Assembly: GCA_016906335.1 (NCBI GenBank)
Contig: JADEYG010000003.1
Location: 1,364,001-1,428,000 of the forward strand
Reading direction: 5' to 3'
Source: Novakomyces olei
Lineage: Eukaryota
DNA length: 64,000 nt
Program-made: the position numbers and the translations under genes
Part shown: piece after piece, positions 1 to 64,000 of the stretch
Numbering within the stretch: position 1 is the first letter of the stretch
Layout of the letters: every line of letters begins with the position of its first letter
The notes under the pieces: model-generated
What the model was told of the DNA's origin: nothing
Databases searched by the model: none
Seen by the model: only the letters and a program-made list of their open reading frames with translations

Positions 1-490
1 CAATACCCTCGCGTTGCGAAAATCCCTTTGCAACCAGCCTTGCTCTATATCGTTCAACTTCTCCTTGATTATTGGCTTTCGCTTTAAAAACCCACCGGTT
101 TCCAATTATATCAGCTCCCTCTGGAGCATGTACCAATTTCCACGCATTGTTTTCCTTCATTGCATTTAATTCAGTCTCCATAGCCTCTTCCCATTCCCGA
201 GCGTGCAAACTGTTGCGCGCCTGCTTTGTATTGTTTGGCTCTATAATTTCATTTATTGCCACATGCGCTCTATCATAAATTCCTGGAGCATGACGAATTC
301 TGGTTGAGCGTCTGATTCCGTCGTTTGAAATGGTTGTTCCTAATTCTTGTGTATCATTCTGCTGCTGTGTTTCGTGATTGTCCTGATTTTCGTCCTCTAG
401 TATATCGTCATTAACATTAATTGAGTCAGTCGTGTCTTGAAAAAATTGCTCCGAGTCTTTTGACGTGCCATCTGATGAGGTGATACATTC
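1..490 (-). mobile_element. Copia-1 fragment (integrase-RT linker and start of RT), runs off the left edge
   Basis: Near-identical to 12987-13476 (Copia-1 pol, minus). Ends at CATTC (486-490), the reverse complement of the GAATG TSD at 10408-10412. Confidence 0.9.
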
Positions 491-532
491 TATACATCGG
501 AACAAAGTTTTGAAGATACTCTAGAAAATATG

Positions 533-850
533 TGTCATATCAATATGACATAATTCCGTTTTCATCGGAGATAATCCGTTCGATTGCGGATTATTTCCAA
601 TTCCGGAATTTTAGTTAGCCACTTTGTGGCTTAGACAGTCTTTTCCGTAGTTGTTTCTATTTTTAGTTATAGTTAGTTAGTTCCAGCAAGGATAAAAGGA
701 GGCCCGTTCGCACTTTTATCCGACGCTGATTATCGACCGTGTTGACCGTGTAAACCGTTTTAAGTACTATTACCTTCCATTTGGCTTCCCACCACAGTTG
801 CCGTGAAAGCAACACAGCCGTACCCAAACCAAACAAAGAAAAACACAACA
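533..850 (+). repeat. GyA1 5' LTR
   Basis: Direct repeat of 6499-6816 with one mismatch seen; TG...CA termini. Confidence 0.97.
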
Positions 851-888
851 GTATAATCAGCCCACGTTGTGGTGCCGAGCCGTTCGTC

Positions 889-1899
889 ATGGAAGGTGTC
901 GACATGAATCGTCTGAACCAATTTGTTGAGGAAACAACAGCGAAGTTACAGCTACTGGAGCATGAGAACATGATGCTGAAGGTCAAATTGGAAAACGATC
1001 AGGAGAGTCGACATGCGACGTTCAACCGGGAGCCCAAGTTAGCCCCGCCACCTTTGTTTTTTGGCGAGAGAGCTAAGGCTCGTGAATTTATCACCCAAGT
1101 GAAAATGATAACCGACGCACTACCCTCGAGATACGGATCGGACCGCCAGAAGGTCACGTTTGCAGCAACCTATTTGCGAGGAACCGCGTTCAGGTGGATT
1201 GAGCCTCACATCCTAGGGGAAAACGAAGGAATACTCAACGATTTTGAGACGTTTTGTGATTCATTCCTACAGATGTTTGGTGATCGAGATATTAGAAAGC
1301 AGGCGCAGAAGCAAATTCGCAATCTGAAGCAGTCTGGAGCTGTTGCTCAGTACGCAGCCGAGTTTGACAGACTCAGAGCGAACTTTAGCTGGAACGAAGA
1401 AGCGTTGATTTCGCAGTACTACGAGGGCCTTAGCGACAGGCTTAAGGACGAATTGGCAAGAACGACAGAGCCTAGTACCTTGCGAGAGATGATCGAGATG
1501 ACGATCAGTATTGATAATCGTCTATTTGAGAGACGTAAAGAGAGACAGAGAACAAGTTACGAACCGAGAACGTATTATGAGCCGAGATTTACGGGCAGAA
1601 GTAACCAGACGACTGCACCGATGGAAATTGATTTGGCGGTTGCCGGTGCCAGAGGAGCAGGCAGACCCGCAAGAGAGTACAAGACGAATGACAGAGAGCA
1701 CAAGACGAATTACAGAGACGCGAGAGACGCGAGAGAAAGAGAGAGAAGTCACGACAACAGAAACGTACAGTGTTATAATTGCCAGAAGAAAGGGCATATT
1801 GCAAAAGAGTGCAAAGAAAAGAGAATTCCGTTTGTAAGCCGTCAAGCTGCAATGACGACGAACGATTTGAGCGACGACTCGGGAAAAGATTTCGCCTAG
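889..1899 (+). CDS. gag: Gag (capsid plus CCHC zinc knuckle) of GyA1
   Basis: Retrotransposon gag motifs (FAATYLRGTAFRW, YYEGLSDRLKDEL, APMEID) and CYNCQKKGHIAKEC; first ATG after the PBS is at 889. Confidence 0.93.
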   Translation: MEGVDMNRLNQFVEETTAKLQLLEHENMMLKVKLENDQESRHATFNREPKLAPPPLFFGERAKAREFITQVKMITDALPSRYGSDRQKVTFAATYLRGTAFRWIEPHILGENEGILNDFETFCDSFLQMFGDRDIRKQAQKQIRNLKQSGAVAQYAAEFDRLRANFSWNEEALISQYYEGLSDRLKDELARTTEPSTLREMIEMTISIDNRLFERRKERQRTSYEPRTYYEPRFTGRSNQTTAPMEIDLAVAGARGAGRPAREYKTNDREHKTNYRDARDARERERSHDNRNVQCYNCQKKGHIAKECKEKRIPFVSRQAAMTTNDLSDDSGKDFA

Positions 1900-1921
1900 A
1901 GAAAGAAGTGGTTTCTCTAGG
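1881..1921 (+). promoter_or_regulatory. Putative -1 ribosomal frameshift signal (gag-pol) of GyA
   Basis: G GGA AAA heptamer (1881-1887) in the gag frame, 7-nt spacer, then a perfect 10-bp stem CCTAGAGAAA/TTTCTCTAGG; pol is in the -1 frame. Confidence 0.8.
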
Positions 1922-4900
1922 ACAAGCTGAATTAAAAGCCACTGAAAGACGACGAGATACTGGAGTGAGACATTTGGAGACGGACGTCCAAATAAATGGG
2001 CTTAGACGAAAAGCTTTAGTGGATTCAGGAGCGAACCTAAATTTCATACACCCGCGATTAATATTGAATTTGAATCTAAAGACAGAAAGACTTCAGAGAC
2101 CAATTGTGATACAGGTTGTCGATGGCCGAAGCCTGGCATCAGGACCCGTGGCGAGAACTACGAAGATTATGGACATGAAGATAGGAAATTGTGTTACACC
2201 TACGAGATTTTATGTGGCAGATATTGGCCAGAGAGACATCATTTTGGGTATTCAATGGTTGCAAGAGAACAATCCCATTATTGATTGGAAGAATCGTACA
2301 TTATCATTTGAAGTACAGAATACAGAGCAAGATTATGCAGACGCAACTTGCACGCAGACGAGCGGATTAAAGGCAAGTTTTGCGGATGAAACACAAGTGC
2401 CGCAAGAGAGCGGATTTTTTCCCGAAAAACCGGAAAGCGATAACGTTGGAAAAATCCCCCAAATTCCTACAGAATATGAAGACTATCGTGATGTATTCGA
2501 TGAGAGACGAGCAGACGTATTGCCACCGCATCGAAGCTATGATCATGAAATAATATTGGAAAAGGGATCGAAGGTACCTTTTGGACCTATCTACAACATA
2601 TCTGCAGACGAGCAGAGAGAGTTGCTCAAGTATATTGAGGAAAACTTGTATAAGAAATTCATCAGAAAATCGAAGTCACCAGCAGGAGCACCCATATTGT
2701 TTGTGAAAAAGAAGGACGGGAGCTTACGACTCTGCGTGGACTACAGAGCACTAAATGCGATTACAGTCAAGAATCGATATCCTATTCCGAGAATTGATGG
2801 ACTCATCGATAAGTTAAGTGGAAGTCGTATATTTACTAAGATCGATTTGAAAGGCGCTTACAATCTGATACGTATTCGAAATGGCGACGAGTGGAAAACC
2901 GCATTTCGTACAAGATACGGACATTTTGAATACAGAGTGATGCCTTTTGGACTCACTAATGCGCCAGCAACTTTCCAAAACCTTATGAATGACGTATTCC
3001 GAGATATCCTGGATAGATATGTCTTAGTCTATCTGGATGACATCCTCATTTACTCGAGAAATAAAGAGGAACATATACAGCATGCCAGAGAAGTGTTTAA
3101 GCGAGTACGAGCAAGACAGCTGTTCGCAAAGGCAAGCAAATGTGAATTTCACAAGACAAAAGTGGAATTTCTAGGATTTATTATATCGACAGAAGGAGTT
3201 TCGATGAGCTCGGACAAGACCAAGCCTATTAATGACTGGCCCACACCAAAGAACGTCAAGGACGTACAGTCGTTTCTTGGACTATGCAATTATTACAGAA
3301 GATTCATTCCTGGATTTTCAAAGATTGTGACACCAATAACAAGTCTATTAAAGAAGGATAATACATTTAGCTGGGGAGCAGACCAAGAGAAGGCTTTTGA
3401 ACAATTGAAAGACAGCTTTCGAAGAGACGTTACGTTAAAGCATTACGATCCAGAACTCGAGTGCATTGTCGAAACAGATGCCTCAGATTTCGCTATAGGA
3501 GCCGTACTGTTACAAGAACAAGGAGGCGAAAAGAGACCGATTGCTTTTATAAGCAGAAAGCTTGAACCAGCCGAGATCAATTATGATATACACGATAAAG
3601 AGTTACTTGCGATTGTCTATGCATTCGGAATATGGAGACACTATTTGCAAGGACATCCAAAGCCAATTATTGTATATACTGATCATCGGAACTTGCAGAC
3701 GTTTACTACGACAAAGAAACTATCGAGGAGACAAGCACGTTGGTCGGAACTATTAGGAGAATATGAATTTAAGATTCGATACAGAAAAGGATCAGGAAAC
3801 GCAGCAGCAGACGCGTTGAGCAGAAGAGTTGATTTTAATAATGTTGACTTGAAGGAATACTAAATTGATAAGCCGTTGATCGATCCAGCAAGATTTGATC
3901 TAAGTATGACAACAGTCGAACATATAGATACGGACGAGAAGCTGGAAATATTGCGAGCATGCCATGATCACCCATTAGCAGGACATTTTGGACAACATCG
4001 AACGTTAGAACTAGTACAGCGTTTTAAGAAGTGGAAAAATATGTCGTAGGATGTTAGGGATTACGTAGCATCATGTGCGACGTGCTGGAGAAGCAAGAAA
4101 TCGAGGAAGAAACCTGCAGGATTATTAAACCCGCTACAAGTACCGTCAAGACCATGGGAATCTGTTTCAATGGATTTTATCGTTAAACTTCCCGAATCCG
4201 AAGGTTTTGATTCAATACTAGTGGTTGTTGACAGATTTTCTAAAATGTGTCATTTAATCCCTTGCAAAGAATCATCCACAGCAACGGATGTAGCGAGACT
4301 ATACATTGACAAGGTATTTAAACACCACGGACTACCAAATGAAATCGTATCAGACAGAGATCCAAAGTTTTTGAGCAAATTTTGGCAAGGCATGTACCAG
4401 AACCTTGGAGTTAAGCTATTGCATTCGACGAGTCACCACCCACAAACAGATGGACAGACTGAGAGAACCAATCAAACACTCGAGCAATACTTAAGAGCCT
4501 ATGTCAATTACAACCAAAACAATTGGAGCAAGCTATTGTCTTTTGCGGAATTCGCAATGAACAATGCAACAAACAGCAGTACAAGACTATCACCGTTTTA
4601 CATTTGCAACGGTTATCATCCAAAGGGAATACAGATCACAACTTCCCAGAGTGACAATCCAGCAGCAAATCAAACTACACGAGACTGGAACGAATTATTT
4701 GAACGAGTCAAAAGCAACATTCAATCTGCAAATAAAGTATCAAAGCTACATTATGACAAAAAGAAAACAGCAGCAAATACATTTGTGCCTGGAGACAACG
4801 TGTGGATCCAGAGAAGACACATACACAGCGAGCGACCATCGGATAAACTAGATCATACAAGACTGGGACCTTTCAAAATTATTGAGGCTATAGGAAATAG

Positions 4901-5207
4901 CGCTTACAGGATTGAGCTTCCCCAACATATCAAAATACACAACGTATTTAATGAAACTTTACTGGAAAAATGTTTACCAGACCGATTTCAGAGAGACCCA
5001 ACAGATGTACACGTTCCCGATGTTCTAGTGGACACGACTGAATACGAAGTCGATTACATTTGCAATCATACAGGCAGAGGCCGAAACCGCAAATATTTAG
5101 TGCATTGGAAAGGTTATGGAGTACAAGACCGTACATGGGAACCTTTTGGAAACCTGACAAATGCAACAGAGGCAGTTAAAGCATACTGGAATAACCAAAA
5201 ACATTGA
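1881..5207 (+). pseudogene. pol: GyA1 pol (PR-RT-RNaseH-IN-chromodomain) with two in-frame stops
   Basis: LVDSGA, YLDD, TDASD, integrase core (SDRD, QTERTN) and chromodomain EYEVDYI...YLVHWKGY...TWEP. In-frame TAA at 3861-3863 and TAG at ~4047-4049. Confidence 0.92.
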
Positions 5208-5458
5208 ATCCGCAATATCAACACATAATCCGCTAAGATACGGATCAGATATATCTATATTATTGCTTTTATTGTTATTCTATGCTACGACTATTACTTA
5301 ATAAAATAATTAAGTATATACTATTATTATCATTATTATTTTTATGGAACGTCAAAGAATTATTACTTGTCGAAGTCAAGTATAACGAAGTCTATATATA
5401 TGTGGGCTACCCCCACCAAATCCGCAACTTAGACATCAAATCCGCAAATTTACGGACA

Positions 5459-6514
5459 ATGAACAATAACGTTCTTGAAGAGGGGAGGCAGCGCAAGCGA
5501 TACGCGCTGGACAGCGGTAAGTTCCAATGTGTTGTGTGCACTCGACAGTACACCCGAAAGCACGACCGCGACCGTCACATGGAGATGCACGACCCTGATC
5601 TGGTTGGCTGGGCCGAAGAGTGGTTTAAGGAGGAAGACCGACCGAACAAACAGTTGGCGAGAGACATTTTTACTCTGCTCGCATCGGTTGATTTCGAAAA
5701 GCTCAAGCCCCATAGCGAAAGGTTTGTTTTCGATTGCAAGCCAACATGGGCACATGTCTTCGAGGACCTTTTGGAGGATGAGACAGCTTTGTTTATGGAC
5801 ATACGGGTTCGCGTGCATGATGACGAAATACGAATCGCCCAGGTCCTCGCATCATTCGTCCAGCCGGGGACTACGAGATACGCAGCCTACAATTTGAGGC
5901 CGATCAGCGAATACGGTTTATCGTCAGTGGGCCTTCGCGCGCAAGGATTGTTGAAGGAAAGTTATTTGAATGAACTTGGATGGAACGGGACTGCCACACC
6001 GTCGGGCACAATCACGGACGTTCACGTGGATCCGGTTCTGTGCGAAACCGTCATTGTGGGAATTCTTGGGAGAAAGCTGGTCTTTACGTGGGCCAATTCA
6101 GAGGCCAATTTACAGAAGTTGGAGCCCTATCATCGCAGGCCAGGAGACTTTATATTACCTGAAGCTCTTCGCAGCCTCGAAGGGTTAAAGATTGGAGTAC
6201 TAGAGCCGGGAGTTATTTTTCGATTAAGGTCTGGGACACCACATGCGGTGATGTCTTTTGAGAAAGCAGTCTTGATGGGTTACTATATTGCTAGCGAAGA
6301 CCAGGCTTTATACCGAGTGGCAAAGTGGGAATCGTCGTGGGCTAGTACACAGTTCCCAACTATTCGAGACGAGGTAAAGGAAGATCACGAACGTTGCTTG
6401 ATGGCATATCGTGATTGGGCAGGAGAAGACAGCAGGAGACAAGGCTGGTACAAAAAGGCACAGGCGGCAGTGTCTACGTTTTTGGAAGAGGAGGATAGTG
6501 TCATATCAATATGA
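5459..6514 (+). CDS. ORF3: C2H2 zinc finger plus JmjC-like 2OG/Fe(II) dioxygenase (putative histone demethylase-like)
   Basis: RQRKR basic patch; FQCVVCTRQYTRKHDRDRHMEMH; GTITDVHVD (H 6023, D 6029) ... GRKLVFTW ... LEPG...GTPHAV (H 6242). Start put at ATG 5459 by alignment with the GyC and GyE homologs; the ORF track start at 5282 adds an AT-rich extension. Confidence 0.85.
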   Translation: MNNNVLEEGRQRKRYALDSGKFQCVVCTRQYTRKHDRDRHMEMHDPDLVGWAEEWFKEEDRPNKQLARDIFTLLASVDFEKLKPHSERFVFDCKPTWAHVFEDLLEDETALFMDIRVRVHDDEIRIAQVLASFVQPGTTRYAAYNLRPISEYGLSSVGLRAQGLLKESYLNELGWNGTATPSGTITDVHVDPVLCETVIVGILGRKLVFTWANSEANLQKLEPYHRRPGDFILPEALRSLEGLKIGVLEPGVIFRLRSGTPHAVMSFEKAVLMGYYIASEDQALYRVAKWESSWASTQFPTIRDEVKEDHERCLMAYRDWAGEDSRRQGWYKKAQAAVSTFLEEEDSVISI

Positions 6515-6816
6515 CATAATTCCGTTTTTATCGGAGATAATCCGTTCGATTGCGGATTATTTCCAATTCCGGAATTTTAGTTAGCCACTTTGTGGCTTAG
6601 ACAGTCTTTTCCGTAGTTGTTTCTATTTTTAGTTATAGTTAGTTAGTTCCAGCAAGGATAAAAGGAGGCCCGTTCGCACTTTTATCCGACGCTGATTATC
6701 GACCGTGTTGACCGTGTAAACCGTTTTAAGTACTATTACCTTCCATTTGGCTTCCCACCACAGTTGCCGTGAAAGCAACACAGCCGTACCCAAACCAAAC
6801 AAAGAAAAACACAACA
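6499..6816 (+). repeat. GyA1 3' LTR
   Basis: Direct repeat of 533-850, preceded by the PPT. Confidence 0.97.
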
Positions 6817-7791
6817 ATATGAGTCCAAAAATTAATGACAATTCTGAATTATCCGAATTGCAAACGGAGGAGCTTGGAACTAAATGGACCGACGATGGTA
6901 AAAGACGCTCAACCCGAATACGTAGTTTGCCAGGACCATACGATCATGCGCATATTAGTATTGACAGTATAATTGAGCCTACCAATACGAAACAAGCTAG
7001 AGAAAGCGTGCAAGCATCAGAATGGGAATTAGCGATGAAGACAGAATTGGACGCAATAAAAGAAAATGACGCTTGGGTACTAGTGAACGCGCCAGAGGGA
7101 GCTAATGTCATTGGAAATCGATGGGTCTTTAAAGCTAAAGCAAATGTTGATGGGGAAGTTGGACGTTACCGAGCACGATTGGTTGCAAAGGGATTTGGTC
7201 AGCGTGAGGGAGTAGATTATCAAGCGACATACGCCCCGACCATGTCCTTAGAATCATTTCGCACTTTACTGGCTTATGGAGCAATGCAAAAATGGAATAT
7301 TCATCAGATGGATGTTACAACTGCATTCTTAAACGGCGAATTAGAAGAATGCGTTTATATGAAACAACCAGAAGGATTCGACGACGGAACAGGAAAAGTA
7401 TGCAAATTGAAAAGATCGCTCTACGGTTTAAAACAGGCCCCTAGATGTTGGTACAAAAAGCTTTTCACAGTGTTAATGGAAATTGGATTTATGGAATCGA
7501 AGGTCGAAGACTGTATACTATACAGCTCCCAAGGTAATTTATTTTTGCTTATTTATGTTGATGACATTATTATTATGGGCGAGAATTTAAATGAAATGAA
7601 ACGAACAAAGGAAAATTACAAAGAGCATTTAAGGTCAAAGATTTGGGTGAGATTCATCAATTTCTTGGGATGGAATTTTGTTATGATCAGAAAATTGGAA
7701 ATTTGAAAATAAGTCAGAAGGTATAGGAATATGTCAAGCTTGGACGTCACAGAAAAAGAACAGGAAGGCTGGCTACAGAAAAGAGGAGGAA

Positions 7792-7961
7792 TGGCTGGAG
7801 TGGCTGGAGTGGCTGGAGTGGCTGGAGTGGCTGGAGTGGCTGGAGTGGCTGGAGTGGCTGGAGTGGCTGGAGTGGCTGGAGTGGCTGGAGTGGCTGGAGT
7901 GGCTGGAGTGGCTGGAGTGGCTGGAGTGGCTGGAGTGGCTGGAGTGGCTGGAGTGGCTGGA
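7792..7961 (+). repeat. 9-bp minisatellite (TGGCTGGAG)n inside the Copia-1 LTR, about 19 units
   Basis: Perfect tandem array; other Copia-1 LTRs carry 7, 7, 7 and 5 units, and LTR lengths differ by multiples of 9 (388/280/262 bp). Confidence 0.97.
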
Positions 7962-8134
7962 ACTGAGTACAAAGAGGCTTGCGCTACCAAAGTGTAACTC
8001 GGTGGCTGGAACCAAAGAAACTATATAGTACAGCGTCAGTAGACTTAGAAAAGTAGCTAAAAGGAGATACAACACTATTCTCTACAACAAGCCAAATTAA
8101 ATTTCTTCAGATTAAGAGTCTGAGTTCAGTCAAT

Positions 8135-9061
8135 ATGAGCAAACTCGGGATATCACTCAAGCTCCACGGGCAGGCAGACCTGCCGTACCTCGCAATTCCG
8201 CGATTGGGGAATTTAATCGAGTTTCCCCAATGGAAACAGAAATTGTCGGAGGTGTTGACCACGTACGGGCTTCAGCACGTCATGCCCGATTACAAGGGAG
8301 AAAAAGCTGCGACCGAGGATGTGGCTTACCAGTCAACGATGGCCATACTTCTGCTTACACTAAAGGAAGCTATCTCTGTGCCAGTACTTGACGACCTGTG
8401 CCAAAAGGCGCCAAATCCGGAAATTCTGTTGGCAAATGTCAGCAACGCATTTCAGGAACGAAAATACCGCCTTTTAGTCCAAGTCAGTAGCGAGCTGTAT
8501 GGACTAAAAGCACAGAGCTTGGGGGAGGTGGCAGGACTCCACACAAAATTTAATAGTCTGGTGACCAGCTTGGGAGAGCTGCGAAACGACCTTTGTCAAG
8601 AGGAAGTTCTCCAAATTTATCTCAACATGATACGAAATTGCAACTCTTTGAATTCGGAAATTCGTGTTTGGGAACGAGCAAAAAATGTCCTTCTGAAGGA
8701 TATACAAGAAATTGTCGTTGAAGCTACGCAAAGCCACGGCGAAAGCGCCGAAACTGCGCTGACAACGTTCCGCGCCTCTACTTGTCATTACTGCAAAAAA
8801 GGAGGCCATACAGAGGAACGCTGCAGACTTAAAAATAATACTTGTTTTGTCTGTGGAGCAAAGGGCCATTTTAAAAATAATTGTCCTAAAGCAACAAACC
8901 AGATGAATAGTAATAAACTCGGTGAACAATTTTATCAGGATGCCTTTATTAATGCCATTACACCAAACACCATTAATAAAAATTGGATTCTCGATTGTGG
9001 TGCGTCGCAACACATGACTTATAATAAAACCGGCTTAACCAATTTTAAAAAAATACAATAG
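8135..9061 (+). CDS. gag: Copia-1 Gag (two CCHC knuckles) plus N-terminal part of protease
   Basis: CHYCKKGGHTEERC, CFVCGAKGHFKNNC, WILDCGASQHMT. Confidence 0.9.
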   Translation: MSKLGISLKLHGQADLPYLAIPRLGNLIEFPQWKQKLSEVLTTYGLQHVMPDYKGEKAATEDVAYQSTMAILLLTLKEAISVPVLDDLCQKAPNPEILLANVSNAFQERKYRLLVQVSSELYGLKAQSLGEVAGLHTKFNSLVTSLGELRNDLCQEEVLQIYLNMIRNCNSLNSEIRVWERAKNVLLKDIQEIVVEATQSHGESAETALTTFRASTCHYCKKGGHTEERCRLKNNTCFVCGAKGHFKNNCPKATNQMNSNKLGEQFYQDAFINAITPNTINKNWILDCGASQHMTYNKTGLTNFKKIQ

Positions 9062-9101
9062 CCATGAAAATCATTTTGTCATAGCTGCCGGAAAAGAAAA
9101 G

Positions 9102-10298
9102 TTGAGAGTACTGGGCAGTGGGGATATTTCACTTACGACGTCCCAAAACAAACAATTTATTTTGAAAAATGTGCTGTGGGTTCCCCAACTGGGGTACAAT
9201 TTAATTTCACTTGGCGCATTAGACACAGAATTAATTTCTGTCACATTTGATAATGGAAAAGCTACACTGTTTAAGACACAGAATAAAGAAGTGCTTGAAA
9301 CATTTGAGAAAGAAGATAACCTTTATTCCCTTCGGACAAAACAAATTGGTTATATTACAGAAAACAAAGCTCTTGCGATAAGTGTTCCTGAGAAACAAAA
9401 ATTATGGCACGACCGCTTAATGCACTTGAACGAAAATTATATGATAAAACTCGCTAAAGGCCTTGGAGCAGGAAAAATACAACAAGACCTTGACAAGACA
9501 AATATAAAAGTTAAATGCGAAAGTTGTATCAAAGGAAAAATGGCACGCCAACCATTTCCAGAAGGACGCCTAAGAGCAGAAACAAAGTTTGAATTACTGC
9601 ACAGTGATGTATGTGGACCATTTCCAGTTTCAGCTTCAGGGAAATGTTACTTTGTTACGTTGATTGATGACTTAACCGGATATACATTTTTATTCACAAT
9701 CGCCAATAAATTTGACGTTAACAATTGCATACAAAATTTGGTTAATTTGATTAAAACTCAGTTTGGAATATCTGTCAAAAGAATTCGAAGCGACAACGGG
9801 GGAGAATTTGTTAATCAAGCTCTTAAATCCTACATGCAAGAAAAGGGAATTATTCACGAACTGACTGCGCCCTACACTCCACAACAAAATGGTGTTGCAG
9901 AAAGGGCAAACAGAACAATACTCAACAGAGTCAGGGCTACAATGAGTGAAAGAAACGTCCCCGAATACTTGTGGGACGAAGCAGTAAACGCTTGTGTATA
10001 CATTAAAAATCGTAGCCCGACGAGAATTAACGACTACACGCCCTACGAAATGGTATTTGACAAGGCTCCGATACTAGACCACTTAAGGGTATTTGGATGC
10101 AAAGCCTTTGTCTTGAAAAAACAAGGAGATATTAAAAAACTCGACACTCGTAGTGAACCACATGTATTTGTTGGCTACCAAACAAATGCCAAGGCTTATC
10201 GACTATGGAACCCTTTGACGAGAAAAGTGGTTATTTCGCGTGATGTGGTATTTAATGAATCTGAATTTTATGACGCAAACAACAAGAAAAGAATTTAG
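9102..10298 (+). pseudogene. pol: Copia-1 protease C-part and integrase, truncated
   Basis: Integrase zinc-binding and DDE motifs; frameshifted near 10280 and interrupted at 10412. Confidence 0.85.
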
Positions 10299-10412
10299 AG
10301 AGAAGAGAAATGCCTTTAACTATGGGAGGAGGAAATATATTGTCTCAGAAAATTTACAAACTGAACAAACACCCGAATATTCTTCTAATTCTGATGAAAA
10401 TGAGGAAGAATG

Positions 10413-11398
10413 TGTTGAATCTATAATTTCGAACGTGTTAATTTGAAACGTGTTGTATTCAATTTCGTTGGCCAACATAGTTCTATCTAGATCTATTTAT
10501 AGTCTTCTCAATGACAGTCACAATTACCAGGGTAAACTTCATTTTTTTTCTAAGTAATCAGCTGCTGCAAAAGCTTGATATACTTTCCTATACTCCCTCT
10601 CAAGCTTGTAATGATTCAATTCTAGAGTCCCCTTTCACCAGTTTTTGTCGCAAATGTATAAAAATCTTTTTACACAAAGGCTTTGTTAAAATATCCGCAA
10701 GCTGTTCTTTTGTAGATATATAATCAACAATTACTGTGCCGTTTTCCGTTAAATTGCGCAAAAACATATATCGTACATCAAGGTGCTTTAGTCGTCTCAT
10801 TGGGCTTGTTTTATGCGCAATACAAATTGCGCTTTTGTTGTCGGAGCAAACACGAATTGGAGACTCAATTTTTAAAAGCTCCTTGGCCAGGTTGTAGAGA
10901 CCTAATGTATGCACAATCGCCGTACAAGCACTTATATATTCAGCCTCGCATGTCGATAACGCAACAACTTTTTGTTTTGTTGACATCCAATGAATTAATG
11001 AATTACCCAGAAACAATGCCATTCCCGAAGTGGATTTCCTTTCGTCTCTATCACTTGCGTAGTCGGCATCGCAATAAACTTTCATGACTGGTTCAACCGA
11101 ATTGCTTTGATATTCCAGTCCCTTGTCTTTTGTATCCCTTAAATAAGCCGTGATACATTGAACCAGTTCGAGACATTCATCTGTAGGCTTTTCTTGATAT
11201 CTTGCTGCGTGGGATACAGCGAAGGATATATCTGGCCGAGTGCATCTGCTTATCCAAAGTAGCATGCCAATCCATTTGCGGTACTTTTCATTGTTTATAG
11301 GTTTCCCATTCAATTCCACGTAATTCCTTATGGGAATTCGTTTTTTAGGCAAGTCGTAGCAATCGAATTCTTTAATTATTTTTGTAATTGCTGCCTTC
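10413..11398 (-). mobile_element. Copia-2 3' part (end of RT, RNase H, PPT, 3' LTR), inverted
   Basis: ORF 10600-11352 matches the C-terminus of 24785-27724 (YCDADYA, STCEAEY, ADILTK); LTR 10413-10592; continues the copy broken at 7721 (shared TSD GAAGG). Confidence 0.93.
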
Positions 11399-11479
11399 TG
11401 AAGAAATTTAATTTGGCTTGTTGTAGAGAATAGTGTTGTATCTCCTTTTAGCTACTTTTCTAAGTCTACTGACGCTGTA

Positions 11480-14400
11480 CTATATAGTTTCTTTGGTTCC
11501 AGCCACCGAGTTACACTTTGGTAGCGCAAGCCTCTTTGTACTCAGTTCCAGCCACTCCAGCCACTCCAGCCACTCCAGCCACTCCAGCCACTCCAGCCAC
11601 TCCAGCCATTCCTCCTCTTTCTGTAGCCAGCCTTCCTGTTCTTTTTCTGTGACGTCCAAGCTTGACATATTCCTATACTCCCTCTCAAGCTTGTTGTCGT
11701 CACTTTCACGTGTTTCGCCTTTAAGTATCTTTTGTTGTAGGTAGTTAAATATTTTTTTGCACAAGGGCTTTGTAAGCATATCCGCCACTTGTTCTTTTGT
11801 GGAAACATAGTCCATAATAATTCTGCCCTTCTCAGTAAGGTCCCGTAAAAACATGAAGCGCACATCCAGGTGTTTTAAGCGTCTCATAGGGCTCGCTTTG
11901 TGTGATACGTAAATTGCGCTGTTATTGTCCGAGCACACTCTTAGGGGGTGGTCCAGGTTAAGTATTTTTTTGACCAGATTTTTTATTCCCAGTCCCGTTA
12001 CAATTGCAGAGCACGCACTGACATATTCTGCTTCGCATGTTGATAATGCAATAATTTTTTGTTTTGAGGAACTCCAGTGAATTAGCGATGTTCCTAAAAA
12101 CATTGCCATTCCTGATGTGGAGTGTCTGTCAGATGCTTCGCTAGCGTAATCGGCGTCACAGTAAATCGTAAGGGTGCAAGGGACAGTGTTGCTTTGGTAT
12201 TCGATTCCAAGTTCCTTCGTGTCTCTTAAGTAAGTTGTAATTTGTTTAATTAGTTCCAGACATTCGGTAGTTGGGTTTTCTTGAATCTTGCAGCGTGGGA
12301 TACGGCAAATGCTATGTCTGGTCTTGTGCATCTGCTTATCCATAGTAGCATTCCAACGCATTTTCGGTATTCCGTCTGCTCAATCGGTTTTCCATTTAAC
12401 ACAACGTAATTTTTAATTGGCGTCTTTTTTCTTGGTGTATCTTGACAGTTAATTTCTTTTACTGCCTTTGAAATGGCAGCTTTTTGGGTAATTTTCATGT
12501 TGCCGATTTTTCTGTCATAACTGAATTCCATACCAAGGAATTGGTGAATTTGTCCAAGGTCTTTAATTTTAAAAGCCTGCCCGAGTTTTGTTTTCGTGTT
12601 ATCGATTTCGTACATTTCTTCACCAATAATAATTATATCGTCAACATAAATTAACAAAAACGAATTTCGTTTTGCATTGTGTAAAATGCAGTTTTCTGTT
12701 GTGGATTCCAAAAATCCTAAAGCTGATAATGTTGTAAATAATTTTTTGTACCAGCATCTCGGGGCCTGCTTTAGTCCATAAAGTGACCGTAGTAGTTTGC
12801 AAACTCTTCCGGTTCCATCATCAAAGCCTTCGGGCTGTCTCATAAAGACACATTCTTCCAGGTCTCCATTTAGAAACGCCGTTGTTACGTCCATTTGATG
12901 GATATGCCATTTCTTTGAAACGGCAAAGGCAAGAAGTGTGCGTAGTGATTCAAGGGCCATAGTTGGTGCGTAAGTTGCCTGATAATCAATACCCTCGCGT
13001 TGCGAAAATCCCTTTGCAACCAGCCTTGCTCTATATCGTTCAACTTCTCCTTGATTATTGGCTTTCGCTTTAAAAACCCACCGGTTTCCAATTATATCAG
13101 CTCCCTCTGGAGCATGTACCAATTTCCACGCATTGTTTTCCTTCATTGCATTTAATTCAGTCTCCATAGCCTCTTCCCATTCCCGAGCGTGCAAACTGTT
13201 GCGCGCCTGCTTTGTATTGTTTGGCTCTATAATTTCATTTATTGCCACATGCGCTCTATCATAAATTCCTGGAGCATGACGAATTCTGGTTGAGCGTCTG
13301 ATTCCGTCGTTTGAAATGGTTGTTCCTAATTCTTGTGTATCATTCTGCTGCTGTGTTTCGTGATTGTCCTGATTTTCGTCCTCTAGTATATCGTCATTAA
13401 CATTAATTGAGTCAGTCGTGTCTTGAAAAAATTGCTCCGAGTCTTCTGACGTGCCATCTGATGACGTGATACATTCTTCCTCATTTTCATCAGAATTAGA
13501 AGAATATTCGGGTGTTTGTTCAGTTTGTAAATTTTCTGAGACAAATATATTTCCTCCTCCCATAGTTAAAGGCATTTCTCTTCTCTCTAAATTCTTTTCT
13601 TGTTTGTTTGCGTCATAAAATTCAGATTCATTAAATACCACATCACGCGAAATAACCACTTTTCTCGTCAAAGGGTTCCATAGTCGATAAGCCTTGGCAT
13701 TTGTTTGGTAGCCAACAAATACATGTGGTTCACTACGAGTGTCGAGTTTTTTAATATCTCCTTGTTTTTTCAAGACAAAGGCTTTGCATCCAAATACCCT
13801 TAAGTGGTCTAGTATCGGAGCCTTGTCAAATACCATTTCGTAGGGCGTGTAGTCGTTAATTCTCGTCGGGCTACGATTTTTAATGTATACACAAGCGTTT
13901 ACTGCTTCGTCCCACAAGTATTCGGGGACGTTTCTTTCACTCATTGTAGCCCTGACTCTGTTGAGTATTGTTCTGTTTGCCCTTTCTGCAACACCATTTT
14001 GTTGTGGAGTGTAGGGCGCAGTCAGTTCGTGAATAATTCCCTTTTCTTGCATGTAGGATTTAAGAGCTTGATTAACAAATTCTCCCCGTTGTCGCTTCGA
14101 ATTCTTTTGACAGATATTCCAAACTGAGTTTTAATCAAATTAACCAAATTTTGTATGCAATTGTTAACGTCAAATTTATTGGCGATTGTGAATAAAAATG
14201 TATATCCGGTTAAGTCATCAATCAACGTAACAAAGTAACATTTCCCTGAAGCTGAAACTGGAAATGGTCCACATACATCACTGTGCAGTAATTCAAACTT
14301 TGTTTCTGCTCTTAGGCGTCCTTCTGGAAATGGTTGGCGTGCCATTTTTCCTTTGATACAACTTTCGCATTTAACTTTTATATTTGTCTTGTCAAGGTCT

Positions 14401-14783
14401 TGTTGTATTTTTCCTGCTCCAAGGCCTTTAGCGAGTTTTATCATATAATTTTCGTTCAAGTGCATTAAGCGGTCGTGCCATAATTTTTGTTTCTCAGGAA
14501 CACTTATCGCAAGAGCTTTGTTTTCTGTAATATAACCAATTTGTTTTGTCCGAAGGGAATAAAGGTTATCTTCTTTCTCAAATGTTTCAAGCACTTCTTT
14601 ATTCTGTGTCTTAAACAGTGTAGCTTTTCCATTATCAAATGTGACAGAAATTAATTCTGTGTCTAATGCGCCAAGTGAAATTAAATTGTACCCCAGTTGG
14701 GGAACCCACAGCACATTTTTCAAAATAAATTGTTTGTTTTGGGACGTCGTAAGTGAAATATCCCCACTGCCCAGTACTCTCAA
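11480..14783 (-). pseudogene. pol: Copia-1 pol (PR-IN-RT-RNaseH), frameshifted
   Basis: IN-before-RT order; QMDVTTAFLNG, YVDD, YCDADYA; 1-bp homopolymer deletions relative to other copies. Confidence 0.88.
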
Positions 14784-14823
14784 CTTTTCTTTTCCGGCAG
14801 CTATGACAAAATGATTTTCATGG

Positions 14824-15750
14824 CTATTGTATTTTTTTAAAATTGGTTAAGCCGGTTTTATTATAAGTCATGTGTTGCGACGCACCACAATCGAGAATCC
14901 AATTTTTATTAATGGTGTTTGGTGTAATGGCATTAATAAAGGCATCCTGATAAAATTGTTCACCGAGTTTATTACTATTCATCTGGTTTGTTGCTTTAGG
15001 ACAATTATTTTTAAAATGGCCCTTTGCTCCACAGACAAAACAAGTATTATTTTTAAGTCTGCAGCGTTCCTCTGTATGGCCTCCTTTTTTGCAGTAATGA
15101 CAAGTAGAGGCGCGGAACGTTGTCAGCGCAGTTTCGGCGCTTTCGCCGTGGCTTTGCGTAGCTTCAACGACAATTTCTTGTATATCCTTCAGAAGGACAT
15201 TTTTTGCTCGTTCCCAAACACGAATTTCCGAATTCAAAGAGTTGCAATTTCGTATCATGTTGAGATAAATTTGGAGAACTTCCTCTTGACAAAGGTCGTT
15301 TCGCAGCTCTCCCAAGCTGGTCACCAGACTATTAAATTTTGTGTGGAGTCCTGCCACCTCCCCCAAGCTCTGTGCTTTTAGTCCATACAGCTCGCTACTG
15401 ACTTGGACTAAAAGGCGGTATTTTCGTTCCTGAAATGCGTTGCTGACATTTGCCAACAGAATTTCCGGATTTGGCGCCTTTTGGCACAGGTCGTCAAGTA
15501 CTGGCACAGAGATAGCTTCCTTTAGTGTAAGCAGAAGTATGGCCATCGTTGACTGGTAAGCCACATCCTCGGTCGCAGCTTTTTCTCCCTTGTAATCGGG
15601 CATGACGTGCTGAAGCCCGTACGTGGTCAACACCTCCGACAATTTCTGTTTCCATTGGGGAAACTCGATTAAATTCCCCAATCGCGGAATTGCGAGGTAC
15701 GGCAGGTCTGCCTGCCCGTGGAGCTTGAGTGATATCCCGAGTTTGCTCAT
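14824..15750 (-). CDS. gag: Copia-1 Gag plus N-terminal part of protease
   Basis: Same translated protein as 8135-9061. Confidence 0.9.
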   Translation of the reverse strand: MSKLGISLKLHGQADLPYLAIPRLGNLIEFPQWKQKLSEVLTTYGLQHVMPDYKGEKAATEDVAYQSTMAILLLTLKEAISVPVLDDLCQKAPNPEILLANVSNAFQERKYRLLVQVSSELYGLKAQSLGEVAGLHTKFNSLVTSLGELRNDLCQEEVLQIYLNMIRNCNSLNSEIRVWERAKNVLLKDIQEIVVEATQSHGESAETALTTFRASTCHYCKKGGHTEERCRLKNNTCFVCGAKGHFKNNCPKATNQMNSNKLGEQFYQDAFINAITPNTINKNWILDCGASQHMTYNKTGLTNFKKIQ

Positions 15751-17639
15751 ATTGACTGAACTCAGACTCTTAATCTGAAGAAATTTAATTTGGCTTGTTG
15801 TAGAGAATAGTGTTGTATCTCCTTTTAGCTACTTTTCTAAGTCTACTGACGCTGTACTATATAGTTTCTTTGGTTCCAGCCACCGAGTTACACTTTGGTA
15901 GCGCAAGCCTCTTTGTACTCAGTTCCAGCCACTCCAGCCACTCCAGCCACTCCAGCCACTCCAGCCACTCCAGCCACTCCAGCCATTCCTCCTCTTTTCT
16001 GTAGCCAGCCTTCCTGTTCTTTTTCTGTGACGTCCAAGCTTGACATATTCCTATAACAAGAATAAATATCTGAAACTTTTGTCAACCTGAACAATGCCTT
16101 TTTCGAATGCATTCTTATGTTTTTGAAGAAATACCACAGTATAAAGCTGCTTTTGTCAAAGCACTATAAACGAGTTCTAAAATGAGATAAAATTAACATT
16201 GTTTTGCTGTTGCTGTAACTCTACGCCAGGTAAGCATGGCAATGCTGCCTTCGTTTTTCAAGGAACTTCGAACTCAATCTGACTTTATCAATTTTCTTTT
16301 GGGATGAAAAACTATGAAGTCAAAGATAGTAAAGCTCGGTATTGACATGTGAATTATTCACAACGGGCCAAATTAATTTAAAACAATAACATTTTGAGGG
16401 CATCAACATGTTTATTTGTAGTAGAACTTTGAGAAATAGATGATATTGACATTATCATCATAAGGGAAAAAATCGGTTAAAAAAATAGCGATATAAAATG
16501 GGCTAGCTAAAAAAGCTTTTGAAGAGCATTTAACTGTTTAAATTTTTTGGTTCACTCAATAGTTCTTAGTTGTTTGTTAAAGACCGCATTGTTTTATTTA
16601 CTATTGATAGATCCTATTAATATTGGCGGGTAGCTGAGTACATGATATGTGTGCGTCACTGTTGCGTCATTTGTGCAAATTGGAGTAGTTCGCCGTCAGA
16701 TAAGCAAAGTATTTAAAGGTCTCCAATAGTCTGGCAATAGCGTTTCCCGGTATATCTCTTTCGATGTGTTAAATGCGTTTTCTAATCGGCTGCCAACCTA
16801 CTCAATTTTCTTTACTATTTTGATACATTTAGCTGTATCGTTACTGTTACGTTCTACTCACAATAATTCGACTTGCGTTTCTCGAAATTTTTGTTTGTGA
16901 TGGTGTATACAACGCGGATTGTTTATAAATGACTTATTCTGCTATTTAAAATCAACTCTAAAGTTGCTAATTCTTCTTTTAAATTCTCACACAGAATTTT
17001 TTTTTTTTGTAATATTATATTCTGCAATTAATTATAAGAACTTATCTGTGAGCACAGCAAGGAAAAGCGCATTTTTATAGCTGTCAATGAGAGTGATAAT
17101 GCAATCATGACCTCAACGCGATCTGGAAATGGCTCGAAAATAGGCACGTTTTGTGTAACGTGACACAGGCTTATGGTGCAGCAACTTATTAATAGTAAAA
17201 ACAGAATTCAATAGGAACACAAACAATCGATGAAAATGGGATCTCTAAGTGCAGTTACATAAACATGGCATAACTACTGTAGATGATGCCTTTCTGATAT
17301 TTGAAATATGTTCCTGTTACAGGCGTGTGATGCCTATTTGCAAACATTAATATTAGTTTAAGGAAAACATAATTTATCTTTTTCTGCCCAAGACTATTCA
17401 TTGAAATAATGCTGATTTATAAAGATGTATATTTTTAATTGAGAATGTTAACTCTGTTTAATTAACTGCTCTATAAAAAATTTTATAGATTCCCTACTAA
17501 GCGTCATTGCCAAATGTACGCTTCTAGCATAAGTGAAAGGTTACTGCGCATAATTATCCCAATTAGTTAAACCTCACGTTTTCGATAGTCCCCCTCGACT
17601 GAACAATTTTGTTTAACAACGCCAATCCAATTTTTGAAT

Positions 17640-18100
17640 TTCTGGTTCTTAATTCCAAATAGAGTTTTTGTAAATGCATCAGCTTTCTTCTGTTGCGTAA
17701 GGAAATAGGCAAAACTCGGGTTTATTTCTTAATCACGTCTTAGACAAAGTAGTATTGTATTTTATAATGTTTGGCTCCTTTTTTAGGGCCTGTGCAGTTT
17801 GCCTATTAAGTCCATGGTTGATTGTCGCAGTAGATAGGAAACTGGATACCTGTCTTTTATTCAAGACTATGTTTTAGATAGACCTTCTTGAGCGCCTTGA
17901 TACAATTAGTAATACGCAGCATTTATACTGCTTGTTGCGAGTAATGACTTTTTCTTTGGGCATGAGGATGTTGGATAACCCGCTGAATCTTCATCTTTCC
18001 GTTCATAGACTTAAACGTTTTATAAATTTCATTCGTATCATAAGCCATGTAGTCTGTGCTCCTAAAGATATTTTATTATCTTCTTGAATGCTAAAATATG
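17640..18100 (-). pseudogene. Decayed Copia RNase H remnant
   Basis: Minus-strand translation gives YCDNQ...IQYYFV...KKADAFTKTL with stops and frameshifts, matching the Copia RNase H consensus (YCDN...ADxxTK). Boundaries approximate. Confidence 0.55.
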
Positions 18101-18108
18101 CTCAGTAG

Positions 18109-18320
18109 TATAGGAAAGTAAATCAAGATTGTGCAGCGGCTAATTACTAACTATAGAAATATAATTTACCGTGAGAAGTAGGATAAATTGTACTGTGAGA
18201 AATGCGATGGCAAACCGGCAGACTATAAATAGACTTAGCTAGAATCACTATAATTAACGAAAATTGAATACAACATTTATTCCATTTAACACGTTCAAAA
18301 CAAATTTACTAGATTCAACA
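18109..18320 (+). repeat. Solo LTR of a Copia-2-related subfamily
   Basis: Starts TATAGGAAAGTA and ends AGATTCAACA like the Copia-2 LTR; TSD AGTAG at 18104-18108 and 18321-18325. Confidence 0.88.
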
Positions 18321-18404
18321 AGTAGCAAAATTGTTCGCAAATTGGATCAAAATATTAATGAGCATATGCAACATCTGTCCTTGTCCAATTCGCAATATAC
18401 AAAA

Positions 18405-18578
18405 TATAGGAAAATTGGGCAAGTTTGAAATATGGGAAACTATTCATAAAAGAGCCAAAATTTTAGCTGATCCATAAATAATCGGTTAGAATTCTGACTA
18501 ACTAATAATAGTACAAAGATAAGTAACGAAAATTGAATACAACACTGATTAATATTAACGCGTTCAACTAGATTTTAC
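18405..18578 (+). repeat. Diverged Copia-type LTR interrupted near its 3' end
   Basis: Starts TATAGGAAA and contains AACGAAAATTGAATACAACAC shared with Copia-2 LTRs; cut at 18579 by a Copia-1 LTR. Confidence 0.7.
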
Positions 18579-18690
18579 TATAGGAATATGTCAAGCTTGG
18601 ACGTCACAGAAAAAGAACAGGAAGGCTGGCTACAGAAAAGAGGAGGAATGGCTGGAGTGGCTGGAGTGGCTGGAGTGGCTGGAGTGGCTG
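18579..18690 (+). repeat. Partial Copia-1 LTR, cut inside its minisatellite by the next Copia-1 LTR
   Basis: TATAGGAATATG... identical to the LTR start; ends at ...GAGTGGCTG|TATAGG. Confidence 0.9.
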
Positions 18691-21600
18691 TATAGGAATA
18701 TGTCAAGCTTGGACGTCACAGAAAAAGAACAGGAAGGCTGGCTACAGAAAAGAGGAGGAATGGCTGGAGTGGCTGGAGTGGCTGGAGTGGCTGGAGTGGC
18801 TGGAGTGGCTGGAGTGGCTGGAACTGAGTACAAAGAGGCTTGCGCTACCAAAGTGTAACTCGGTGGCTGGAACCAAAGAAACTATATAGTACAGCGTCAG
18901 TAGACTTAGAAAAGTAGCTAAAAGGAGATACAACACTATTCTCTACAACAAGCCAAATTAAATTTCTTCAGATTAAGAGTCTGAGTTCAGTCAATATGAG
19001 CAAACTCGGGATATCACTCAAGCTCCACGGGCAGGCAGACCTGCCGTACCTCGCAATTCCGCGATTGGGGAATTTAATCGAGTTTCCCCAATGGAAACAG
19101 AAATTGTCGGAGGTGTTGACCACGTACGGGCTTCAGCACGTCATGCCCGATTACAAGGGAGAAAAAGCTGCGACCGAGGATGTGGCTTACCAGTCAACGA
19201 TGGCCATACTTCTGCTTACACTAAAGGAAGCTATCTCTGTGCCAGTACTTGACGACCTGTGCCAAAAGGCGCCAAATCCGGAAATTCTGTTGGCAAATGT
19301 CAGCAACGCATTTCAGGAACGAAAATACCGCCTTTTAGTCCAAGTCAGTAGCGAGCTGTATGGACTAAAAGCACAGAGCTTGGGGGAGGTGGCAGGACTC
19401 CACACAAAATTTAATAGTCTGGTGACCAGCTTGGGAGAGCTGCGAAACGACCTTTGTCAAGAGGAAGTTCTCCAAATTTATCTCAACATGATACGAAATT
19501 GCAACTCTTTGAATTCGGAAATTCGTGTTTGGGAACGAGCAAAAAATGTCCTTCTGAAGGATATACAAGAAATTGTCGTTGAAGCTACGCAAAGCCACGG
19601 CGAAAGCGCCGAAACTGCGCTGACAACGTTCCGCGCCTCTACTTGTCATTACTGCAAAAAAGGAGGCCATACAGAGGAACGCTGCAGACTTAAAAATAAT
19701 ACTTGTTTTGTCTGTGGAGCAAAGGGCCATTTTAAAAATAATTGTCCTAAAGCAACAAACCAGATGAATAGTAATAAACTCGGTGAACAATTTTATCAGG
19801 ATGCCTTTATTAATGCCATTACACCAAACACAATTGGATTCTCGATTGTGGTGCGTCGCAACACATGACTTATAATAAAACCGGCTTAACCAATTTTAAA
19901 AAAATACAATAGCCATGAAAATCATTTTGTCATAGCTGCCGGAAAAGAAAAGTTGAGAGTACTGGGCAGTGGGGATATTTCACTTACGACGTCCCAAAAC
20001 AAACAATTTATTTTGAAAAATGTGCTGTGGGTTCCCCAACTGGGGTACAATTTAATTTCACTTGGCGCATTAGACACAGAATTAATTTCTGTCACATTTG
20101 ATAATGGAAAAGCTACACTGTTTAAGACACAGAATAAAGAAGTGCTTGAAACATTTGAGAAAGAAAATAACCTTTATCCCCTTCGGACAAAACAAATTGG
20201 TTATATTGCAGAAAACAAAGCTCTTGCGATAAGTGTTCTTGAGAAACAAAAATTATGGCACGACCGCTTAATGCACTTGAACGAAAATTATATGATAAAA
20301 CTCGCTAAAGGCCTTGGAGCAGGAAAAATACAACAAGACCTTGACAAGACAAATATAAAAGTTAAATGCGAAAGTTGTATCAAAGGAAAAATGGCACGCC
20401 AACCATTTCCAGAAGGACGCCTAAGAGCAGAAACAAAGTTTGAATTACTGCACAGTGATGTATGTGGACCATTTCCAGTTTCAGCTTCAGGGAAATGTTA
20501 CTTTGTTACGTTGATTGATGACTTAACCGGATATACATTTTTATTCACAATCGCCAATAAATTTGACGTTAACAATTGCATACAAAATTTGGTTAATTTG
20601 ATTAAAACTCAGTTTGGAATATCTGTCAAAAGAATTCGAAGCGACAACGGGGGAGAATTGTTAATCAAGCTCTTAAATCCTACATGCAAGAAAAGGGAAT
20701 TATTCACGAACTGACTGCGCCCTACACTCCACAACAAAATGGTGTTGCAGAAAGGGCAAACAGAACAATACTCAACAGAGTCAGGGCTACAATGAGTGAA
20801 AGAAACGTCCCCGAATACTTGTGGGACGAAGCAGTAAACGCTTGTGTATACATTAAAAATCGTAGCCCGACGAGAATTAACGACTACACGCCCTACGAAA
20901 TGGTATTTGACAAGGCTCCGATACTAGACCACTTAAGGGTATTTGGATGCAAAGCCTTTGTCTTGAAAAAACAAGGAGGAATTAAAAAACTCGACACTCG
21001 TAGTGAACCACATGTATTTGTTGGCTACCAAACAAATGCCAAGGCTTATCGACTATGGAACCCTTTGACGAGAAAAGTGGTTATTTCGCGTGATGTGGTA
21101 TTTAATGAATCTGAATTTTATGACGCAAACAAACAAGAAAAGAATTTAGAGAGAAGAGAAATGCCTTTAACTATGGGAGGAGGAAATATATTTGTCTCAG
21201 AAAATTTACAAACTGAACAAACACCCGAATATTCTTCTAATTCTGATGAAAATGAGGAAGAATGTATCACCTCATCAGATGGCACGTCAGAAGACTCGGA
21301 GCAATTTTTTCAAGACACGACTGACTCAATTAATGTTAATGACGATATACTAGAGGACGAAAATCAGGACAATCACGAAACACAGCAGCAGAATGATACA
21401 CAAGAATTAGGAACAACCATTTCAAACGACGGAATCAGACGCTCAACCAGAATTCGTCATGCTCCAGGAATTTATGATAGAGCGCATGTGGCAATAAATG
21501 AAATTATAGAGCCAAACAATACAAAGCAGGCGCGCAACAGTTTGCACGCTCGGGAATGGGAAGAGGCTATGGAGACTGAATTAAATGCAATGAAGGAAAA

Positions 21601-23321
21601 CAATGCGTGGAAATTGGTACATGCTCCAGAGGGAGCTAATATAATTGGAAACCGGTGGGTTTTTCAAGCGAAAGCCAATAATCAAGGAGAAGTTGAACGA
21701 TATAGAGCAAGGCTGGTTGCAAAGGGATTTTCGCAACGCGAGGGTATTGATTATCAGGCAACTTACGCACCAACTATGGCCCTTGAATCACTACGCACAC
21801 TTCTTGCCTTTGCCGTTTCAAAGAAATGGCATATCCATCAAATGGACGTAACAACGGCGTTTCTAAATGGAGACCTGGAAGAATGTGTCTTTATGAGACA
21901 GCCCGAAGGCTTTGATGATGGAACCGGAAGAGTTTGCAAACTACTACGGTCACTTTATGGACTAAAGCAGGCCCCGAGATGCTGGTACAAAAAATTATTT
22001 ACAACATTATCAGCTTTAGGATTTTTGGAATCCACAACAGAAAACTGCATTTTACACAATGCAAAACGAAATTCGTTTTTGTTAATTTATGTTGACGATA
22101 TAATTATTATTGGTGAAGAAATGTACGAAATCGATAACACGAAAACAAAACTCGGGCAGGCTTTTAAAATTAAAGACCTTGGACAAATTCACCAATTCCT
22201 TGGTATGGAATTCAGTTATGACAGAAAAATCGGCAACATGAAAATTACCCAAAAAGCTGCCATTTCAAAGGCAGTAAAAGAAATTAACTGTCAAGATACA
22301 CCAAGAAAAAAGACGCCAATTAAAAATTACGTTGTGTTAAATGGAAAACCGATTGAGCAGACGGAATACCGAAAATGCGTTGGAATGCTACTATGGATAA
22401 GCAGATGCACAAGACCAGACATAGCATTTGCCGTATCCCACGCTGCAAGATTTCAAGAAAACCCAACTACCGAATGTCTGGAACTAATTAAACAAATTAC
22501 AACTTACTTAAGAGACACGAAGGAACTTGGAATCGAATACCAAAGCAACACTGTCCCTTGCACCCTTACGATTTACTGTGACGCCGATTACGCTAGCGAA
22601 GCATCTGACAGACACTCCACATCAGGAATGGCAATGTTTTTAGGAACATCGCTAATTCACTGGAGTTCCTCAAAACAAAAAATTATTGCATTATCAACAT
22701 GCGAAGCAGAATATGTCAGTGCGTGCTCTGCAATTGTAACGGGACTGGGAATAAAAAATCTGGTCAAAAAAATACTTAACCTGGACCACCCCCTAAGAGT
22801 GTGCTCGGACAATAACAGCGCAATTTACGTATCACACAAAGCGAGCCCTATGAGACGCTTAAAACACCTGGATGTGCGCTTCATGTTTTTACGGGACCTT
22901 ACTGAGAAGGGCAGAATTATTATGGACTATGTTTCCACAAAAGAACAAGTGGCGGATATGCTTACAAAGCCCTTGTGCAAAAAAATATTTAACTACCTAC
23001 AACAAAAGATACTTAAAGGCGAAACACGTGAAAGTGACGACAACAAGCTTGAGAGGGAGTATAGGAATATGTCAAGCTTGGACGTCACAGAAAAAGAACA
23101 GGAAGGCTGGCTACAGAAAAGAGGAGGAATGGCTGGAGTGGCTGGAGTGGCTGGAGTGGCTGGAGTGGCTGGAACTGAGTACAAAGAGGCTTGCGCTACC
23201 AAAGTGTAACTCGGTGGCTGGAACCAAAGAAACTATATAGTACAGCGTCAGTAGACTTAGAAAAGTAGCTAAAAGGAGATACAACACTATTCTCTACAAC
23301 AAGCCAAATTAAATTTCTACA
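18691..23321 (+). mobile_element. Copia-1 copy (probably recombinant)
   Basis: LTRs 18691-18970 and 23060-23321; PPT GAGAGGGAG; flanks GGCTG and GTCAT do not match; the two LTRs differ in repeat number (7 vs 5) and at the 3' end (TTCA vs TACA). Confidence 0.93.
18996..23209 (+). pseudogene. Copia-1 gag-pol with frameshifts
   Basis: Gag 18996-19868 has a ~10-bp deletion near 19831; PR/IN 19953-20714; IN-RT-RH 20684-23209 reads through the PPT into the 3' LTR. Confidence 0.88.
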
Positions 23322-23590
23322 GTCATAATGTTGTAGCATCACATCGCTAACGAAACATTTTTTCAATTTAGCAAAGCTTTCCTGCTGCTCTGTATAGGAA
23401 AGTATATCAAGCTTGTGCAGCAGCTGATTACTTAGAAAAAAAAATGAAGTTTACCCTGGTAATTGTGACTGTCATTGAGAAGACTATAAATAGATCTAGA
23501 TAGAACTATGTTGGCCAACGAAATTGAATACAACACGTTTCAAATTAACACGTTCGAAATTATAGATTCAACAGATTAAGAGTCTAAAAC

Positions 23591-26500
23591 ATGAGCAGCA
23601 CGGGAGTGGTTTTCAAACCTCATGGAAATGGAGATTTGCCGTTCCTGGTTATTCCAAGGTTGACTAACTTGATCGAGTATCCTCAGTGGAAATCGAAATT
23701 GGGCGGAATTCTTGAGACTTACGGACTGGCACACGTGATGCCAAATGCCTCAGTTGAAGGGAATTTTACCGACGATATCGGCTACAAATCTACGTCGGCT
23801 ATGCTTCTCCTTACTCTTAAGGAGATAATTTCGGTTCCAGTCCTTGACGATGTTTGTCAAAAGGCATTGACACCGAAATCACTGCTCTCCAGCATTGATG
23901 CCGTCTTCTTGGATAGAAGATACCGCTTAATCGTTCAAGTTACAGGCGAACTGTATGGACTGCATACACAAGGTTTGGGACAAATTGCGGAACTGAATAC
24001 ACGATTTAACAGTCTCATCCTGAGTTTACGCGAGTTGCGAAAGGACCTACATGCTGAAGAAGTTTGTCAAATATACCTAAATATGATAAAAGGTTGCGAG
24101 TCGCTCAAAAGTGAGATACGTATCTGGGAGCGTTCGAAGAATATTAATCTCAAAGAAGTACAAGAAATTGTACTTGAAGCAATGCTAGGAGATAATGGAG
24201 ATAACTTAAGCTCGGAAATGGCGTTGGCAGCCTCTCGTGTTGCGATATGCAAATATTGCAAGAAAAAGGGTCATACCGAAACTAACTGCAGATTCAAAAA
24301 TCGCAGCTGTTTTATTTGTGGTGAGAAAGGTCATTTCAGAGCGGACTGTGACAAAAATTTGAGAAGAACTGATAGTAATAAATTGTCTGAACATTACTAT
24401 CGTGTGGCATTTATAAAGTCTTCAGGTATTTCCAAAAGTATCAGCACAAAATGGATTCTTGACTGTGGAGCATCGCAGCACATGACGGACAATGAATTGG
24501 CCTTCACCAATCTAAAACGTTATAATAGTGATGAACATCATTTTGTACTTGCTGCGGGAAAAGAAAAATTAAGAGCATTGGGATACGGAAATATAAGTTT
24601 AAATTTGTCTGAGGATAACCAAGTTTTATTGAAAAATGTCTTGTGGGTACCATCGCTTGGTTTCAATTAAATCTCACTTGGCGCACTCGATAATGAGCAT
24701 ATATCGGTTTATTTCACAAAAGGCAAAGCTGTACTTTATGACACAACTGGAAGAAAGCTTGGAGACTTTGATAAAGAAAATAATTTGTATCCTGTTGATA
24801 CAAAAATTGTTGACTATGCCCCTAGAAAAAAGATGCTTGCACTATATGCTACAAAAAATGACAGACAAAATCTTTGGCATGAACGATTAATGCATTTAAA
24901 TGAGAGATATATGGTTGAACTCGCCAAAGGACTTGGTGCTGGGAAAATACAACACGAAGTTAATAGAAGCAACTTAAATGTTGGTTGTGAAAGTTGCATT
25001 GAAGGAAAAATGGCGCGCCAGCCATTCCCAGAAGGACGAATGAGAGCAACCGACAAATTTGAATTATTGCACAGTGATGTTTGTGGGCCGTTTCCAGTAT
25101 CAGCGCTTGGTCATCGTTATTTTGTCACTTTTATTGATGATAACAGTGGGTACACTTTTGTCAACACAATCAATAATAAATTCGAAGTGAATGATTGTTT
25201 TCAGAATTTGATCAAAATGATTTACACGCAATTTGGAATTAAGGTCAAAAGATTTCGGAGTGACAATGGAGGCGAGTATATTAATAAATCTTTCGAAAAG
25301 TTTACAAACGAAAATGGCATTGTTCATGAAAAATCCGCACCTTATACGCCGCAGCAAAATGGAGTTGCAGAAAGGGCGAATAGAACAATTCTTGACAGGG
25401 TCAGGTCTACAATGATTCAAAGGAAGACTCCACAAAAGCTATGGGATGAGGCGGTCAATGCCTGTGTGTATTTGAAAAATCGGAGCCCAAGCAGAATAAT
25501 TAATAAAACACCATATGAGATGATATTTGGAAAGCCTCCGTTATTAGATCATTTGAGAGTGTTTGGATGCATTGCATATGTCCTGAACAAACATAACGAT
25601 ATAAGAAAATTGGATGCTAGAAGTGAACCCCATATCTTTGTAGGGTATCAATCCAATGCTAAAGCTTATCGACTTTGGAATACGTCAAGGAACAAAATTG
25701 TTGTTTCAAGGGATGTAATATTTAAAGAAACAGAATTTTATGAAACTGTGGAAAATAAATCCATCAACAGCTCTGAAAATACAACATTTATTCCAGCACT
25801 TGGAAATGATATTTCTACTGTCAATAATTTGCAACAGTCAAATGTGTCTGAATTTCAGCAGGGTATACAAATTGAAAATAACGAGGAAAATAACGAGGAA
25901 AATAACGAGGAAAATGACGAGGAAAATGACGAGGAAAATGACGAGGAAAATGACGAGCAAATTGACGAGGAAATTGAAAATTATTCGGACGCATCGGAAC
26001 AAAGTTTTGAAGATACTCTAGAAAATATGAGTCCAAAAATTAATGACAATTCTGAATTATCCGAATTGCAAACGGAGGAGCTTGGAACTAAATGGACCGA
26101 CGAAGGTAAAAGACGCTCAACCCGAATACGTAGTTTGCCAGGACCATACGATCATGCGCATATTAGTATTGACAGTATAATTGAGCCTACAAATACGAAA
26201 CAAGCTAGAGAAAGCGTGCAAGCATCAGAATGGGAATTAGCGATGAAGACAGAATTGGACGCAATGAAAGAAAATGACGCTTGGGTACTAGTGAACGCGC
26301 CAGAGGGAGCTAATGTCATTGGAAATCGATGGGTCTTTAAAGCTAAAGCAAATGTTGATGGGGAAGTTGGACGTTACCGAGCACGATTGGTTGCAAAGGG
26401 ATTTGGTCAGCGTGAGGGAGTAGATTATCAAGCGACATACGCCCCGACCATGTCCTTAGAATCATTTCGCACTTTACTGGCTTATGGAGCAATGCAAAAA

Positions 26501-27724
26501 TGGAATATTCATCAGATGGATGTTACAACTGCATTCTTAAACGGCGAATTAGAAGAATGCGTTTATATGAAACAACCAGAAGGATTCGACGACGGAACAG
26601 GAAAAGTATGCAAATTGAAAAGATCGCTCTACGGTTTAAAACAGGCCCCTAGATGTTGGTACAAAAAGCTTTTTACAGTGTTAATGGAAATTGGATTTAT
26701 GGAATCGAAGGTCGAAGACTGTATACTATACAGCTCCCAAGGTAATTTATTTTTGCTTATTTATGTTGATGACATTATTATTATGGGCGAGAATTTAAAT
26801 GAAATGAAACGAACAAAGGAAAAATTACAAAGAGCATTTAAGGTCAAAGATTTGGGTGAGATTCATCAATTTCTTGGGATGGAATTTTGTTATGATCAGA
26901 AAATTGGAAATTTGAAAATAAGTCAGAAGGCAGCAATTACAAAAATAATTAAAGAATTCGATTGCTACGACTTGCCTAAAAAACGAATTCCCATAAGGAA
27001 TTACGTGGAATTGAATGGGAAACCTATAAACAATGAAAAGTACCGCAAATGGATTGGCATGCTACTTTGGATAAGCAGATGCACTCGGCCAGATATATCC
27101 TTCGCTGTATCCCACGCAGCAAGATATCAAGAAAAGCCTACAGATGAATGTCTCGAACTGGTTCAATGTATCACGGCTTATTTAAGGGATACAAAAGACA
27201 AGGGACTGGAATATCAAAGCAATTCGGTTGAACCAGTCATGAAAGTTTATTGCGATGCCGACTACGCAAGTGATAGAGACGAAAGGAAATCCACTTCGGG
27301 AATGGCATTGTTTCTGGGTAATTCATTAATTCATTGGATGTCAACAAAACAAAAAGTTGTTGCGTTATCGACATGCGAGGCTGAATATATAAGTGCTTGT
27401 ACGGCGATTGTGCATACATTAGGTCTCTACAACCTGGCCAAGGAGCTTTTAAAAATTGAGTCTCCAATTCGTGTTTGCTCCGACAACAAAAGCGCAATTT
27501 GTATTGCGCATAAAACAAGCCCAATGAGACGACTAAAGCACCTTGATGTACGATATATGTTTTTGCGCAATTTAACGGAAAACGGCACAGTAATTGTTGA
27601 TTATATATCTACAAAAGAACAGCTTGCGGATATTTTAACAAAGCCTTTGTGTAAAAAGATTTTTATACATTTGCGACAAAAACTGGTGAAAGGGGACTCA
27701 AGAATTGAATCATTACAAGCTTGA
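23591..27724 (+). pseudogene. Copia-2 single gag-pol ORF with one premature stop
   Basis: 23591-24670 and 24785-27724 are in the same frame; TAA at 24668-24670 sits where Copia-1 has TTA (GYNLISLG vs GFN*ISLG). Confidence 0.9.
25874..25975 (+). repeat. 12-bp coding tandem repeat (NEEN/DEEN) in the IN-RT linker
   Basis: About 8 units of (A/G)ACGAGGAAAAT. Confidence 0.9.
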
Positions 27725-29750
27725 GAGGGAGTATAGGAAAGTATATCAAGCTTGTGCAGCAGCTGATTACTTAGAAAAAAAAATGAAGTTTACCCTGGTA
27801 ATTGTGACTGTCATTGAGAAGACTATAAATAGATCTAGATAGAACTATGTTGGCCAACGAAATTGAATACAACACGTTTCAAATTAACACGTTCGAAATT
27901 ATAGATTCAACACTCTGTCTCCCATACAAACTTTTCCTTCTTCTTTAGCGTTCGTGTTATCGGCAACGCTATCTTTGCAAAATCTTTGATAAATCTCCTG
28001 TAGTAGTTGCAAAAACCAAGGAAGACTTGAACATCGTGAACAGATTTTGGTGGCTCCCATTGCAAAATAGGTTCCCTTTTATCTGCGCACATCGACACTC
28101 CATTCGTCGATAAATTGTAACCAAGAAATTCGACGCTTTCTCTATGAAATGCGCATTTCTTGTCCTTCGCATAAAGATCATTCTCTCTCAATCTTCTTAA
28201 TACTTCTTTCACATCGTTCACATGCGATTCTCTATCGCGTGAAAATACCAAAATATCGTCCAGGTAGATTAACACTTTGTAATCTAATAAATCTCGAAAC
28301 ACATCATTCATCAAGTTTTGGAACGTGGCGGGTGCATTGGTAAGACCAAAAGGCATGACCAAATATTCGAAGTGCCCGTACCTTGTTCGAAAGGCAGTCT
28401 TCCATTCATCCCCTTCTTTTATCCTGATAAGATTGTATGCTCCTCTGAGATCGATTTTTAACATAATCTTAACTCCAGTAAGTTTGTCAATAAGGTCATC
28501 GATACGTGGGATTGGGTACTTGTTCTTGATAGTAATCGAATTCAATCCACGATAATCGACACACAATCGATCCTCCATTTTTCTTTGGTACAAATAGAAC
28601 TGGCGCTCCTGCAGGCGACTTCGAACGACGTATAAATCCCTTAGCCAAGTTCTCTTCCAAATAATCCAATAAATACTTCTGTTCCTTTGGGTCGACACTG
28701 TAGACTGGCCCGAAAGGTATGACAGAATCCTTTGTTAGTTCGATCTCGTGATCGTAACTTCTGTGTGGAGGCAATGTTTCCACATTCTTTTCTTCAAACA
28801 CATCTTTGAAGTCAGTATACTCTGGTGGTATTGTATTTGTAACCATCTCTTCATCCGCGGTAATACTGCTCAACTGTCATGATCCCCGCCTCGCGTGAAC
28901 CACGACAGCGAACGACGCCTGAAGTCCTGTAGCGCCAAAGGCGATGACTTCAGGCTAGATAGATCTAAATAGCTCGCGCGAGGTAATGTTGGACATTACT
29001 CGCGCGAAGCGCGTAAGTGGCCTAGCTCGCGAGCAGGTTGGACCTGGCTCGCGCGAAGCAGGTCCACGTCCATGCCCGCGCGACGTAGGCACGTCGCGGC
29101 GCATGACAGTAGTAGTAGCGATCGCGCATCGCTACGAAGCTAGATAGATCGATCCATAGAGTTCATAGCTCGCCACCGCTTTCCCAATGCGGATGGTCTG
29201 GGACCATCGCATTGAGATCGTGGTGGGATGAGGCTTAGGCCGCGAAGTGGCTAAGCGAGCCGCTAAGCCTCATAGGATAGTCTACATAGTCGCCCATGGA
29301 GAGAACTCTCTCCACGGGCTTATAATCTCAAAGTTGCTACATAACCTTGTAGCAGGTAAGCTTTAGAGAAGCGCCGTCGCCTTTTCAAGGACAACGTCCT
29401 TTTCCTTTTCCTTAGTTCTTGCGCCGGGCGCAAGTCTACGTTCCCGTTTCTCGGTACTCGCTTCGCGCGGTACCCGATTGAACTTCCTTTGTCGAGCGGT
29501 CTCGCAAAGGACAGTCCGTGTTCGCCTGTAGCGACACGCGAGTTTACACCGCGGTGCTCCCCTCTAAGGGCCACCTTACACTATTATAAGCCCGTGAGCT
29601 CGTCTAAGCTACAGATTTACACGGCGTTGAAAGGTGTCACGCACGGAGGCGTACACAAATTTCGATTTACAAGTTTTATTTCGCACTAAGTTGTTGCGAC
29701 GAAGGGTGCTTTGCTACGGTTTAGCAGCACAAACGAATTATTGAATTACG

Positions 29751-30698
29751 ATGAGTCAAGAGGACTTGAACGCGTTTCTGCAGACGCTGCAGGCGCAGAT
29801 CGCGTCGCTCCAAGAGGAGCGCGTTAAGGACAAATCGGTTATTGAAGGCCTTCGCCAGGAAATGGGATCCCGGGGATCTCGACGATCAGGAGTCAGCGAA
29901 GGGCCAAGCATTTCGAAGCCGGATACATTCAGAGGTGATCGCAGATCGGTGGATACTTTCCTTGCACAGGTTCGCTTATACGTGAGACTCAAGCCACATG
30001 AGTTTCGCAACGACGAAGCGAAGGTCCTGTTTGCGGTATCTTATCTGCGCGGTGCCGCTTTTGCGTGGTTTGAACCCCACTTGCGCGACCACGATGAAAG
30101 CCTAATTACCAGTGACTTTGCCCTGTTTTGCGACGAGCTCTCCACGACATTTGGGAGCGTCGACCGCATTAGTCAGGCTGAGCGGGAGCTAGCATTGCTC
30201 AAACAGCGAGGATCTGTTGCTGAGTATACTTCGCGTTTTCAGCAGATCACTTCGCACTTGGATTTTAGCGATCACAGTTTACGCTACGAATATTATCAAG
30301 GATTGAAAGATCGAATTAAGGACGAATTATCTCGGTTGGAAAAATCGCGTACATTGTCAGACTTAATTGAGAAGTCTGTACGCGTGGACGAAAGGTTGTC
30401 GGATCGTTACTACGAAAGCGCTAGCCGTACGAACGCCAAGGGCGCTTCAGGCTATAGGGGCGCGACGATCGCGAACAAAGGATACACTCCCATGGAGGTA
30501 GATGCTACCAGTTACGAAAAGAAGAGCATTACCAGCGACGAACGCCAGCGTCGAAAGAAAGAGAACAGATGTTTTACGTGCGGACGCGAAGGTCATCGCG
30601 CACGTGATTGCAAACAGAAGCAACGCAATTATGAGCAACGCATCTCGGTGGTTATGGACAGTATCACGGAACCGGGAAAAGCGAGAGCCCAGGTCTAA
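29751..30698 (+). CDS. gag: GyB1 Gag
   Basis: FAVSYLRGAAFAW, TPMEVD, CFTCGREGHRARDC. Confidence 0.94.
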   Translation: MSQEDLNAFLQTLQAQIASLQEERVKDKSVIEGLRQEMGSRGSRRSGVSEGPSISKPDTFRGDRRSVDTFLAQVRLYVRLKPHEFRNDEAKVLFAVSYLRGAAFAWFEPHLRDHDESLITSDFALFCDELSTTFGSVDRISQAERELALLKQRGSVAEYTSRFQQITSHLDFSDHSLRYEYYQGLKDRIKDELSRLEKSRTLSDLIEKSVRVDERLSDRYYESASRTNAKGASGYRGATIANKGYTPMEVDATSYEKKSITSDERQRRKKENRCFTCGREGHRARDCKQKQRNYEQRISVVMDSITEPGKARAQV

Positions 30699-33600
30699 AA
30701 GAAAGGCCTGATCTGGGCGTTAATGACACGAGGCTTTCGGAGGTGATGTCAGTGGTACCCGAACCTGACAGAGGAATACATCTCACAGTTACTGCAAATT
30801 TGAGAACTAGCAAGGGCCAGCTGGACGCGAAGGCGCTGATCGACTCAGGCGCGACGTCGAATTTTATCAGCCAGAGCCTTGCTACGAGAAGCATAATCGA
30901 TATAACGAAGAAGGCGAAGATTGAGCCACTACGAGTTGTGGATGGAAGAGCGATTCGCACCGGAGGTGTTCGCTTCCAGACTGAAAACATGGAGGTCACC
31001 ATAGGCGAACATCGCGAGACTATGATGTTTAACGTGATACCGCTCTCTGGACACGACGTTATTTTAGGAAAGCCATGGCTCGACAAACATGAGCCAAGGA
31101 TTGCATGGAGACGTGCAAAAGTCGAATTCGAGTCTTCCTATTGCTTAGCAAACTGCCTCAAGAAGCCCGAGGCACAAGACGAACCATCGCAAATCAGTGC
31201 GACGGAATTTGCTAAGCTATCGCGAGGCAACGACTCGGGATTGCTGTGCGTATACGCGACCGACGCTAAAAGCGAGGACAAAAACGTCGCTATACCTCCC
31301 GAGTATGCAGACTTTCGCGATCTTTTTGAGAAAAGAAATGCAGACATTCTACCACAGCATCAGGCGTGGGATCACGCAATACCGTTGACAGAAGGCGCGA
31401 AGCCGCCGTTCGGGCCTATATATCCTCTGGCCGAACGCGAGCTACAAACACTACGCGACTACATTAAAGACAATCTAGCGAAGGGATTCATTAGGCCGTC
31501 TTCATCGCCCGCGGGGGCTCCAATTCTTTTTGTGAAAAAGAAGGACGGTTCGCTGAGACTGTGCGTAGATTATCGCGGGCTAAACGCGGTAACTGTCAAA
31601 AATCGCTATGCGCTGCCGCTCATATCGGAGCTATTGGATCGCATTCGTCAGTCGACGATATTTACGCGATTAGATCTCCGTGGCGCGTATAATCTTGTCC
31701 GTATACGCGAAGGCGACGAGTGGAAAACCGCCTTCCGTACGCGTTATGGACATTACGAATATCAGGTTATGCCTTTCGGGCTCACGAACGCCCCGGCATC
31801 TTTCCAAGCTCTTGCGAACGACACATTACGCGATTGTCTGGATCGCTTTGCTGTTGTATACTTGGACGACATCTTGATCTATTCGGACACCGAGGAGGAG
31901 CATGTGACGCATGTTCGCGAAGTACTGAAACGACTTCGCAAAGCAAACTTATTTGTGAAACTAGAGAAATGCGAGTTCCACACAGACACGACAGAGTTCC
32001 TAGGCTTTGTTGTCTCTACGAAAGGAGTGTCTATGGAGAAAGCGAAAGTTGATTCTATTGAGACATGGCCTGAACCCAAGAACGCGAAAGACGTTATGTC
32101 GTTCTTAGGCCTATCAAATTACTATCGCAGATTTATTGCAAACTACAGCAAAATTACCATCCCTCTCACCCGCTTACTGAAGAAGGATGCGCAGTTTAAT
32201 TTCTCCAAGGAGTGCATTGACTCTTTCCAAACTCTGAAGAACGCTTTTCTGGGTGCGCCGATCCTTGCGCATTTCGACCCGCAGAAGCCAAGTTATTTGG
32301 AAACCGACGCATCGGACTTCGCGATCGGTGGGATTCTCTCGCAGAAAGACAACAGCGACGAAATGAGACCCATCGCGTTCTACTCGCGAAAAATGACTAG
32401 CGCGGAAGTAAACTATGATATCTACGACAAAGAGCTGTTAGCTATTGTCGCATGTCTTCGCGAATGGCGAGTTTACCTGGAGAGTCCGTTACATCGCACT
32501 ACAATTTATACGGATCACCGCAATCTCATGTACTTTCTTACAGCAAGAGTACTTAGCCGTAGACAGATGCGATGGTCGCAATTGATCGCTTCCTATGATT
32601 TCGTTATTGAATACCGTGCTGGAAAGCTAAATCACAAAGCGGATGCCTTGTCTAGGCGAAGCGATTATGTCGGCGATAAGGAACAGGAGAAACCAGAGCG
32701 AACTATGGCACTATTGGACAGATCGCACTTCCTGTTCGCGACCGTAGAAGATACAGGCATTGATGATCAGATTAAACAATGTTACGGCAAAGACAAGACT
32801 TGCAAGGTTGTCATGGAGGACCTCGGCAAGCAGCCAGTGTCGGAACATCTGCGAAACTACAGTATAAACGAAAAGGGTCTTCTAACGTTTTCGGGTTTGC
32901 TATACATCCCAAACGACAATCGTTTGCGATTAGCTATACTACAGACATGCCATGATTCGCATGTCGCGGGTCACCCTGGCCAGGCCAAAACGTTGGACTT
33001 AGTCATGCGAAACTACTATTGGCCACGCATGCGAAAAGAGATATTTAGCTACGTCGAGTCGTGCGATACTTGTGCGCGAAACAAGCCTTCGCGACATGCA
33101 CCGTATGGACTACTACACCCACTGAGAGTACCAGCGAGACCCTGGGAAAGTATCTCAATGGACTTCATTGTGAAATTACCGGAGTCGCGCGATGCGATTA
33201 CACAAAAAACCTACGACTCCATATGGGTAATCACCTGTCGATTTACGAAAATCGGAATATTTATACCAATACGCGAATCTATTAAGGCTACTGAGCTAGC
33301 TTTGATTTACGCCCATCGCGTATTTGCCAACTATGGCCTACCAGACGAAATAGTCTCTGACAGGGGTTCGGTATTTGTATCGCAGTTTACACGACACTTG
33401 CTTTCGCAATGCGATATACAGCAGAAGTTGTCTACCGCGTACCACCCACAGAGCGACGGCCAAACAGAGAGGCTTAACCAGATCTTAGAGCAATATCTGA
33501 GGATCTACAGCAACTATCAGCAAAGCAATTGGGTCAATTTGTTACCTTTTGCTCAATTCGCGTACAACAATTCAGAGCAGTCGTCTACAAAGACAACACC

Positions 33601-34225
33601 GTTTTACGCTTTTTACGGCTACAACCCGAAATGTCGCTTTACGATTTCATCTTCGCGACAATGCCCATCCGCGGATGAACGTATCGAATACCTACGGAAT
33701 CTACATCGCTTATTGAAAGTCGAAATCGAAAAGTCTCTCAGCGACCAGGCGCGCTTTGCAAATGAGCATCGCGTCGACAAAAGTTTTGCTATTGGCGATC
33801 AAGTCTGGCTAGTGCGAAAAAATATTAGCACTACGCGGCCATGCGATAAGCTGGATGCCAAGAAGCTGGGACCGTTTAGGATTATCGCACGCGTTGGTTT
33901 GCGTGCATATCGCTTGGAACTATCGAAGGCAATGCGTATACATCCTGTCTTCCACGCTTCATTGCTAGAGCGACATAACGCAGTGTCGCAGATCGCGCGA
34001 GAACAGATCGCGCCACCACCTCCAGTTATATTGGATGCTAACCCGGAATGGGAAGTCGAGCAAGTTCTAGACTCGCGCATCCGACGCAAGCAACTTCAAT
34101 ATTATGTGCATTGGAAAGGCTACGACGCCTCCGACCGCACGTGGGAGCCTGCGAAACATTTACACAACTGCATGGATTTGGTAAACGAATTCCACCGTGC
34201 ACACCCGAACAAACCTGGTTCTTAA
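30674..34225 (+). CDS. pol: GyB1 Pol (PR-RT-RNaseH-IN-chromodomain), -1 frame to gag
   Basis: Uninterrupted ORF of more than 1160 aa: LIDSGA, YLDD, TDASD, HHCC, SDRG, QTERLN, WEVEQV...YYVHWKGY...TWEP. Slippery G GGA AAA at 30674-30680 followed by stem GCCCAGGTC/GATCTGGGC. Confidence 0.94.
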   Translation, partial: GKSESPGLKERPDLGVNDTRLSEVMSVVPEPDRGIHLTVTANLRTSKGQLDAKALIDSGATSNFISQSLATRSIIDITKKAKIEPLRVVDGRAIRTGGVRFQTENMEVTIGEHRETMMFNVIPLSGHDVILGKPWLDKHEPRIAWRRAKVEFESSYCLANCLKKPEAQDEPSQISATEFAKLSRGNDSGLLCVYATDAKSEDKNVAIPPEYADFRDLFEKRNADILPQHQAWDHAIPLTEGAKPPFGPIYPLAERELQTLRDYIKDNLAKGFIRPSSSPAGAPILFVKKKDGSLRLCVDYRGLNAVTVKNRYALPLISELLDRIRQSTIFTRLDLRGAYNLVRIREGDEWKTAFRTRYGHYEYQVMPFGLTNAPASFQALANDTLRDCLDRFAVVYLDDILIYSDTEEEHVTHVREVLKRLRKANLFVKLEKCEFHTDTTEFLGFVVSTKGVSMEKAKVDSIETWPEPKNAKDVMSFLGLSNYYRRFIANYSKITIPLTRLLKKDAQFNFSKECIDSFQTLKNAFLGAPILAHFDPQKPSYLETDASDFAIGGILSQKDNSDEMRPIAFYSRKMTSAEVNYDIYDKELLAIVACLREWRVYLESPLHRTTIYTDHRNLMYFLTARVLSRRQMRWSQLIASYDFVIEYRAGKLNHKADALSRRSDYVGDKEQEKPERTMALLDRSHFLFATVEDTGIDDQIKQCYGKDKTCKVVMEDLGKQPVSEHLRNYSINEKGLLTFSGLLYIPNDNRLRLAILQTCHDSHVAGHPGQAKTLDLVMRNYYWPRMRKEIFSYVESCDTCARNKPSRHAPYGLLHPLRVPARPWESISMDFIVKLPESRDAITQKTYDSIWVITCRFTKIGIFIPIRESIKATELALIYAHRVFANYGLPDEIVSDRGSVFVSQFTRHLLSQCDIQQKLSTAYHPQSDGQTERLNQILEQYLRIYSNYQQSNWVNLLPFAQFAYNNSEQSSTKTTPFYAFYGYNPKCRFTISSSRQCPSADERIEYLRNLHRLLKVEIEKSLSDQARFANEHRVDKSFAIGDQVWLVRKNISTTRPCDKLDAKKLGPFRIIARVGLRAYRLELSKAMRIHPVFHASLLERHNAVSQIAREQIAPPPPVILDANPEWEVEQVLDSRIRRKQLQYYVHWKGYDASDRTWEPAKHLHNCMDLVNEFHRAHPNKPGS

Positions 34226-34452
34226 ATGGGAATGCTAAGCGAGCTCCCTATTCGGGCGACGACCTTCAACTTTCGTCACCCACGCGAAACTAAGACTCAA
34301 CTCTTAAAGTGATTTATTGATTTATTGATTATACCGCGATTATTATTGTTTAAATTATTACGAGAAAATTATACAAAAACATATTCAATTACTTGTCGAA
34401 CAAATAATATGGGACAACGCAAGGAGGAATGGCTGTTGAGTCACGCACACAA

Positions 34453-34953
34453 TTACGGACGAGCGGCACGGAGCGAAAGAATCTCGCGCTCCAACGCACG
34501 GTTGCGGCGCTCGAGGCGAGCGATAGTCGCATCGCGCTGGGCCAGCGCACTCGAAACCGAACCGACGATCGAATTTGTTGACGGAGGACCGTCATCGGCA
34601 ATTACATGCACCTCGAATGGTGCCTGACGTCTTTCCTCCTGCGCTCGCTGTCGCGCGCGACGTCTTTCGCGGCGACGCTGCAGCTCCTCGCGCTCTCTCA
34701 CACGCTGTTCTTCACGCGCGGCAACAAGGCGCTCGTTCTCCTCATTGTCATGAAGAAAACGGCCTCCTTCGCAACGGGTGCGACGTGCCGCGCAGACCAT
34801 ACAGCGACGCACAAACGGTGCAGTGCCGAGAACGAAGCGGCACGGCAAAGAGTTTGCCACGCAATACTCGCAGGGCACGATAGCATCTCTGACATGAGCA
34901 AGCGACATGTTGTTGTTGATCCGGAACGCAGAGCGAAAATTCTTGTTTTGCAT
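34453..34953 (-). CDS. GyB1 antisense ORF: Zn(II)2Cys6 (GAL4-type) cluster plus Arg/Glu-rich coiled coil
   Basis: CEYC-x6-C-x12-CMVC-x6-C, then EENERL...RRRERRRARQR and a C-terminal heptad-like ALAQRDATIARLERRNRALERE; open in both GyB copies. Confidence 0.75.
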   Translation of the reverse strand: MQNKNFRSAFRINNNMSLAHVRDAIVPCEYCVANSLPCRFVLGTAPFVRRCMVCAARRTRCEGGRFLHDNEENERLVAAREEQRVREREELQRRRERRRARQRAQEERRQAPFEVHVIADDGPPSTNSIVGSVSSALAQRDATIARLERRNRALEREILSLRAARP

Positions 34954-35986
34954 CCGCAAATTACTTTATATTACTTAGATAGTTTTATTGCCGAAAGCGC
35001 ACTTATATAGCAGTCTAGTAGCTAACGTGGTTTTCATAGGCGCGGAGACCTCGCCCTAGAAAGGGGGATAGTGTCATGATCCCCGCCTCGCGTGAACCAC
35101 GACAGCGAACGACGCCTGAAGTCCTGTAGCGCCAAAGGCGATGACTTCAGGCTAGATAGATCTAAATAGCTCGCGCGAGGTAATGTTGGACATTACTCGC
35201 GCGAAGCGCGTAAGTGGCCTAGCTCGCGAGCAGGTTGGACCTGGCTCGCGCGAAGCAGGTCCACGTCCATGCCCGCGCGACGTAGGCACGTCGCGGCGCA
35301 TGACAGTAGTAGTAGCGATCGCGCATCGCTACGAAGCTAGATAGATCGATCCATAGAGTTCATAGCTCGCCACCGCTTTCCCAATGCGGATGGTCTGGGA
35401 CCATCGCATTGAGATCGTGGTGGGATGAGGCTTAGGCCGCGAAGTGGCTAAGCGAGCCGCTAAGCCTCATAGGATAGTCTACATAGTCGCCCATGGAGAG
35501 AACTCTCTCCACGGGCTTATAATCTCAAAGTTGCTACATAACCTTGTAGCAGGTAAGCTTTAGAGAAGCGCCGTCGCCTTTTCAAGGACAACGTCCTTTT
35601 CCTTTTCCTTAGTTCTTGCGCCGGGCGCAAGTCTACGTTCCCGTTTCTCGGTACTCGCTTCGCGCGGTACCCGATTGAACTTCCTTTGTCGAGCGGTCTC
35701 GCAAAGGACAGTCCGTGTTCGCCTGTAGCGACACGCGAGTTTACACCGCGGTGCTCCCCTCTAAGGGCCACCTTACATCAACTGTATATCCGAAAATTCG
35801 TCTTTCACCGTAGGAGTACTTGCATTGCGAGGCTTTATAGTTCCATTAATCCAATCAATATCTGGATTGTGCTTCTGGAACCATGGTAACCCAAGGATGG
35901 CGTCGTTCTTGCCAATATTAGTGACAAGGAATGATTCTTCAGATACGAAACCTTGTACATCGACATGTAGATCCTTCGTCTTGATG

Positions 35987-36356
35987 TGTCATGGTTTGCA
36001 CCTGACATGGTGCAAGTACAGTGCATCTTGCACAGAACTTGCACCGAGTAAAGTAGTTTAGCTTACTTGTTGAGGCTTAGCCTCTTAGTTCCTTTTCGAG
36101 ATAGTTTTTGAGTTATTTTAGTTAGTGAGATTAGTGAGTACGTAGCCCGTAAAGGATATAAAGAGGCTTCTTTCCTTTATAACTTTACGGTTAATCAACT
36201 TTGTTGGAAGAGTGAACTTCCATCTGGAGTCCCCTGCTGTAGCCAGCCGCGTACGACTGGCAGAAGCTTATAGTAATAAAAGCGTTTATTACTACGAGCA
36301 GTTAAGAGTCTACGTCCGAATCTACCTAAGCAAGCGTGCTGGGTAGCAACATAACA
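35987..36356 (+). repeat. Solo LTR of an unidentified family in the GyD protease
   Basis: TGTCA...ATAACA, 370 bp; TSD TGATG at 35982-35986 and 36357-36361; TATA-like GATATAAAG near 36154. Confidence 0.88.
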
Positions 36357-38209
36357 TGATGGGTACTCCACCTCTTGCAATATGCTTTCCATTTGCAACT
36401 CTGACAAATATAGGTGTTTTCAGACGTTCAGTCTCGGCCTTAAGTGCCAAAACAGTTCTTGGATTAATAAAATTAGTGTCTGACCCACTGTATAGTAGCA
36501 CTTTAATCTTCTTGTCGTTTACAACACACGACATCTCAAACCTCCCATAAGGTTTATCGTCTGGTGGCTTTTTCTGTGCCATCACCCCTAGAGATACCAC
36601 CGTCGGGTCTAGGCTTGGCCTTTTAAATTCTTCGAATCCTCTGCTCTCACATCTCTCGCAGGATATGGTGCAGGACAATACTTCGAAACATGTCCTTCTT
36701 CATTGCAACGATAACATTTGACCTTAAGCTAACATGCTTCGGTTTAGCGTTCCTGTTAGCACGGACGCTATCTTTCAAACTTGCTCTTGTCTCCAAAGAG
36801 TCAACTTCCATAGGTGTATAACCAGCCGAGCCCACTCCACGGTACTCCGGTATTCTCTTCACCGTTCTGTCTTTAGCCTTGCTTCGTTCAAACAAGCTAG
36901 TATCAATCTTAACGCATTCTTTAATGAGCTTCTCAAGCTCTTCTGGCAGATCGCTACGAGCCAATTCGTCTTTGATATCCTCTTTAAGTCCTTCGTAGAA
37001 CTGCGCAACGAGCGCATCGTTGTTCCACGTAAGCCACGACTTAACACGCTCAAACTCTGTGGCATAATGCGACACGGATCCCTTCTGTCTCAATAAGCGG
37101 ATCTGTCTTTCAGCCGTTCTGCGGACGTCCCTGTCCCCGAACATTTTCTCCAAGGTTTGGCAAAAATTGTTAAAATCGTCAAGTATGGCGCCATTGTCGC
37201 TACGGACATGTGGCTCGAACCATTTAAAAGCAACTCCTCTGAGGTAGGAGGCTGCAAACATAACACGCTGCCGATCCGTTCTGTATCGTTCCGGTTGTCC
37301 CGCTATGACCATCTGGACATGGGTCAGAAAATCCCCCGTTTGCGAACGATCGCCCGAAAAGTACGGCGGAGGAGCAAGCTTAGGTGTAAGGTGGCCCTTA
37401 GAGGGGAGCACCGCGGTATAAACTCGCGTGTCGCTACAGGCGAACACGGACTGTCCTTTGCGAGACCGCTCGACAAAGGAAGTTCAATCGGTTACCGCGC
37501 GAAGCGAGTACCGAGAAACGGGAACGTAGACTTGCGCCCGGCGCAAGAACTAAGGAAAAGGAAAAGGACGTTGTCCTTGAAAAGGCGACGGCGCTTCTCT
37601 AAAGCTTACCTGCTACAAGGCTATGTAGCAACTTTGAGATTATAAGCCCGTGGAGAGAGTTCTCTCCATGGGCGACTATGTAGACTATCCTATGAGGCTT
37701 AGCGGCTCGCTTAGCCACTTCGCGGCCTAAGCCTCATCCCACCACGATCTCAATGCGATGGTCCCAGACCATCCGCATTGGGAAAGCGGTGGCGAGCTAT
37801 GAACTCTATGGATCGATCTATCTAGCTTCGTAGCGATGCGCGATCGCTACTACTACTGTCATGCGCCGCGACGTGCCTACGTCGCGCGGGCATGGACGTG
37901 GACCTGCTTCGCGCGAGCCAGGTCCAACCTGCTCGCGAGCTAGGCCACTTACGCGCTTCGCGCGAGTAATGTCCAACATTACCTCGCGCGAGCTATTTAG
38001 ATCTATCTAGCCTGAAGTCATCGCCTTTGGCGCTACAGGACTTCAGGCGTCGTTCGCTGTCGTGGTTCACGCGAGGCGGGGATCATGACACTATCCCCCC
38101 TTTCTAGGGCGAGGTCTCCGCGCCTATGAAAACCACGTTAGCTACTAGACTGCTATATAAGTGCGCTTTCGGCAATAAAACTATCTAAGTAATATAAAGT
38201 AATTCGCGG

Positions 38210-38710
38210 ATGCAAAACAAGAATTTTCGCTCTGCGTTCCGGATCAACAACAACATGTCGCTTGTTCATGTCAGAGATGCTATCGTGCCCTGCGAGTATT
38301 GCGTGGCAAACTCTTTGCCGTGCCGCTTCGTTCTCGGCACTGCACCGTTTGTGCGTCGCTGTATGGTCTGCGCGGCACGTCGCACCCGTTGCGAAGGAGG
38401 CCGTTTTCTTCATGACAATGAGGAGAACGAGCGCCTTGTTGCCGCGCGTGAAGAACAGCGTGTGAGAGAGCGCGAGGAGCTGCAGCGTCGCCGCGAAAGA
38501 CGTCGCGCGCGACAGCGAGCGCAGGAGGAAAGACGTCAGGCACCATTCGAGGTGCATGTAATTGCCGATGACGGTCCTCCGTCAACAAATTCGATCGTCG
38601 GTTCGGTTTCGAGTGCGCTGGCCCAGCGCGATGCGACTATCGCTCGCCTCGAGCGCCGCAACCGTGCGTTGGAGCGCGAGATTCTTTCGCTCCGTGCCGC
38701 TCGTCCGTAA
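38210..38710 (+). CDS. GyB2 antisense Zn(II)2Cys6/coiled-coil ORF
   Basis: Same protein as 34453-34953 with one substitution; TATATAAG at ~38154-38161 upstream; alternative start CAACAACAAC-ATG at 38255. Confidence 0.75.
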   Translation: MQNKNFRSAFRINNNMSLVHVRDAIVPCEYCVANSLPCRFVLGTAPFVRRCMVCAARRTRCEGGRFLHDNEENERLVAAREEQRVREREELQRRRERRRARQRAQEERRQAPFEVHVIADDGPPSTNSIVGSVSSALAQRDATIARLERRNRALEREILSLRAARP

Positions 38711-38937
38711 TTGTGTGCGTGACTCAACAGCCATTCCTCCTTGCGTTGTCCCATATTATTTGTTCGACAAGTAATTGAATATGTTTTTGTATAATTTTCT
38801 CGTAATAATTTAAACAATAATAATCGCGGTATAATCAATAAATCAATAAATCACTTTAAGAGTTGAGTCTTAGTTTCGCGTGGGTGACGAAAGTTGAAGG
38901 TCGTCGCCCGAATAGGGAGCTCGCTTAGCATTCCCAT

Positions 38938-41900
38938 TTAAGAACCAGGTTTGTTCGGGTGTGCACGGTGGAATTCGTTTACCAAATCCATGCAGTTGTG
39001 TAAATGTTTCGCAGGCTCCCACGTGCGGTCGGAGGCGTCGTAGCCTTTCCAATGCACATAATATTGAAGTTGCTTGCGTCGGATGCGCGAGTCTAGAACT
39101 TGCTCGACTTCCCATTCCGGGTTAGCATCCAATATAACTGGCGGTGGTGGCGCGATCTGTTCTCGCGCGATCTGCGACACTGCGTTATGTCGCTCTAGCA
39201 ATGAAGCGTGGAAGACAGGATGTATACGCATTGCCTTCGGTAGTTCCAAGCGATATGCACGCAAACCAACGCGTGCGATAATCCTAAACGGTCCCAGCTT
39301 CTTGGCATCCAGCTTATCGCATGGCCGCGTAGTGCTAATATTTTTTCGCACTAGCCAGACTTGATCGCCAATAGCAAAACTTTTGTCGACGCGATGCTCA
39401 TTTGCAAAGCGCGCCTGGTCGCTGAGAGACTTTTCGATTTCGACTTTCAATAAGCGATGTAGATTCCGTAGGTATTCGATACGTTCATCCGCGGATGGGC
39501 ATTGTCGCGAAGATGAAATCGTAAAGCGACATTTCGGGTTGTAGCCGTAAAAAGCGTAAAACGGTGTTGTCTTTGTAGACGACTGCTCTGAATTGTTGTA
39601 CGCGAATTGAGCAAAAGGTAACAAATTGACCCAATTGCTTTGCTGATAGTTGCTGTAGATCCTCAGATATTGCTCTAAGATCTGGTTAAGCCTCTCTGTT
39701 TGGCCGTCGCTCTGTGGGTGGTACGCGGTAGACAACTTCTGCTGTATATCGCATTGCGAAAGCAAGTGTCGTGTAAACTGCGATACAAATACCGAACCCC
39801 TGTCAGAGACTATTTCGTCTGGTAGGCCATAGTTGGCAAATACGCGATGGGCGTAAATCAAAGCTAGCTCAGTAGCCTTAATAGATTCGCGTATTGGTAT
39901 AAATATTCCGATTTTCGTAAATCGACAGGTGATTACCCATATGGAGTCGTAGGTTTTTTGTGTAATCGCATCGCGCGACTCCGGTAATTTCACAATGAAG
40001 TCCATTGAGATACTTTCCCAGGGTCTCGCTGGTACTCTCAGTGGGTGTAGTAGTCCATACGGTGCATGTCGCGAAGGCTTGTTTCGCGCACAAGTATCGC
40101 ACGACTCGACGTAACTAAATATCTCTTTTCGCATGCGTGGCCAATAGTAGTTTCGCATGACTAAGTCCAACGTTTTGGCCTGGCCAGGGTGACCCGCGAC
40201 ATGCGAATCATGGCATGTCTGTAGTATAGCTAATCGCAAACGATTGTCGTTTGGGATGTATAGCAAACCCGAAAACGTTAGAAGACCCTTTTCGTTTATA
40301 CTGTAGTTTCGCAGATGTTCCGACACTGGCTGCTTGCCGAGGTCCTCCATGACAACCTTGCAAGTCTTGTCTTTACCGTAACATTGTTTAATCTGATCAT
40401 CAATGCCTGTATCTTCTGCGGTCGCGAACAGGAAGTGCGATCTGTCCAATAGTGCCATAGTTCGCTCTGGTTTCTCCTGTTCCTTATCGCCGACATAATC
40501 GCTTCGCCTAGACAAGGCATCCGCTTTGTGATTTAGCTTTCCAGCACGGTATTCAATAACGAAATCATAGGAAGCGATCAATTGCGACCATCGCATCTGT
40601 CTACGGCTAAGTACTCTTGCTGTAAGAAAGTACATGAGATTGCGGTGATCCGTATAAATTGTAGTGCGATGTAACGGACTCTCCAGGTAAACTCGCCATT
40701 CGCGAAGACATGCGACAATAGCTAACAGCTCTTTGTCGTAGATATCATAGTTTACTTCCGCGCTAGTCATTTTTCGCGAGTAGAACGCGATGGGTCTCAT
40801 TTCGTCGCTGTTGTCTTTCTGCGAGAGAATCCCACCGATCGCGAAGTCCGATGCGTCGGTTTCCAAATAACTTGGCTTCTGCGGGTCGAAATGCGCAAGG
40901 ATCGGCGCACCCAGAAAAGCGTTCTTCAGAGTTTGGAAAGAGTCAATGCACTCCTTGGAGAAATTAAACTGCGCATCCTTCTTCAGTAAGCGGGTGAGAG
41001 GGATGGTAATTTTGCTGTAGTTTGCAATAAATCTGCGATAGTAATTTGATAGGCCTAAGAACGACATAACGTCTTTCGCGTTCTTGGGTTCAGGCCATGT
41101 CTCAATAGAATCAACTTTCGCTTTCTCCATAGACACTCCTTTCGTAGAGACAACAAAGCCTAGGAACTCTGTCGTGTCTGTGTGGAACTCGCATTTCTCT
41201 AGTTTCACAAATAAGTTTGCTTTGCGAAGTCGTTTCAGTACTTCGCGAACATGCGTCACATGCTCCTCCTCGGTGTCCGAATAGATCAAGATGTCGTCCA
41301 AGTATACAACAGCAAAGCGATCCAGACAATCGCGTAATGTGTCGTTCGCAAGAGCTTGGAAAGATGCCGGGGCGTTCGTGAGCCCGAAAGGCATAACCTG
41401 ATATTCGTAATGTCCATAACGCGTACGGAAGGCGGTTTTCCACTCGTCGCCTTCGCGTATACGGACAAGATTATACGCGCCACGGAGATCTAATCGCGTA
41501 AATATCGTCGACTGACGAATGCGATCCAATAGCTCCGATATGAGCGGCAGCGCATAGCGATTTTTGACAGTTACCGCGTTTAGCCCGCGATAATCTACGC
41601 ACAGTCTCAGCGAACCGTCCTTCTTTTTCACAAAAAGAATTGGAGCCCCCGCGGGCGATGAAGACGGCCTAATGAATCCCTTCGCTAGAATGTCTTTAAT
41701 GTAGTCGCGTAGTGTTTGTAGCTCGCGTTCGGCCAGAGGATATATAGGCCCGAACGGCGGCTTCGCGCCTTCTGTCAACGGTATTGCGTGATCCCACGCC
41801 TGATGCTGTGGTAGAATGTCTGCATTTCTTTTCTCAAAAAGATCGCGAAAGTCTGCATACTCGGGAGGTATAGCGACGTTTTTGTCCTCGCTTTTAGCGT

Positions 41901-42489
41901 CGGTCGCGTATACGCACAGCAATCCCGAGTCGTTGCCTCGCGATAGCTTAGCAAATTCCGTCGCACTGATTTGCGATGGTTCGTCTTGTGCCTCGGGCTT
42001 CTTGAGGCAGTTTGCTAAGCAATAGGAAGACTCGAATTCGACTTTTGCACGTCTCCATGCAATCCTTGGCTCATGTTTGTCGAGCCATGGCTTTCCTAAA
42101 ATAACGTCGTGTCCAGAGAGCGGTATCACGTTAAACATCATAGTCTCGCGATGTTCGCCTATGGTGACCTCCATGTTTTCAGTCTGGAAGCGAACACCTC
42201 CGGTGCGAATCGCTCTTCCATCCACAACTCGTAGTGGCTCAATCTTCGCCTTCTTCGTTATATCGATTATGCTTCTCGTAGCAAGGCTCTGGCTGATAAA
42301 ATTCGACGTCGCGCCTGAGTCGATCAGCGCCTTCGCGTCCAGCTGGCCCTTGCTAGTTCTCAAATTTGCAGTAACTGTGAGATGTATTCCTCTGTCAGGT
42401 TCGGGTACCACTGACATCACCTCCGAAAGCCTCGTGTCATTAACGCCCAGATCAGGCCTTTCTTTTAGACCTGGGCTCTCGCTTTTCCC
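38938..42489 (-). CDS. pol: GyB2 Pol
   Basis: Intact, nearly identical to GyB1 Pol. Confidence 0.94.
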   Translation of the reverse strand, partial: GKSESPGLKERPDLGVNDTRLSEVMSVVPEPDRGIHLTVTANLRTSKGQLDAKALIDSGATSNFISQSLATRSIIDITKKAKIEPLRVVDGRAIRTGGVRFQTENMEVTIGEHRETMMFNVIPLSGHDVILGKPWLDKHEPRIAWRRAKVEFESSYCLANCLKKPEAQDEPSQISATEFAKLSRGNDSGLLCVYATDAKSEDKNVAIPPEYADFRDLFEKRNADILPQHQAWDHAIPLTEGAKPPFGPIYPLAERELQTLRDYIKDILAKGFIRPSSSPAGAPILFVKKKDGSLRLCVDYRGLNAVTVKNRYALPLISELLDRIRQSTIFTRLDLRGAYNLVRIREGDEWKTAFRTRYGHYEYQVMPFGLTNAPASFQALANDTLRDCLDRFAVVYLDDILIYSDTEEEHVTHVREVLKRLRKANLFVKLEKCEFHTDTTEFLGFVVSTKGVSMEKAKVDSIETWPEPKNAKDVMSFLGLSNYYRRFIANYSKITIPLTRLLKKDAQFNFSKECIDSFQTLKNAFLGAPILAHFDPQKPSYLETDASDFAIGGILSQKDNSDEMRPIAFYSRKMTSAEVNYDIYDKELLAIVACLREWRVYLESPLHRTTIYTDHRNLMYFLTARVLSRRQMRWSQLIASYDFVIEYRAGKLNHKADALSRRSDYVGDKEQEKPERTMALLDRSHFLFATAEDTGIDDQIKQCYGKDKTCKVVMEDLGKQPVSEHLRNYSINEKGLLTFSGLLYIPNDNRLRLAILQTCHDSHVAGHPGQAKTLDLVMRNYYWPRMRKEIFSYVESCDTCARNKPSRHAPYGLLHPLRVPARPWESISMDFIVKLPESRDAITQKTYDSIWVITCRFTKIGIFIPIRESIKATELALIYAHRVFANYGLPDEIVSDRGSVFVSQFTRHLLSQCDIQQKLSTAYHPQSDGQTERLNQILEQYLRIYSNYQQSNWVNLLPFAQFAYNNSEQSSTKTTPFYAFYGYNPKCRFTISSSRQCPSADERIEYLRNLHRLLKVEIEKSLSDQARFANEHRVDKSFAIGDQVWLVRKNISTTRPCDKLDAKKLGPFRIIARVGLRAYRLELPKAMRIHPVFHASLLERHNAVSQIAREQIAPPPPVILDANPEWEVEQVLDSRIRRKQLQYYVHWKGYDASDRTWEPAKHLHNCMDLVNEFHRAHPNKPGS

Positions 42490-43412
42490 GGTTCCGTGAT
42501 ACTGTCCATAACCACCGAGATGCGTTGCTCATAATTGCGTTGCTTCTGTTTGCAATCACGTGCGCGATGACCTTCGCGTCCGCACGTAAAACATCTGTTC
42601 TCTTTCTTTCGACGCTGGCGTTCGTCGCTGGTAATGCTCTTCTTTTCGTAACTGGTAGCATCTACCTCCATGGGAGTGTATCCCTTGTTCGCGATCGTCG
42701 CGCCCCTATAGCCTGAAGCGCCCTTGGCGTTCGTACGGCTAGCGCTTTCGTAGTAACGATCCGACAACCTTTCGTCCACGCGTACAGACTTCTCAATTAA
42801 GTCTGACAATGTACGCGATTTTTCCAACCGAGATAATTCGTCCTTAATTCGATCTTTCAATCCTTGATAATATTCGTAGCGTAAACTGTGATCGCTAAAA
42901 TCCAAGTGCGAAGTGATCTGCTGAAAACGCGAAGTATACTCAGCAACAGATCCTCGCTGTTTGAGCAATGCTAGCTCCCGCTCAGCCTGACTAATGCGGT
43001 CGACGCTCCCAAATGTCGTGGAGAGCTCGTCGCAAAACAGGGCAAAGTCACTGGTAATTAGGCTTTCATCGTGGTCGCGCAAGTGGGGTTCAAACCACGC
43101 AAAAGCGGCACCGCGCAGATAAGATACCGCAAACAGGACCTTCGCTTCGTCGTTGCGAAACTCATGTGGCTTGAGTCTCACGTATAAGCGAACCTGTGCA
43201 AGGAAAGTATCCACCGATCTGCGATCGCCTCTGAATGTATCCGGCTTCGAAATGCTTGGCCCTTCGCTGACTCCTGATCGTCGAGATCCCCGGGATCCCA
43301 TTTCCTGGCGAAGGCCTTCAATAACCGATTTGTCCTTAACGCGCTCCTCTTGGAGCGACGCGATCTGCGCCTGCAGCGTCTGCAGAAACGCGTTCAAGTC
43401 CTCTTGACTCAT
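42465..43412 (-). CDS. gag: GyB2 Gag
   Basis: Same translation as 29751-30698. Confidence 0.94.
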   Translation of the reverse strand: MSQEDLNAFLQTLQAQIASLQEERVKDKSVIEGLRQEMGSRGSRRSGVSEGPSISKPDTFRGDRRSVDTFLAQVRLYVRLKPHEFRNDEAKVLFAVSYLRGAAFAWFEPHLRDHDESLITSDFALFCDELSTTFGSVDRISQAERELALLKQRGSVAEYTSRFQQITSHLDFSDHSLRYEYYQGLKDRIKDELSRLEKSRTLSDLIEKSVRVDERLSDRYYESASRTNAKGASGYRGATIANKGYTPMEVDATSYEKKSITSDERQRRKKENRCFTCGREGHRARDCKQKQRNYEQRISVVMDSITEPGKARAQV

Positions 43413-44481
43413 CGTAATTCAATAATTCGTTTGTGCTGCTAAACCGTAGCAAAGCACCCTTCGTCGCAACAACTTAGTGCGAAATAAAACTTGTAAATCG
43501 AAATCTGTGTACGCCTCCGTGCGTGACACCTTTCAACGCCGTGTAAATCTGTAGCTTAGACGAGCTCACGGGCTTATAATAGTGTAAGGTGGCCCTTAGA
43601 GGGGAGCACCGCGGTATAAACTCGCGTGTCGCTACAGGCGAACACGGACTGTCCTTTGCGAGACCGCTCGACAAAGGAAGTTCAATCGGTTACCGCGCGA
43701 AGCGAGTACCGAGAAACGGGAACGTAGACTTGCGCCCGGCGCAAGAACTAAGGAAAAGGAAAAGGACGTTGTCCTTGAAAAGGCGACGGCGCTTCTCTAA
43801 AGCTTACCTGCTACAAGGCTATGTAGCAACTTTGAGATTATAAGCCCGTGGAGAGAGTTCTCTCCATGGGCGACTATGTAGACTATCCTATGAGGCTTAG
43901 CGGCTCGCTTAGCCACTTCGCGGCCTAAGCCTCATCCCACCACGATCTCAATGCGATGGTCCCAGACCATCCGCATTGGGAAAGCGGTGGCGAGCTATGA
44001 ACTCTATGGATCGATCTATCTAGCTTCGTAGCGATGCGCGATCGCTACTACTACTGTCATGCGCCGCGACGTGCCTACGTCGCGCGGGCATGGACGTGGA
44101 CCTGCTTCGCGCGAGCCAGGTCCAACCTGCTCGCGAGCTAGGCCACTTACGCGCTTCGCGCGAGTAATGTCCAACATTACCTCGCGCGAGCTATTTAGAT
44201 CTATCTAGCCTGAAGTCATCGCCTTTGGCGCTACAGGACTTCAGGCGTCGTTCGCTGTCGTGGTTCACGCGAGGCGGGGATCATGACATTAGGCTCCTTG
44301 GTGCGCGTGTTGGACACGATTCCATTAGCGGCGCGAAGTCGCTCACTAAGGCTCTGGTTTTCCGTTTCGAGTCTCTCGAGGCGAGCCGTCGTTTGCTCAA
44401 GAAACGATTGTATATGCTGATAATCCATCGTAAAAAGCTCGAAGAAAAAGTCACAGTCCCCGAATCGTGGACGTGTAATAC

Positions 44482-44888
44482 TGTTATGGTTGTAGAAGGC
44501 GAAAGCCTAAAGGAAAACCCAATTGCCGGATTTCACGCCGGCTCTGGGACTATGAGAAAATTAAGAGATAGAACTGGGTTTAAAAGATTGGGTCTCCCCA
44601 AAGTTCGATTACACGTAGCGAGAAAAGTAGAAGCAGGACCTCTATTTATATCCTCGCTACGTAGAATATTCTAGAAACACTAACTACTTAAACGATTAAA
44701 CAAACTAACAAGTAAAAGCAGTCAGAACAATAATAGTCAATAATGAATAAATAATAAGTAAATATTTAAATAAATAATAAATATTAAATATTAAATAAAG
44801 ACAACAAACAAATAATAGACTAGCGCTTCAATAGCGTCGGTGCTATCGAAGACGCAATAACAATATAAAAATAAATTCAATCGTAACA
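44482..44888 (-). repeat. GyD 5' LTR
   Basis: TG...CA on minus, TATAAATA box, followed by a PBS-like GTATTACACGT and the gag ATG at 44428. No second copy in the window to confirm the boundaries. Confidence 0.78.
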
Positions 44889-44900
44889 TATGTGGGTTAG

Positions 44901-45121
44901 TGTCATGATCCTCGCCTTGGCGAGTCCCTGACAACCGCGTTGAGAAGCGAGGGGCGACGCCTGTAGTCGGACTTGGGATGTCCGCGCGTCGCAAGCTTCG
45001 CCAACGCGGCCCAAGACCAGTCGGCGCGTAACGCGATGGTCTTGGGACGTAGAAGTTGTCTTAGTGCGCATGTAGGTACGCGCACTAAGCCAGCTTGGCC
45101 CACGGGAGCGAGGGGCTCCAT
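44901..45121 (+). repeat. LTR of a GyB-related family, first part (continues at 58038-58141)
   Basis: Starts TGTCATGATCCTCGCC (GyB: TGTCATGATCCCCGCC); GC-rich and palindromic; split by GyC (TSD TCCAT) and again by GyE. Confidence 0.7.
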
Positions 45122-45462
45122 TGTTATGGGTCACAGTTCTGTGCTGAGTAAGTCTGGATAGGTTTGGCCAGTAACACGATGGCCGTGGCAGGGAGTCAGA
45201 GTAGGAGAAAGCAAATGGACTTAAACGCAACTAAACTCGTAACTGTAAAACTTCAGTAACTTCAAACTTCAAACTTCAATAACCGTCAAGTCTCAATAGG
45301 CGGCGTTGAAGGGCCTATTTATAGACTTGACTACTAACTAAACTAACAAGTACTATAGAACACTATAGAACTTTCTACGAACCGTGAGCTCAAGTAAACG
45401 GAAATACCGCAACTGAACTCTATTAGCGTTGGAAAACGCTAATTGATGTCATGCCTATGACA

Positions 45463-46494
45463 TTACTCCCCCTCTTCAAGGAGAGCCAATCCTGCTTTAG
45501 CGGCCAGTAAATGCTCTTCACTGCCGTTACCCCGTAACACCCATCTGGTGATTTCCTTCAAGCTGTTCTGATGATCTTCCGCGACTTGGAATCTCATGGC
45601 TAAGCTAGACTGTTTCGCCCAATTCGCTTCCCAGACGGTAAGCCTGCTCATGACCTTTGGAGTCTCCACCAGCGTATAACCCGTAATTGCGGCATCTGTC
45701 AAGGATATAACAGCATGTGGTGTTCCTCCAGGTAGCACAAAAACAGTTCCTGGCTTGACCTCGCCAATTCTGAGGCCTTTCAAACTCTTCAGGGCACTCG
45801 TTAACACAAAGTCACCAGGCTTTTGATGGTACTCCTCCGATGCTTTCAGCTCTTCGGGACCGTTATTCCACGCAAGTAGCAATTTCCATCCTAGCACTCC
45901 AACGATGACCTGTCGCGTGCACACAGAATCAATATGCACGTCCGTAATAGTTCCTGCGGGAGTAACTGTTCCCAACCAAGATCGTCCAACGATTCTCTTT
46001 CGTAGCTGACTCAATTTGTGCGGGCCACAAGACTTCAAGCCACTTGCACTTTCATGAGCCACATTGTAAACAGCGTATTTTGTTTTCAATTTGCCCATCC
46101 ACGATGCGACAACCTGAGATATGCGTACCTCGTCGTCATGAACACGAACTCTTGTATCCATAAAGTGTGCCGTTTTCGTCTCCATTACATCGTCAATCAC
46201 ATTTGGCCAATCGGGAGTTGTTGAGAAAGACTCCGAAATATCATCCTCAATTGGTTGCAAAATGTCGTATTCGTTGCGCGATAAATAAGCCAAGGTCTGG
46301 CGCGCAACGATGTTCTCCGTATTAGCGTTTTTCCACGCTTCCGCCCATTCTCGTAGCTTCTCCGGGTGCGAGGCTATATGTCGCTGTAGATCAAAGCTTC
46401 TCGTAAAGTGTCGCATGCAAACGTCGCACTCAAACTCTCCGCGATCTCGTTCGCCGCGCTTGCGCTTTTCCCCTCCTTCAACAGTTGCGGTCAT
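45463..46494 (-). CDS. GyC ORF3: C2H2 zinc finger plus JmjC-like dioxygenase
   Basis: EKRKR; FECDVCMRHFTRSFDLQRHIASH; GTITDVHID...GWKLLLAW...VKPG...GTPHAV; clear homolog of 5459-6514. The stop codon abuts the 3' LTR. Confidence 0.85.
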   Translation of the reverse strand: MTATVEGGEKRKRGERDRGEFECDVCMRHFTRSFDLQRHIASHPEKLREWAEAWKNANTENIVARQTLAYLSRNEYDILQPIEDDISESFSTTPDWPNVIDDVMETKTAHFMDTRVRVHDDEVRISQVVASWMGKLKTKYAVYNVAHESASGLKSCGPHKLSQLRKRIVGRSWLGTVTPAGTITDVHIDSVCTRQVIVGVLGWKLLLAWNNGPEELKASEEYHQKPGDFVLTSALKSLKGLRIGEVKPGTVFVLPGGTPHAVISLTDAAITGYTLVETPKVMSRLTVWEANWAKQSSLAMRFQVAEDHQNSLKEITRWVLRGNGSEEHLLAAKAGLALLEEGE

Positions 46495-49307
46495 GTTCAA
46501 AGCTGTTGGTCTGAACGTCCGATATATGTTTTGTCGAAGAAAATTTTTTCCGTAATATAGTGCAAATAACGTTAATCGCACTCAAATCACTAAATCGTGC
46601 AAATAGCGTAATATAACGCAATAATAAGTAATTGTGACACCACAGTAATTAAACTAATTAATAGTTCCATACTGCCTGTTTGTGCACAAGTAAAAATAAC
46701 TGTAAATAATAATAATAATAGTCAAGATCTCGAATTGGTTGAGCAGTTCAGAGATCTTACATAGGTCGTATAACTGTAAACAAATGTAAACCAAAATAAT
46801 CAAGCAGCCCTAGTCTGCCTTTGCCAATATTGCGCTACTGCATCCTGCGCGTGTTGTAAATTTCCAATTGGCTCCCAGGTGCGATCGTGCTCGTCGTATC
46901 CTTTCCAATGTACTAGGTACTTGCGTCCTCTTCCTCGTCCTGAATGATCACATATATGATCAACTTCATATTCTGTAGTATCCGTTAGGACGTCTGGAAC
47001 ATCTAGATCTGTTGGATCTCGTTCATAGGGATCTGGAATATACTTTTCCAGTAGACTCTCGTTAATCACGTCATGTATCTTAATGTCTGGTGGCAATGCA
47101 ATTCTGTAAGCATGCTCGCCAATCCGTTCCTTAATCTCAAATGGTCCAAGCTTGGTGTGATCAAGCTTATTCGACGGTCTCTCGCTCTATATATGCTTCC
47201 GTCTAATCCATACTTTGTCTCCAATATTAAATTGCATTGACGGCAATTTCTTCACATCGTAATGTCTCTTCGAATTTGTATTTGCATTTTTAATATTTTG
47301 TTCAACTGTCCGAAATAGTCCTGTCCAGTCGACAACAAAATTGTTTGCCGTGGGGTTTTGACTCTTAGGTGTTTCGAAAGGTAGCCCTCTGGGGTTATAT
47401 CCGTTACACACATAGAATGGTGCGTACCGTGTGCTTGCGCTAATTGCGTTGTTCAGCGCAAATTCCGCAAATATCAGTAATTCTCTCCAATTGTCTTGAT
47501 TAAAGTTCAAGTATGACCTCAAGTACTGTTCTAGTGTCTGGTTGGCTCTTTCAGTTTGGCCATCGGTCTGCGGATGATGACTTGTTGAATGTAATAGTTT
47601 CACTCCAAGATTATTCGTTAAACTTGTCCAAAATTTGCTGACAAACTTGGGATCTCGGTCCGAAACAATATCTTCTGGTAGTCCATGATACTTAAATATA
47701 TTTTCCATATAGAGTGTAGCAAGCTCCATTGCTGTCGTTGACTCTCGACACTGTATTAGATGTGTCATCTTCGAAAATCGATCTACCACAACCATAATTG
47801 AATCATAATTGTCCGAAGGTGGTAGCTTTACAATAAAATCCATTGATACTGATTGCCATGGCCTTGTTGGTACTCGTAGCGGTTGTAAATATCCTGTTGG
47901 TTTGTGACGCGAAACCTTGCTTCGTATGCATGTTGCACACGAGTTCACATAATGTTTTATATCATTCTTCATATTTGGCCAATTAGCAACTCTTTTCGCT
48001 AATTCCAAAGTTCTCTGCTGTCCAAAATGTCCGGCCAGGGGATGGTCGTGACATGCTTGTAAAATCTTCTTCTTTTCCTCCAATGAAACATGATCAATCG
48101 TATTAACTTCAATTCTCTTTGGGTCGATCAAGGGCTTTGTGCTATGATAATCAATTCCTTTGACATCGTTCAAATCTGGACGTCTACTCAATGCGTCCGC
48201 TGCTGTATTCATAGACCCTTTTTGATAGCGTATTTTAAAATCGATTTGACTTAGTATTTCTGACCATCTTGCTTGCCGTCGTGACAGTTGTTTCGTAATA
48301 GTAAATGCTTGTAAATTCTTATGATCAGAGTACACAATTATCGGCTTAGGATGGCCTTGCAAGTAGTGTCTCCAAATCTTAAATGCGTAAACAATTGCCA
48401 ACAACTCTTTGTCGTGTATGTCATAATTCACTTCAGCTGGTTCTAGCTTTCGACTAATGAAAGCCACTGGTCTTCGAACTCCATCATAGTCTTGCATTAA
48501 TGCTGCTCCGATCGCAAAATCTGATGCATCTGTCTCCACAATGCATTCGCGCTCCTGATCGTAATGTTCCAATAGCACTTCGTCTCCGAATGCTCTCTTC
48601 AATGTTTCGAAAGCGATTTGTTGTTCGTCACTCCACGCAAATTCCGTTCTTTTACGCAAGAGTCTTGTAATAGGCAATACGATCTTGAAAAATCGTTGAT
48701 AAATCGCCTGTAATAGTTGCAGAGTCCTAAAAATGATTGTACTTCCTTGACATTTTTGGGTGCCGGCCATTCGTCAATTGGCCTCGTTTTGTCCTTGCAC
48801 ATAGACACTCCTTTGTCTGATAAAACATAACCAAGGAATTCGACTAGATTCCTATGGAATTCGCATTTGCTCTGCTTCGCAAATAACTTCTTCTCTCTTA
48901 GTCGTTTCAAGACTTCTTTAACATGACAAACATGTTATTCGTAGGTTTTGGAGTAGATCAGTATGTCGTCCAAATATACCAAAACGTAATCATCTAATGT
49001 GTCTCGAAATATATCGTTCATTAGATTCTGGAATGTTGCCGGTGCATTCGTTAATCCAAAAGGCATTACACGATACTCGAAATGTCCAAATCTTGTTCTG
49101 AATGCAGTTTTCCATTCATCTCCGCTTCGAATTCGTATAAGATTATATGCGCCTTTTAAGTCGATCTTCGTAAACACTTTGCTTCCACATAATTTGTCAA
49201 TCAACCCATCTATTCTTGGTATGGGATATCTGTTTTTCACTGTTATCGCGTTTAACGCTCGGTAATCAACACATAGTCTTAAGCTTCCATCTTTTTTTTT
49301 GACAAAT

Positions 49308-49607
49308 TGTTAAGTGAGGATTACTCACTGTTGTAACAATATAAATTAGACCTAGCTAAGAGATCTATCTTTCAGACTATGGGAAGTTGGGTCCTTTTAT
49401 AGACTTTTTGTGAAGCAGATAGGACGGAGATAGGAAGGAGATAGGAAGGAAATAGGAAGGAAATGATGAGTAATGATGATGAATCATTGATGAGTAATGA
49501 TGACTCATTGATGAGTAATGATGATTAATCATTGATGAGTAATGATGACTCATTGATGAGTAATCAGTCTTGATTAGATTTGATTAGATCAATCTTGATT
49601 CCTAACA
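49308..49607. repeat. Solo LTR (300 bp) in GyC RT with internal tandem repeats
   Basis: TGTTA...TAACA; TSD CAAAT at 49303-49307 and 49608-49612; repeated GATGAGTAATGATGA units at ~49464-49564. Confidence 0.88.
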
Positions 49608-50339
49608 CAAATAAAATTGGTGCGCCTGCGGGTGACTTAGATTTGCGTATGAAACCCTTTTCCATGTTCTCTTCAATATACTTCAATAATTCTCGCTGTT
49701 CATCGGCTGATATATTGTAAATTGGTCCAAATGGTGCTTTGGATCCTTTTTCCAAAATAATCTCATGATCATAAGCTCTGTGTGGCGGTAATTGGTCCGC
49801 TCCTTCTTCGTCAAATACGTCTTTGAATTCTTTGTATTCTCTAGGAAGTCTCGTTTCCTTAGCGGTAATTGCGTTACTCTGCGCAAATTGCAAATAGGCG
49901 TAAATAGGCTTGTCGTCAATTCTGTCTTCTTCAAATTTCAACTCTTTGGTCACCCAATTGATATTCGGGTTGTTCTCTCGTAACCATTGTATTCCCAAAA
50001 TGACATCGCGTCTTCCACTGTCTGCAACATAAAACTTCGTTGGTGTAATTTTGTTTGCAATTCTGATGTCCAGTCTTTTTGTTGTACATACAACTGGTCC
50101 TGATGATTGTTGTGTTTTTCTTTGTTTGGTTTGGGTACGGCTGTGTTGCTTTCACGGCAACTGTGGTGGGAAGCCAAATGGAAGGTAATAGTACTTAAAA
50201 CGGTTTACACGGTCAACACGGTCGATAATCAGCGTCGGATAAAAGTGCGAACGGGCCTCCTTTTATCCTTGCTGGAACTAACTAACTATAACTAAAAATA
50301 GAAACAACTACGGAAAAGACTGTCTAAGCCACAAAGTGG

Positions 50340-51464
50340 CTAACTAAAATTCCGGAATTGGAAATAATCCGCAATCGAACGGATTATCTCCGATAAAAAC
50401 GGAATTATGTCATATTGATATGACACTATCCTCCTCTTCCAAAAACGTAGACACTGCCGCCTGTGCCTTTTGTACCAGCCTTGTCTCCTGCTGTCTTCTC
50501 CTGCCCAATCACGATATGCCATCAAGCAACGTTCGTGATCTTCCTTTACCTCGTCTCGAATAGTTGGGAACTGTGTACTAGCCCACGACGATTCCCACTT
50601 TGCCACTCGGTATAAAGCCTGGTCTTCGCTAGCAATATAGTAACCCATCAAGACTGCTTTCTCAAAAGACATCACCGCATGTGGTGTCCCAGACCTTAAT
50701 CGAAAAATAACTCCCGGCTCTAGTACTCCAATCTTTAACCCTTCGAGGCTGCGAAGAGCTTCAGGTAATATAAAGTCTCCTGGCCTGCGATGATAGGGCT
50801 CCAACTTCTGTAAATTGGCCTCTGAATTGGCCCACGTAAAGACCAGCTTTCTCCCAAGAATTCCCACAATGACGGTTTCGCACAGAACCGGATCCACGTG
50901 AACGTCCGTGATTGTGCCCGACGGTGTGGCAGTCCCGTTCCATCCAAGTTCATTCAAATAACTTTCCTTCAACAATCCTTGCGCGCGAAGGCCCACTGAC
51001 GATAAACCGTATTCGCTGATCGGCCTCAAATTGTAGGCTGCGTATCTCGTAGTCCCCGGCTGGACGAATGATGCGAGGACCTGGGCGATTCGTATTTCGT
51101 CATCATGCACGCGAACCCGTATGTCCATAAACAAAGCTGTCTCATCCTCCAAAAGGTCCTCGAAGACATGTGCCCATGTTGGCTTGCAATCGAAAACAAA
51201 CCTTTCGCTATGGGGCTTGAGCTTTTCGAAATCAACCGATGCGAGCAGAGTAAAAATGTCTCTCGCCAACTGTTTGTTCGGTCGGTCTTCCTCCTTAAAC
51301 CACTCTTCGGCCCAGCCAACCAGATCAGGGTCGTGCATCTCCATGTGACGGTCGCGGTCGTGCTTTCGGGTGTACTGTCGAGTGCACACAACACATTGGA
51401 ACTTACCGCTGTCCAGCGCGTATCGCTTGCGCTGCCTCCCCTCTTCAAGAACGTTATTGTTCAT
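50340..51464 (-). CDS. GyA2 ORF3: C2H2 plus JmjC-like
   Basis: Same as the GyA1 ORF3 except a 1-bp loss in an A-run near 50468 that changes only the C-terminal tail; catalytic motif intact. Confidence 0.83.
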   Translation of the reverse strand: MNNNVLEEGRQRKRYALDSGKFQCVVCTRQYTRKHDRDRHMEMHDPDLVGWAEEWFKEEDRPNKQLARDIFTLLASVDFEKLKPHSERFVFDCKPTWAHVFEDLLEDETALFMDIRVRVHDDEIRIAQVLASFVQPGTTRYAAYNLRPISEYGLSSVGLRAQGLLKESYLNELGWNGTATPSGTITDVHVDPVLCETVIVGILGRKLVFTWANSEANLQKLEPYHRRPGDFILPEALRSLEGLKIGVLEPGVIFRLRSGTPHAVMSFEKAVLMGYYIASEDQALYRVAKWESSWASTQFPTIRDEVKEDHERCLMAYRDWAGEDSRRQGWYKRHRRQCLRFWKRRIVSYQYDIIPFLSEIIRSIADYFQFRNFS

Positions 51465-51715
51465 TGTCCGTAAATTTGCGGATTTGATGTCTAAGTTGCG
51501 GATTTGGTGGGGGTAGCCCACATATATATAGACTTCGTTATACTTGACTTCGACAAGTAATAATTCTTTGACGTTCCATAAAAATAATAATGATAATAAT
51601 AGTATATACTTAATTATTTTATTAAGTAATAGTCGTAGCATAGAATAACAATAAAAGCAATAATATAGATATATCTGATCCGTATCTTAGCGGATTATGT
51701 GTTGATATTGCGGAT

Positions 51716-54700
51716 TCAATGTTTTTGGTTATTCCAGTATGCTTTAACTGCCTCTGTTGCATTTGTCAGGTTTCCAAAAGGTTCCCATGTACGGTCTTGT
51801 ACTCCATAACCTTTCCAATGCACTAAATATTTGCGGTTTCGGCCTCTGCCTGTATGATTGCAAATGTAATCGACTTCGTATTCAGTCGTGTCCACTAGAA
51901 CATCGGGAACGTGTACATCTGTTGGGTCTCTCTGAAATCGGTCTGGTAAACATTTTTCCAGTAAAGTTTCATTAAATACGTTGTGTATTTTGATATGTTG
52001 GGGAAGCTCAATCCTGTAAGCGCTATTTCCTATAGCCTCAATAATTTTGAAAGGTCCCAGTCTTGTATGATCTAGTTTATCCGATGGTCGCTCGCTGTGT
52101 ATGTGTCTTCTCTGGATCCACACGTTGTCTCCAGGCACAAATGTATTTGCTGCTGTTTTCTTTTTGTCATAATGTAGCTTTGATACTTTATTTGCAGATT
52201 GAATGTTGCTTTTGACTCGTTCAAATAATTCGTTCCAGTCTCGTGTAGTTTGATTTGCTGCTGGATTGTCACTCTGGGAAGTTGTGATCTGTATTCCCTT
52301 TGGATGATAACCGTTGCAAATGTAAAACGGTGATAGTCTTGTACTGCTGTTTGTTGCATTGTTCATTGCGAATTCCGCAAAAGACAATAGCTTGCTCCAA
52401 TTGTTTTGGTTGTAATTGACATAGGCTCTTAAGTATTGCTCGAGTGTTTGATTGGTTCTCTCAGTCTGTCCATCTGTTTGTGGGTGGTGACTCGTCGAAT
52501 GCAATAGCTTAACTCCAAGGTTCTGGTACATGCCTTGCCAAAATTTGCTCAAAAACTTTGGATCTCTGTCTGATACGATTTCATTTGGTAGTCCGTGGTG
52601 TTTAAATACCTTGTCAATGTATAGTCTCGCTACATCCGTTGCTGTGGATGATTCTTTGCAAGGGATTAAATGACACATTTTAGAAAATCTGTCAACAACC
52701 ACTAGTATTGAATCAAAACCTTCGGATTCGGGAAGTTTAACGATAAAATCCATTGAAACAGATTCCCATGGTCTTGACGGTACTTGTAGCGGGTTTAATA
52801 ATCCTGCAGGTTTCTTCCTCGATTTCTTGCTTCTCCAGCACGTCGCACATGATGCTACGTAATCCCTAACATCCTACGACATATTTTTCCACTTCTTAAA
52901 ACGCTGTACTAGTTCTAACGTTCGATGTTGTCCAAAATGTCCTGCTAATGGGTGATCATGGCATGCTCGCAATATTTCCAGCTTCTCGTCCGTATCTATA
53001 TGTTCGAGTGTTGTCATACTTAGATCAAATCTTGCTGGATCGATCAACGGCTTATCAATTTAGTATTCCTTCAAGTCAACATTATTAAAATCAACTCTTC
53101 TGCTCAACGCGTCTGCTGCTGCGTTTCCTGATCCTTTTCTGTATCGAATCTTAAATTCATATTCTCCTAATAGTTCCGACCAACGTGCTTGTCTCCTCGA
53201 TAGTTTCTTTGTCGTAGTAAACGTCTGCAAGTTCCGATGATCAGTATATACAATAATTGGCTTTGGATGTCCTTGCAAATAGTGTCTCCATATTCCGAAT
53301 GCATAGACAATCGCAAGTAACTCTTTATCGTGTATATCATAATTGATCTCGGCTGGTTCAAGCTTTCTGCTTATAAAAGCAATCGGTCTCTTTTCGCCTC
53401 CTTGTTCTTGTAACAGTACGGCTCCTATAGCGAAATCTGAGGCATCTGTTTCGACAATGCACTCGAGTTCTGGATCGTAATGCTTTAACGTAACGTCTCT
53501 TCGAAAGCTGTCTTTCAATTGTTCAAAAGCCTTCTCTTGGTCTGCTCCCCAGCTAAATGTATTATCCTTCTTTAATAGACTTGTTATTGGTGTCACAATC
53601 TTTGAAAATCCAGGAATGAATCTTCTGTAATAATTGCATAGTCCAAGAAACGACTGTACGTCCTTGACGTTCTTTGGTGTGGGCCAGTCATTAATAGGCT
53701 TGGTCTTGTCCGAGCTCATCGAAACTCCTTCTGTCGATATAATAAATCCTAGAAATTCCACTTTTGTCTTGTGAAATTCACATTTGCTTGCCTTTGCGAA
53801 CAGCTGTCTTGCTCGTACTCGCTTAAACACTTCTCTGGCATGCTGTATATGTTCCTCTTTATTTCTCGAGTAAATGAGGATGTCATCCAGATAGACTAAG
53901 ACATATCTATCCAGGATATCTCGGAATACGTCATTCATAAGGTTTTGGAAAGTTGCTGGCGCATTAGTGAGTCCAAAAGGCATCACTCTGTATTCAAAAT
54001 GTCCGTATCTTGTACGAAATGCGGTTTTCCACTCGTCGCCATTTCGAATACGTATCAGATTGTAAGCGCCTTTCAAATCGATCTTAGTAAATATACGACT
54101 TCCACTTAACTTATCGATGAGTCCATCAATTCTCGGAATAGGATATCGATTCTTGACTGTAATCGCATTTAGTGCTCTGTAGTCCACGCAGAGTCGTAAG
54201 CTCCCGTCCTTCTTTTTCACAAACAATATGGGTGCTCCTGCTGGTGACTTCGATTTTCTGATGAATTTCTTATACAAGTTTTCCTCAATATACTTGAGCA
54301 ACTCTCTCTGCTCGTCTGCAGATATGTTGTAGATAGGTCCAAAAGGTACCTTCGATCCCTTTTCCAATATTATTTCATGATCATAGCTTCGATGCGGTGG
54401 CAATACGTCTGCTCGTCTCTCATCGAATACATCACGATAGTCTTCATATTCTGTAGGAATTTGGGGGATTTTTCCAACGTTATCGCTTTCCGGTTTTTCG
54501 GGAAAAAATCCGCTCTCTTGCGGCACTTGTGTTTCATCCGCAAAACTTGCCTTTAATCCGCTCGTCTGCGTGCAAGTTGCGTCTGCATAATCTTGCTCTG
54601 TATTCTGTACTTCAAATGATAATGTACGATTCTTCCAATCAATAATGGGATTGTTCTCTTGCAACCATTGAATACCCAAAATGATGTCTCTCTGGCCAAT

Positions 54701-55041
54701 ATCTGCCACATAAAATCTCGTAGGTGTAACACAATTTCCTATCTTCATGTCCATAATCTTCGTAGTTCTCGCCACGGGTCCTGATGCCAGGCTTCGGCCA
54801 TCGACAACCTGTATCACAATTGGTCTCTGAAGTCTTTCTGTCTTTAGATTCAAATTCAATATTAATCGCGGGTGTATGAAATTTAGGTTCGCTCCTGAAT
54901 CCACTAAAGCTTTTCGTCTAAGCCCATTTATTTGGACGTCCGTCTCCAATGTCTCACTCCAGTATCTCGTCGTCTTTCAGTGGCTTTTAATTCAGCTTGT
55001 CCTAGAGAAACCACTTCTTTCTCTAGGCGAAATCTTTTCCC
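51716..55041 (-). pseudogene. pol: GyA2 pol
   Basis: Same two in-frame stops as GyA1 (near 53060 and 52875) plus a 1-bp deletion near 54949. Confidence 0.9.
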
Positions 55042-56033
55042 GAGTCGTCGCTCAACTCGTTCGTCGTCATTGCAGCTTGACGGCTTACAAACGGAATTCT
55101 CTTTTCTTTGCACTCTTTTGCAATATGCCCTTTCTTCTGGCAATTATAACACTGTACGTTTCTGTTGTCGTGACTTCTCTCTCTTTCTCTCGCGTCTCTC
55201 GCGTCTCTGTAATTCGTCTTGTGCTCTCTGTCATTCGTCTTGTACTCTCTTGCGGGTCTGCCTGCTCCTCTGGCACCGGCAACCGCCAAATCAATTTCCA
55301 TCGGTGCAGTCGTCTGGTTACTTCTGCCCGTAAATCTCGGCTCATAATACGTTCTCGGTTCGTAACTTGTTCTCTGTCTCTCTTTACGTCTCTCAAATAG
55401 ACGATTATCAATACTGATCGTCATCTCGATCATCTCTCGCAAGGTACTAGGCTCTGTCGTTCTTGCCAATTCGTCCTTAAGCCTGTCGCTAAGGCCCTCG
55501 TAGTACTGCGAAATCAACGCTTCTTCGTTCCAGCTAAAGTTCGCTCTGAGTCTGTCAAACTCGGCTGCGTACTGAGCAACAGCTCCAGACTGCTTCAGAT
55601 TGCGAATTTGCTTCTGCGCCTGCTTTCTAATATCTCGATCACCAAACATCTGTAGGAATGAATCACAAAACGTCTCAAAATCGTTGAGTATTCCTTCGTT
55701 TTCCCCTAGGATGTGAGGCTCAATCCACCTGAACGCGGTTCCTCGCAAATAGGTTGCTGCAAACGTGACCTTCTGGCGGTCCGATCCGTATCTCGAGGGT
55801 AGTGCGTCGGTTATCATTTTCACTTGGGTGATAAATTCACGAGCCTTAGCTCTCTCGCCAAAAAACAAAGGTGGCGGGGCTAACTTGGGCTCCCGGTTGA
55901 ACGTCGCATGTCGACTCTCCTGATCGTTTTCCAATTTGACCTTCAGCATCATGTTCTCATGCTCCAGTAGCTGTAACTTCGCTGTTGTTTCCTCAACAAA
56001 TTGGTTCAGACGATTCATGTCGACACCTTCCAT
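55023..56033 (-). CDS. gag: GyA2 Gag
   Basis: Nearly identical to 889-1899. Confidence 0.93.
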   Translation of the reverse strand: MEGVDMNRLNQFVEETTAKLQLLEHENMMLKVKLENDQESRHATFNREPKLAPPPLFFGERAKAREFITQVKMITDALPSRYGSDRQKVTFAATYLRGTAFRWIEPHILGENEGILNDFETFCDSFLQMFGDRDIRKQAQKQIRNLKQSGAVAQYAAEFDRLRANFSWNEEALISQYYEGLSDRLKDELARTTEPSTLREMIEMTISIDNRLFERRKERQRTSYEPRTYYEPRFTGRSNQTTAPMEIDLAVAGARGAGRPAREYKTNDREHKTNYRDARDARERERSHDNRNVQCYNCQKKGHIAKECKEKRIPFVSRQAAMTTNELSDDSGKDFA

Positions 56034-56614
56034 GACGAACGGCTCGGCACCACAACGTGGGCTGATTATACTGTTGTGTTTTTCTTTGTTTGGTTTGGGT
56101 ACGGCTGTGTTGCTTTCACGGCAACTGTGGTGGGAAGCCAAATGGAAGGTAATAGTACTTAAAACGGTTTACACGGTCAACACGGTCGATAATCAGCGTC
56201 GGATAAAAGTGCGAACGGGCCTCCTTTTATCCTTGCTGGAACTAACTAACTATAACTAAAAATAGAAACAACTACGGAAAAGACTGTCTAAGCCACAAAG
56301 TGGCTAACTAAAATTCCGGAATTGGAAATAATCCGCAATCGAACGGATTATCTCCGATGAAAACGGAATTATGTCATATTGATATGACAATGATAGACTT
56401 CTTCCATCCACTTCTTGGATTATAATCGGCTTCTCGATTCGTTCTGTTTCCAACCTCAATCTGTGTACTAGTCTCGGATGCATAAAATTCAAATTTGCTC
56501 CTGAGTCAACTAACGCGTTCGTATTCTTTCCTTCCACATTTATTCTCACTTCCAAATGTGCCGTATCTGTTTCAGTGGTTTCTTCTTCAGGCCATAAAGA
56601 AGCCACTTCCTTCC

Positions 56615-57655
56615 TTAGGCCCAATCTTTTTCCGAATCGTCTTCCGAGGCAACCGTTGTCAATGCCGCCTGGCGTTTAATGTACGGAATATGCTTCTTGC
56701 AATCTCGGGCAATATGTCCAAACTTCTGACAATTGTAGCATTGCATTGCTTTCTTCTGAACATCTTTATCCTTTTCGTGGCTGTTGCTATTAGCCTTAAA
56801 TGATCGGTCTTTTGGCGGTGCTCTGACGTCCGCAGCATCGATCTCCATAGGCATCACTCGCTCTCTTTCGCTATAGGCCATCTTCGGCGCTTCATAGCTT
56901 CTTTCACTGTAACTCGTTCTCGGTGTTTCGTAACTTCTCTCAGTTCTAGCGTAAAATCTCTCTTGTCTTTGCGTATTCTGACGCAAGCCGTTAGCAAAAT
57001 TCGTTCTCTCTCTTCGTCTGTCGTATAATCTGTTGTCAATACTGAGACACAGCTCAATCAATTCACGTAGCGTATCTGGTTCTCTTGTCCTCGATAGTTC
57101 GTCTTTAATTCTGTCCTGCAATCCATAGTAAAATTGCGAAATCAACGCCTCATCATTCCAATGAAAGTAGGCACTCAATCGTCTAAACTCGGCCACGTAC
57201 TGTGTCACCGGTCCTCTCTGTCTCAGTCCTCGTATTTCCTTCTGTGCTGTCTTTCGGATGTCTCGATCTCCGAACATTTCCATAAATGTATCACAAAAGG
57301 TCTCAAAGTCGTTCATTATTCCCTCGTTGTCGCTCAATATATGTGGCTCAATCCATCGGAATGCAGTTCCACGTAAATAACTAGCCGCATACGTAACTTT
57401 CTGTCGGTCGGTCGCATACCGGTCCAACTGTGCTTCTGTAATCATCCTCACTTGGGTAATGAACTCTCTTGCTTTGGCTCTCTCGCCATAAAACAACGAT
57501 GGCGGGGCCAGTCTCATCTCTCGGCCTCTCGGTTGCATATCAACATTTCTCTCGAATGCCAGCTTCAACGAAGCGTTCTCTTCCTCGAGTCGCTGCACCT
57601 TAGCGCTCATTTCCTCGCAGAACCGCTTCAACTGTTCCATGTCGATATTCTCCAT
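56615..57655 (-). CDS. gag: GyC Gag
   Basis: YAASYLRGTAFRW, MPMEID, CYNCQKFGHIARDC. Confidence 0.92.
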   Translation of the reverse strand: MENIDMEQLKRFCEEMSAKVQRLEEENASLKLAFERNVDMQPRGREMRLAPPSLFYGERAKAREFITQVRMITEAQLDRYATDRQKVTYAASYLRGTAFRWIEPHILSDNEGIMNDFETFCDTFMEMFGDRDIRKTAQKEIRGLRQRGPVTQYVAEFRRLSAYFHWNDEALISQFYYGLQDRIKDELSRTREPDTLRELIELCLSIDNRLYDRRRERTNFANGLRQNTQRQERFYARTERSYETPRTSYSERSYEAPKMAYSERERVMPMEIDAADVRAPPKDRSFKANSNSHEKDKDVQKKAMQCYNCQKFGHIARDCKKHIPYIKRQAALTTVASEDDSEKDWA

Positions 57656-58555
57656 TGTCAGACTCAGTACCACTTCGCGGGACGGTTATACTGTTATGGG
57701 TCACAGTTCTGTGCTGAGTAAGTCTGGATAGGTTTGGCCAGTAACACGATGGCCGTGGCAGGGAGTCAGAGTAGGAGAAATCAAATGGACTTAAACGCAA
57801 CTAAACTCGTAACTGTAAAACTTCAGTAACTTCAAACTTCAAACTTCAATAACCGTCAAGTCTCAATAGGCGGCGTTGAAGGGCCTATTTATAGACTTGA
57901 CTACTAACTAAACTAACAAGTACTATAGAACACTATAGAACTTTCTACGAACCGTGAGCTCAAGTAAACGGAAATACCGCAACTGAACTCTATTAGCGTT
58001 GGAAAACGCTAATTGATGTCGTGCCTATGACATCCATGCACAATGTGCACGGACCTCGCTTCCCGTTTTAATTCTCGCACGCTAGCGAGTGCGACCCTTC
58101 GCACTCCGCTAGCGCGAGAACATTCATAGTTATTTCCATAGTGTCAGGGGTTGCTTAGAAAGGTGCTAGGAGCACCTGAGTAAGCAACTTCGTAGTTTAG
58201 TTTAGTTAGTTTATTTAGTTGTATTGTAGGAAGTTGCTTAGAGTAGCGCTTGGAGCGCAGACTCTAGCACTTCTACAATAAGTTAGTTACTTTAGTAGTT
58301 TCGTAGAGTGGGATCTTCGGCAAGTAACGAGCCGAGCCCAAGTATAAGAAGAGGAGTTCTTCTACTGGGTTCGGGGCGTTACAACAACCAAGGTTCCGCT
58401 TAATATAAGTGTCTTGAGATTAGTTCTTCTATCTGCCTATCCTTTTGCTATTCCCTGTCAAGGCCAACGTGTGATCTTGGCCGACTTAAGATTACTTTGT
58501 ATTGAGTCACCCCCTAACAGTTTGTAACGCCCGCGACTGACACCGGGTAGCAAAG

Positions 58556-61500
58556 ATGGCTGAGTTGAAGATAGAAGAGATGGAGCGTTTTGCCAATGAG
58601 ATGATGGCAAGAGTTCAGAATTTGGAAAGCGAGAATGCTCGCCTGAGAGAGTTTATGACGAGCAAGGCTGAGGAGGCCGAGGCGAAGAAAGGCCCGAGCC
58701 TGGCGAGAGAGCCGAAGATGGCGGCTCCACCCTTGTTTTACGGGGAGCGCGCGAAAACGTCGGAGTTTTTAACCCACGTTCGAATGTATATTGACGGTCA
58801 GTATACGAGATTTATAGCAGAACGACAGAAGGTCATGTTTGCCGGGTCGTATCTGCGTGGTGCCGCGTTTCGTTGGTTTAAACCACAGATCAAGACGGAC
58901 AACAAGAACATCTTGGACAACTTTGATGAGTTTTGCTCGCAATTGGAAAGAATGTTTCGCGACAGAGATATCAAACGGACAGTTCAACGTCAGATACGAC
59001 AGCTTAGCCAGCATGGATCGGTATCGCAGTACGCTGCTGAGTTTAATCGCTTGCGCGCATGGCTTAACTGGAATGAGGAGCCTTTGATATCGCAATTCTA
59101 CGAAGGTCTAAGCGATCCAATCAAAGATGAGCTCGCGAGAACTGATATTCCCGAAGATTTGGAACAGTTTATTGATGAATGTGTCAGAATTGACAACAGA
59201 TTGGTTGAAAGAAGAAAAGCCAAAGGACGATTGTTTATGAGAAACAATTATGTGAGAAAGCCTGACGGTGGGCCGACGCCCATGGAGGTTGATGCAGTCG
59301 ATGCCAATGTTGCTCAGAGACGTGCCCGGGGCACAAAATCAAGCAACTCGACTGGACGAGAAATTAAGTGTTTTCGATGTGACAAGATTGGACACATAGC
59401 ACGAGACTGTCGCAGTAGCTTTGCGACAAGAGATTTGAACGGTACACGAACGTTCGGAAAGAGAAGAGACAATGCGAAAGAGATGGCTTCCTTGTCTGAA
59501 GAAGAGTATGTTACGAAACCCATTGTTAAGATGTCCGAGAGAGACAGAGACACAGAGAGAGTGCCCGAGAGAGGCGAAGACAACGAGAAAGACAGTGATT
59601 ATGAGAGAATGCCCGAGAGAGGCGAAGACGATGAGAGAAACGATGAGTACGAAGAAGAGCCCGATGAGAGCGGCGAAACCTATGACGAGTCTAGTGAGAG
59701 ACCAGACCAGATCGAGAGAAGATCGGAGAGAATACACGCGAACGTGATTTTGCGTGGGAGACAGTTTACGGCATTGGTCGATTCCGGAGCTAGTTCTAGC
59801 TTTATGCACCCGGATACTGTTGTCGATTTCAAAGTGCGTACAGAGAGAACAAAGAGACCGATTTTGATACGAGTAGCTGACGGAAGAAACATAAGGTCAG
59901 GCCCAGCCTCGCAGCAGACGGAGACATTACAGTTCGAAGTAGAAGGAAGAGCTACAAGTGCGAGATTTTTGGTGTCAAATATTGGAAGACACAAAGTGAT
60001 ATTGGGAATGGATTGGCTATCCACATACAACCCTACAGTGAATTGGAGAATTGGCACTATTGCTTGGGACCGCGCTCAAAGCACCAATGCAAGCAAAAGC
60101 CGAAGCGAAACATTATATCTTATTGAGGCACGCCAAGTGTCAGAGGAGAGTCAGGATCCGACGAGCTGCAACATACCAGCAGCATACAATGACTTCAATG
60201 ATGTGTTTGATGACAAACAGAGTGAGAATTTGCCAAAACATCGAAGCTATGATCATGATATCACGTTGGAGAAAGATGCCAAGATTCCTTTTGGACCTGT
60301 TTACGGAACAACGCCAAAGGAACAGGAATATCTATTCAACTACATACAAGAGAATTTGGCGAAAGGCTTTATTAAAAGATCAAAGTCACCTGCCGCTTCA
60401 CCCATCCTATTTGTCATGAAGAAGTCAGGAGACATGCGCCTGTGTGTGGACTACAGAGCCCTCAACAAGGTAACTGTGAAAAATCGTTATCCACTACCCC
60501 GAATTGACGGACTGTTGGATAAGCTGGCACACGCGAAGGTGTTCACTAAGCTTGATTTACGAGGAGCTTACAATTTGATTCGCATAAAGAGAGGTGATGA
60601 ATGGAAGACAGCGTTCAGAACACGCTATGGACTGTTTGAATACAGAGTGATGCCGTTTGGATTGACGAACGCGCCTGCAACGTTTCAGAATTTTATGAAC
60701 GATATATTTAGAGACTTACTGGATGTCAAAGTACTAGTCTATTTGGATGACATACTGGTTTACAGCACAAGTATGAAGAGACATCACGAGGATGTTAAGG
60801 AAGTGCTACAGAGACTACGCGAAAATGAGCTATACGCAAAGTTGGAGAAATGTGAGTTTCATCGTGAAAGTGTCGAGTTTTTGGGTTATATCATATCTGC
60901 TAAAGGATTGTCAATGGCAGATGACAAGACGAAACCAATACAAGATTGGCCAACACCAGCCTGCGTCAAGGATGTACAGGTTTTATTGGGTTTCTGTAAC
61001 TATTACCGACGCTTTATACCTCGATTTTCAGAGACAGTGCTGCCAATAACAAGATTGTTGCGAAAGGATACAAAGTTTGCTTGGACTGACGCTCAGAGCA
61101 CAGCTTTAAGCAACTTGAAGAAGGCCTTCCTGAACGATGTAATACTAGCTCACATTGACAACTCAAAGCAATGCTTTTTGGAGACCGATGCATCTGATTA
61201 TGCATTGGGAGCTGCTTTATTACAAGAGGACAACGAGGGACAGAAGCGTCCAGTTGCTTTTATAAGTCGGAAGTTGTCACCGGCAGAGATAAATTATGAC
61301 ATACATGACAAGGAGTTGCTAGCCATTGTATGGGCATTTAAGACATGGAGACCGTACGTGCAAGGTTCACCGCACACGATATTGGTTTATACAGATCATC
61401 AAAATCTGCAACGCTTTACTACTACAAAACAACTTACGAGAAGACAAGCCCGTTGGCACGAGGTTTTGTCGGAGTTAGACTTCAAGATTGTCTATCGAAA

Positions 61501-62938
61501 GGGCAACGAGAACGCGGCTGCTGACGCACTCAGCCGACGCCCTGATCTACAGAATGTTACAGATGAAGAGTTTATGGAGGTTCAGCGACGAGCGTTGCTC
61601 AAGCCTGAGCAATTTATTACCGTCGATACTATCGAAAACGACACTGGAGAGCTGCATTTTGCTGCTCCAGAAGACAGACAAAGTGTTATCGAAAAACACC
61701 ATGACCATCCGTTGTCAGGACATTTTGGTGTGACTAAAACTACGGAACTTGTCCAGAGAAATTATAACTGGCCAGGAATACATAAGGATGTGAAAGATTA
61801 CGTCAATGGTTGTACTGTGTGCAAGAGAAACAAAGTCCCGCGTCAGCTTAAGAAGGGATTCCTTACACCTTTACCTATACCTAAACGTCCTTGGTCCTCG
61901 ATCTCGGTTGATTTTATTGTCAAGCTACCGGTTTCTAAGGGATTCGACTCAATCTTTGTGGTAGTCGATCGATTTTCTAAAATGACGCATTTCATACCAG
62001 TGAAGAAAACAATATCGACGTCAGAACTAGCCGATTTGTTTATAAGAGAAGTCGTACGTTTACATGGTATACCGGACGATATCGTGTCTGACAGAGACCC
62101 ACGATTTGTTAGCAAGTTTTGGACTTGCTTGGCACAGCAGTTGGGCATTGAGCTGAAGAAGTCTACCAGCCATCACCCCCAGACTGACGGCCAAACCGAA
62201 AGAATGAACCAGACAGTTGAACAATACATTCGATGTTATTCGAATTATCAGCAAGACAATTGGAGTCAGATTTTACCTTTTGCTGAATTCGCAATGAATA
62301 ACGCTGCTAGCGCAAGTACGCAACAAAGCGCATTTTTTACGTGTTATGGTTTTCACCCGCGAAGTACTATTACGAGACAAACTACGGCAAACGAGGCCGC
62401 AAACGAGAGAATTAAGGATTGGGAATTACATTTTAATTCGACGCGCGAAATCCTGGAACAGGCAGTTGCCAGGATGAAGACTTACTACGATCGAAAACGT
62501 TTATTGGCACCTAAGTATAGGCCAGGAGATTTAGTGTGGGTAAGACGCCAACACATTGCGTCAGATCGCCCCAGCAACAAATTGGATCACACTCAGTTGG
62601 GACCATTTAAGGTCATTGAAAAGATTGGGACAGCTGCTTATCGCCTAGAGCTGCCAGAACATATAAAGATTCACGACGTATTTAACGAAAGCTTATTGTC
62701 AAGTTTTGTTACGGATCGCTTTAATCGCGATACTACATCTACGATTGTCCCAGATATCCTGAAGGACACGGAGGAATTTGAAGTAGACTACATTGTGTCA
62801 CATACGGGTCGTGGCAAGCAGAGGAAGTATCTAGTCCATTGGAAGAACTACGGTACAGAGGATCGTACCTGGGAGCCTTATGGGAATTTGGTGAATGCTC
62901 CCGAAGCATTACGTGCGTATCACCAACAGAACGCCTAG
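58556..62938 (+). CDS. GyE single-ORF Gag-Pol polyprotein with chromodomain
   Basis: 1460 aa: gag, CFRCDKIGHIARDC, LVDSGA, YLDD, TDASD, HHCC, integrase core, FEVDYI...YLVHWKNY...TWEP. Confidence 0.95.
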   Translation: MAELKIEEMERFANEMMARVQNLESENARLREFMTSKAEEAEAKKGPSLAREPKMAAPPLFYGERAKTSEFLTHVRMYIDGQYTRFIAERQKVMFAGSYLRGAAFRWFKPQIKTDNKNILDNFDEFCSQLERMFRDRDIKRTVQRQIRQLSQHGSVSQYAAEFNRLRAWLNWNEEPLISQFYEGLSDPIKDELARTDIPEDLEQFIDECVRIDNRLVERRKAKGRLFMRNNYVRKPDGGPTPMEVDAVDANVAQRRARGTKSSNSTGREIKCFRCDKIGHIARDCRSSFATRDLNGTRTFGKRRDNAKEMASLSEEEYVTKPIVKMSERDRDTERVPERGEDNEKDSDYERMPERGEDDERNDEYEEEPDESGETYDESSERPDQIERRSERIHANVILRGRQFTALVDSGASSSFMHPDTVVDFKVRTERTKRPILIRVADGRNIRSGPASQQTETLQFEVEGRATSARFLVSNIGRHKVILGMDWLSTYNPTVNWRIGTIAWDRAQSTNASKSRSETLYLIEARQVSEESQDPTSCNIPAAYNDFNDVFDDKQSENLPKHRSYDHDITLEKDAKIPFGPVYGTTPKEQEYLFNYIQENLAKGFIKRSKSPAASPILFVMKKSGDMRLCVDYRALNKVTVKNRYPLPRIDGLLDKLAHAKVFTKLDLRGAYNLIRIKRGDEWKTAFRTRYGLFEYRVMPFGLTNAPATFQNFMNDIFRDLLDVKVLVYLDDILVYSTSMKRHHEDVKEVLQRLRENELYAKLEKCEFHRESVEFLGYIISAKGLSMADDKTKPIQDWPTPACVKDVQVLLGFCNYYRRFIPRFSETVLPITRLLRKDTKFAWTDAQSTALSNLKKAFLNDVILAHIDNSKQCFLETDASDYALGAALLQEDNEGQKRPVAFISRKLSPAEINYDIHDKELLAIVWAFKTWRPYVQGSPHTILVYTDHQNLQRFTTTKQLTRRQARWHEVLSELDFKIVYRKGNENAAADALSRRPDLQNVTDEEFMEVQRRALLKPEQFITVDTIENDTGELHFAAPEDRQSVIEKHHDHPLSGHFGVTKTTELVQRNYNWPGIHKDVKDYVNGCTVCKRNKVPRQLKKGFLTPLPIPKRPWSSISVDFIVKLPVSKGFDSIFVVVDRFSKMTHFIPVKKTISTSELADLFIREVVRLHGIPDDIVSDRDPRFVSKFWTCLAQQLGIELKKSTSHHPQTDGQTERMNQTVEQYIRCYSNYQQDNWSQILPFAEFAMNNAASASTQQSAFFTCYGFHPRSTITRQTTANEAANERIKDWELHFNSTREILEQAVARMKTYYDRKRLLAPKYRPGDLVWVRRQHIASDRPSNKLDHTQLGPFKVIEKIGTAAYRLELPEHIKIHDVFNESLLSSFVTDRFNRDTTSTIVPDILKDTEEFEVDYIVSHTGRGKQRKYLVHWKNYGTEDRTWEPYGNLVNAPEALRAYHQQNA
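59555..59650 (+). repeat. 48-bp coding duplication in the acidic gag-PR linker
   Basis: ERVPERGEDNEKDSDY / ERMPERGEDDERNDEY. Confidence 0.8.
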
Positions 62939-63466
62939 GATCTAACAAATTAATTTATTTGTTTTGGTACCTACAAAAAGATTAAATATTAAAAAGAAAA
63001 AAAAAAACCTGATTTTGAAGCCCATTCAACTGTGGCTCGCTATTTATTTGCGTCTTCAACACGCAATTGTTATTGTTTTCGTGCTTACTGTCATCATCGG
63101 TCAGTGGCACGTCATTATTTCGATCTTTATTACTGCTCTCGGCGAGGGGGAACAAGCCTAAGGCAGATATTATCAGTTTAAATGAAGGATTCATTAATTA
63201 TGATAAAGTTCTATCAAGATTTGTTGGTTTTGGATATTTTGTGTTAGTACGTACTATTGGGATCAAGCTATACCAATGGTATGGGAGAAGTGAACTATTG
63301 CTACAAAGTGTGCTCGAAGCGCATATTTAAGCAACTTAGAAAAAGTTGCCTACAGAATTACTTAAATTGGAGTTAAGTAATAATAGTTATATACTATTTA
63401 ATTGAGTTAAGGGAAGAAAAAGTTTGCACAAAGGTTGGCTACGAGCAACCTGCGAAGCAACCCAAG

Positions 63467-64000
63467 ATGAGCGAGAATGAAGCTGTTGGGAATAAGCGCA
63501 AGCCCCGCAACTCGGGTGCTAACGAATGCGCTATATGTGGACTAAGGATATCGCGTATTCAAGACGTGCGAAGGCATGTGGCAACGTGCCACAAAGAAGG
63601 GACGGTTTTGCCGATTCAAGAATTTCGAGAGAACGCGAAGAAGTCGGATAACTTCACGGCTGGGGAGTCAACTTTAAGGGCCCTCCAACGTTTCCAGTCA
63701 GGAGCCAGGGCTCCGCTGACGGCCCCTTACCTAGGGATCACTATCGAACACATTATCTGCGACTTGTGGAAGAATGAAGGGTGCAACTTGATCAGCCCTA
63801 TTACGGGTTGCGAGGACGAGGATTACAAAGTGAGCAGGTTTTTCGCAGATTGGGCGGACCGACACGCAAATCCACTGGCGGCTTATAACATTGCGCCGAC
63901 AGAGGAAGGAACTTTGCTGCTGCTAGAGCCATTGCCAGAGCACAAAGGAAACAGTACGAATTGGTCGTCGACCATGACACCTGCCGGGACATTTACAAAC
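63467..64000 (+). CDS. GyE ORF3 (partial): C2H2 finger plus start of JmjC-like domain; absent from the ORF track
   Basis: My translation of 178 open codons to the edge: MSENEAVGNKRKPRNSGANECAICGLRISRIQDVRRHVATCH...LAAYNIAP...WSSTMTPAGTFTN. Aligns with AAYNL...WNGTATPSGTITD of GyA and WLGTVTPAGTITD of GyC. Confidence 0.78.
   Translation, partial: MSENEAVGNKRKPRNSGANECAICGLRISRIQDVRRHVATCHKEGTVLPIQEFRENAKKSDNFTAGESTLRALQRFQSGARAPLTAPYLGITIEHIICDLWKNEGCNLISPITGCEDEDYKVSRFFADWADRHANPLAAYNIAPTEEGTLLLLEPLPEHKGNSTNWSSTMTPAGTFTN

Follow-up and report, generated by a model that had tools for sequence, protein, structure and literature searches.

Chromoviruses land in heterochromatin by means of their chromodomains, and the renewed transcription of elements that have landed there is an open problem. 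Could such an element bring its own remedy? The question is raised by a 64-kb stretch of Novakomyces olei DNA (the window, by which we mean the whole stretch analysed), where a third open reading frame, ORF3, lies between pol and the 3' LTR of a chromovirus. An element-encoded JmjC enzyme would be a concrete and testable answer. We propose that ORF3 is a long-carried third gene whose product, a KDM2/7-like JmjC oxygenase, relieves silencing of its own chromovirus family, and we give this proposal as a whole a probability of about one half. A narrower version is more tentative, namely that the lineage has possessed its own finger-guided KDM2/7-type histone demethylase since before its families, now about 54% identical in pol, diverged. 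The preliminary description of this DNA knew of no characterised LTR retrotransposon with such a gene. Our literature search agrees, as it turned up no LTR retrotransposon with a JmjC gene (the supplementary tables of 10.1101/2021.11.30.470311 lay outside its reach). Transposon-encoded epigenetic modifiers as such are already known.

Element A is a chromovirus, a Ty3/gypsy LTR retrotransposon with an integrase chromodomain. Copy 1 is complete, spans 6284 bp on the plus strand (533..6816) and is flanked by the TSD ATATG (528-532 and 6817-6821). Its 318-bp LTRs (533..850, TG..CA, and 6499..6816) differ by one mismatch, C at 563 in the 5' LTR and T at 6529 in the 3' LTR. The gag gene (889..1899) matches Pfam Ty3_capsid, Retrotrans_gag and zf-CCHC. 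It is overlapped by pol (1779..5207), which lies in another frame and encodes PR-RT-RNase H-IN-chromodomain. The order of Pfam domains (Ty3_capsid, RVT_1, RT_RNaseH, rve, SH3_Tf2-1, Chromo) is that of Ty3/gypsy elements, and the C-terminal integrase chromodomain (~5043-5192) is recognized by the Chromo model with an E value of 4.6e-11. Two in-frame stop codons, TAA at 3861-3863 and TAG at 4047-4049, interrupt pol in both copies of element A.

ORF3 of copy 1 runs on the plus strand from ATG to stop (5459..6514) and encodes 351 aa. The polypurine tract GGAAGAGGAGGATAG (6484..6498, plus strand) abuts the 3' LTR and lies within the ORF3 coding sequence (..EEED..), and the stop codon falls 16 nt into the 3' LTR, in the first 16 nt of U3. 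A longer reading from an ATG at 5282 is possible. We place the start at 5459 because the ORF3s of two other families begin at the equivalent position and the AT-rich extension from 5282 is not conserved. The protein contains a basic patch (R10-R14), one C2H2 finger (C24-H44, ~nt 5522-5590), for which the Pfam zf-C2H2 model stays under its cut-off (E 0.05-0.1), and a JmjC domain at residues ~62-350. The motif of the latter reads T186-D-V-H189-V-D191...K206...H262-A-V, with T186/H189/D191 encoded at nt 6014-6031, K206 at nt 6074 and H262 at nt 6242. The preliminary description had reported an integrase chromodomain and, after pol in a TSD-bounded element, a sense ORF of about 350 aa with a basic patch, a single finger and this motif. 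All of these were found.

ORF3 occupies the same place, after pol, in four elements of three chromovirus families. Copy 2 of element A (50108..56389, minus strand, TSD ATCAT) is 99.94% identical to copy 1, with only 4 differing positions. Its ORF3 (50340..51464, minus strand) has a 1-bp deletion equivalent to copy 1 position 6452; the frameshift alters the last ~20 residues and the frame runs on into the LTR. This copy is nested in element B, the second family (45122..58032, minus strand, TSD ATGGA), whose 341-bp LTRs (57692-58032 and 45122-45462) carry 2 mismatches. Element B has an intact gag, a pol split over several frames and an intact ORF3 of 343 aa (45463..46494, minus strand), the stop codon of which, TAA, abuts the 3' LTR while the polypurine tract GAAGAGGGGGAG lies within the coding sequence. 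The third family is represented by element D (58556..62938, plus strand), in which gag and pol form one ORF of 1460 aa whose C-terminal part holds a chromodomain (Chromo E 9.4e-12). Its ORF3 (63467..64000, plus strand) is seen for the first 178 aa, up to the end of the window, and neither boundary of the element is defined. This part includes the basic patch, a C2H2 finger of the H-x4-H form and the N-terminal portion of the JmjC domain, which can be read as far as ..TPAGTFTN, and it matches the family profile with an E value of 8e-12. A search with the D polyprotein retrieved generic chromovirus polyproteins only, at up to 59% identity. An intact pol, as autonomy requires, is found in neither A copy nor in B; gag-pol of D is one intact ORF. 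ORF3 thus lies inside TSD-bounded elements in both A copies and in B. The homologous ORFs at the same position in the second copy and in two more families confirm that ORF3 of element A is not a chance ORF, and in all three families the gene belongs to the element.

The three families are well diverged. Amino acid identity is 53% (A-B), 42% (A-D) and 42% (B-D) in gag and 65%, 55% and 54%, respectively, in pol. In ORF3 it is 42% (A-B), 23% (A-D) and 24% (B-D), the D values being for the N-terminal half only. The ranking is the same in gag, pol and ORF3, which fits a history in which ORF3 has been passed down together with the element from a time before the three families separated. Over 341 codons, the ORF3s of A and B gave a pN of 0.414 and a pS of 0.806; since dS is saturated, dN/dS is not quantifiable. 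The difference between pN and this saturated pS shows, at the codon level, that ORF3 is under amino-acid constraint.

To what protein family does ORF3 belong? The preliminary description had pointed to Pfam as one check, and this check was negative: the JmjC/cupin models (PF02373, PF08007, PF13621) gave no match to ORF3 at E<=1, and the finger was under cut-off as stated above. When ORF3 alone or a two-sequence profile was searched against the PDB, the only match was a bacterial cupin (E 0.016 and 0.04). A profile search starting from the two full ORF3s retrieved 293 proteins at E<=1e-3 (best 9.8e-26), and a language-model search returned a "JmjC domain-containing protein" as its first match (0.96). 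The wider family was aligned as 44 ORF3-related sequences. The profile of this alignment matched 14 solved sequences in the PDB (E 4.3e-13 to 2.1e-5), every one of them ceKDM7A, KDM2A, KDM7A, PHF8 or PHF2, with T-x2-H-x-D, G-x-K and H-A-V aligned. AlphaFold2 predicted a double-stranded beta-helix for the ORF3 of element A (pLDDT 91.7, pTM 0.89); from the two window sequences alone, the pLDDT was 40.5. Foldseek placed the same KDM2/KDM7/PHF proteins at the top (E ~1e-11), and the top 23 rows of the VIA-align ranking were all KDM2/KDM7/PHF8/PHF2 (Z 16.5-18.7, rmsd 3.5-3.9, 246-280 residues). This alignment spans residues 62-350 of ORF3, including the C-terminal helical domain. JMJD5 chains came next, with Z 15.2-15.7 and coverage to residue 278 only. 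Because ORF3 alone reaches just a bacterial cupin, its link to the KDMs runs via the wider family and the model.

In the alignment with ceKDM7A and KDM2A, H189, D191 and H262 fall in the iron-triad columns. T186 and K206 are matched by two residues that bind 2-oxoglutarate in enzymes of the KDM2/7 type, the T of TDFH and the K of GEK/GGK, respectively. All 44 sequences have H189, and conservation is at least 90% at each of D191, K206 and H262. As judged from these alignments, ORF3 keeps the Fe(II) triad H189/D191/H262 and the 2-oxoglutarate positions Thr186/Lys206. Together with the profile matches and the aligned model, they make it well supported that ORF3 is, by prediction, a double-stranded beta-helix JmjC domain, to which KDM7, KDM2A, PHF8 and PHF2 stand nearest among solved structures. 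The KDM2/KDM7-type signature, the HxD...H triad with its Thr and Lys ligands and the fold, which the preliminary description had claimed or put up for checking, were in this way borne out. ORF3 differs from these JHDM1-type enzymes, its best profile and structural matches (T..HxD..K..HAV aligned), in being a 351-aa, retrotransposon-encoded protein under the Pfam JmjC thresholds. A single N-terminal C2H2 finger stands in place of their PHD, CXXC, F-box and LRR modules.

Sequence identity to the solved KDMs is 9-14%, and for this reason the substrate cannot be read off. ORF3 might be an active JmjC oxygenase that serves replication, with silencing not its target, by hydroxylating or demethylating either a nucleic acid or a protein of the host or the element, such as Gag, integrase or a factor in translation or restriction. 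The preliminary description likewise allowed for a substrate other than histones. We consider such a non-histone substrate unlikely. The JmjC superfamily does include protein hydroxylases, JMJD5 is close in the structural ranking, the identity to KDMs is low, and no PHD, CXXC, F-box/LRR or other histone-reader module of the KDM2/7 proteins was detected in ORF3 by Pfam, which returned only the weak single zf-C2H2. However, all 14 significant PDB profile matches are lysine demethylases and none is a hydroxylase, and the alignment to the KDMs covers the C-terminal helical domain, whereas that to JMJD5 reaches residue 278 only. The basic patch and zinc finger further suggest a nuclear, nucleic-acid-associated protein.

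A histone-directed, anti-silencing ORF3 has a functional model in Epe1 of S. pombe. Epe1 is described as a JmjC protein opposing H3K9me heterochromatin (PMC6576747, PMC7192584), as a putative demethylase with a non-enzymatic function against heterochromatin (PMC7192584) and as a recruiter of SAGA (PMC6317313). It is a host gene product recruited via Swi6/HP1, and its catalytic role is disputed. The PDB matches of ORF3 contained no Epe1 chain; the likeness proposed is one of function. Following the Epe1 precedent, ORF3 might oppose silencing or modulate chromatin without catalysis, the JmjC fold serving as a scaffold for HP1-like proteins or acetyltransferase complexes, a reading that we regard as quite improbable. 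It could draw on one substituted column, where ceKDM7A and KDM2A have Y (VYYH, VWYH) and the ORF3s of A (I199) and B have I; the Tyr is presumably a 2-oxoglutarate contact in KDM7/PHF8 structures. Against it, H189, D191, K206 and H262 are conserved among the 44 relatives as given above and are all retained in A and B after synonymous sites have saturated, as one would expect if the active site works.

How would a catalytic ORF3 relieve silencing? In the mechanism that we envisage, a clade of fungal-type Ty3/gypsy chromoviruses would long have held a third gene, placed after pol and ahead of the 3' LTR as a cistron of its own. Its product would be a protein of nuclear type, combining the basic patch and single C2H2 finger with a complete KDM2/KDM7/PHF8-like JmjC catalytic domain. 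As an active Fe(II)/2-oxoglutarate oxygenase, it may strip repressive lysine methylation (of the H3K9me, H3K27me or H3K36me class) from nucleosomes of its own family. Targeting might be provided by the finger and basic region, or ORF3 might act more generally in heterochromatin. The enzyme would thereby counter the silencing that the element meets after its chromodomain integrase has placed it in H3K9-methylated, transposon-rich DNA. As context, all three integrases carry a chromodomain, both A copies are inserted into other retrotransposons, and the MAGGY chromodomain is reported to target H3K9me regions (10.1101/2021.11.30.470311). ORF3 may work in trans, in which case pol-defective copies would benefit too. 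The anti-silencing histone-demethylase role is one that we infer. As to the finger itself, a single C2H2 unit is weak ground for sequence-specific DNA binding.

ORF3 is probably expressed from a 3'-coterminal subgenomic mRNA starting in the AT-rich spacer that separates it from pol (5208..5458, plus strand, in copy 1). This spacer is a candidate internal promoter. It has a TATA-like run at 5394-5402 and three occurrences of the 8-mer AATCCGCA (5207, 5419, 5439). A spliced, env-like mRNA is unsupported by consensus sites: no GTRNGT donor was found in the LTR, leader or gag start of A, B and D, and no CTRAY..YAG acceptor beside the ORF3 start of any of them (one match lies inside the end of A pol), although such absences are weak evidence. 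The window contains 11 occurrences of the 8-mer where 2.4 are expected, for a motif picked after being seen, and 10 of these lie in noncoding sequence of the A copies. By analogy with VANC of Arabidopsis VANDAL elements, these repeats are a lead, and a lead only, toward binding of own-family DNA by ORF3. VANC is reported to be family-specific, to bind its own copies in their noncoding parts and to lift their silencing (PMC5735166, PMC10398659). This is the logic that we propose for ORF3, but VANC comes from DNA transposons and is no oxygenase, and DNA binding by ORF3 is putative.

Instead of acting after insertion, ORF3 might act at integration, tethering or remodelling chromatin or DNA together with the chromodomain integrase and shaping target-site choice, for example by preparing or marking target nucleosomes. 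ORF3 co-occurs with an integrase chromodomain in all three of its families, both A copies sit within other retrotransposons, as do all well-defined insertions in the window, and an N-terminal zinc finger and basic patch would suit such a role. We nevertheless hold it to be highly unlikely, since ORF3 is a separate cistron with no tie to pol processing and another chromodomain-bearing chromovirus family in the same window (28875-35777, with a second copy from 37384 to ~44200 on the minus strand) contains no JmjC ORF. Least probable of all is that ORF3 is a passenger, a transduced host JmjC gene that brings the element hardly any advantage or none, or one in decay: pol is defective in both A copies and B, copy 2 has its frameshift, a minor variant in another DNA sequencing run carries a nonsense codon in ORF3, and the relatives in Tilletia and Crepidotus are annotated as "hypothetical proteins", but the start, finger, catalytic residues and PPT-adjacent position are kept in three families with pol 54-65% identical, pN is 0.41 against a saturated pS, the gene is interlocked with the PPT and the boundary of U3, and that of element B is intact though its pol is broken at several places.

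An ORF3 that opposes silencing enzymatically would join several known genes of genomic parasites. Fungal DNA transposons (Kyakuja and other lineages) encode TET/JBP dioxygenases, which are thought to counter silencing of their own families (PMC12730594). Like the putative ORF3 oxygenase, these are Fe(II)/2OG dioxygenases of mobile elements in fungi; theirs are of another dioxygenase family, act on 5mC in DNA and belong to another class of element. The same 2025 survey of TET/JBP-bearing fungal transposons did not find retrotransposons with such dioxygenases (PMC12730594). Retrotransposons have been described to capture host-derived epigenetic genes, DNMT in dinoflagellates and charophytes (PMC5890265) and MBD in arthropod Copia (PMC6673714). 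The first of these writes and the second reads DNA methylation, whereas ORF3 is a putative eraser of histone methylation in a separate third ORF. Endogenized giant viruses in Amoebidium carry JmjC genes (PMC11244446) that likewise stand alone in a genomic parasite without host reader domains, but they are of the KDM4-like subfamily and reside in giant DNA viruses rather than in LTR retrotransposons.

If the proposal is correct, one retrotransposon would hold both a reader and an eraser: the integrase chromodomain would read H3K9 methylation and let the element land safely in heterochromatin, and ORF3 would erase repressive methylation and re-awaken it. ORF3 would then be the first histone demethylase known to be encoded by a retrotransposon, and likewise the first anti-silencing factor of a retroelement to work as an enzyme. 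The epigenetic toolkit of mobile elements (DNMT, MBD, SET, TET/JBP, VANC) would be extended to histone-methylation erasers and to retrotransposons. With its small size (351 aa), its confident model and its three diverged natural variants, the protein lends itself to straightforward biochemical and reporter tests.

Relatives of ORF3 were also sought beyond the window. Word-indexed protein searches gave no near-length match to ORF3 and no longer protein matching the 44-sequence alignment; hence no model of a pol-JmjC fusion was found, which is weak evidence. Pfam recognized RT or integrase domains in 0 of 10 longer or top homologues and JmjC_2 in 1 of 10. No relative was found in the metagenomes and viral contigs scanned. 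Named relatives come from Tilletia horrida, T. walkeri, T. indica and Crepidotus variabilis, several of them on contigs of 2.5-7 kb, and 10 further relatives are metagenome proteins. These sequences define a JmjC family largely missed by Pfam, whose models at E<=0.01 pick out 3 of the 44 members, JmjC_2 in two and JmjC in one.

Element A is a Ty3/gypsy chromovirus, and its first copy is a complete LTR retrotransposon at 533-6816 on the forward strand. The 318-bp LTRs (533-850 and 6499-6816, both +) have TG..CA ends and differ by a single base, and a 5-bp duplication, ATATG, is present on both flanks. The first ORF matches the Pfam families Ty3_capsid, Retrotrans_gag and zf-CCHC, the second RVT_1 and RT_RNaseH, and the third with Pfam matches rve, SH3_Tf2-1 and Chromo (E 4.6e-11 for Chromo). 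The pol stop codon (5205-5207, +) is directly followed by an AT-rich spacer of 251 nt and then by the additional gene ORF3, which runs on the same strand from an ATG at 5459 to a stop at 6512-6514 (351 aa) and contains the polypurine tract GGAAGAGGAGGATAG (6484-6498, +). The preliminary description had reported an ORF between the pol stop and the 3' LTR, inside the element bounded by target site duplications (TSDs); its coordinates and description are exact, and the placement holds, with the stop codon 16 nt into the LTR. Initiation at an alternative ATG further upstream (5282) would lengthen the protein by 59 AT-rich residues, which are not kept in the other families, where ORF3 starts at the position equivalent to 5459.

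ORF3 was found four times in the window by tBLASTn and a family HMM. The second copy of element A (50108-56389, -) is 99.94% identical to the first, has its own TSD, ATCAT, and is nested inside element B (45122-58032, -; 341-bp LTRs, TSD ATGGA). The ORF3 of B (45463-46494, -) encodes 343 aa; its TAA end abuts the LTR, and the polypurine tract is read through, as in A. Element D carries a single gag-pol ORF of 1460 aa with a chromodomain (58556-62938, +), followed by an ORF3 that starts at 63467 (+) and covers 178 aa up to the window end (HMM E 8e-12). Each of the three versions opens with Met, a basic patch and a single C2H2 finger. Pairwise identities for A-B, A-D and B-D are 53%, 42% and 42% in gag, 65%, 55% and 54% in pol, and 42%, 23% and 24% in ORF3, where D is represented by its N-terminal half only. 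Since the identities rank in the same order for every gene, the simplest reading of the sequences is that the ancestor shared by the three families already had ORF3. In the A-B comparison (341 codons), synonymous sites of ORF3 are saturated (pS 0.806) and pN is half of pS (0.414); the best-kept 30-residue windows lie around the catalytic motifs. A fourth chromovirus family with a chromodomain, in two copies (28875-35777, +; 37384 to ~44200, -), has no JmjC ORF, so the JmjC gene is the mark of a clade and not of all chromoviruses.

Direct library searches were nearly blind to the ORF3 protein. The preliminary description had read it as a C2H2 finger with a JmjC domain; Pfam returned only the finger, weakly (zf-C2H2 and zf-C2H2_4, E 0.05-0.1), and no JmjC match. 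A phmmer search of PDB sequences gave a bacterial cupin (E 0.016) and zinc fingers, and a word-indexed protein search gave no match. A profile of the A and B sequences, run with HMMER in full against 1.84 billion representatives, matched 293 proteins at E<=1e-3, of which 30 reached E<=1e-10 (best 9.8e-26) and none E<=1e-30. Many of the best 150 of the 293 were multi-finger proteins matched through the finger only. We retained the 42 proteins with a single matched stretch in the C-terminal domain, dropped the rest, and aligned them with A and B (alignment A2). H189 and G153 (numbering of element A) are invariant in A2, and G183, D191, K206, W211, H262, W290 and W320 are conserved in at least 90% of sequences. 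The A2 profile matched 18 distinct PDB sequences at E<=1: 14 (E 4.3e-13 to 2.1e-5) are ceKDM7A, KDM2A, KDM7A (JHDM1D), PHF8 and PHF2, and the other four (E 0.18-0.72) are unrelated helical proteins. The TdiHiD, GeKLW and tiHAV motifs of A2 align with TDFHVD, GEKIF and WIHAV of ceKDM7A. Independently, the top match of a protein-language-model search was a cluster named "JmjC domain-containing protein" (0.96); JmjC plus zf-C2H2 clusters at 0.89 and 0.87 are leads only.

AlphaFold2 gave a pLDDT of 40.5 with the two-sequence alignment and of 91.7 (pTM 0.89) with A2. Foldseek placed ceKDM7A, KDM7A, KDM2A, PHF2 and PHF8 first for the latter model (E 2e-11 to 5e-9). In VIA-align, the same proteins make up the top 23 of 999 chains (Z 16.5-18.7, rmsd 3.5-3.9 over 246-280 residues, model residues 62-350). 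JMJD5 comes next (Z 15.2-15.7, aligned up to residue 278), along with KDM6-type chains (Z 14.7-15.1). T186, H189, D191, K206 and H262 are in place in element A, bearing out the earlier proposal of a KDM2/KDM7-type signature. The profile matches, model alignments and language-model match thus support a predicted protein in which a C2H2 finger precedes a complete KDM2/7-type JmjC catalytic domain. The link to these demethylases runs via the wider family and the predicted model. The identity of ORF3 to solved KDMs is only 9-14%. Unlike KDM2/7 proteins, ORF3 lacks their usual reader modules, and it has I199 in the column of a KDM7/KDM2 tyrosine that we take to be a 2OG contact.

KDM2/7-group JmjC enzymes demethylate H3K36me2, H3K9me2, H3K27me2 or H4K20me1. 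The sequence and model comparisons above establish the place, conservation, fold and active-site residues of ORF3; by analogy, a counter-silencing function is plausible. In the most economical mechanism, the integrase chromodomain would land the element in methylated, transposon-rich chromatin, and the ORF3 protein would enter the nucleus via its basic patch and strip repressive methylation from family copies in trans. We put the probability of this full mechanism at about 0.5. That ORF3 acts instead on a non-histone substrate seems unlikely. Epe1 is described as a JmjC protein opposing heterochromatin (PMC6576747, PMC7192584), and a non-catalytic, Epe1-like role of ORF3 is less probable still. 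Fungal chromovirus chromodomains, such as that of MAGGY, target H3K9me regions according to another report (10.1101/2021.11.30.470311). All well-defined insertions here lie within other retrotransposons, a copia RT gene for the first copy of A and element B for the second. A role of ORF3 at integration itself is improbable. Of the alternatives, a mere passenger gene fits worst with the gene having been kept in three families, and we give it little credence.

Among the literature matches listed, with subscription journals and Repbase outside coverage, none described an LTR retrotransposon with a JmjC gene, in agreement with the earlier statement that no characterised element of this class is known to carry one. 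Mobile elements encoding epigenetic modifiers are already known, and published sources describe retrotransposons with DNMT (PMC5890265), Copia elements with MBD (PMC6673714), transposon fusions with PHD, Chromo, SNF2_N, SET "and others" (10.1101/2021.11.30.470311), the related precedent VANC (PMC5735166, PMC10398659) and endogenized giant viruses with KDM4-like JmjC genes (PMC11244446). A survey of fungal DNA transposons with TET/JBP dioxygenases remarks explicitly that no retrotransposon carries one (PMC12730594). Because of these precedents, a JmjC-bearing LTR retrotransposon is an addition, not categorically new.

ORF3 forms a cistron of its own, cut off from pol by intervening stops; its frame differs from that of pol in A and B and matches it in D. 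No splice consensus for it was found in the three elements, and expression would most likely involve a subgenomic mRNA starting in the spacer and ending in the 3' LTR. The 8-mer AATCCGCA is found at 11 sites in the window (2.4 expected), and 0 of 100 shuffles reached that count; this statistic is only indicative because the motif was picked after being seen. Ten of these sites belong to the two A copies, every one of them in or next to noncoding sequence: three per copy in the spacer, the first of which includes the final base of the pol stop codon, plus one per LTR (585, 5207, 5419, 5439 and 6551 in the first copy, with equivalents in the second). In the LTR of A it forms an everted CCG-N8-CGG repeat, an arrangement that is typical of sites for fungal Zn2Cys6 factors. 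The 8-mer is a candidate for a cis element shared by the LTR and an internal ORF3 promoter, or for the site of the ORF3 finger, and offers a lead to family-specific targeting or shared promoter elements. Families B and D have their own, weaker spacer/LTR repeats.

Both A copies carry in-frame pol stops between RNase H and integrase (TAA 3861-3863 and TAG 4047-4049, with equivalents in the second copy), and the second also lacks 1 bp at each of the equivalents of 1973 and 6452, the latter loss altering the ORF3 tail. In B, gag and ORF3 are intact and pol is split over several frames; in D, gag-pol is intact. Given the pol lesions in A and B, the copies seen are mostly non-autonomous, yet they are recent insertions, which fits mobilisation in trans; the shared stops and separate TSDs of the A copies suggest this or stop-codon readthrough. 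The intact ORF3 of B is statistically not telling because lesions are so few (about 0.1 by chance, by our own estimate). At 49310-49568 (-), the RT of B is broken after ..APILFV by ~250 nt off-frame, which may reflect a small insertion or rearrangement. The whole of element A, including the same nested junction, is present in a DNA run labelled as another organism, with three synonymous ORF3 variants and one nonsense variant (in a minor contig). The contig pieces shown for DNA run X3 break off at 3860 and begin at 4048, flush with both pol stops. De Bruijn unitigs break so at a polymorphic site, and intact-pol copies of A may thus exist. Both A copies also share the same lone LTR difference, 5' C versus 3' T (563 versus 6529, +, in the first; LTR position 31 of 56072-56389 versus 50108-50425, -, in the second). 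This is unexpected, because separate retrotransposition events should each leave two identical LTRs; it could reflect gene conversion among the copies, or else an effect of assembly or polishing, and it makes LTR identity a weaker guide to age.

The 64-kb window is made up essentially of nested LTR retrotransposons, and no host gene was recognised in it. It holds two copies of a chromovirus with 706-bp LTRs, the three JmjC-bearing families and Ty1/copia pieces at ~6.8-28 kb (RVT_2, rve, SH3_retrovirus); several LTR pairs are identical and the nesting is clean. In the JmjC-less family, ~850 nt separate pol from the 3' LTR, and an antisense ORF of 166 aa within this stretch (34453-34953, -; 38210-38707, +) has CX2CX6C...CX2CX6C cysteines, reminiscent of Zn2Cys6 DNA-binding domains, and then a charged, coiled-coil-like stretch. 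It has no Pfam match at E<=0.1, and its conservation says little because the two copies are 99.4% identical. Downstream of a copia RT fragment, a perfect 9-bp tandem array of GGAGTGGCT (7788-7970, ~20 units) lies within a short ORF and encodes (AGV)n.

Follow-up and report, generated by a model that had tools for sequence, protein, structure and literature searches.

A chromodomain Ty3/Gypsy retrotransposon, GyB, carries between pol and its 3' LTR an antisense cassette whose open reading frame of 166 codons (ORF166) is likely, as judged from its sequence, to be a real or recently real protein. The cassette is part of the transposing unit and has been carried through two independent transpositions. 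We give an even chance to the reading that ORF166 is an accessory gene, borne by the element in antisense, whose product would be a dimeric, zinc-binding regulator that probably binds nucleic acids.

GyB is recently active and carries the cassette within its transposing unit

The window, by which we mean the whole stretch of 64,000 nucleotides that was analysed, is a nest of LTR retrotransposons (Table 1). GyB is a chromovirus; its gag has a CCHC knuckle, and its pol contains protease, RT, RNase H, integrase, SH3 and chromodomain as identified with Pfam. The two copies, A and B, differ by 17 substitutions and one 1-nt indel over ~6,903 nt (99.75% identity), and the LTR pair is identical inside each copy, which indicates that both insertions are very young. 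Three of the substitutions that distinguish A from B are found in both LTRs of a copy, at matching positions. A segmental duplication as the origin of the two copies is excluded by their differing target duplications and by these copy-specific LTR sites; each copy integrated separately and very recently, from template RNAs that differed slightly. It follows from the copy-specific 5-bp target duplications, the identical LTR pairs and the shared LTR sites that the cassette passed through reverse transcription at least two times. GyB is thus a recently active element.

The copies lie tail to tail, 1.6 kb apart (35778-37384). An older - strand Gypsy element was apparently host to both insertions, with its gag and protease located between the copies (36322-37312, -) and an RT fragment to the left of copy A (27907-28578, -), an arrangement that fits chromodomain-guided insertion into repeats. 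The CpG observed/expected ratio is 1.3-1.8 in every part of 28875-35777, with no CpG depletion, and we see in this excess no sign of methylation-driven decay. The sequence directly after the 5' LTR (29581-29600, CTATTATAAGCCCGTGAGC) starts differently from the usual TGG of a tRNA primer-binding site.

Table 1. Features of GyB, of the antisense cassette and of neighbouring elements, in positions of the window.
Feature	Position	Strand	Details
GyB copy A, complete	28875..35777	+	LTR-gag-pol-antisense cassette-PPT-LTR; repeats, TG...CA ends
Copy A target duplication TCAAC, 5 bp	28870-28874 and 35778-35782		flanks the element
Copy A 5' LTR	28875..29580	+	706 nt; 706/706 identity with 3' LTR
Copy A pol	30746..34225	+	1159 aa; Pfam; best outside relative 57% identical
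AT-rich spacer, convergent stops of pol and ORF166	34226..34452		227 nt, 37% GC
Two AATAAA	34321-34326 and 34313-34318	-	in the spacer, within an 8-nt tandem repeat
ORF166, copy A	34453..34953	-	166 aa; 33 Arg, 1 Lys, 6 Cys; 59% GC
Leucine-zipper-like C-terminal helix, residues 130-164	34462..34566	-	AlphaFold2, heptad shuffle test
Arg/Glu-rich long helix, about residues 70-109	34627..34746	-	includes RRRERRRARQR; AlphaFold2 and sequence
Six-cysteine module	34771..34872	-	C28-x2-C31-x6-C38-x12-C51-x2-C54-x6-C61
Upstream region of ORF166	34954..35071	-	118 nt
Second TATA box, TATAAA	34965-34970	-	upstream of ORF166
TATA-type box TATATAAG	35002-35009	-	upstream of ORF166
Polypurine tract AGAAAGGGGGA	35058-35068		at the + strand end of the ORF166 upstream region
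Copy A 3' LTR	35072..35777	+	
GyB copy B	37385..44288	-	target duplication CCTAA; independent insertion, tail to tail with copy A
ORF166, copy B	38210..38710	+	166 aa; A19V relative to copy A
Sense C2H2+cupin ORF after pol, other Gypsy family	5282-6514	+	
Sense C2H2+cupin ORF after pol, other Gypsy family	45463-46494	-	
Sense C2H2+cupin ORF after pol, other Gypsy family	63467-64000	+	runs off the window
Copy of the 5282-6514 ORF	50340-51641	-	

ORF166 converges on pol and is flanked by correctly oriented signals

ORF166 occupies the 0.85 kb slot between the pol stop (34225) and the start of the 3' LTR (35072), antisense to gag-pol. Its convergence on pol over an AT-rich spacer had been described in an earlier note on this DNA and is borne out here (227 nt, 37% GC), as is the box that the note had placed upstream of the frame: TATATAAG is present on the - strand and is accompanied by a second box, TATAAA, the two lying 12-56 nt 5' of ORF166. 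The ATG at 34953 has a G at -3 and is preceded by an in-frame stop five codons upstream. On the other side, both AATAAA hexamers are located about 127-140 nt beyond the ORF166 stop on the - strand, and none occurs on the + strand within 34201-35300. TATA boxes and AATAAA signals are both oriented correctly for a - strand ORF166. Two of the differences between the copies fall in the upstream region, namely the 1-nt indel at about 35062, within the polypurine tract AGAAAGGGGGA, and a substitution at 34958, 5 nt 5' of the ATG.

The GC content of ORF166 is 59% versus 48% for pol, and its Arg codons (CGC 14, CGT 12, AGA 4) contrast with the AGA favoured in the TE genes of the window. This foreign GC content and Arg codon choice fit an acquired gene. 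Synonymous codon use was not discriminating, at -0.07 bits per codon for ORF166 versus -0.003 to 0.16 for the TE genes. A nested element as the origin of the cassette was rejected, given that its flanks hold no terminal repeats or target duplication; the sole tandem repeat is the 8-nt unit in the spacer, and an Rfam scan returned no family.

ORF166 is likely to encode a protein with a six-cysteine module and a zipper

The order of elements that the earlier note had read from the frame, with the cysteine spacing followed by an Arg/Glu-rich helix (about residues 70-109) and then a heptad tail (130-164), is present in full. The predicted protein has exactly six cysteines, every one of them within C-x2-C-x6-C-x12-C-x2-C-x6-C. 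AlphaFold2 in single-sequence mode gave confident helices for residues 70-109 and 130-164 (block-mean pLDDT about 79-97) and a poor prediction for the cysteine module (block-mean pLDDT 49-61 in the full protein; mean 69.8 for the 47-aa piece alone). The first helix is charged and has no clear heptad core. For the second, the zipper register is a = L137, I144, N151, I158 and d = R140, L147, L154, L161. A non-helical stretch (110-129) splits the basic patch (about 92-108) from the zipper, and a bZIP identity was rejected on the grounds that basic region and zipper are discontinuous and that Pfam contains no bZIP family matching at E <= 10. The sequence supports a gene-like cassette that would encode the six-cysteine module, the helices and the zipper.

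The length of the frame provides modest evidence against chance. When the pol-to-LTR interval was shuffled by dinucleotides, 10 of 2000 replicates contained an ORF of 166 aa or more, as did 21 of 2000 when its GC-rich core was shuffled. A caveat is that the interval is rich in GC and that stops are scarce in each of its six frames (1-4 stops per frame); further ORFs of 65-134 aa overlap ORF166. The internal patterns were far rarer among randomised sequences. In the six-frame translation of the window, the Cys6 pattern occurs only at the two ORF166 copies, and it was recovered in none of 1,000,000 random placements of six cysteines, in none of 300 shuffled windows and once when the ORF DNA was shuffled 20,000 times; the two halves of the module, read from the sequence, show no DNA repeat. 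Heptad a/d positions hold 8 of the 9 L/I/V/M residues among residues 130-164, a distribution matched in one of 20,000 residue shuffles. Two independent patterns in one frame indicate that ORF166 is, or very recently was, protein-coding, and we regard it as somewhat probable that a protein is made from it.

The earlier note had also drawn attention to the frame being open in both copies. This is true but uninformative, as the copies are 99.75% identical: about one difference is expected in 501 nt at that identity, and one was seen (34898, A19V), which is non-synonymous.

The cysteine module matches the Zn(II)2Cys6 spacing and departs from the family in other respects

Zn(II)2Cys6 domains follow the consensus C-x2-C-x6-C-x(5-12)-C-x2-C-x(6-8)-C. 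ORF166 agrees with it, its 12-residue middle loop being at the upper limit, so that the spacing on which the earlier note had based a GAL4-type assignment is exact. The family assignment itself did not follow from the profile searches. Against Pfam Zn_clus (PF00172), which has a gathering cut-off of 21 bits, the whole protein scored 10.6 bits (E 0.64), its residues 27-40 falling on profile positions 18-32 of 39, in the second half of the model. The 47-aa module scored 15.6 bits (E 0.017) in two stretches, again below the cut-off of 21, and Zn_clus was the sole Pfam family listed for it at E <= 10. Each half of the module scanned alone matched 0 Pfam families, and zinc-ribbon and other zinc-finger families of Pfam gave no match at E <= 10 for either the protein or the module.

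GAL4-type domains have DNA-contacting Lys/Arg residues between Cys2 and Cys3, as seen in the GAL4 structure and the PROSITE pattern. In ORF166, the Cys2-Cys3 stretch VANSLP contains no basic residue, and the basic ones are found between Cys5 and Cys6 (AARRTR); compared with the GAL4-type pattern, the module looks swapped or simply different. A phmmer search of PDB with the whole protein yielded 3 unrelated matches (E 0.28-2.8), and a PDB sequence search with the cysteine module yielded 0 matches at E <= 10. Foldseek against PDB returned 0 matches for the whole-protein and 47-aa models, in which the cysteine module is of low confidence.

Binding to CGG triplets at the element's own LTR, as suggested previously, finds no support in the composition of the LTR: CGG/CCG triplets are depleted (19 versus 30.4 +/- 3.8 in shuffles), and paired CGG sites show no enrichment over shuffles. 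The repeated motif of the GyB LTR is TCGCGCGA-like. Within U3 (28960-29110, and likewise in the other three LTRs), a TCGCGCGA-type palindrome is present in 3-4 copies, which, as read from the sequence, flank longer imperfect palindromes around TTGGAC. With the profile score and the lack of basic residues between Cys2 and Cys3 against it, we consider membership of ORF166 in the Zn(II)2Cys6 family unlikely.

ORF166 has no detectable relative in the collections searched

A word-indexed search among proteins of near length yielded 1207 candidates that share words with ORF166, none of them at E <= 0.01, and longer proteins searched with residues 20-70 gave 3 candidates, none at E <= 10. An exhaustive HMMER search of 1.84 billion representative proteins returned 1 match, P0001, a repetitive Cys/Asp-rich protein in which 29 residues were matched five times; we judged it spurious. 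By exact look-up, the ORF166 sequence was absent from a 15-billion collection, in which 0 of 6 window proteins were present. In the ESM Atlas, top scores reached 0.78 for the whole protein and 0.85 for residues 20-110, below the 0.9 level. The leads obtained there were all Ascomycota 'hypothetical' clusters, and the rank-3 cluster carries DUF3716 on 28% of its members. A Zymoseptoria DNA transposon encodes proteins in which DUF3716 occurs (PMC8232023). DUF3716 itself had no Pfam match at E <= 10 in the ORF166 protein or module, and we treat the link as a lead only. Among the collections searched, the ORF166 protein has no detectable relative.

The best outside relatives of GyB pol are 57% identical, an identity low enough that the host genome seems to be missing from the searched collections. 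Named relatives include Microbotryum and Absidia (45-47% identity) as well as an alga (39%) and a fish (40%). A fungal host of GyB is plausible on this comparison. The cysteine motif had been cited in support of such a host; the motif alone is insufficient, and the pol relatives are fungal but also include the alga and the fish.

The slot between pol and the 3' LTR holds accessory genes in neighbouring and distant elements

Three other Gypsy families of the window, likewise chromodomain elements, carry sense C2H2+cupin ORFs after pol, which are mutually homologous (42% identity over 318 aa, 26% over 183 aa). These ORFs contain a C2H2 finger, with Zif268-type matches in PDB down to E 1.9e-05, and have weak cupin and KDM2A-like matches, every Pfam score being below cut-off. 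The sense ORF seems to be an accessory gene that has been conserved and whose product has a JmjC-like fold. It shares slot and genome with ORF166 but is encoded in sense, is 343-410 aa long and is conserved between families. The pol of GyB is the outlier, with 41-53% identity to the other families compared with 54-69% among themselves. The suggestion that ORF166 is an alternative to the JmjC gene stands as far as the position in the slot is concerned but receives no support from similarity, as tblastn of the sense ORF against the GyB slot gave a best E of 0.039 over 34 aa, which is not significant. In this genome, judging from these frames, the slot is a hot spot for accessory genes, with conservation backing only the sense ORF. 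Two further ORFs in the Copia-rich part of the window, 10600-11265 (-) and 11480-12361 (-), of 221 and 293 aa, had no Pfam match at E <= 0.001.

Antisense extra ORFs in the pol-to-3'LTR slot (aORF-3R) are described for maize Grande, rice RIRE2, Silene Retand, Phaseolus PvRetro13 and fungal Boty (PMC7264820, PMC11963269, PMC8365987). The aORF-3R products are usually without database relatives, and nuclear localisation or predicted DNA binding is described for some of them (PMC7264820, PMC11963269); antisense RNA is considered as a mode of regulation for elements of this type (PMC7264820). Boty of Botrytis and Sclerotinia, whose antisense gene is brtn, is a fungal chromodomain element (PMC4227169); GyB, too, has a chromodomain. 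ORF166 resembles the aORF-3R group (Boty brtn, Grande gene23, RIRE2, Retand, PvRetro13) in slot, antisense orientation and Ty3/Gypsy carrier, the likening to brtn and gene23 being one of position and orientation. Differences are apparent as well: Retand ORFs have a TRP28 domain in a slot of 2.9-6.6 kb, whereas the 0.85 kb slot of GyB holds a Cys6 module and zipper, and aORF-3R families are conserved across copies and species, whereas ORF166 is represented by 2 of 2 copies in the window that are 99.75% identical. Antisense ORFs in this slot are thus already known, and the version with six cysteines, Arg helix and zipper is new.

Likeness to the GAL4-type factors is found in the exact six-cysteine spacing, its N-terminal position and the downstream helices and zipper. 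Unlike these factors, ORF166 has its zipper ~70 residues past the cluster, lacks a middle-homology or activation region within its 166 aa and belongs to a retrotransposon; the PDB and HMMER searches gave no match to a solved or catalogued member. A search of the available literature for a mobile element with its own zinc-cluster factor turned up none; what it brought up were genome papers and one preprint, on host zinc-cluster factors at Ty5 LTRs. The antisense ORFs of retrotransposons are likened to HTLV-1 HBZ by authors in the field (PMC11963269). Like the predicted product of ORF166, HBZ is a small basic zipper protein encoded antisense near the 3' LTR; the two are not homologous. HBZ is a bZIP protein with its basic region contiguous with the zipper, in contrast to the separate Cys6 module, basic helix and zipper of ORF166, and it is transcribed from the 3' LTR, whereas the TATA boxes of ORF166 lie in the internal region of the element.

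Discussion

Under the explanation that we prefer, an element-borne gene for a regulator, the six-cysteine module would most likely chelate zinc, either as a binuclear Cys6 cluster or as a Cys4 site with two spare cysteines. The charged Arg/Glu helix with its Arg-rich patch could serve nuclear localisation and nucleic-acid binding, and the short C-terminal zipper, which has an Asn at a core 'a' position, would form a parallel dimer. Transcription of ORF166 would be driven by its own promoter against the genomic RNA of the element. The protein would then enter the nucleus, dimerise and bind nucleic acid, and in doing so may tune the expression of the element or its chromatin environment. Each of these steps is inferred, from expression and zinc binding to dimerisation, binding of nucleic acid and the regulatory role. 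By analogy, ORF166 would be of the same kind as the antisense ORFs of Grande, RIRE2, Retand and Boty and functionally analogous to HBZ.

Other readings of the frame have to be weighed against this one. A true GAL4-type Zn(II)2Cys6 domain with its dimerisation helix, acquired from the 5' end of the host gene for a zinc-cluster factor, would explain the exact spacing, the GC content and codon use foreign to the element and the finding that Zn_clus is the only family for the module (E 0.017, 15.6 bits). GAL4-type factors also have the cluster near the N-terminus, followed by helices, an arrangement like that of ORF166, and the nearest named pol relatives are fungal. The protein may in that case be a truncated factor, devoid of a regulatory or activation domain, that either competes at CGG-type sites or serves as an element-specific activator or repressor. 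We nevertheless regard such a capture as unlikely: the score stays under 21 bits with the first half of the module aligned to the second half of the model, VANSLP lacks a basic residue, the homology searches contain no zinc-cluster protein and PDB no match to the module, CGG/CCG triplets are depleted in the LTR, and the helix after the cluster is charged, has no clear heptad core and leaves the zipper 70 residues further on. Its fullest form, in which GyB has captured the end of a host Zn(II)2Cys6 regulator that binds DNA and dimerises, expresses it antisense in the style of HBZ and uses it as a miniature transcription factor to steer its LTR or host genes, we consider a good deal less than likely, indeed rather improbable. 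More doubtful still is a real protein with an ordinary Cys4 zinc site (C28-x2-C31 ... C51-x2-C54; ribbon or treble-clef), two spare cysteines and RNA-binding activity. C-x2-C-x19-C-x2-C is a common single-zinc spacing, the protein contains 33 Arg and 1 Lys, and RRRERRRARQR resembles arginine-rich RNA-binding motifs, so that the Arg-rich helix may bind, for example, the genomic RNA of the element, as a Rev- or nucleocapsid-like helper. Around the second half of the module, AlphaFold2 shows short strands in place of two helices, at low confidence and in models too uncertain to decide the matter. With a Cys4 site, it would be coincidence that all six cysteines follow an exact 2-6 / 2-6 symmetry, and no zinc-ribbon or other zinc-finger family of Pfam was matched at E <= 10.

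Alternatively, the GC-rich block may yield no protein and act as an antisense promoter, a regulatory RNA or a double-stranded RNA trigger against the 3' end of the element, in which case ORF and motifs would have arisen by accident or be what is left of a captured, decaying fragment. ORF166 being an orphan in every search agrees with this, as do the six stop-poor frames with their overlapping ORFs of 65-134 aa and the comparison of copies A and B, in which the one difference within the ORF, non-synonymous, gives no sign of selection; an antisense RNA would moreover be complementary throughout to the genomic RNA in its 3' part. We think a non-coding block improbable, as the Cys6 pattern (1/20,000), the heptads (1/20,000) and the ORF length (0.5-1%) are jointly hard to obtain by accident in one frame, and Rfam is without a match. 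For a decayed relic, an open frame with every cysteine intact would be unexpected, though the copies are too young for that comparison to weigh much.

Antisense accessory genes of LTR retrotransposons are known and are without an established function. Should ORF166 be unexpressed or unconserved, it would be merely an orphan ORF in a young repeat. If its module is a true zinc cluster, a mobile element would be borrowing from the largest fungal transcription-factor family. A compact ORF166 with recognisable modules, in an active element, would offer a tractable case for the role of such genes.

Follow-up and report, generated by a model that had tools for sequence, protein, structure and literature searches.

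Additional open reading frames (aORFs) have been described in LTR retrotransposons of plants, and orchid Ty3/Gypsy elements are reported to contain a 2-oxoglutarate (2OG) oxygenase domain of the ALKB type (PMC7264820, PMC9289625). The VANC protein of the Arabidopsis VANDAL elements is encoded by the element, is guided by sequence and reportedly relieves the silencing of its own family (PMC5735166, PMC10398659). In fission yeast, the JmjC protein Epe1 is reported to counteract H3K9me heterochromatin (PMC7192584). No published description of a JmjC gene in an LTR retrotransposon was found in the literature searched. To our knowledge, extra genes are rare in LTR retrotransposons, and few of them have a predicted biochemical activity. 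A JmjC oxygenase of the histone-demethylase type that selection preserves in fungal chromoviruses would qualify as a candidate counter-defence where silencing is based on heterochromatin. Here we describe a gene of this predicted type, ORF3, in the element GyC and compare it with its homologs in the elements GyA and GyD, all within a 64,000-bp stretch of Novakomyces olei DNA (contig JADEYG010000003.1), referred to as the window.

Structure of the GyC element

GyC is a complete LTR-retrotransposon insertion on the minus strand. Its 341-bp LTRs (5' LTR, 57692..58032; 3' LTR, 45122..45462; TG..CA) differ at positions 45211 and 45451 only, corresponding to 99.4% identity, and the element is flanked by the target-site duplication ATGGA (45117..45121 downstream, with its partner at 58033-58037). 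The empty site was found in contigs from sequencing runs X2 and X3, which join 45116 to 58033 with five shared letters. Pfam and tblastn placed gag, with Retrotrans_gag, Ty3 capsid and zinc knuckle matches, at 56615-57685, followed by the start of pol at 56390-56614. The remainder of pol, with protease, RT, RNase H, integrase, SH3 and chromodomain regions, occupies 46800..50102 on the same strand and bears several lesions. As judged from the Pfam pieces and from colinear tblastn matches to the intact gag-pol of GyD, gag, protease, RT, RNase H, integrase and a C-terminal chromodomain follow one another in the chromovirus order, and the ends are likewise those of a chromovirus, with TG..CA LTRs, a 5-bp target duplication and a polypurine tract. 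For the primer-binding site, the sequence behind the 5' LTR was read and assigned to no tRNA or self-priming scheme. An AT-rich spacer (46495..46799, minus strand) separates the pol stop from the start of ORF3; alignment of the GyC, GyA and GyD spacers revealed no common promoter or splice motif. The LTRs of GyC and GyA are clearly different, as the earlier note had claimed, and share only a distant similarity (gapped score of 43 compared with -3 ± 7 for 100 shuffles).

The pol region of GyC contains two in-frame stops (TAG at 47187-47189 and TAA at 48935-48937), a frame change near 48680-48695, a repeat-rich insertion of ~300 bp (49309-49607) and a nested GyA element. The latter, copy 2 of GyA in the window (50108..56389, minus strand, 6282 bp), is flanked by the target duplication ATCAT and splits the GyC protease region. 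The earlier description of two insertions, two stops and a frameshift in pol next to an uninterrupted ORF3 proved exact. A short-read contig of run X1 showed no differences over 45427-49336, so that neither the stops nor the frameshift can be put down to this assembly alone, with the reservation that X1 may come from the same sample as the window. GyC without the nested GyA was seen in an X2 contig that joins 50102 to 56390 (side 255).

Both GyA copies in the window carry the same TAA and TAG stops, yet they have different target duplications, which indicates that defective copies have been mobilised in trans in this genome. Contigs of the sequencing runs have sense codons at both stop sites. 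Some of the GyC pol lesions are probably older than the GyC insertion itself, and the element is probably low-copy. We regard GyC as a young, pol-defective Ty3/gypsy chromovirus of the GyA/GyC/GyD clade; this is one of four statements, together with those on the fold of the ORF3 product, on selection and on the intact state of ORF3 given below, which we consider likely to hold jointly.

The ORF3 reading frame and its homologs

ORF3 of GyC (45463..46494, minus strand) encodes 343 amino acids followed by TAA, without interruption. Its ATG lies at 46492-46494 and its TAA at 45463-45465, and the stop-to-stop frame extends over 45463-46581. The last four codons coincide with the polypurine tract GAAGAGGGGGAG (45466..45477), and the stop codon directly adjoins the LTR. 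The arrangement in GyA is similar, with the polypurine tract in the ORF3 frame and ORF3 entering the LTR by 16 nt. Because the end of ORF3 is interlocked with the border between polypurine tract and LTR, any ORF3 mRNA has to terminate within the 3' LTR, as the genomic RNA does.

The predicted protein begins with a basic stretch (KRKR), followed by a putative C2H2 zinc finger (46366..46428, minus strand; C23, C26, H39 and H43) that matched Pfam zf-C2H2 weakly and below the cut-off (E of 0.0025). All three window copies have C23, C26 and H39, and H43 is likewise invariant in the alignment that starts at the Met. The protein also has a JmjC-type domain, whose double-stranded beta-helix core was assigned to approximately residues 140-276 (45667..46077, minus strand), with T184, H187, D189, K204 and H260, from the alignment and the strands of the model.

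A tblastn search of the window with GyC ORF3 gave four matches, namely itself, the two GyA copies and a third homolog, which belongs to GyD. The GyA copies were 41.8% identical over 318 amino acids (E of 3e-79 and 6e-79), whereas the GyD match (63494-64000) was 24% identical over 180 amino acids (E of 4e-8). ORF3 of GyA copy 1 (5459..6514, plus strand) encodes 351 amino acids with 42% identity to that of GyC. In GyA copy 2 it starts with an ATG at 51464 and extends to ~50413, and close to its end there is a homopolymer difference of 1 nt. The GyD ORF3 start (63467..64000, plus strand; 178 amino acids) lies downstream of an intact gag-pol of 1465 amino acids (58541-62938, plus strand) and is cut by the end of the window. 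In all three elements, ORF3 follows the chromodomain integrase on the sense strand and precedes the 3' LTR. The homology and common position of ORF3 in GyA and GyC had been noticed before, and the blocks then listed (FMDxRVRVHDDExRIxQVxAS, TPxGTITDVHxD, PGDFxL and GTPHAV) were all recovered in the GyA-GyC alignment.

Age of ORF3 and selection

Over 172 shared columns, ORF3 identity was 0.42 between GyA and GyC, 0.24 between GyA and GyD, and 0.27 between GyC and GyD. Identities in pol were higher (0.67-0.81 between GyA and GyC; 0.55-0.72 to GyD) and followed the same rank order. The GyA and GyC ORF3s were 0.54, 0.63 and 0.33 identical at the first, second and third codon positions, respectively, and their fourfold sites were 0.23 identical, compared with 0.26 by chance. 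Since the fourfold sites are at the chance level and positions 1 and 2 are conserved, ORF3 has been under long purifying selection rather than being a recent capture. The earlier note had proposed a dN/dS comparison of these two genes. With dN of 0.55-0.60, LWL85 gave a dN/dS of 0.19, which is not near 1 but is imprecise because dS is saturated in every gene; a precise value is out of reach for the same reason, and NG86 and YN00 yielded none. The non-synonymous rate of ORF3 was about twice that of gag and integrase. In a short paralog contig of ~85% identity, the differences listed include 18 codons, of which 10 are synonymous and 8 are not.

In the ORF3 tree, GyA and GyC grouped together (100), and the 178-residue GyD fragment was unplaced. 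A single clade of element-borne ORF3s was not rejected by the AU test (p of 0.40), a result that is no proof of monophyly. Relatives outside the window were collected by a metagenome scan with a 5-sequence alignment, which returned eight loci. None of them had LTRs or a gypsy pol, LTR-like direct repeats having been sought in L001-L004 and L006. L001 contains a weak RT relic (1168-1421; tblastn with the GyD gag-pol) with neither RNase H nor integrase between the relic and its JmjC ORF, and the 13 ORFs of L001, L003 and L004 matched no retroelement Pfam family, one of them being a GT90 glycosyltransferase. Most of the wider family can therefore not be shown to be carried by transposons. Named ORF3 homologs include those of Tilletia and Crepidotus.

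Such relatives outside recognisable gypsy elements, and the fact that Pfam does not name the ORF3 domain, speak in favour of ORF3 being a chance open frame, or a host gene captured recently by accident, that does nothing for the element. We consider this highly improbable, as ORF3 occupies the same place in three diverged element lineages, its fold is predicted with high confidence and the polypurine tract lies inside its frame in GyA and GyC; the conservation of the protein while synonymous sites are saturated already contradicts such an origin. The comparison of these sequences argues instead that ORF3 was acquired before the element lineages split and was kept by purifying selection on the transposing lineage, and this too belongs to the set of four statements that we hold to be probably correct together. 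In at least two diverged fungal chromovirus lineages, and probably in three, ORF3 appears to be maintained by selection. The earlier note had likewise called ORF3 old and vertically inherited under purifying selection, a reading supported by the position in three elements, the overlap with the polypurine tract and LTR, the rank order of identities and the saturation pattern.

The intact ORF3 of GyC

It was also suggested that the survival of ORF3 in a dead copy reflects either continued function in trans or a smaller mutational target. Because the GyC LTRs are 99.4% identical, ORF3 should have received only ~3 substitutions since GyC inserted, with a probability of 0.86 that none was nonsense. 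If five lesions were distributed uniformly along the coding DNA, the probability that none would fall in ORF3 is 0.34. The smaller target is thus upheld, and chance suffices where a selective meaning had been proposed.

GyC ORF3 might still be intact because this very copy is under selection, either supplying a JmjC protein in trans or having been domesticated by the host. ORF3 is indeed open compared with five lesions in gag-pol, and trans-acting products clearly matter in a genome in which defective elements are trans-mobilised. We nevertheless judge this improbable, given the chance expectation (0.34 for none of five lesions, and ~3 substitutions) and given that lesions occur in ORF3 of GyA-family contigs as well, so that inserted copies show no special protection there. 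The differences listed for these contigs include at least two deleted nucleotides at 50940, 114 nt skipped between 51228 and 51343, and a difference of 1 nt at 50467. The intact ORF3 in GyC is accordingly best treated as uninformative, a recent insertion and a small target being sufficient, which is the third of the statements that in our view probably stand together. That an accessory ORF is open in a single young, broken copy does not count as evidence of selection; the comparison between lineages supplies that evidence.

Structural similarity of the ORF3 product to JmjC proteins

We searched the PDB with a profile of the ORF3 family, and the best 14 of 22 matches were all KDM7, KDM2A, PHF8 or PHF2 (E of 3e-14 to 4.5e-6). 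The top Atlas cluster for ORF3 was annotated as 'JmjC domain-containing protein' with a score of 0.96. The AlphaFold (AF2) model of ORF3 reached a pLDDT of 93.3 and a pTM of 0.90, and the top Foldseek matches to this model were all JmjC proteins (E ~1e-11, probability 1.0). In the VIA fold comparison, the model could be aligned with KDM2/7-type enzymes over 264 residues between positions 60 and 343 with Z of 17-18, and the top 23 rows all belonged to the KDM2/KDM7 subfamily. KDM2/KDM7 is the JmjC subfamily closest to ORF3 by profile as well as by fold, and the match takes in the helical domain that follows the barrel. JMJD5 matched with Z of ~16, reaching residue 276 only, and FIH also appeared in the Foldseek list.

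The putative ligand positions are well conserved. Among 40 sequences, H187 was invariant, and D189, K204 and H260 were conserved in at least 90%. In the profile alignment, T184, H187 and D189 correspond to TDFHVD of ceKDM7A, K204 to KGEK and H260 to IHAV. We take these positions, T(-3), H, x, D, K(+17) and H(+73), to be the iron and 2OG ligands with the HxD/E...H iron triad. They are kept in the GyC and GyA ORF3s; the GyD fragment stops upstream of them.

The Pfam JmjC models (PF02373 and PF08007) matched neither of the two window proteins, GyC and GyA ORF3, above the gathering threshold. GyC ORF3 reached 17.2 bits with Cupin_1, for which the cut-off is 22, and GyA ORF3 matched no family. A JmjC model was passed by one of the 30 homologs scanned (P0001: PF08007, 24.4 bits with a cut-off of 22). 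The JmjC assignment in the earlier note is therefore borne out by profile and fold but not by the Pfam thresholds. No PHD, CXXC, Tudor or F-box/LRR module was found in ORF3 by Pfam, and 343 residues leave no room for a PHD, CXXC or F-box/LRR module. A word-index protein search among near lengths scored 5088 candidates with none at E ≤ 0.001. Among longer lengths, 8000 candidates were scored with none at E ≤ 1e-5; no pol-JmjC fusion was found there, which is weak evidence. The profile matches and the predicted model together indicate that the ORF3 product contains a JmjC 2OG/Fe(II) oxygenase domain of the KDM2/KDM7/PHF8/PHF2 structural type, the last of the four statements to which we jointly give a good chance.

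Possible function of ORF3

The ORF3 protein may act against silencing of the element. It would enter the nucleus, be guided by its zinc finger and remove repressive histone lysine methylation at the element copies. ORF3 would then be a self-encoded, anti-silencing 'eraser' and a partner of the integrase chromodomain as 'reader'. We put forward this demethylase role tentatively, as a possibility somewhat more apt to be wrong than right. It is less likely still, and in our opinion doubtful, that this clade of fungal chromoviruses possesses a zinc-finger-guided, KDM2/7-like eraser that is paired with the chromodomain and acts in trans, with GyC and the stop-bearing GyA copies both supplying it and benefiting from it. 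Elements landing in methylated heterochromatin could, if this is true, reopen their own copies.

Alternatively, ORF3 may be an active JmjC oxygenase whose substrate is not a histone but Gag, integrase, a host factor or nucleic acid. JMJD5 hydroxylases (Z of ~16) and FIH are among the fold matches, ORF3 contains none of the histone readers PHD, CXXC and Tudor, and an analogue would be the ALKB-type RNA demethylase domain reported in orchid Ty3/Gypsy elements (PMC9289625). However, KDM2/7 lysine demethylases make up all of the best matches by profile and by fold, and the similarity runs on across the C-terminal helical domain as far as residue 343. The JMJD5 alignment, in comparison, stops at residue 276, and we consider a non-histone substrate unlikely.

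The protein could also oppose silencing non-catalytically, by binding heterochromatin proteins or recruiting activators. Epe1 provides the precedent, being described as a JmjC protein with a non-enzymatic anti-silencing function (PMC7192584, PMC6317313). In ORF3, by contrast, every Fe(II) and 2OG ligand position is conserved, family-wide and in both complete window copies, which points to retained catalysis, and no interaction motif was identified; non-catalytic action seems less probable than a non-histone substrate. A putative histone lysine demethylase that counteracts silencing remains our preferred, tentative reading.

Comparison with known systems

Comparison with Epe1 was made by description only. 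It reportedly has the cellular function that ORF3 is proposed to mimic, the difference being that Epe1 is a host gene whereas ORF3 is borne by an element. VANC follows the same logic as that proposed for ORF3. However, its element is a DNA transposon, its target is DNA methylation and it does not belong to the JmjC proteins, and the anti-silencing action of ORF3 is one that we only infer.

Like the plant aORFs, ORF3 is an extra sense-strand coding region that lies after pol and before the 3' LTR and is kept within an element lineage. The orchid ALKB domain is a 2OG/Fe(II) oxygenase, as is predicted for ORF3. The two differ in that the former is an AlkB domain within the polyprotein of a plant element, whereas ORF3 is of JmjC type, fungal and a separate ORF with a zinc finger.

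The KDM2/KDM7 proteins (JHDM1, PHF8, PHF2 and ceKDM7A) gave the best profile and fold matches, with the ligand positions aligned. Compared with them, ORF3 is only 11-16% identical and, at 343 residues, much shorter, with one N-terminal C2H2 finger in place of the PHD, CXXC and F-box/LRR modules. Furthermore, ORF3 is encoded by a retrotransposon.

Anatomy of GyC and its third gene

The window is made up of retrotransposons nested in one another. One of them, the Ty3/gypsy element GyC, carries on the minus strand a third gene (ORF3, 343 aa) that starts with the ATG at 46492-46494 and ends with the TAA at 45463-45465 (stop to stop 45463-46581). The LTRs of GyC, 341 bp each (45122-45462 and 57692-58032), have TG..CA ends, differ by two mismatches (45211 and 45451) and are flanked on both sides by the 5-bp duplication ATGGA. 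In contigs of two public sequencing runs, position 45116 was joined straight to 58033 with five shared letters; this joint is the empty site and thus confirms the borders of GyC. In element orientation, the order is 5' LTR, gag, pol, a 305-nt AT-rich spacer, ORF3 and 3' LTR. Pfam searches identified Retrotrans_gag, Ty3 capsid and zinc knuckle domains in gag (56615-57685), and protease, RVT_1, RNase H, integrase zinc-binding and core domains, SH3 and a chromodomain in the pieces of pol, a set that makes GyC a chromovirus. In the runs, contig depth was very high on the flanks of GyC (45000-45116 and 58033-58200), which together with the empty site indicates insertion within another repeat. This repeat may belong to the neighbouring element GyD (gag-pol at 58541-62938) as its 5' LTR or leader, in which case GyD, GyC and GyA, a third family, would form a three-deep nest.

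The polypurine tract GAAGAGGGGGAG supplies the last four codons of GyC ORF3 (E-E-G-E), and the first LTR base directly follows the TAA. In GyA, the ORF3 frame runs through the equivalent tract and stops 16 nt inside the LTR. With the end of ORF3 fused to tract and LTR, any ORF3 mRNA must share the 3'-LTR end with the genomic RNA. Comparison of the pol-ORF3 spacers of GyA, GyC and GyD showed no common motif.

Predicted fold of ORF3

Pfam gave only sub-threshold matches for GyC ORF3 (zf-C2H2, 18.6 vs. 25.2; Cupin_1, 17.2 vs. 22) and none for GyA ORF3, and a word-index protein search with ORF3 found no relative. The three window sequences served as the query of an exhaustive HMMER search, which matched 582 proteins at E ≤ 1e-3; 54 of these reached E ≤ 1e-10, and none reached 1e-30. 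Many of the 582 matched in several stretches each, all in the zinc-finger part (profile positions about 4-77). Among 30 homologs matched in a single stretch, 25 had no Pfam family at E ≤ 0.01, one (P0001) exceeded the JmjC_2 cut-off (24.4 vs. 22) and another (P0002) fell below it. The named homologs, from Crepidotus variabilis, Tilletia horrida and T. walkeri, are annotated as hypothetical or 'JmjC domain-containing'. The ORF3 family is fungal and divergent, and Pfam misses most of it.

In a 40-sequence alignment, H187 was invariant, and D189, K204, H260, G181, G202 and W209 were at least 90% conserved. The profile of this alignment matched 22 PDB sequences at E ≤ 1, the best 14 of which were all ceKDM7A, KDM2A, KDM7/JHDM1D, PHF8 or PHF2 (E of 3e-14 to 4.5e-6). 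The profile alignments placed T184, H187, D189, K204 and H260 of ORF3, which are the iron and 2-oxoglutarate ligand positions, opposite TDFHVD, KGEK and IHAV of ceKDM7A. With the AlphaFold model of GyC ORF3 (pLDDT 93.3, pTM 0.90), the same KDM7/KDM2A/PHF8/PHF2 enzymes took the top ranks in Foldseek (E about 1e-11). VIA-align gave Z of 17-18 and rmsd of 3.6-3.9 with KDM2/7-type enzymes (264 residues over 60-343), followed by JMJD5 (Z about 16, over 76-276), and the best ESM Atlas cluster was 'JmjC domain-containing protein' (score 0.96, 199 of 256 features). The N-terminus carries KRKR and a CX2CX12HX3H finger, whose residues C23, C26, H39 and H43 are invariant across the three window copies. 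ORF3 is a predicted JmjC oxygenase of the KDM2/7 structural type and has the complete set of ligands.

Inheritance and selection

A tblastn search of the window with GyC ORF3 gave four matches: itself, the two GyA copies (41.8% identity across 318 aa; E about 1e-79) and a stretch at 63494-64000 (24% identity across 180 aa; E 4e-8). The last match is the first part of an ORF that lies 529 nt past the stop of GyD pol and is cut by the window end. Every block that the earlier note quoted as shared by the GyA and GyC genes was found in the alignment. The LTRs of the two elements differ, as it also stated, yet are distantly related, with a gapped score of 43 against -3 ± 7 in 100 shuffles. GyB, a fourth chromovirus family with an LTR of about 707 bp and an intact 1196-aa pol (30635-34225 and 38938-42528), is present as two inverted, 100% identical copies (28875-35777 and 37384-44299); no ORF3 homolog was found in its interval of about 850 nt between pol and LTR (best tblastn E 2.5).

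Over 172 shared columns, ORF3 identity was 0.42 for GyA-GyC, 0.24 for GyA-GyD and 0.27 for GyC-GyD, and pol identity (0.67-0.81, 0.55 and 0.55-0.72, respectively) had the same rank order. In the 40-row tree, GyA and GyC were sisters (SH-aLRT 100), and the GyD fragment formed a long branch in an unresolved polytomy. Forcing the three together was worse by 1.1 log-likelihood units (p-AU 0.40), so the sequences are compatible with, though no proof of, one capture of ORF3. Relatives of ORF3 are encoded at eight metagenome loci, where no LTRs or gypsy pol were seen, and a search of proteins for a fused long form of the family found none. The family is therefore mainly known as stand-alone fungal genes, and one of these was probably captured by this chromovirus clade. 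One locus (L004) carries a GT90 gene. Another (L001) has an intact 442-aa JmjC-family ORF (3860-5188) with a weak, decayed gypsy RT motif (1168-1421) on the same strand, ~2.5 kb upstream; RT and ORF3 of GyC are similarly spaced, and no RNase H or integrase relic was seen between the motif and the ORF in L001.

Between GyA and GyC, synonymous change was saturated in every gene (dS of 1.2-3.1 by LWL85 and 3-16 by ML; NG86 and YN00 were not usable at saturation). The dN values were 0.30 for gag, 0.24 for PR, 0.12 for RT, 0.23 for RH-IN and 0.55-0.60 for ORF3, which evolved at about twice the rate of gag or integrase. The LWL85 dN/dS of ORF3 was 0.19, with the exact value not obtainable from saturated dS. 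Counted without any model, ORF3 identity was 0.54 at first, 0.63 at second and 0.33 at third codon positions, and at 62 fourfold sites it was 0.23 against a chance expectation of 0.26. The protein was kept while silent sites were randomised, which excludes a dN/dS near 1, named in the earlier note as a refuting result, and supports its view of ORF3 as an old, selected part of the lineage. A short contig in three public runs (X1, X2 and X3) was about 85% identical to ORF3 codons 234-280, with at least 21 differences in at least 18 codons; among those listed, 10 were synonymous and 8 were not.

Lesions in GyC and GyA

When mapped by tblastn with the intact 1465-aa gag-pol of GyD, GyC pol was spread over three frames. 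It contained the in-frame stops TAG (47187-47189) and TAA (48935-48937), a frame change near 48680-48695, a tandem-repeat-rich insertion of ~300 bp that occurs once in the window (49309-49607) and a complete GyA copy of 6282 bp (copy 2, 50108-56389) with its own duplication ATCAT. All lesions read earlier from the sequence were thus borne out. A contig of X1, which may be the source sample, matched 45427-49336 with no differences, and the point lesions are thus not confined to this assembly. An X2 contig bridged 50102 to 56390, its shorter side being 255 letters long, which shows that GyC also exists without the GyA insert and that this insertion was a late event. The ~300-bp insertion, rich in two tandem motifs, had an X1 contig depth ~30-fold above that of GyC; it may be a solo LTR, a MITE or a satellite.

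The intact ORF3 in this dead copy could be taken as telling, and copy-specific selection could be proposed to keep it there. From the LTR divergence (2/341), ORF3 is expected to have gained about 3 substitutions since insertion, and gag-pol about 13; 4.8% of single ORF3 substitutions are nonsense, giving a probability of 0.86 for no nonsense mutation. If five lesions were distributed evenly across gag-pol (4300 nt) and ORF3 (1032 nt), all of them would miss ORF3 with a probability of 0.34 (0.52 with the three point lesions). The survival of ORF3 is thus within chance expectation, and its reading as telling is not supported. In contigs of the GyA family, the lesions listed affect ORF3 as well (a deletion of 2 nt at 50940 and a skip of 114 nt between 51228 and 51343), indicating that inserted copies are not visibly protected.

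Two or more nonsense mutations in gag-pol of so young an element are mildly unexpected (P of 0.11), which suggests that some GyC lesions were inherited from a defective progenitor. Such inheritance occurs in this genome. The two GyA copies have identical LTRs, different duplications (ATATG and ATCAT) and the same in-frame stops TAA and TAG in the integrase zinc-binding region (copy 1, 3861-3863 and 4047-4049; copy 2, 53060-53062 and 52874-52876), and sense codons were present at 52876 in contigs of all three runs and at 53062 in those of X1 and X2. A pol-defective GyA variant was therefore copied in trans.

GyA copy 2 was one base off copy 1 and all run contigs in two short homopolymers (50467 and 54947; T4 vs. 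T5 and TT vs. TTT), the first of which puts the final ~25 codons of its ORF3 out of frame; both differences may stem from assembly errors. A joint in X1 and X2 contigs (51841 to 56072, shorter side 29-30 letters), which places the inner edge of the 5' LTR of GyA next to the part of pol where the chromodomain ends and skips 4230 nt, hints at a deletion derivative composed of LTR, pol end, ORF3 and LTR. Several nested Ty1/copia elements with RVT_2, integrase and gag pre-integrase domains lie at 6720-27724 and 10600-15828, and their young, near-identical copies showed no sign of repeat-induced point mutation.

Possible function and related systems

The observation on GyC is confirmed, and the point of interest is the JmjC accessory gene itself, for which gene anatomy, fold, ligand conservation and purifying selection are established. 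We infer that its protein would be imported into the nucleus, be guided by the zinc finger and remove repressive histone methyl marks at the element's own copies. Such an anti-silencing function would complement the chromodomain integrase. Alternatively, a protein with this fold could act on a non-histone substrate, or non-catalytically like Epe1.

No description of a JmjC gene in an LTR retrotransposon was found in the literature covered, which includes only a minority of subscription journals, and the combination of JmjC, Gypsy, integrase and retrotransposon returned only one unrelated paper. The matched text of PMC8365987 and PMC3248453 did not mention JmjC. The nearest printed analogues of ORF3 are the plant aORFs (PMC7264820), the orchid Gypsy ALKB domain (PMC9289625), VANC (PMC5735166) and Epe1 (PMC7192584).
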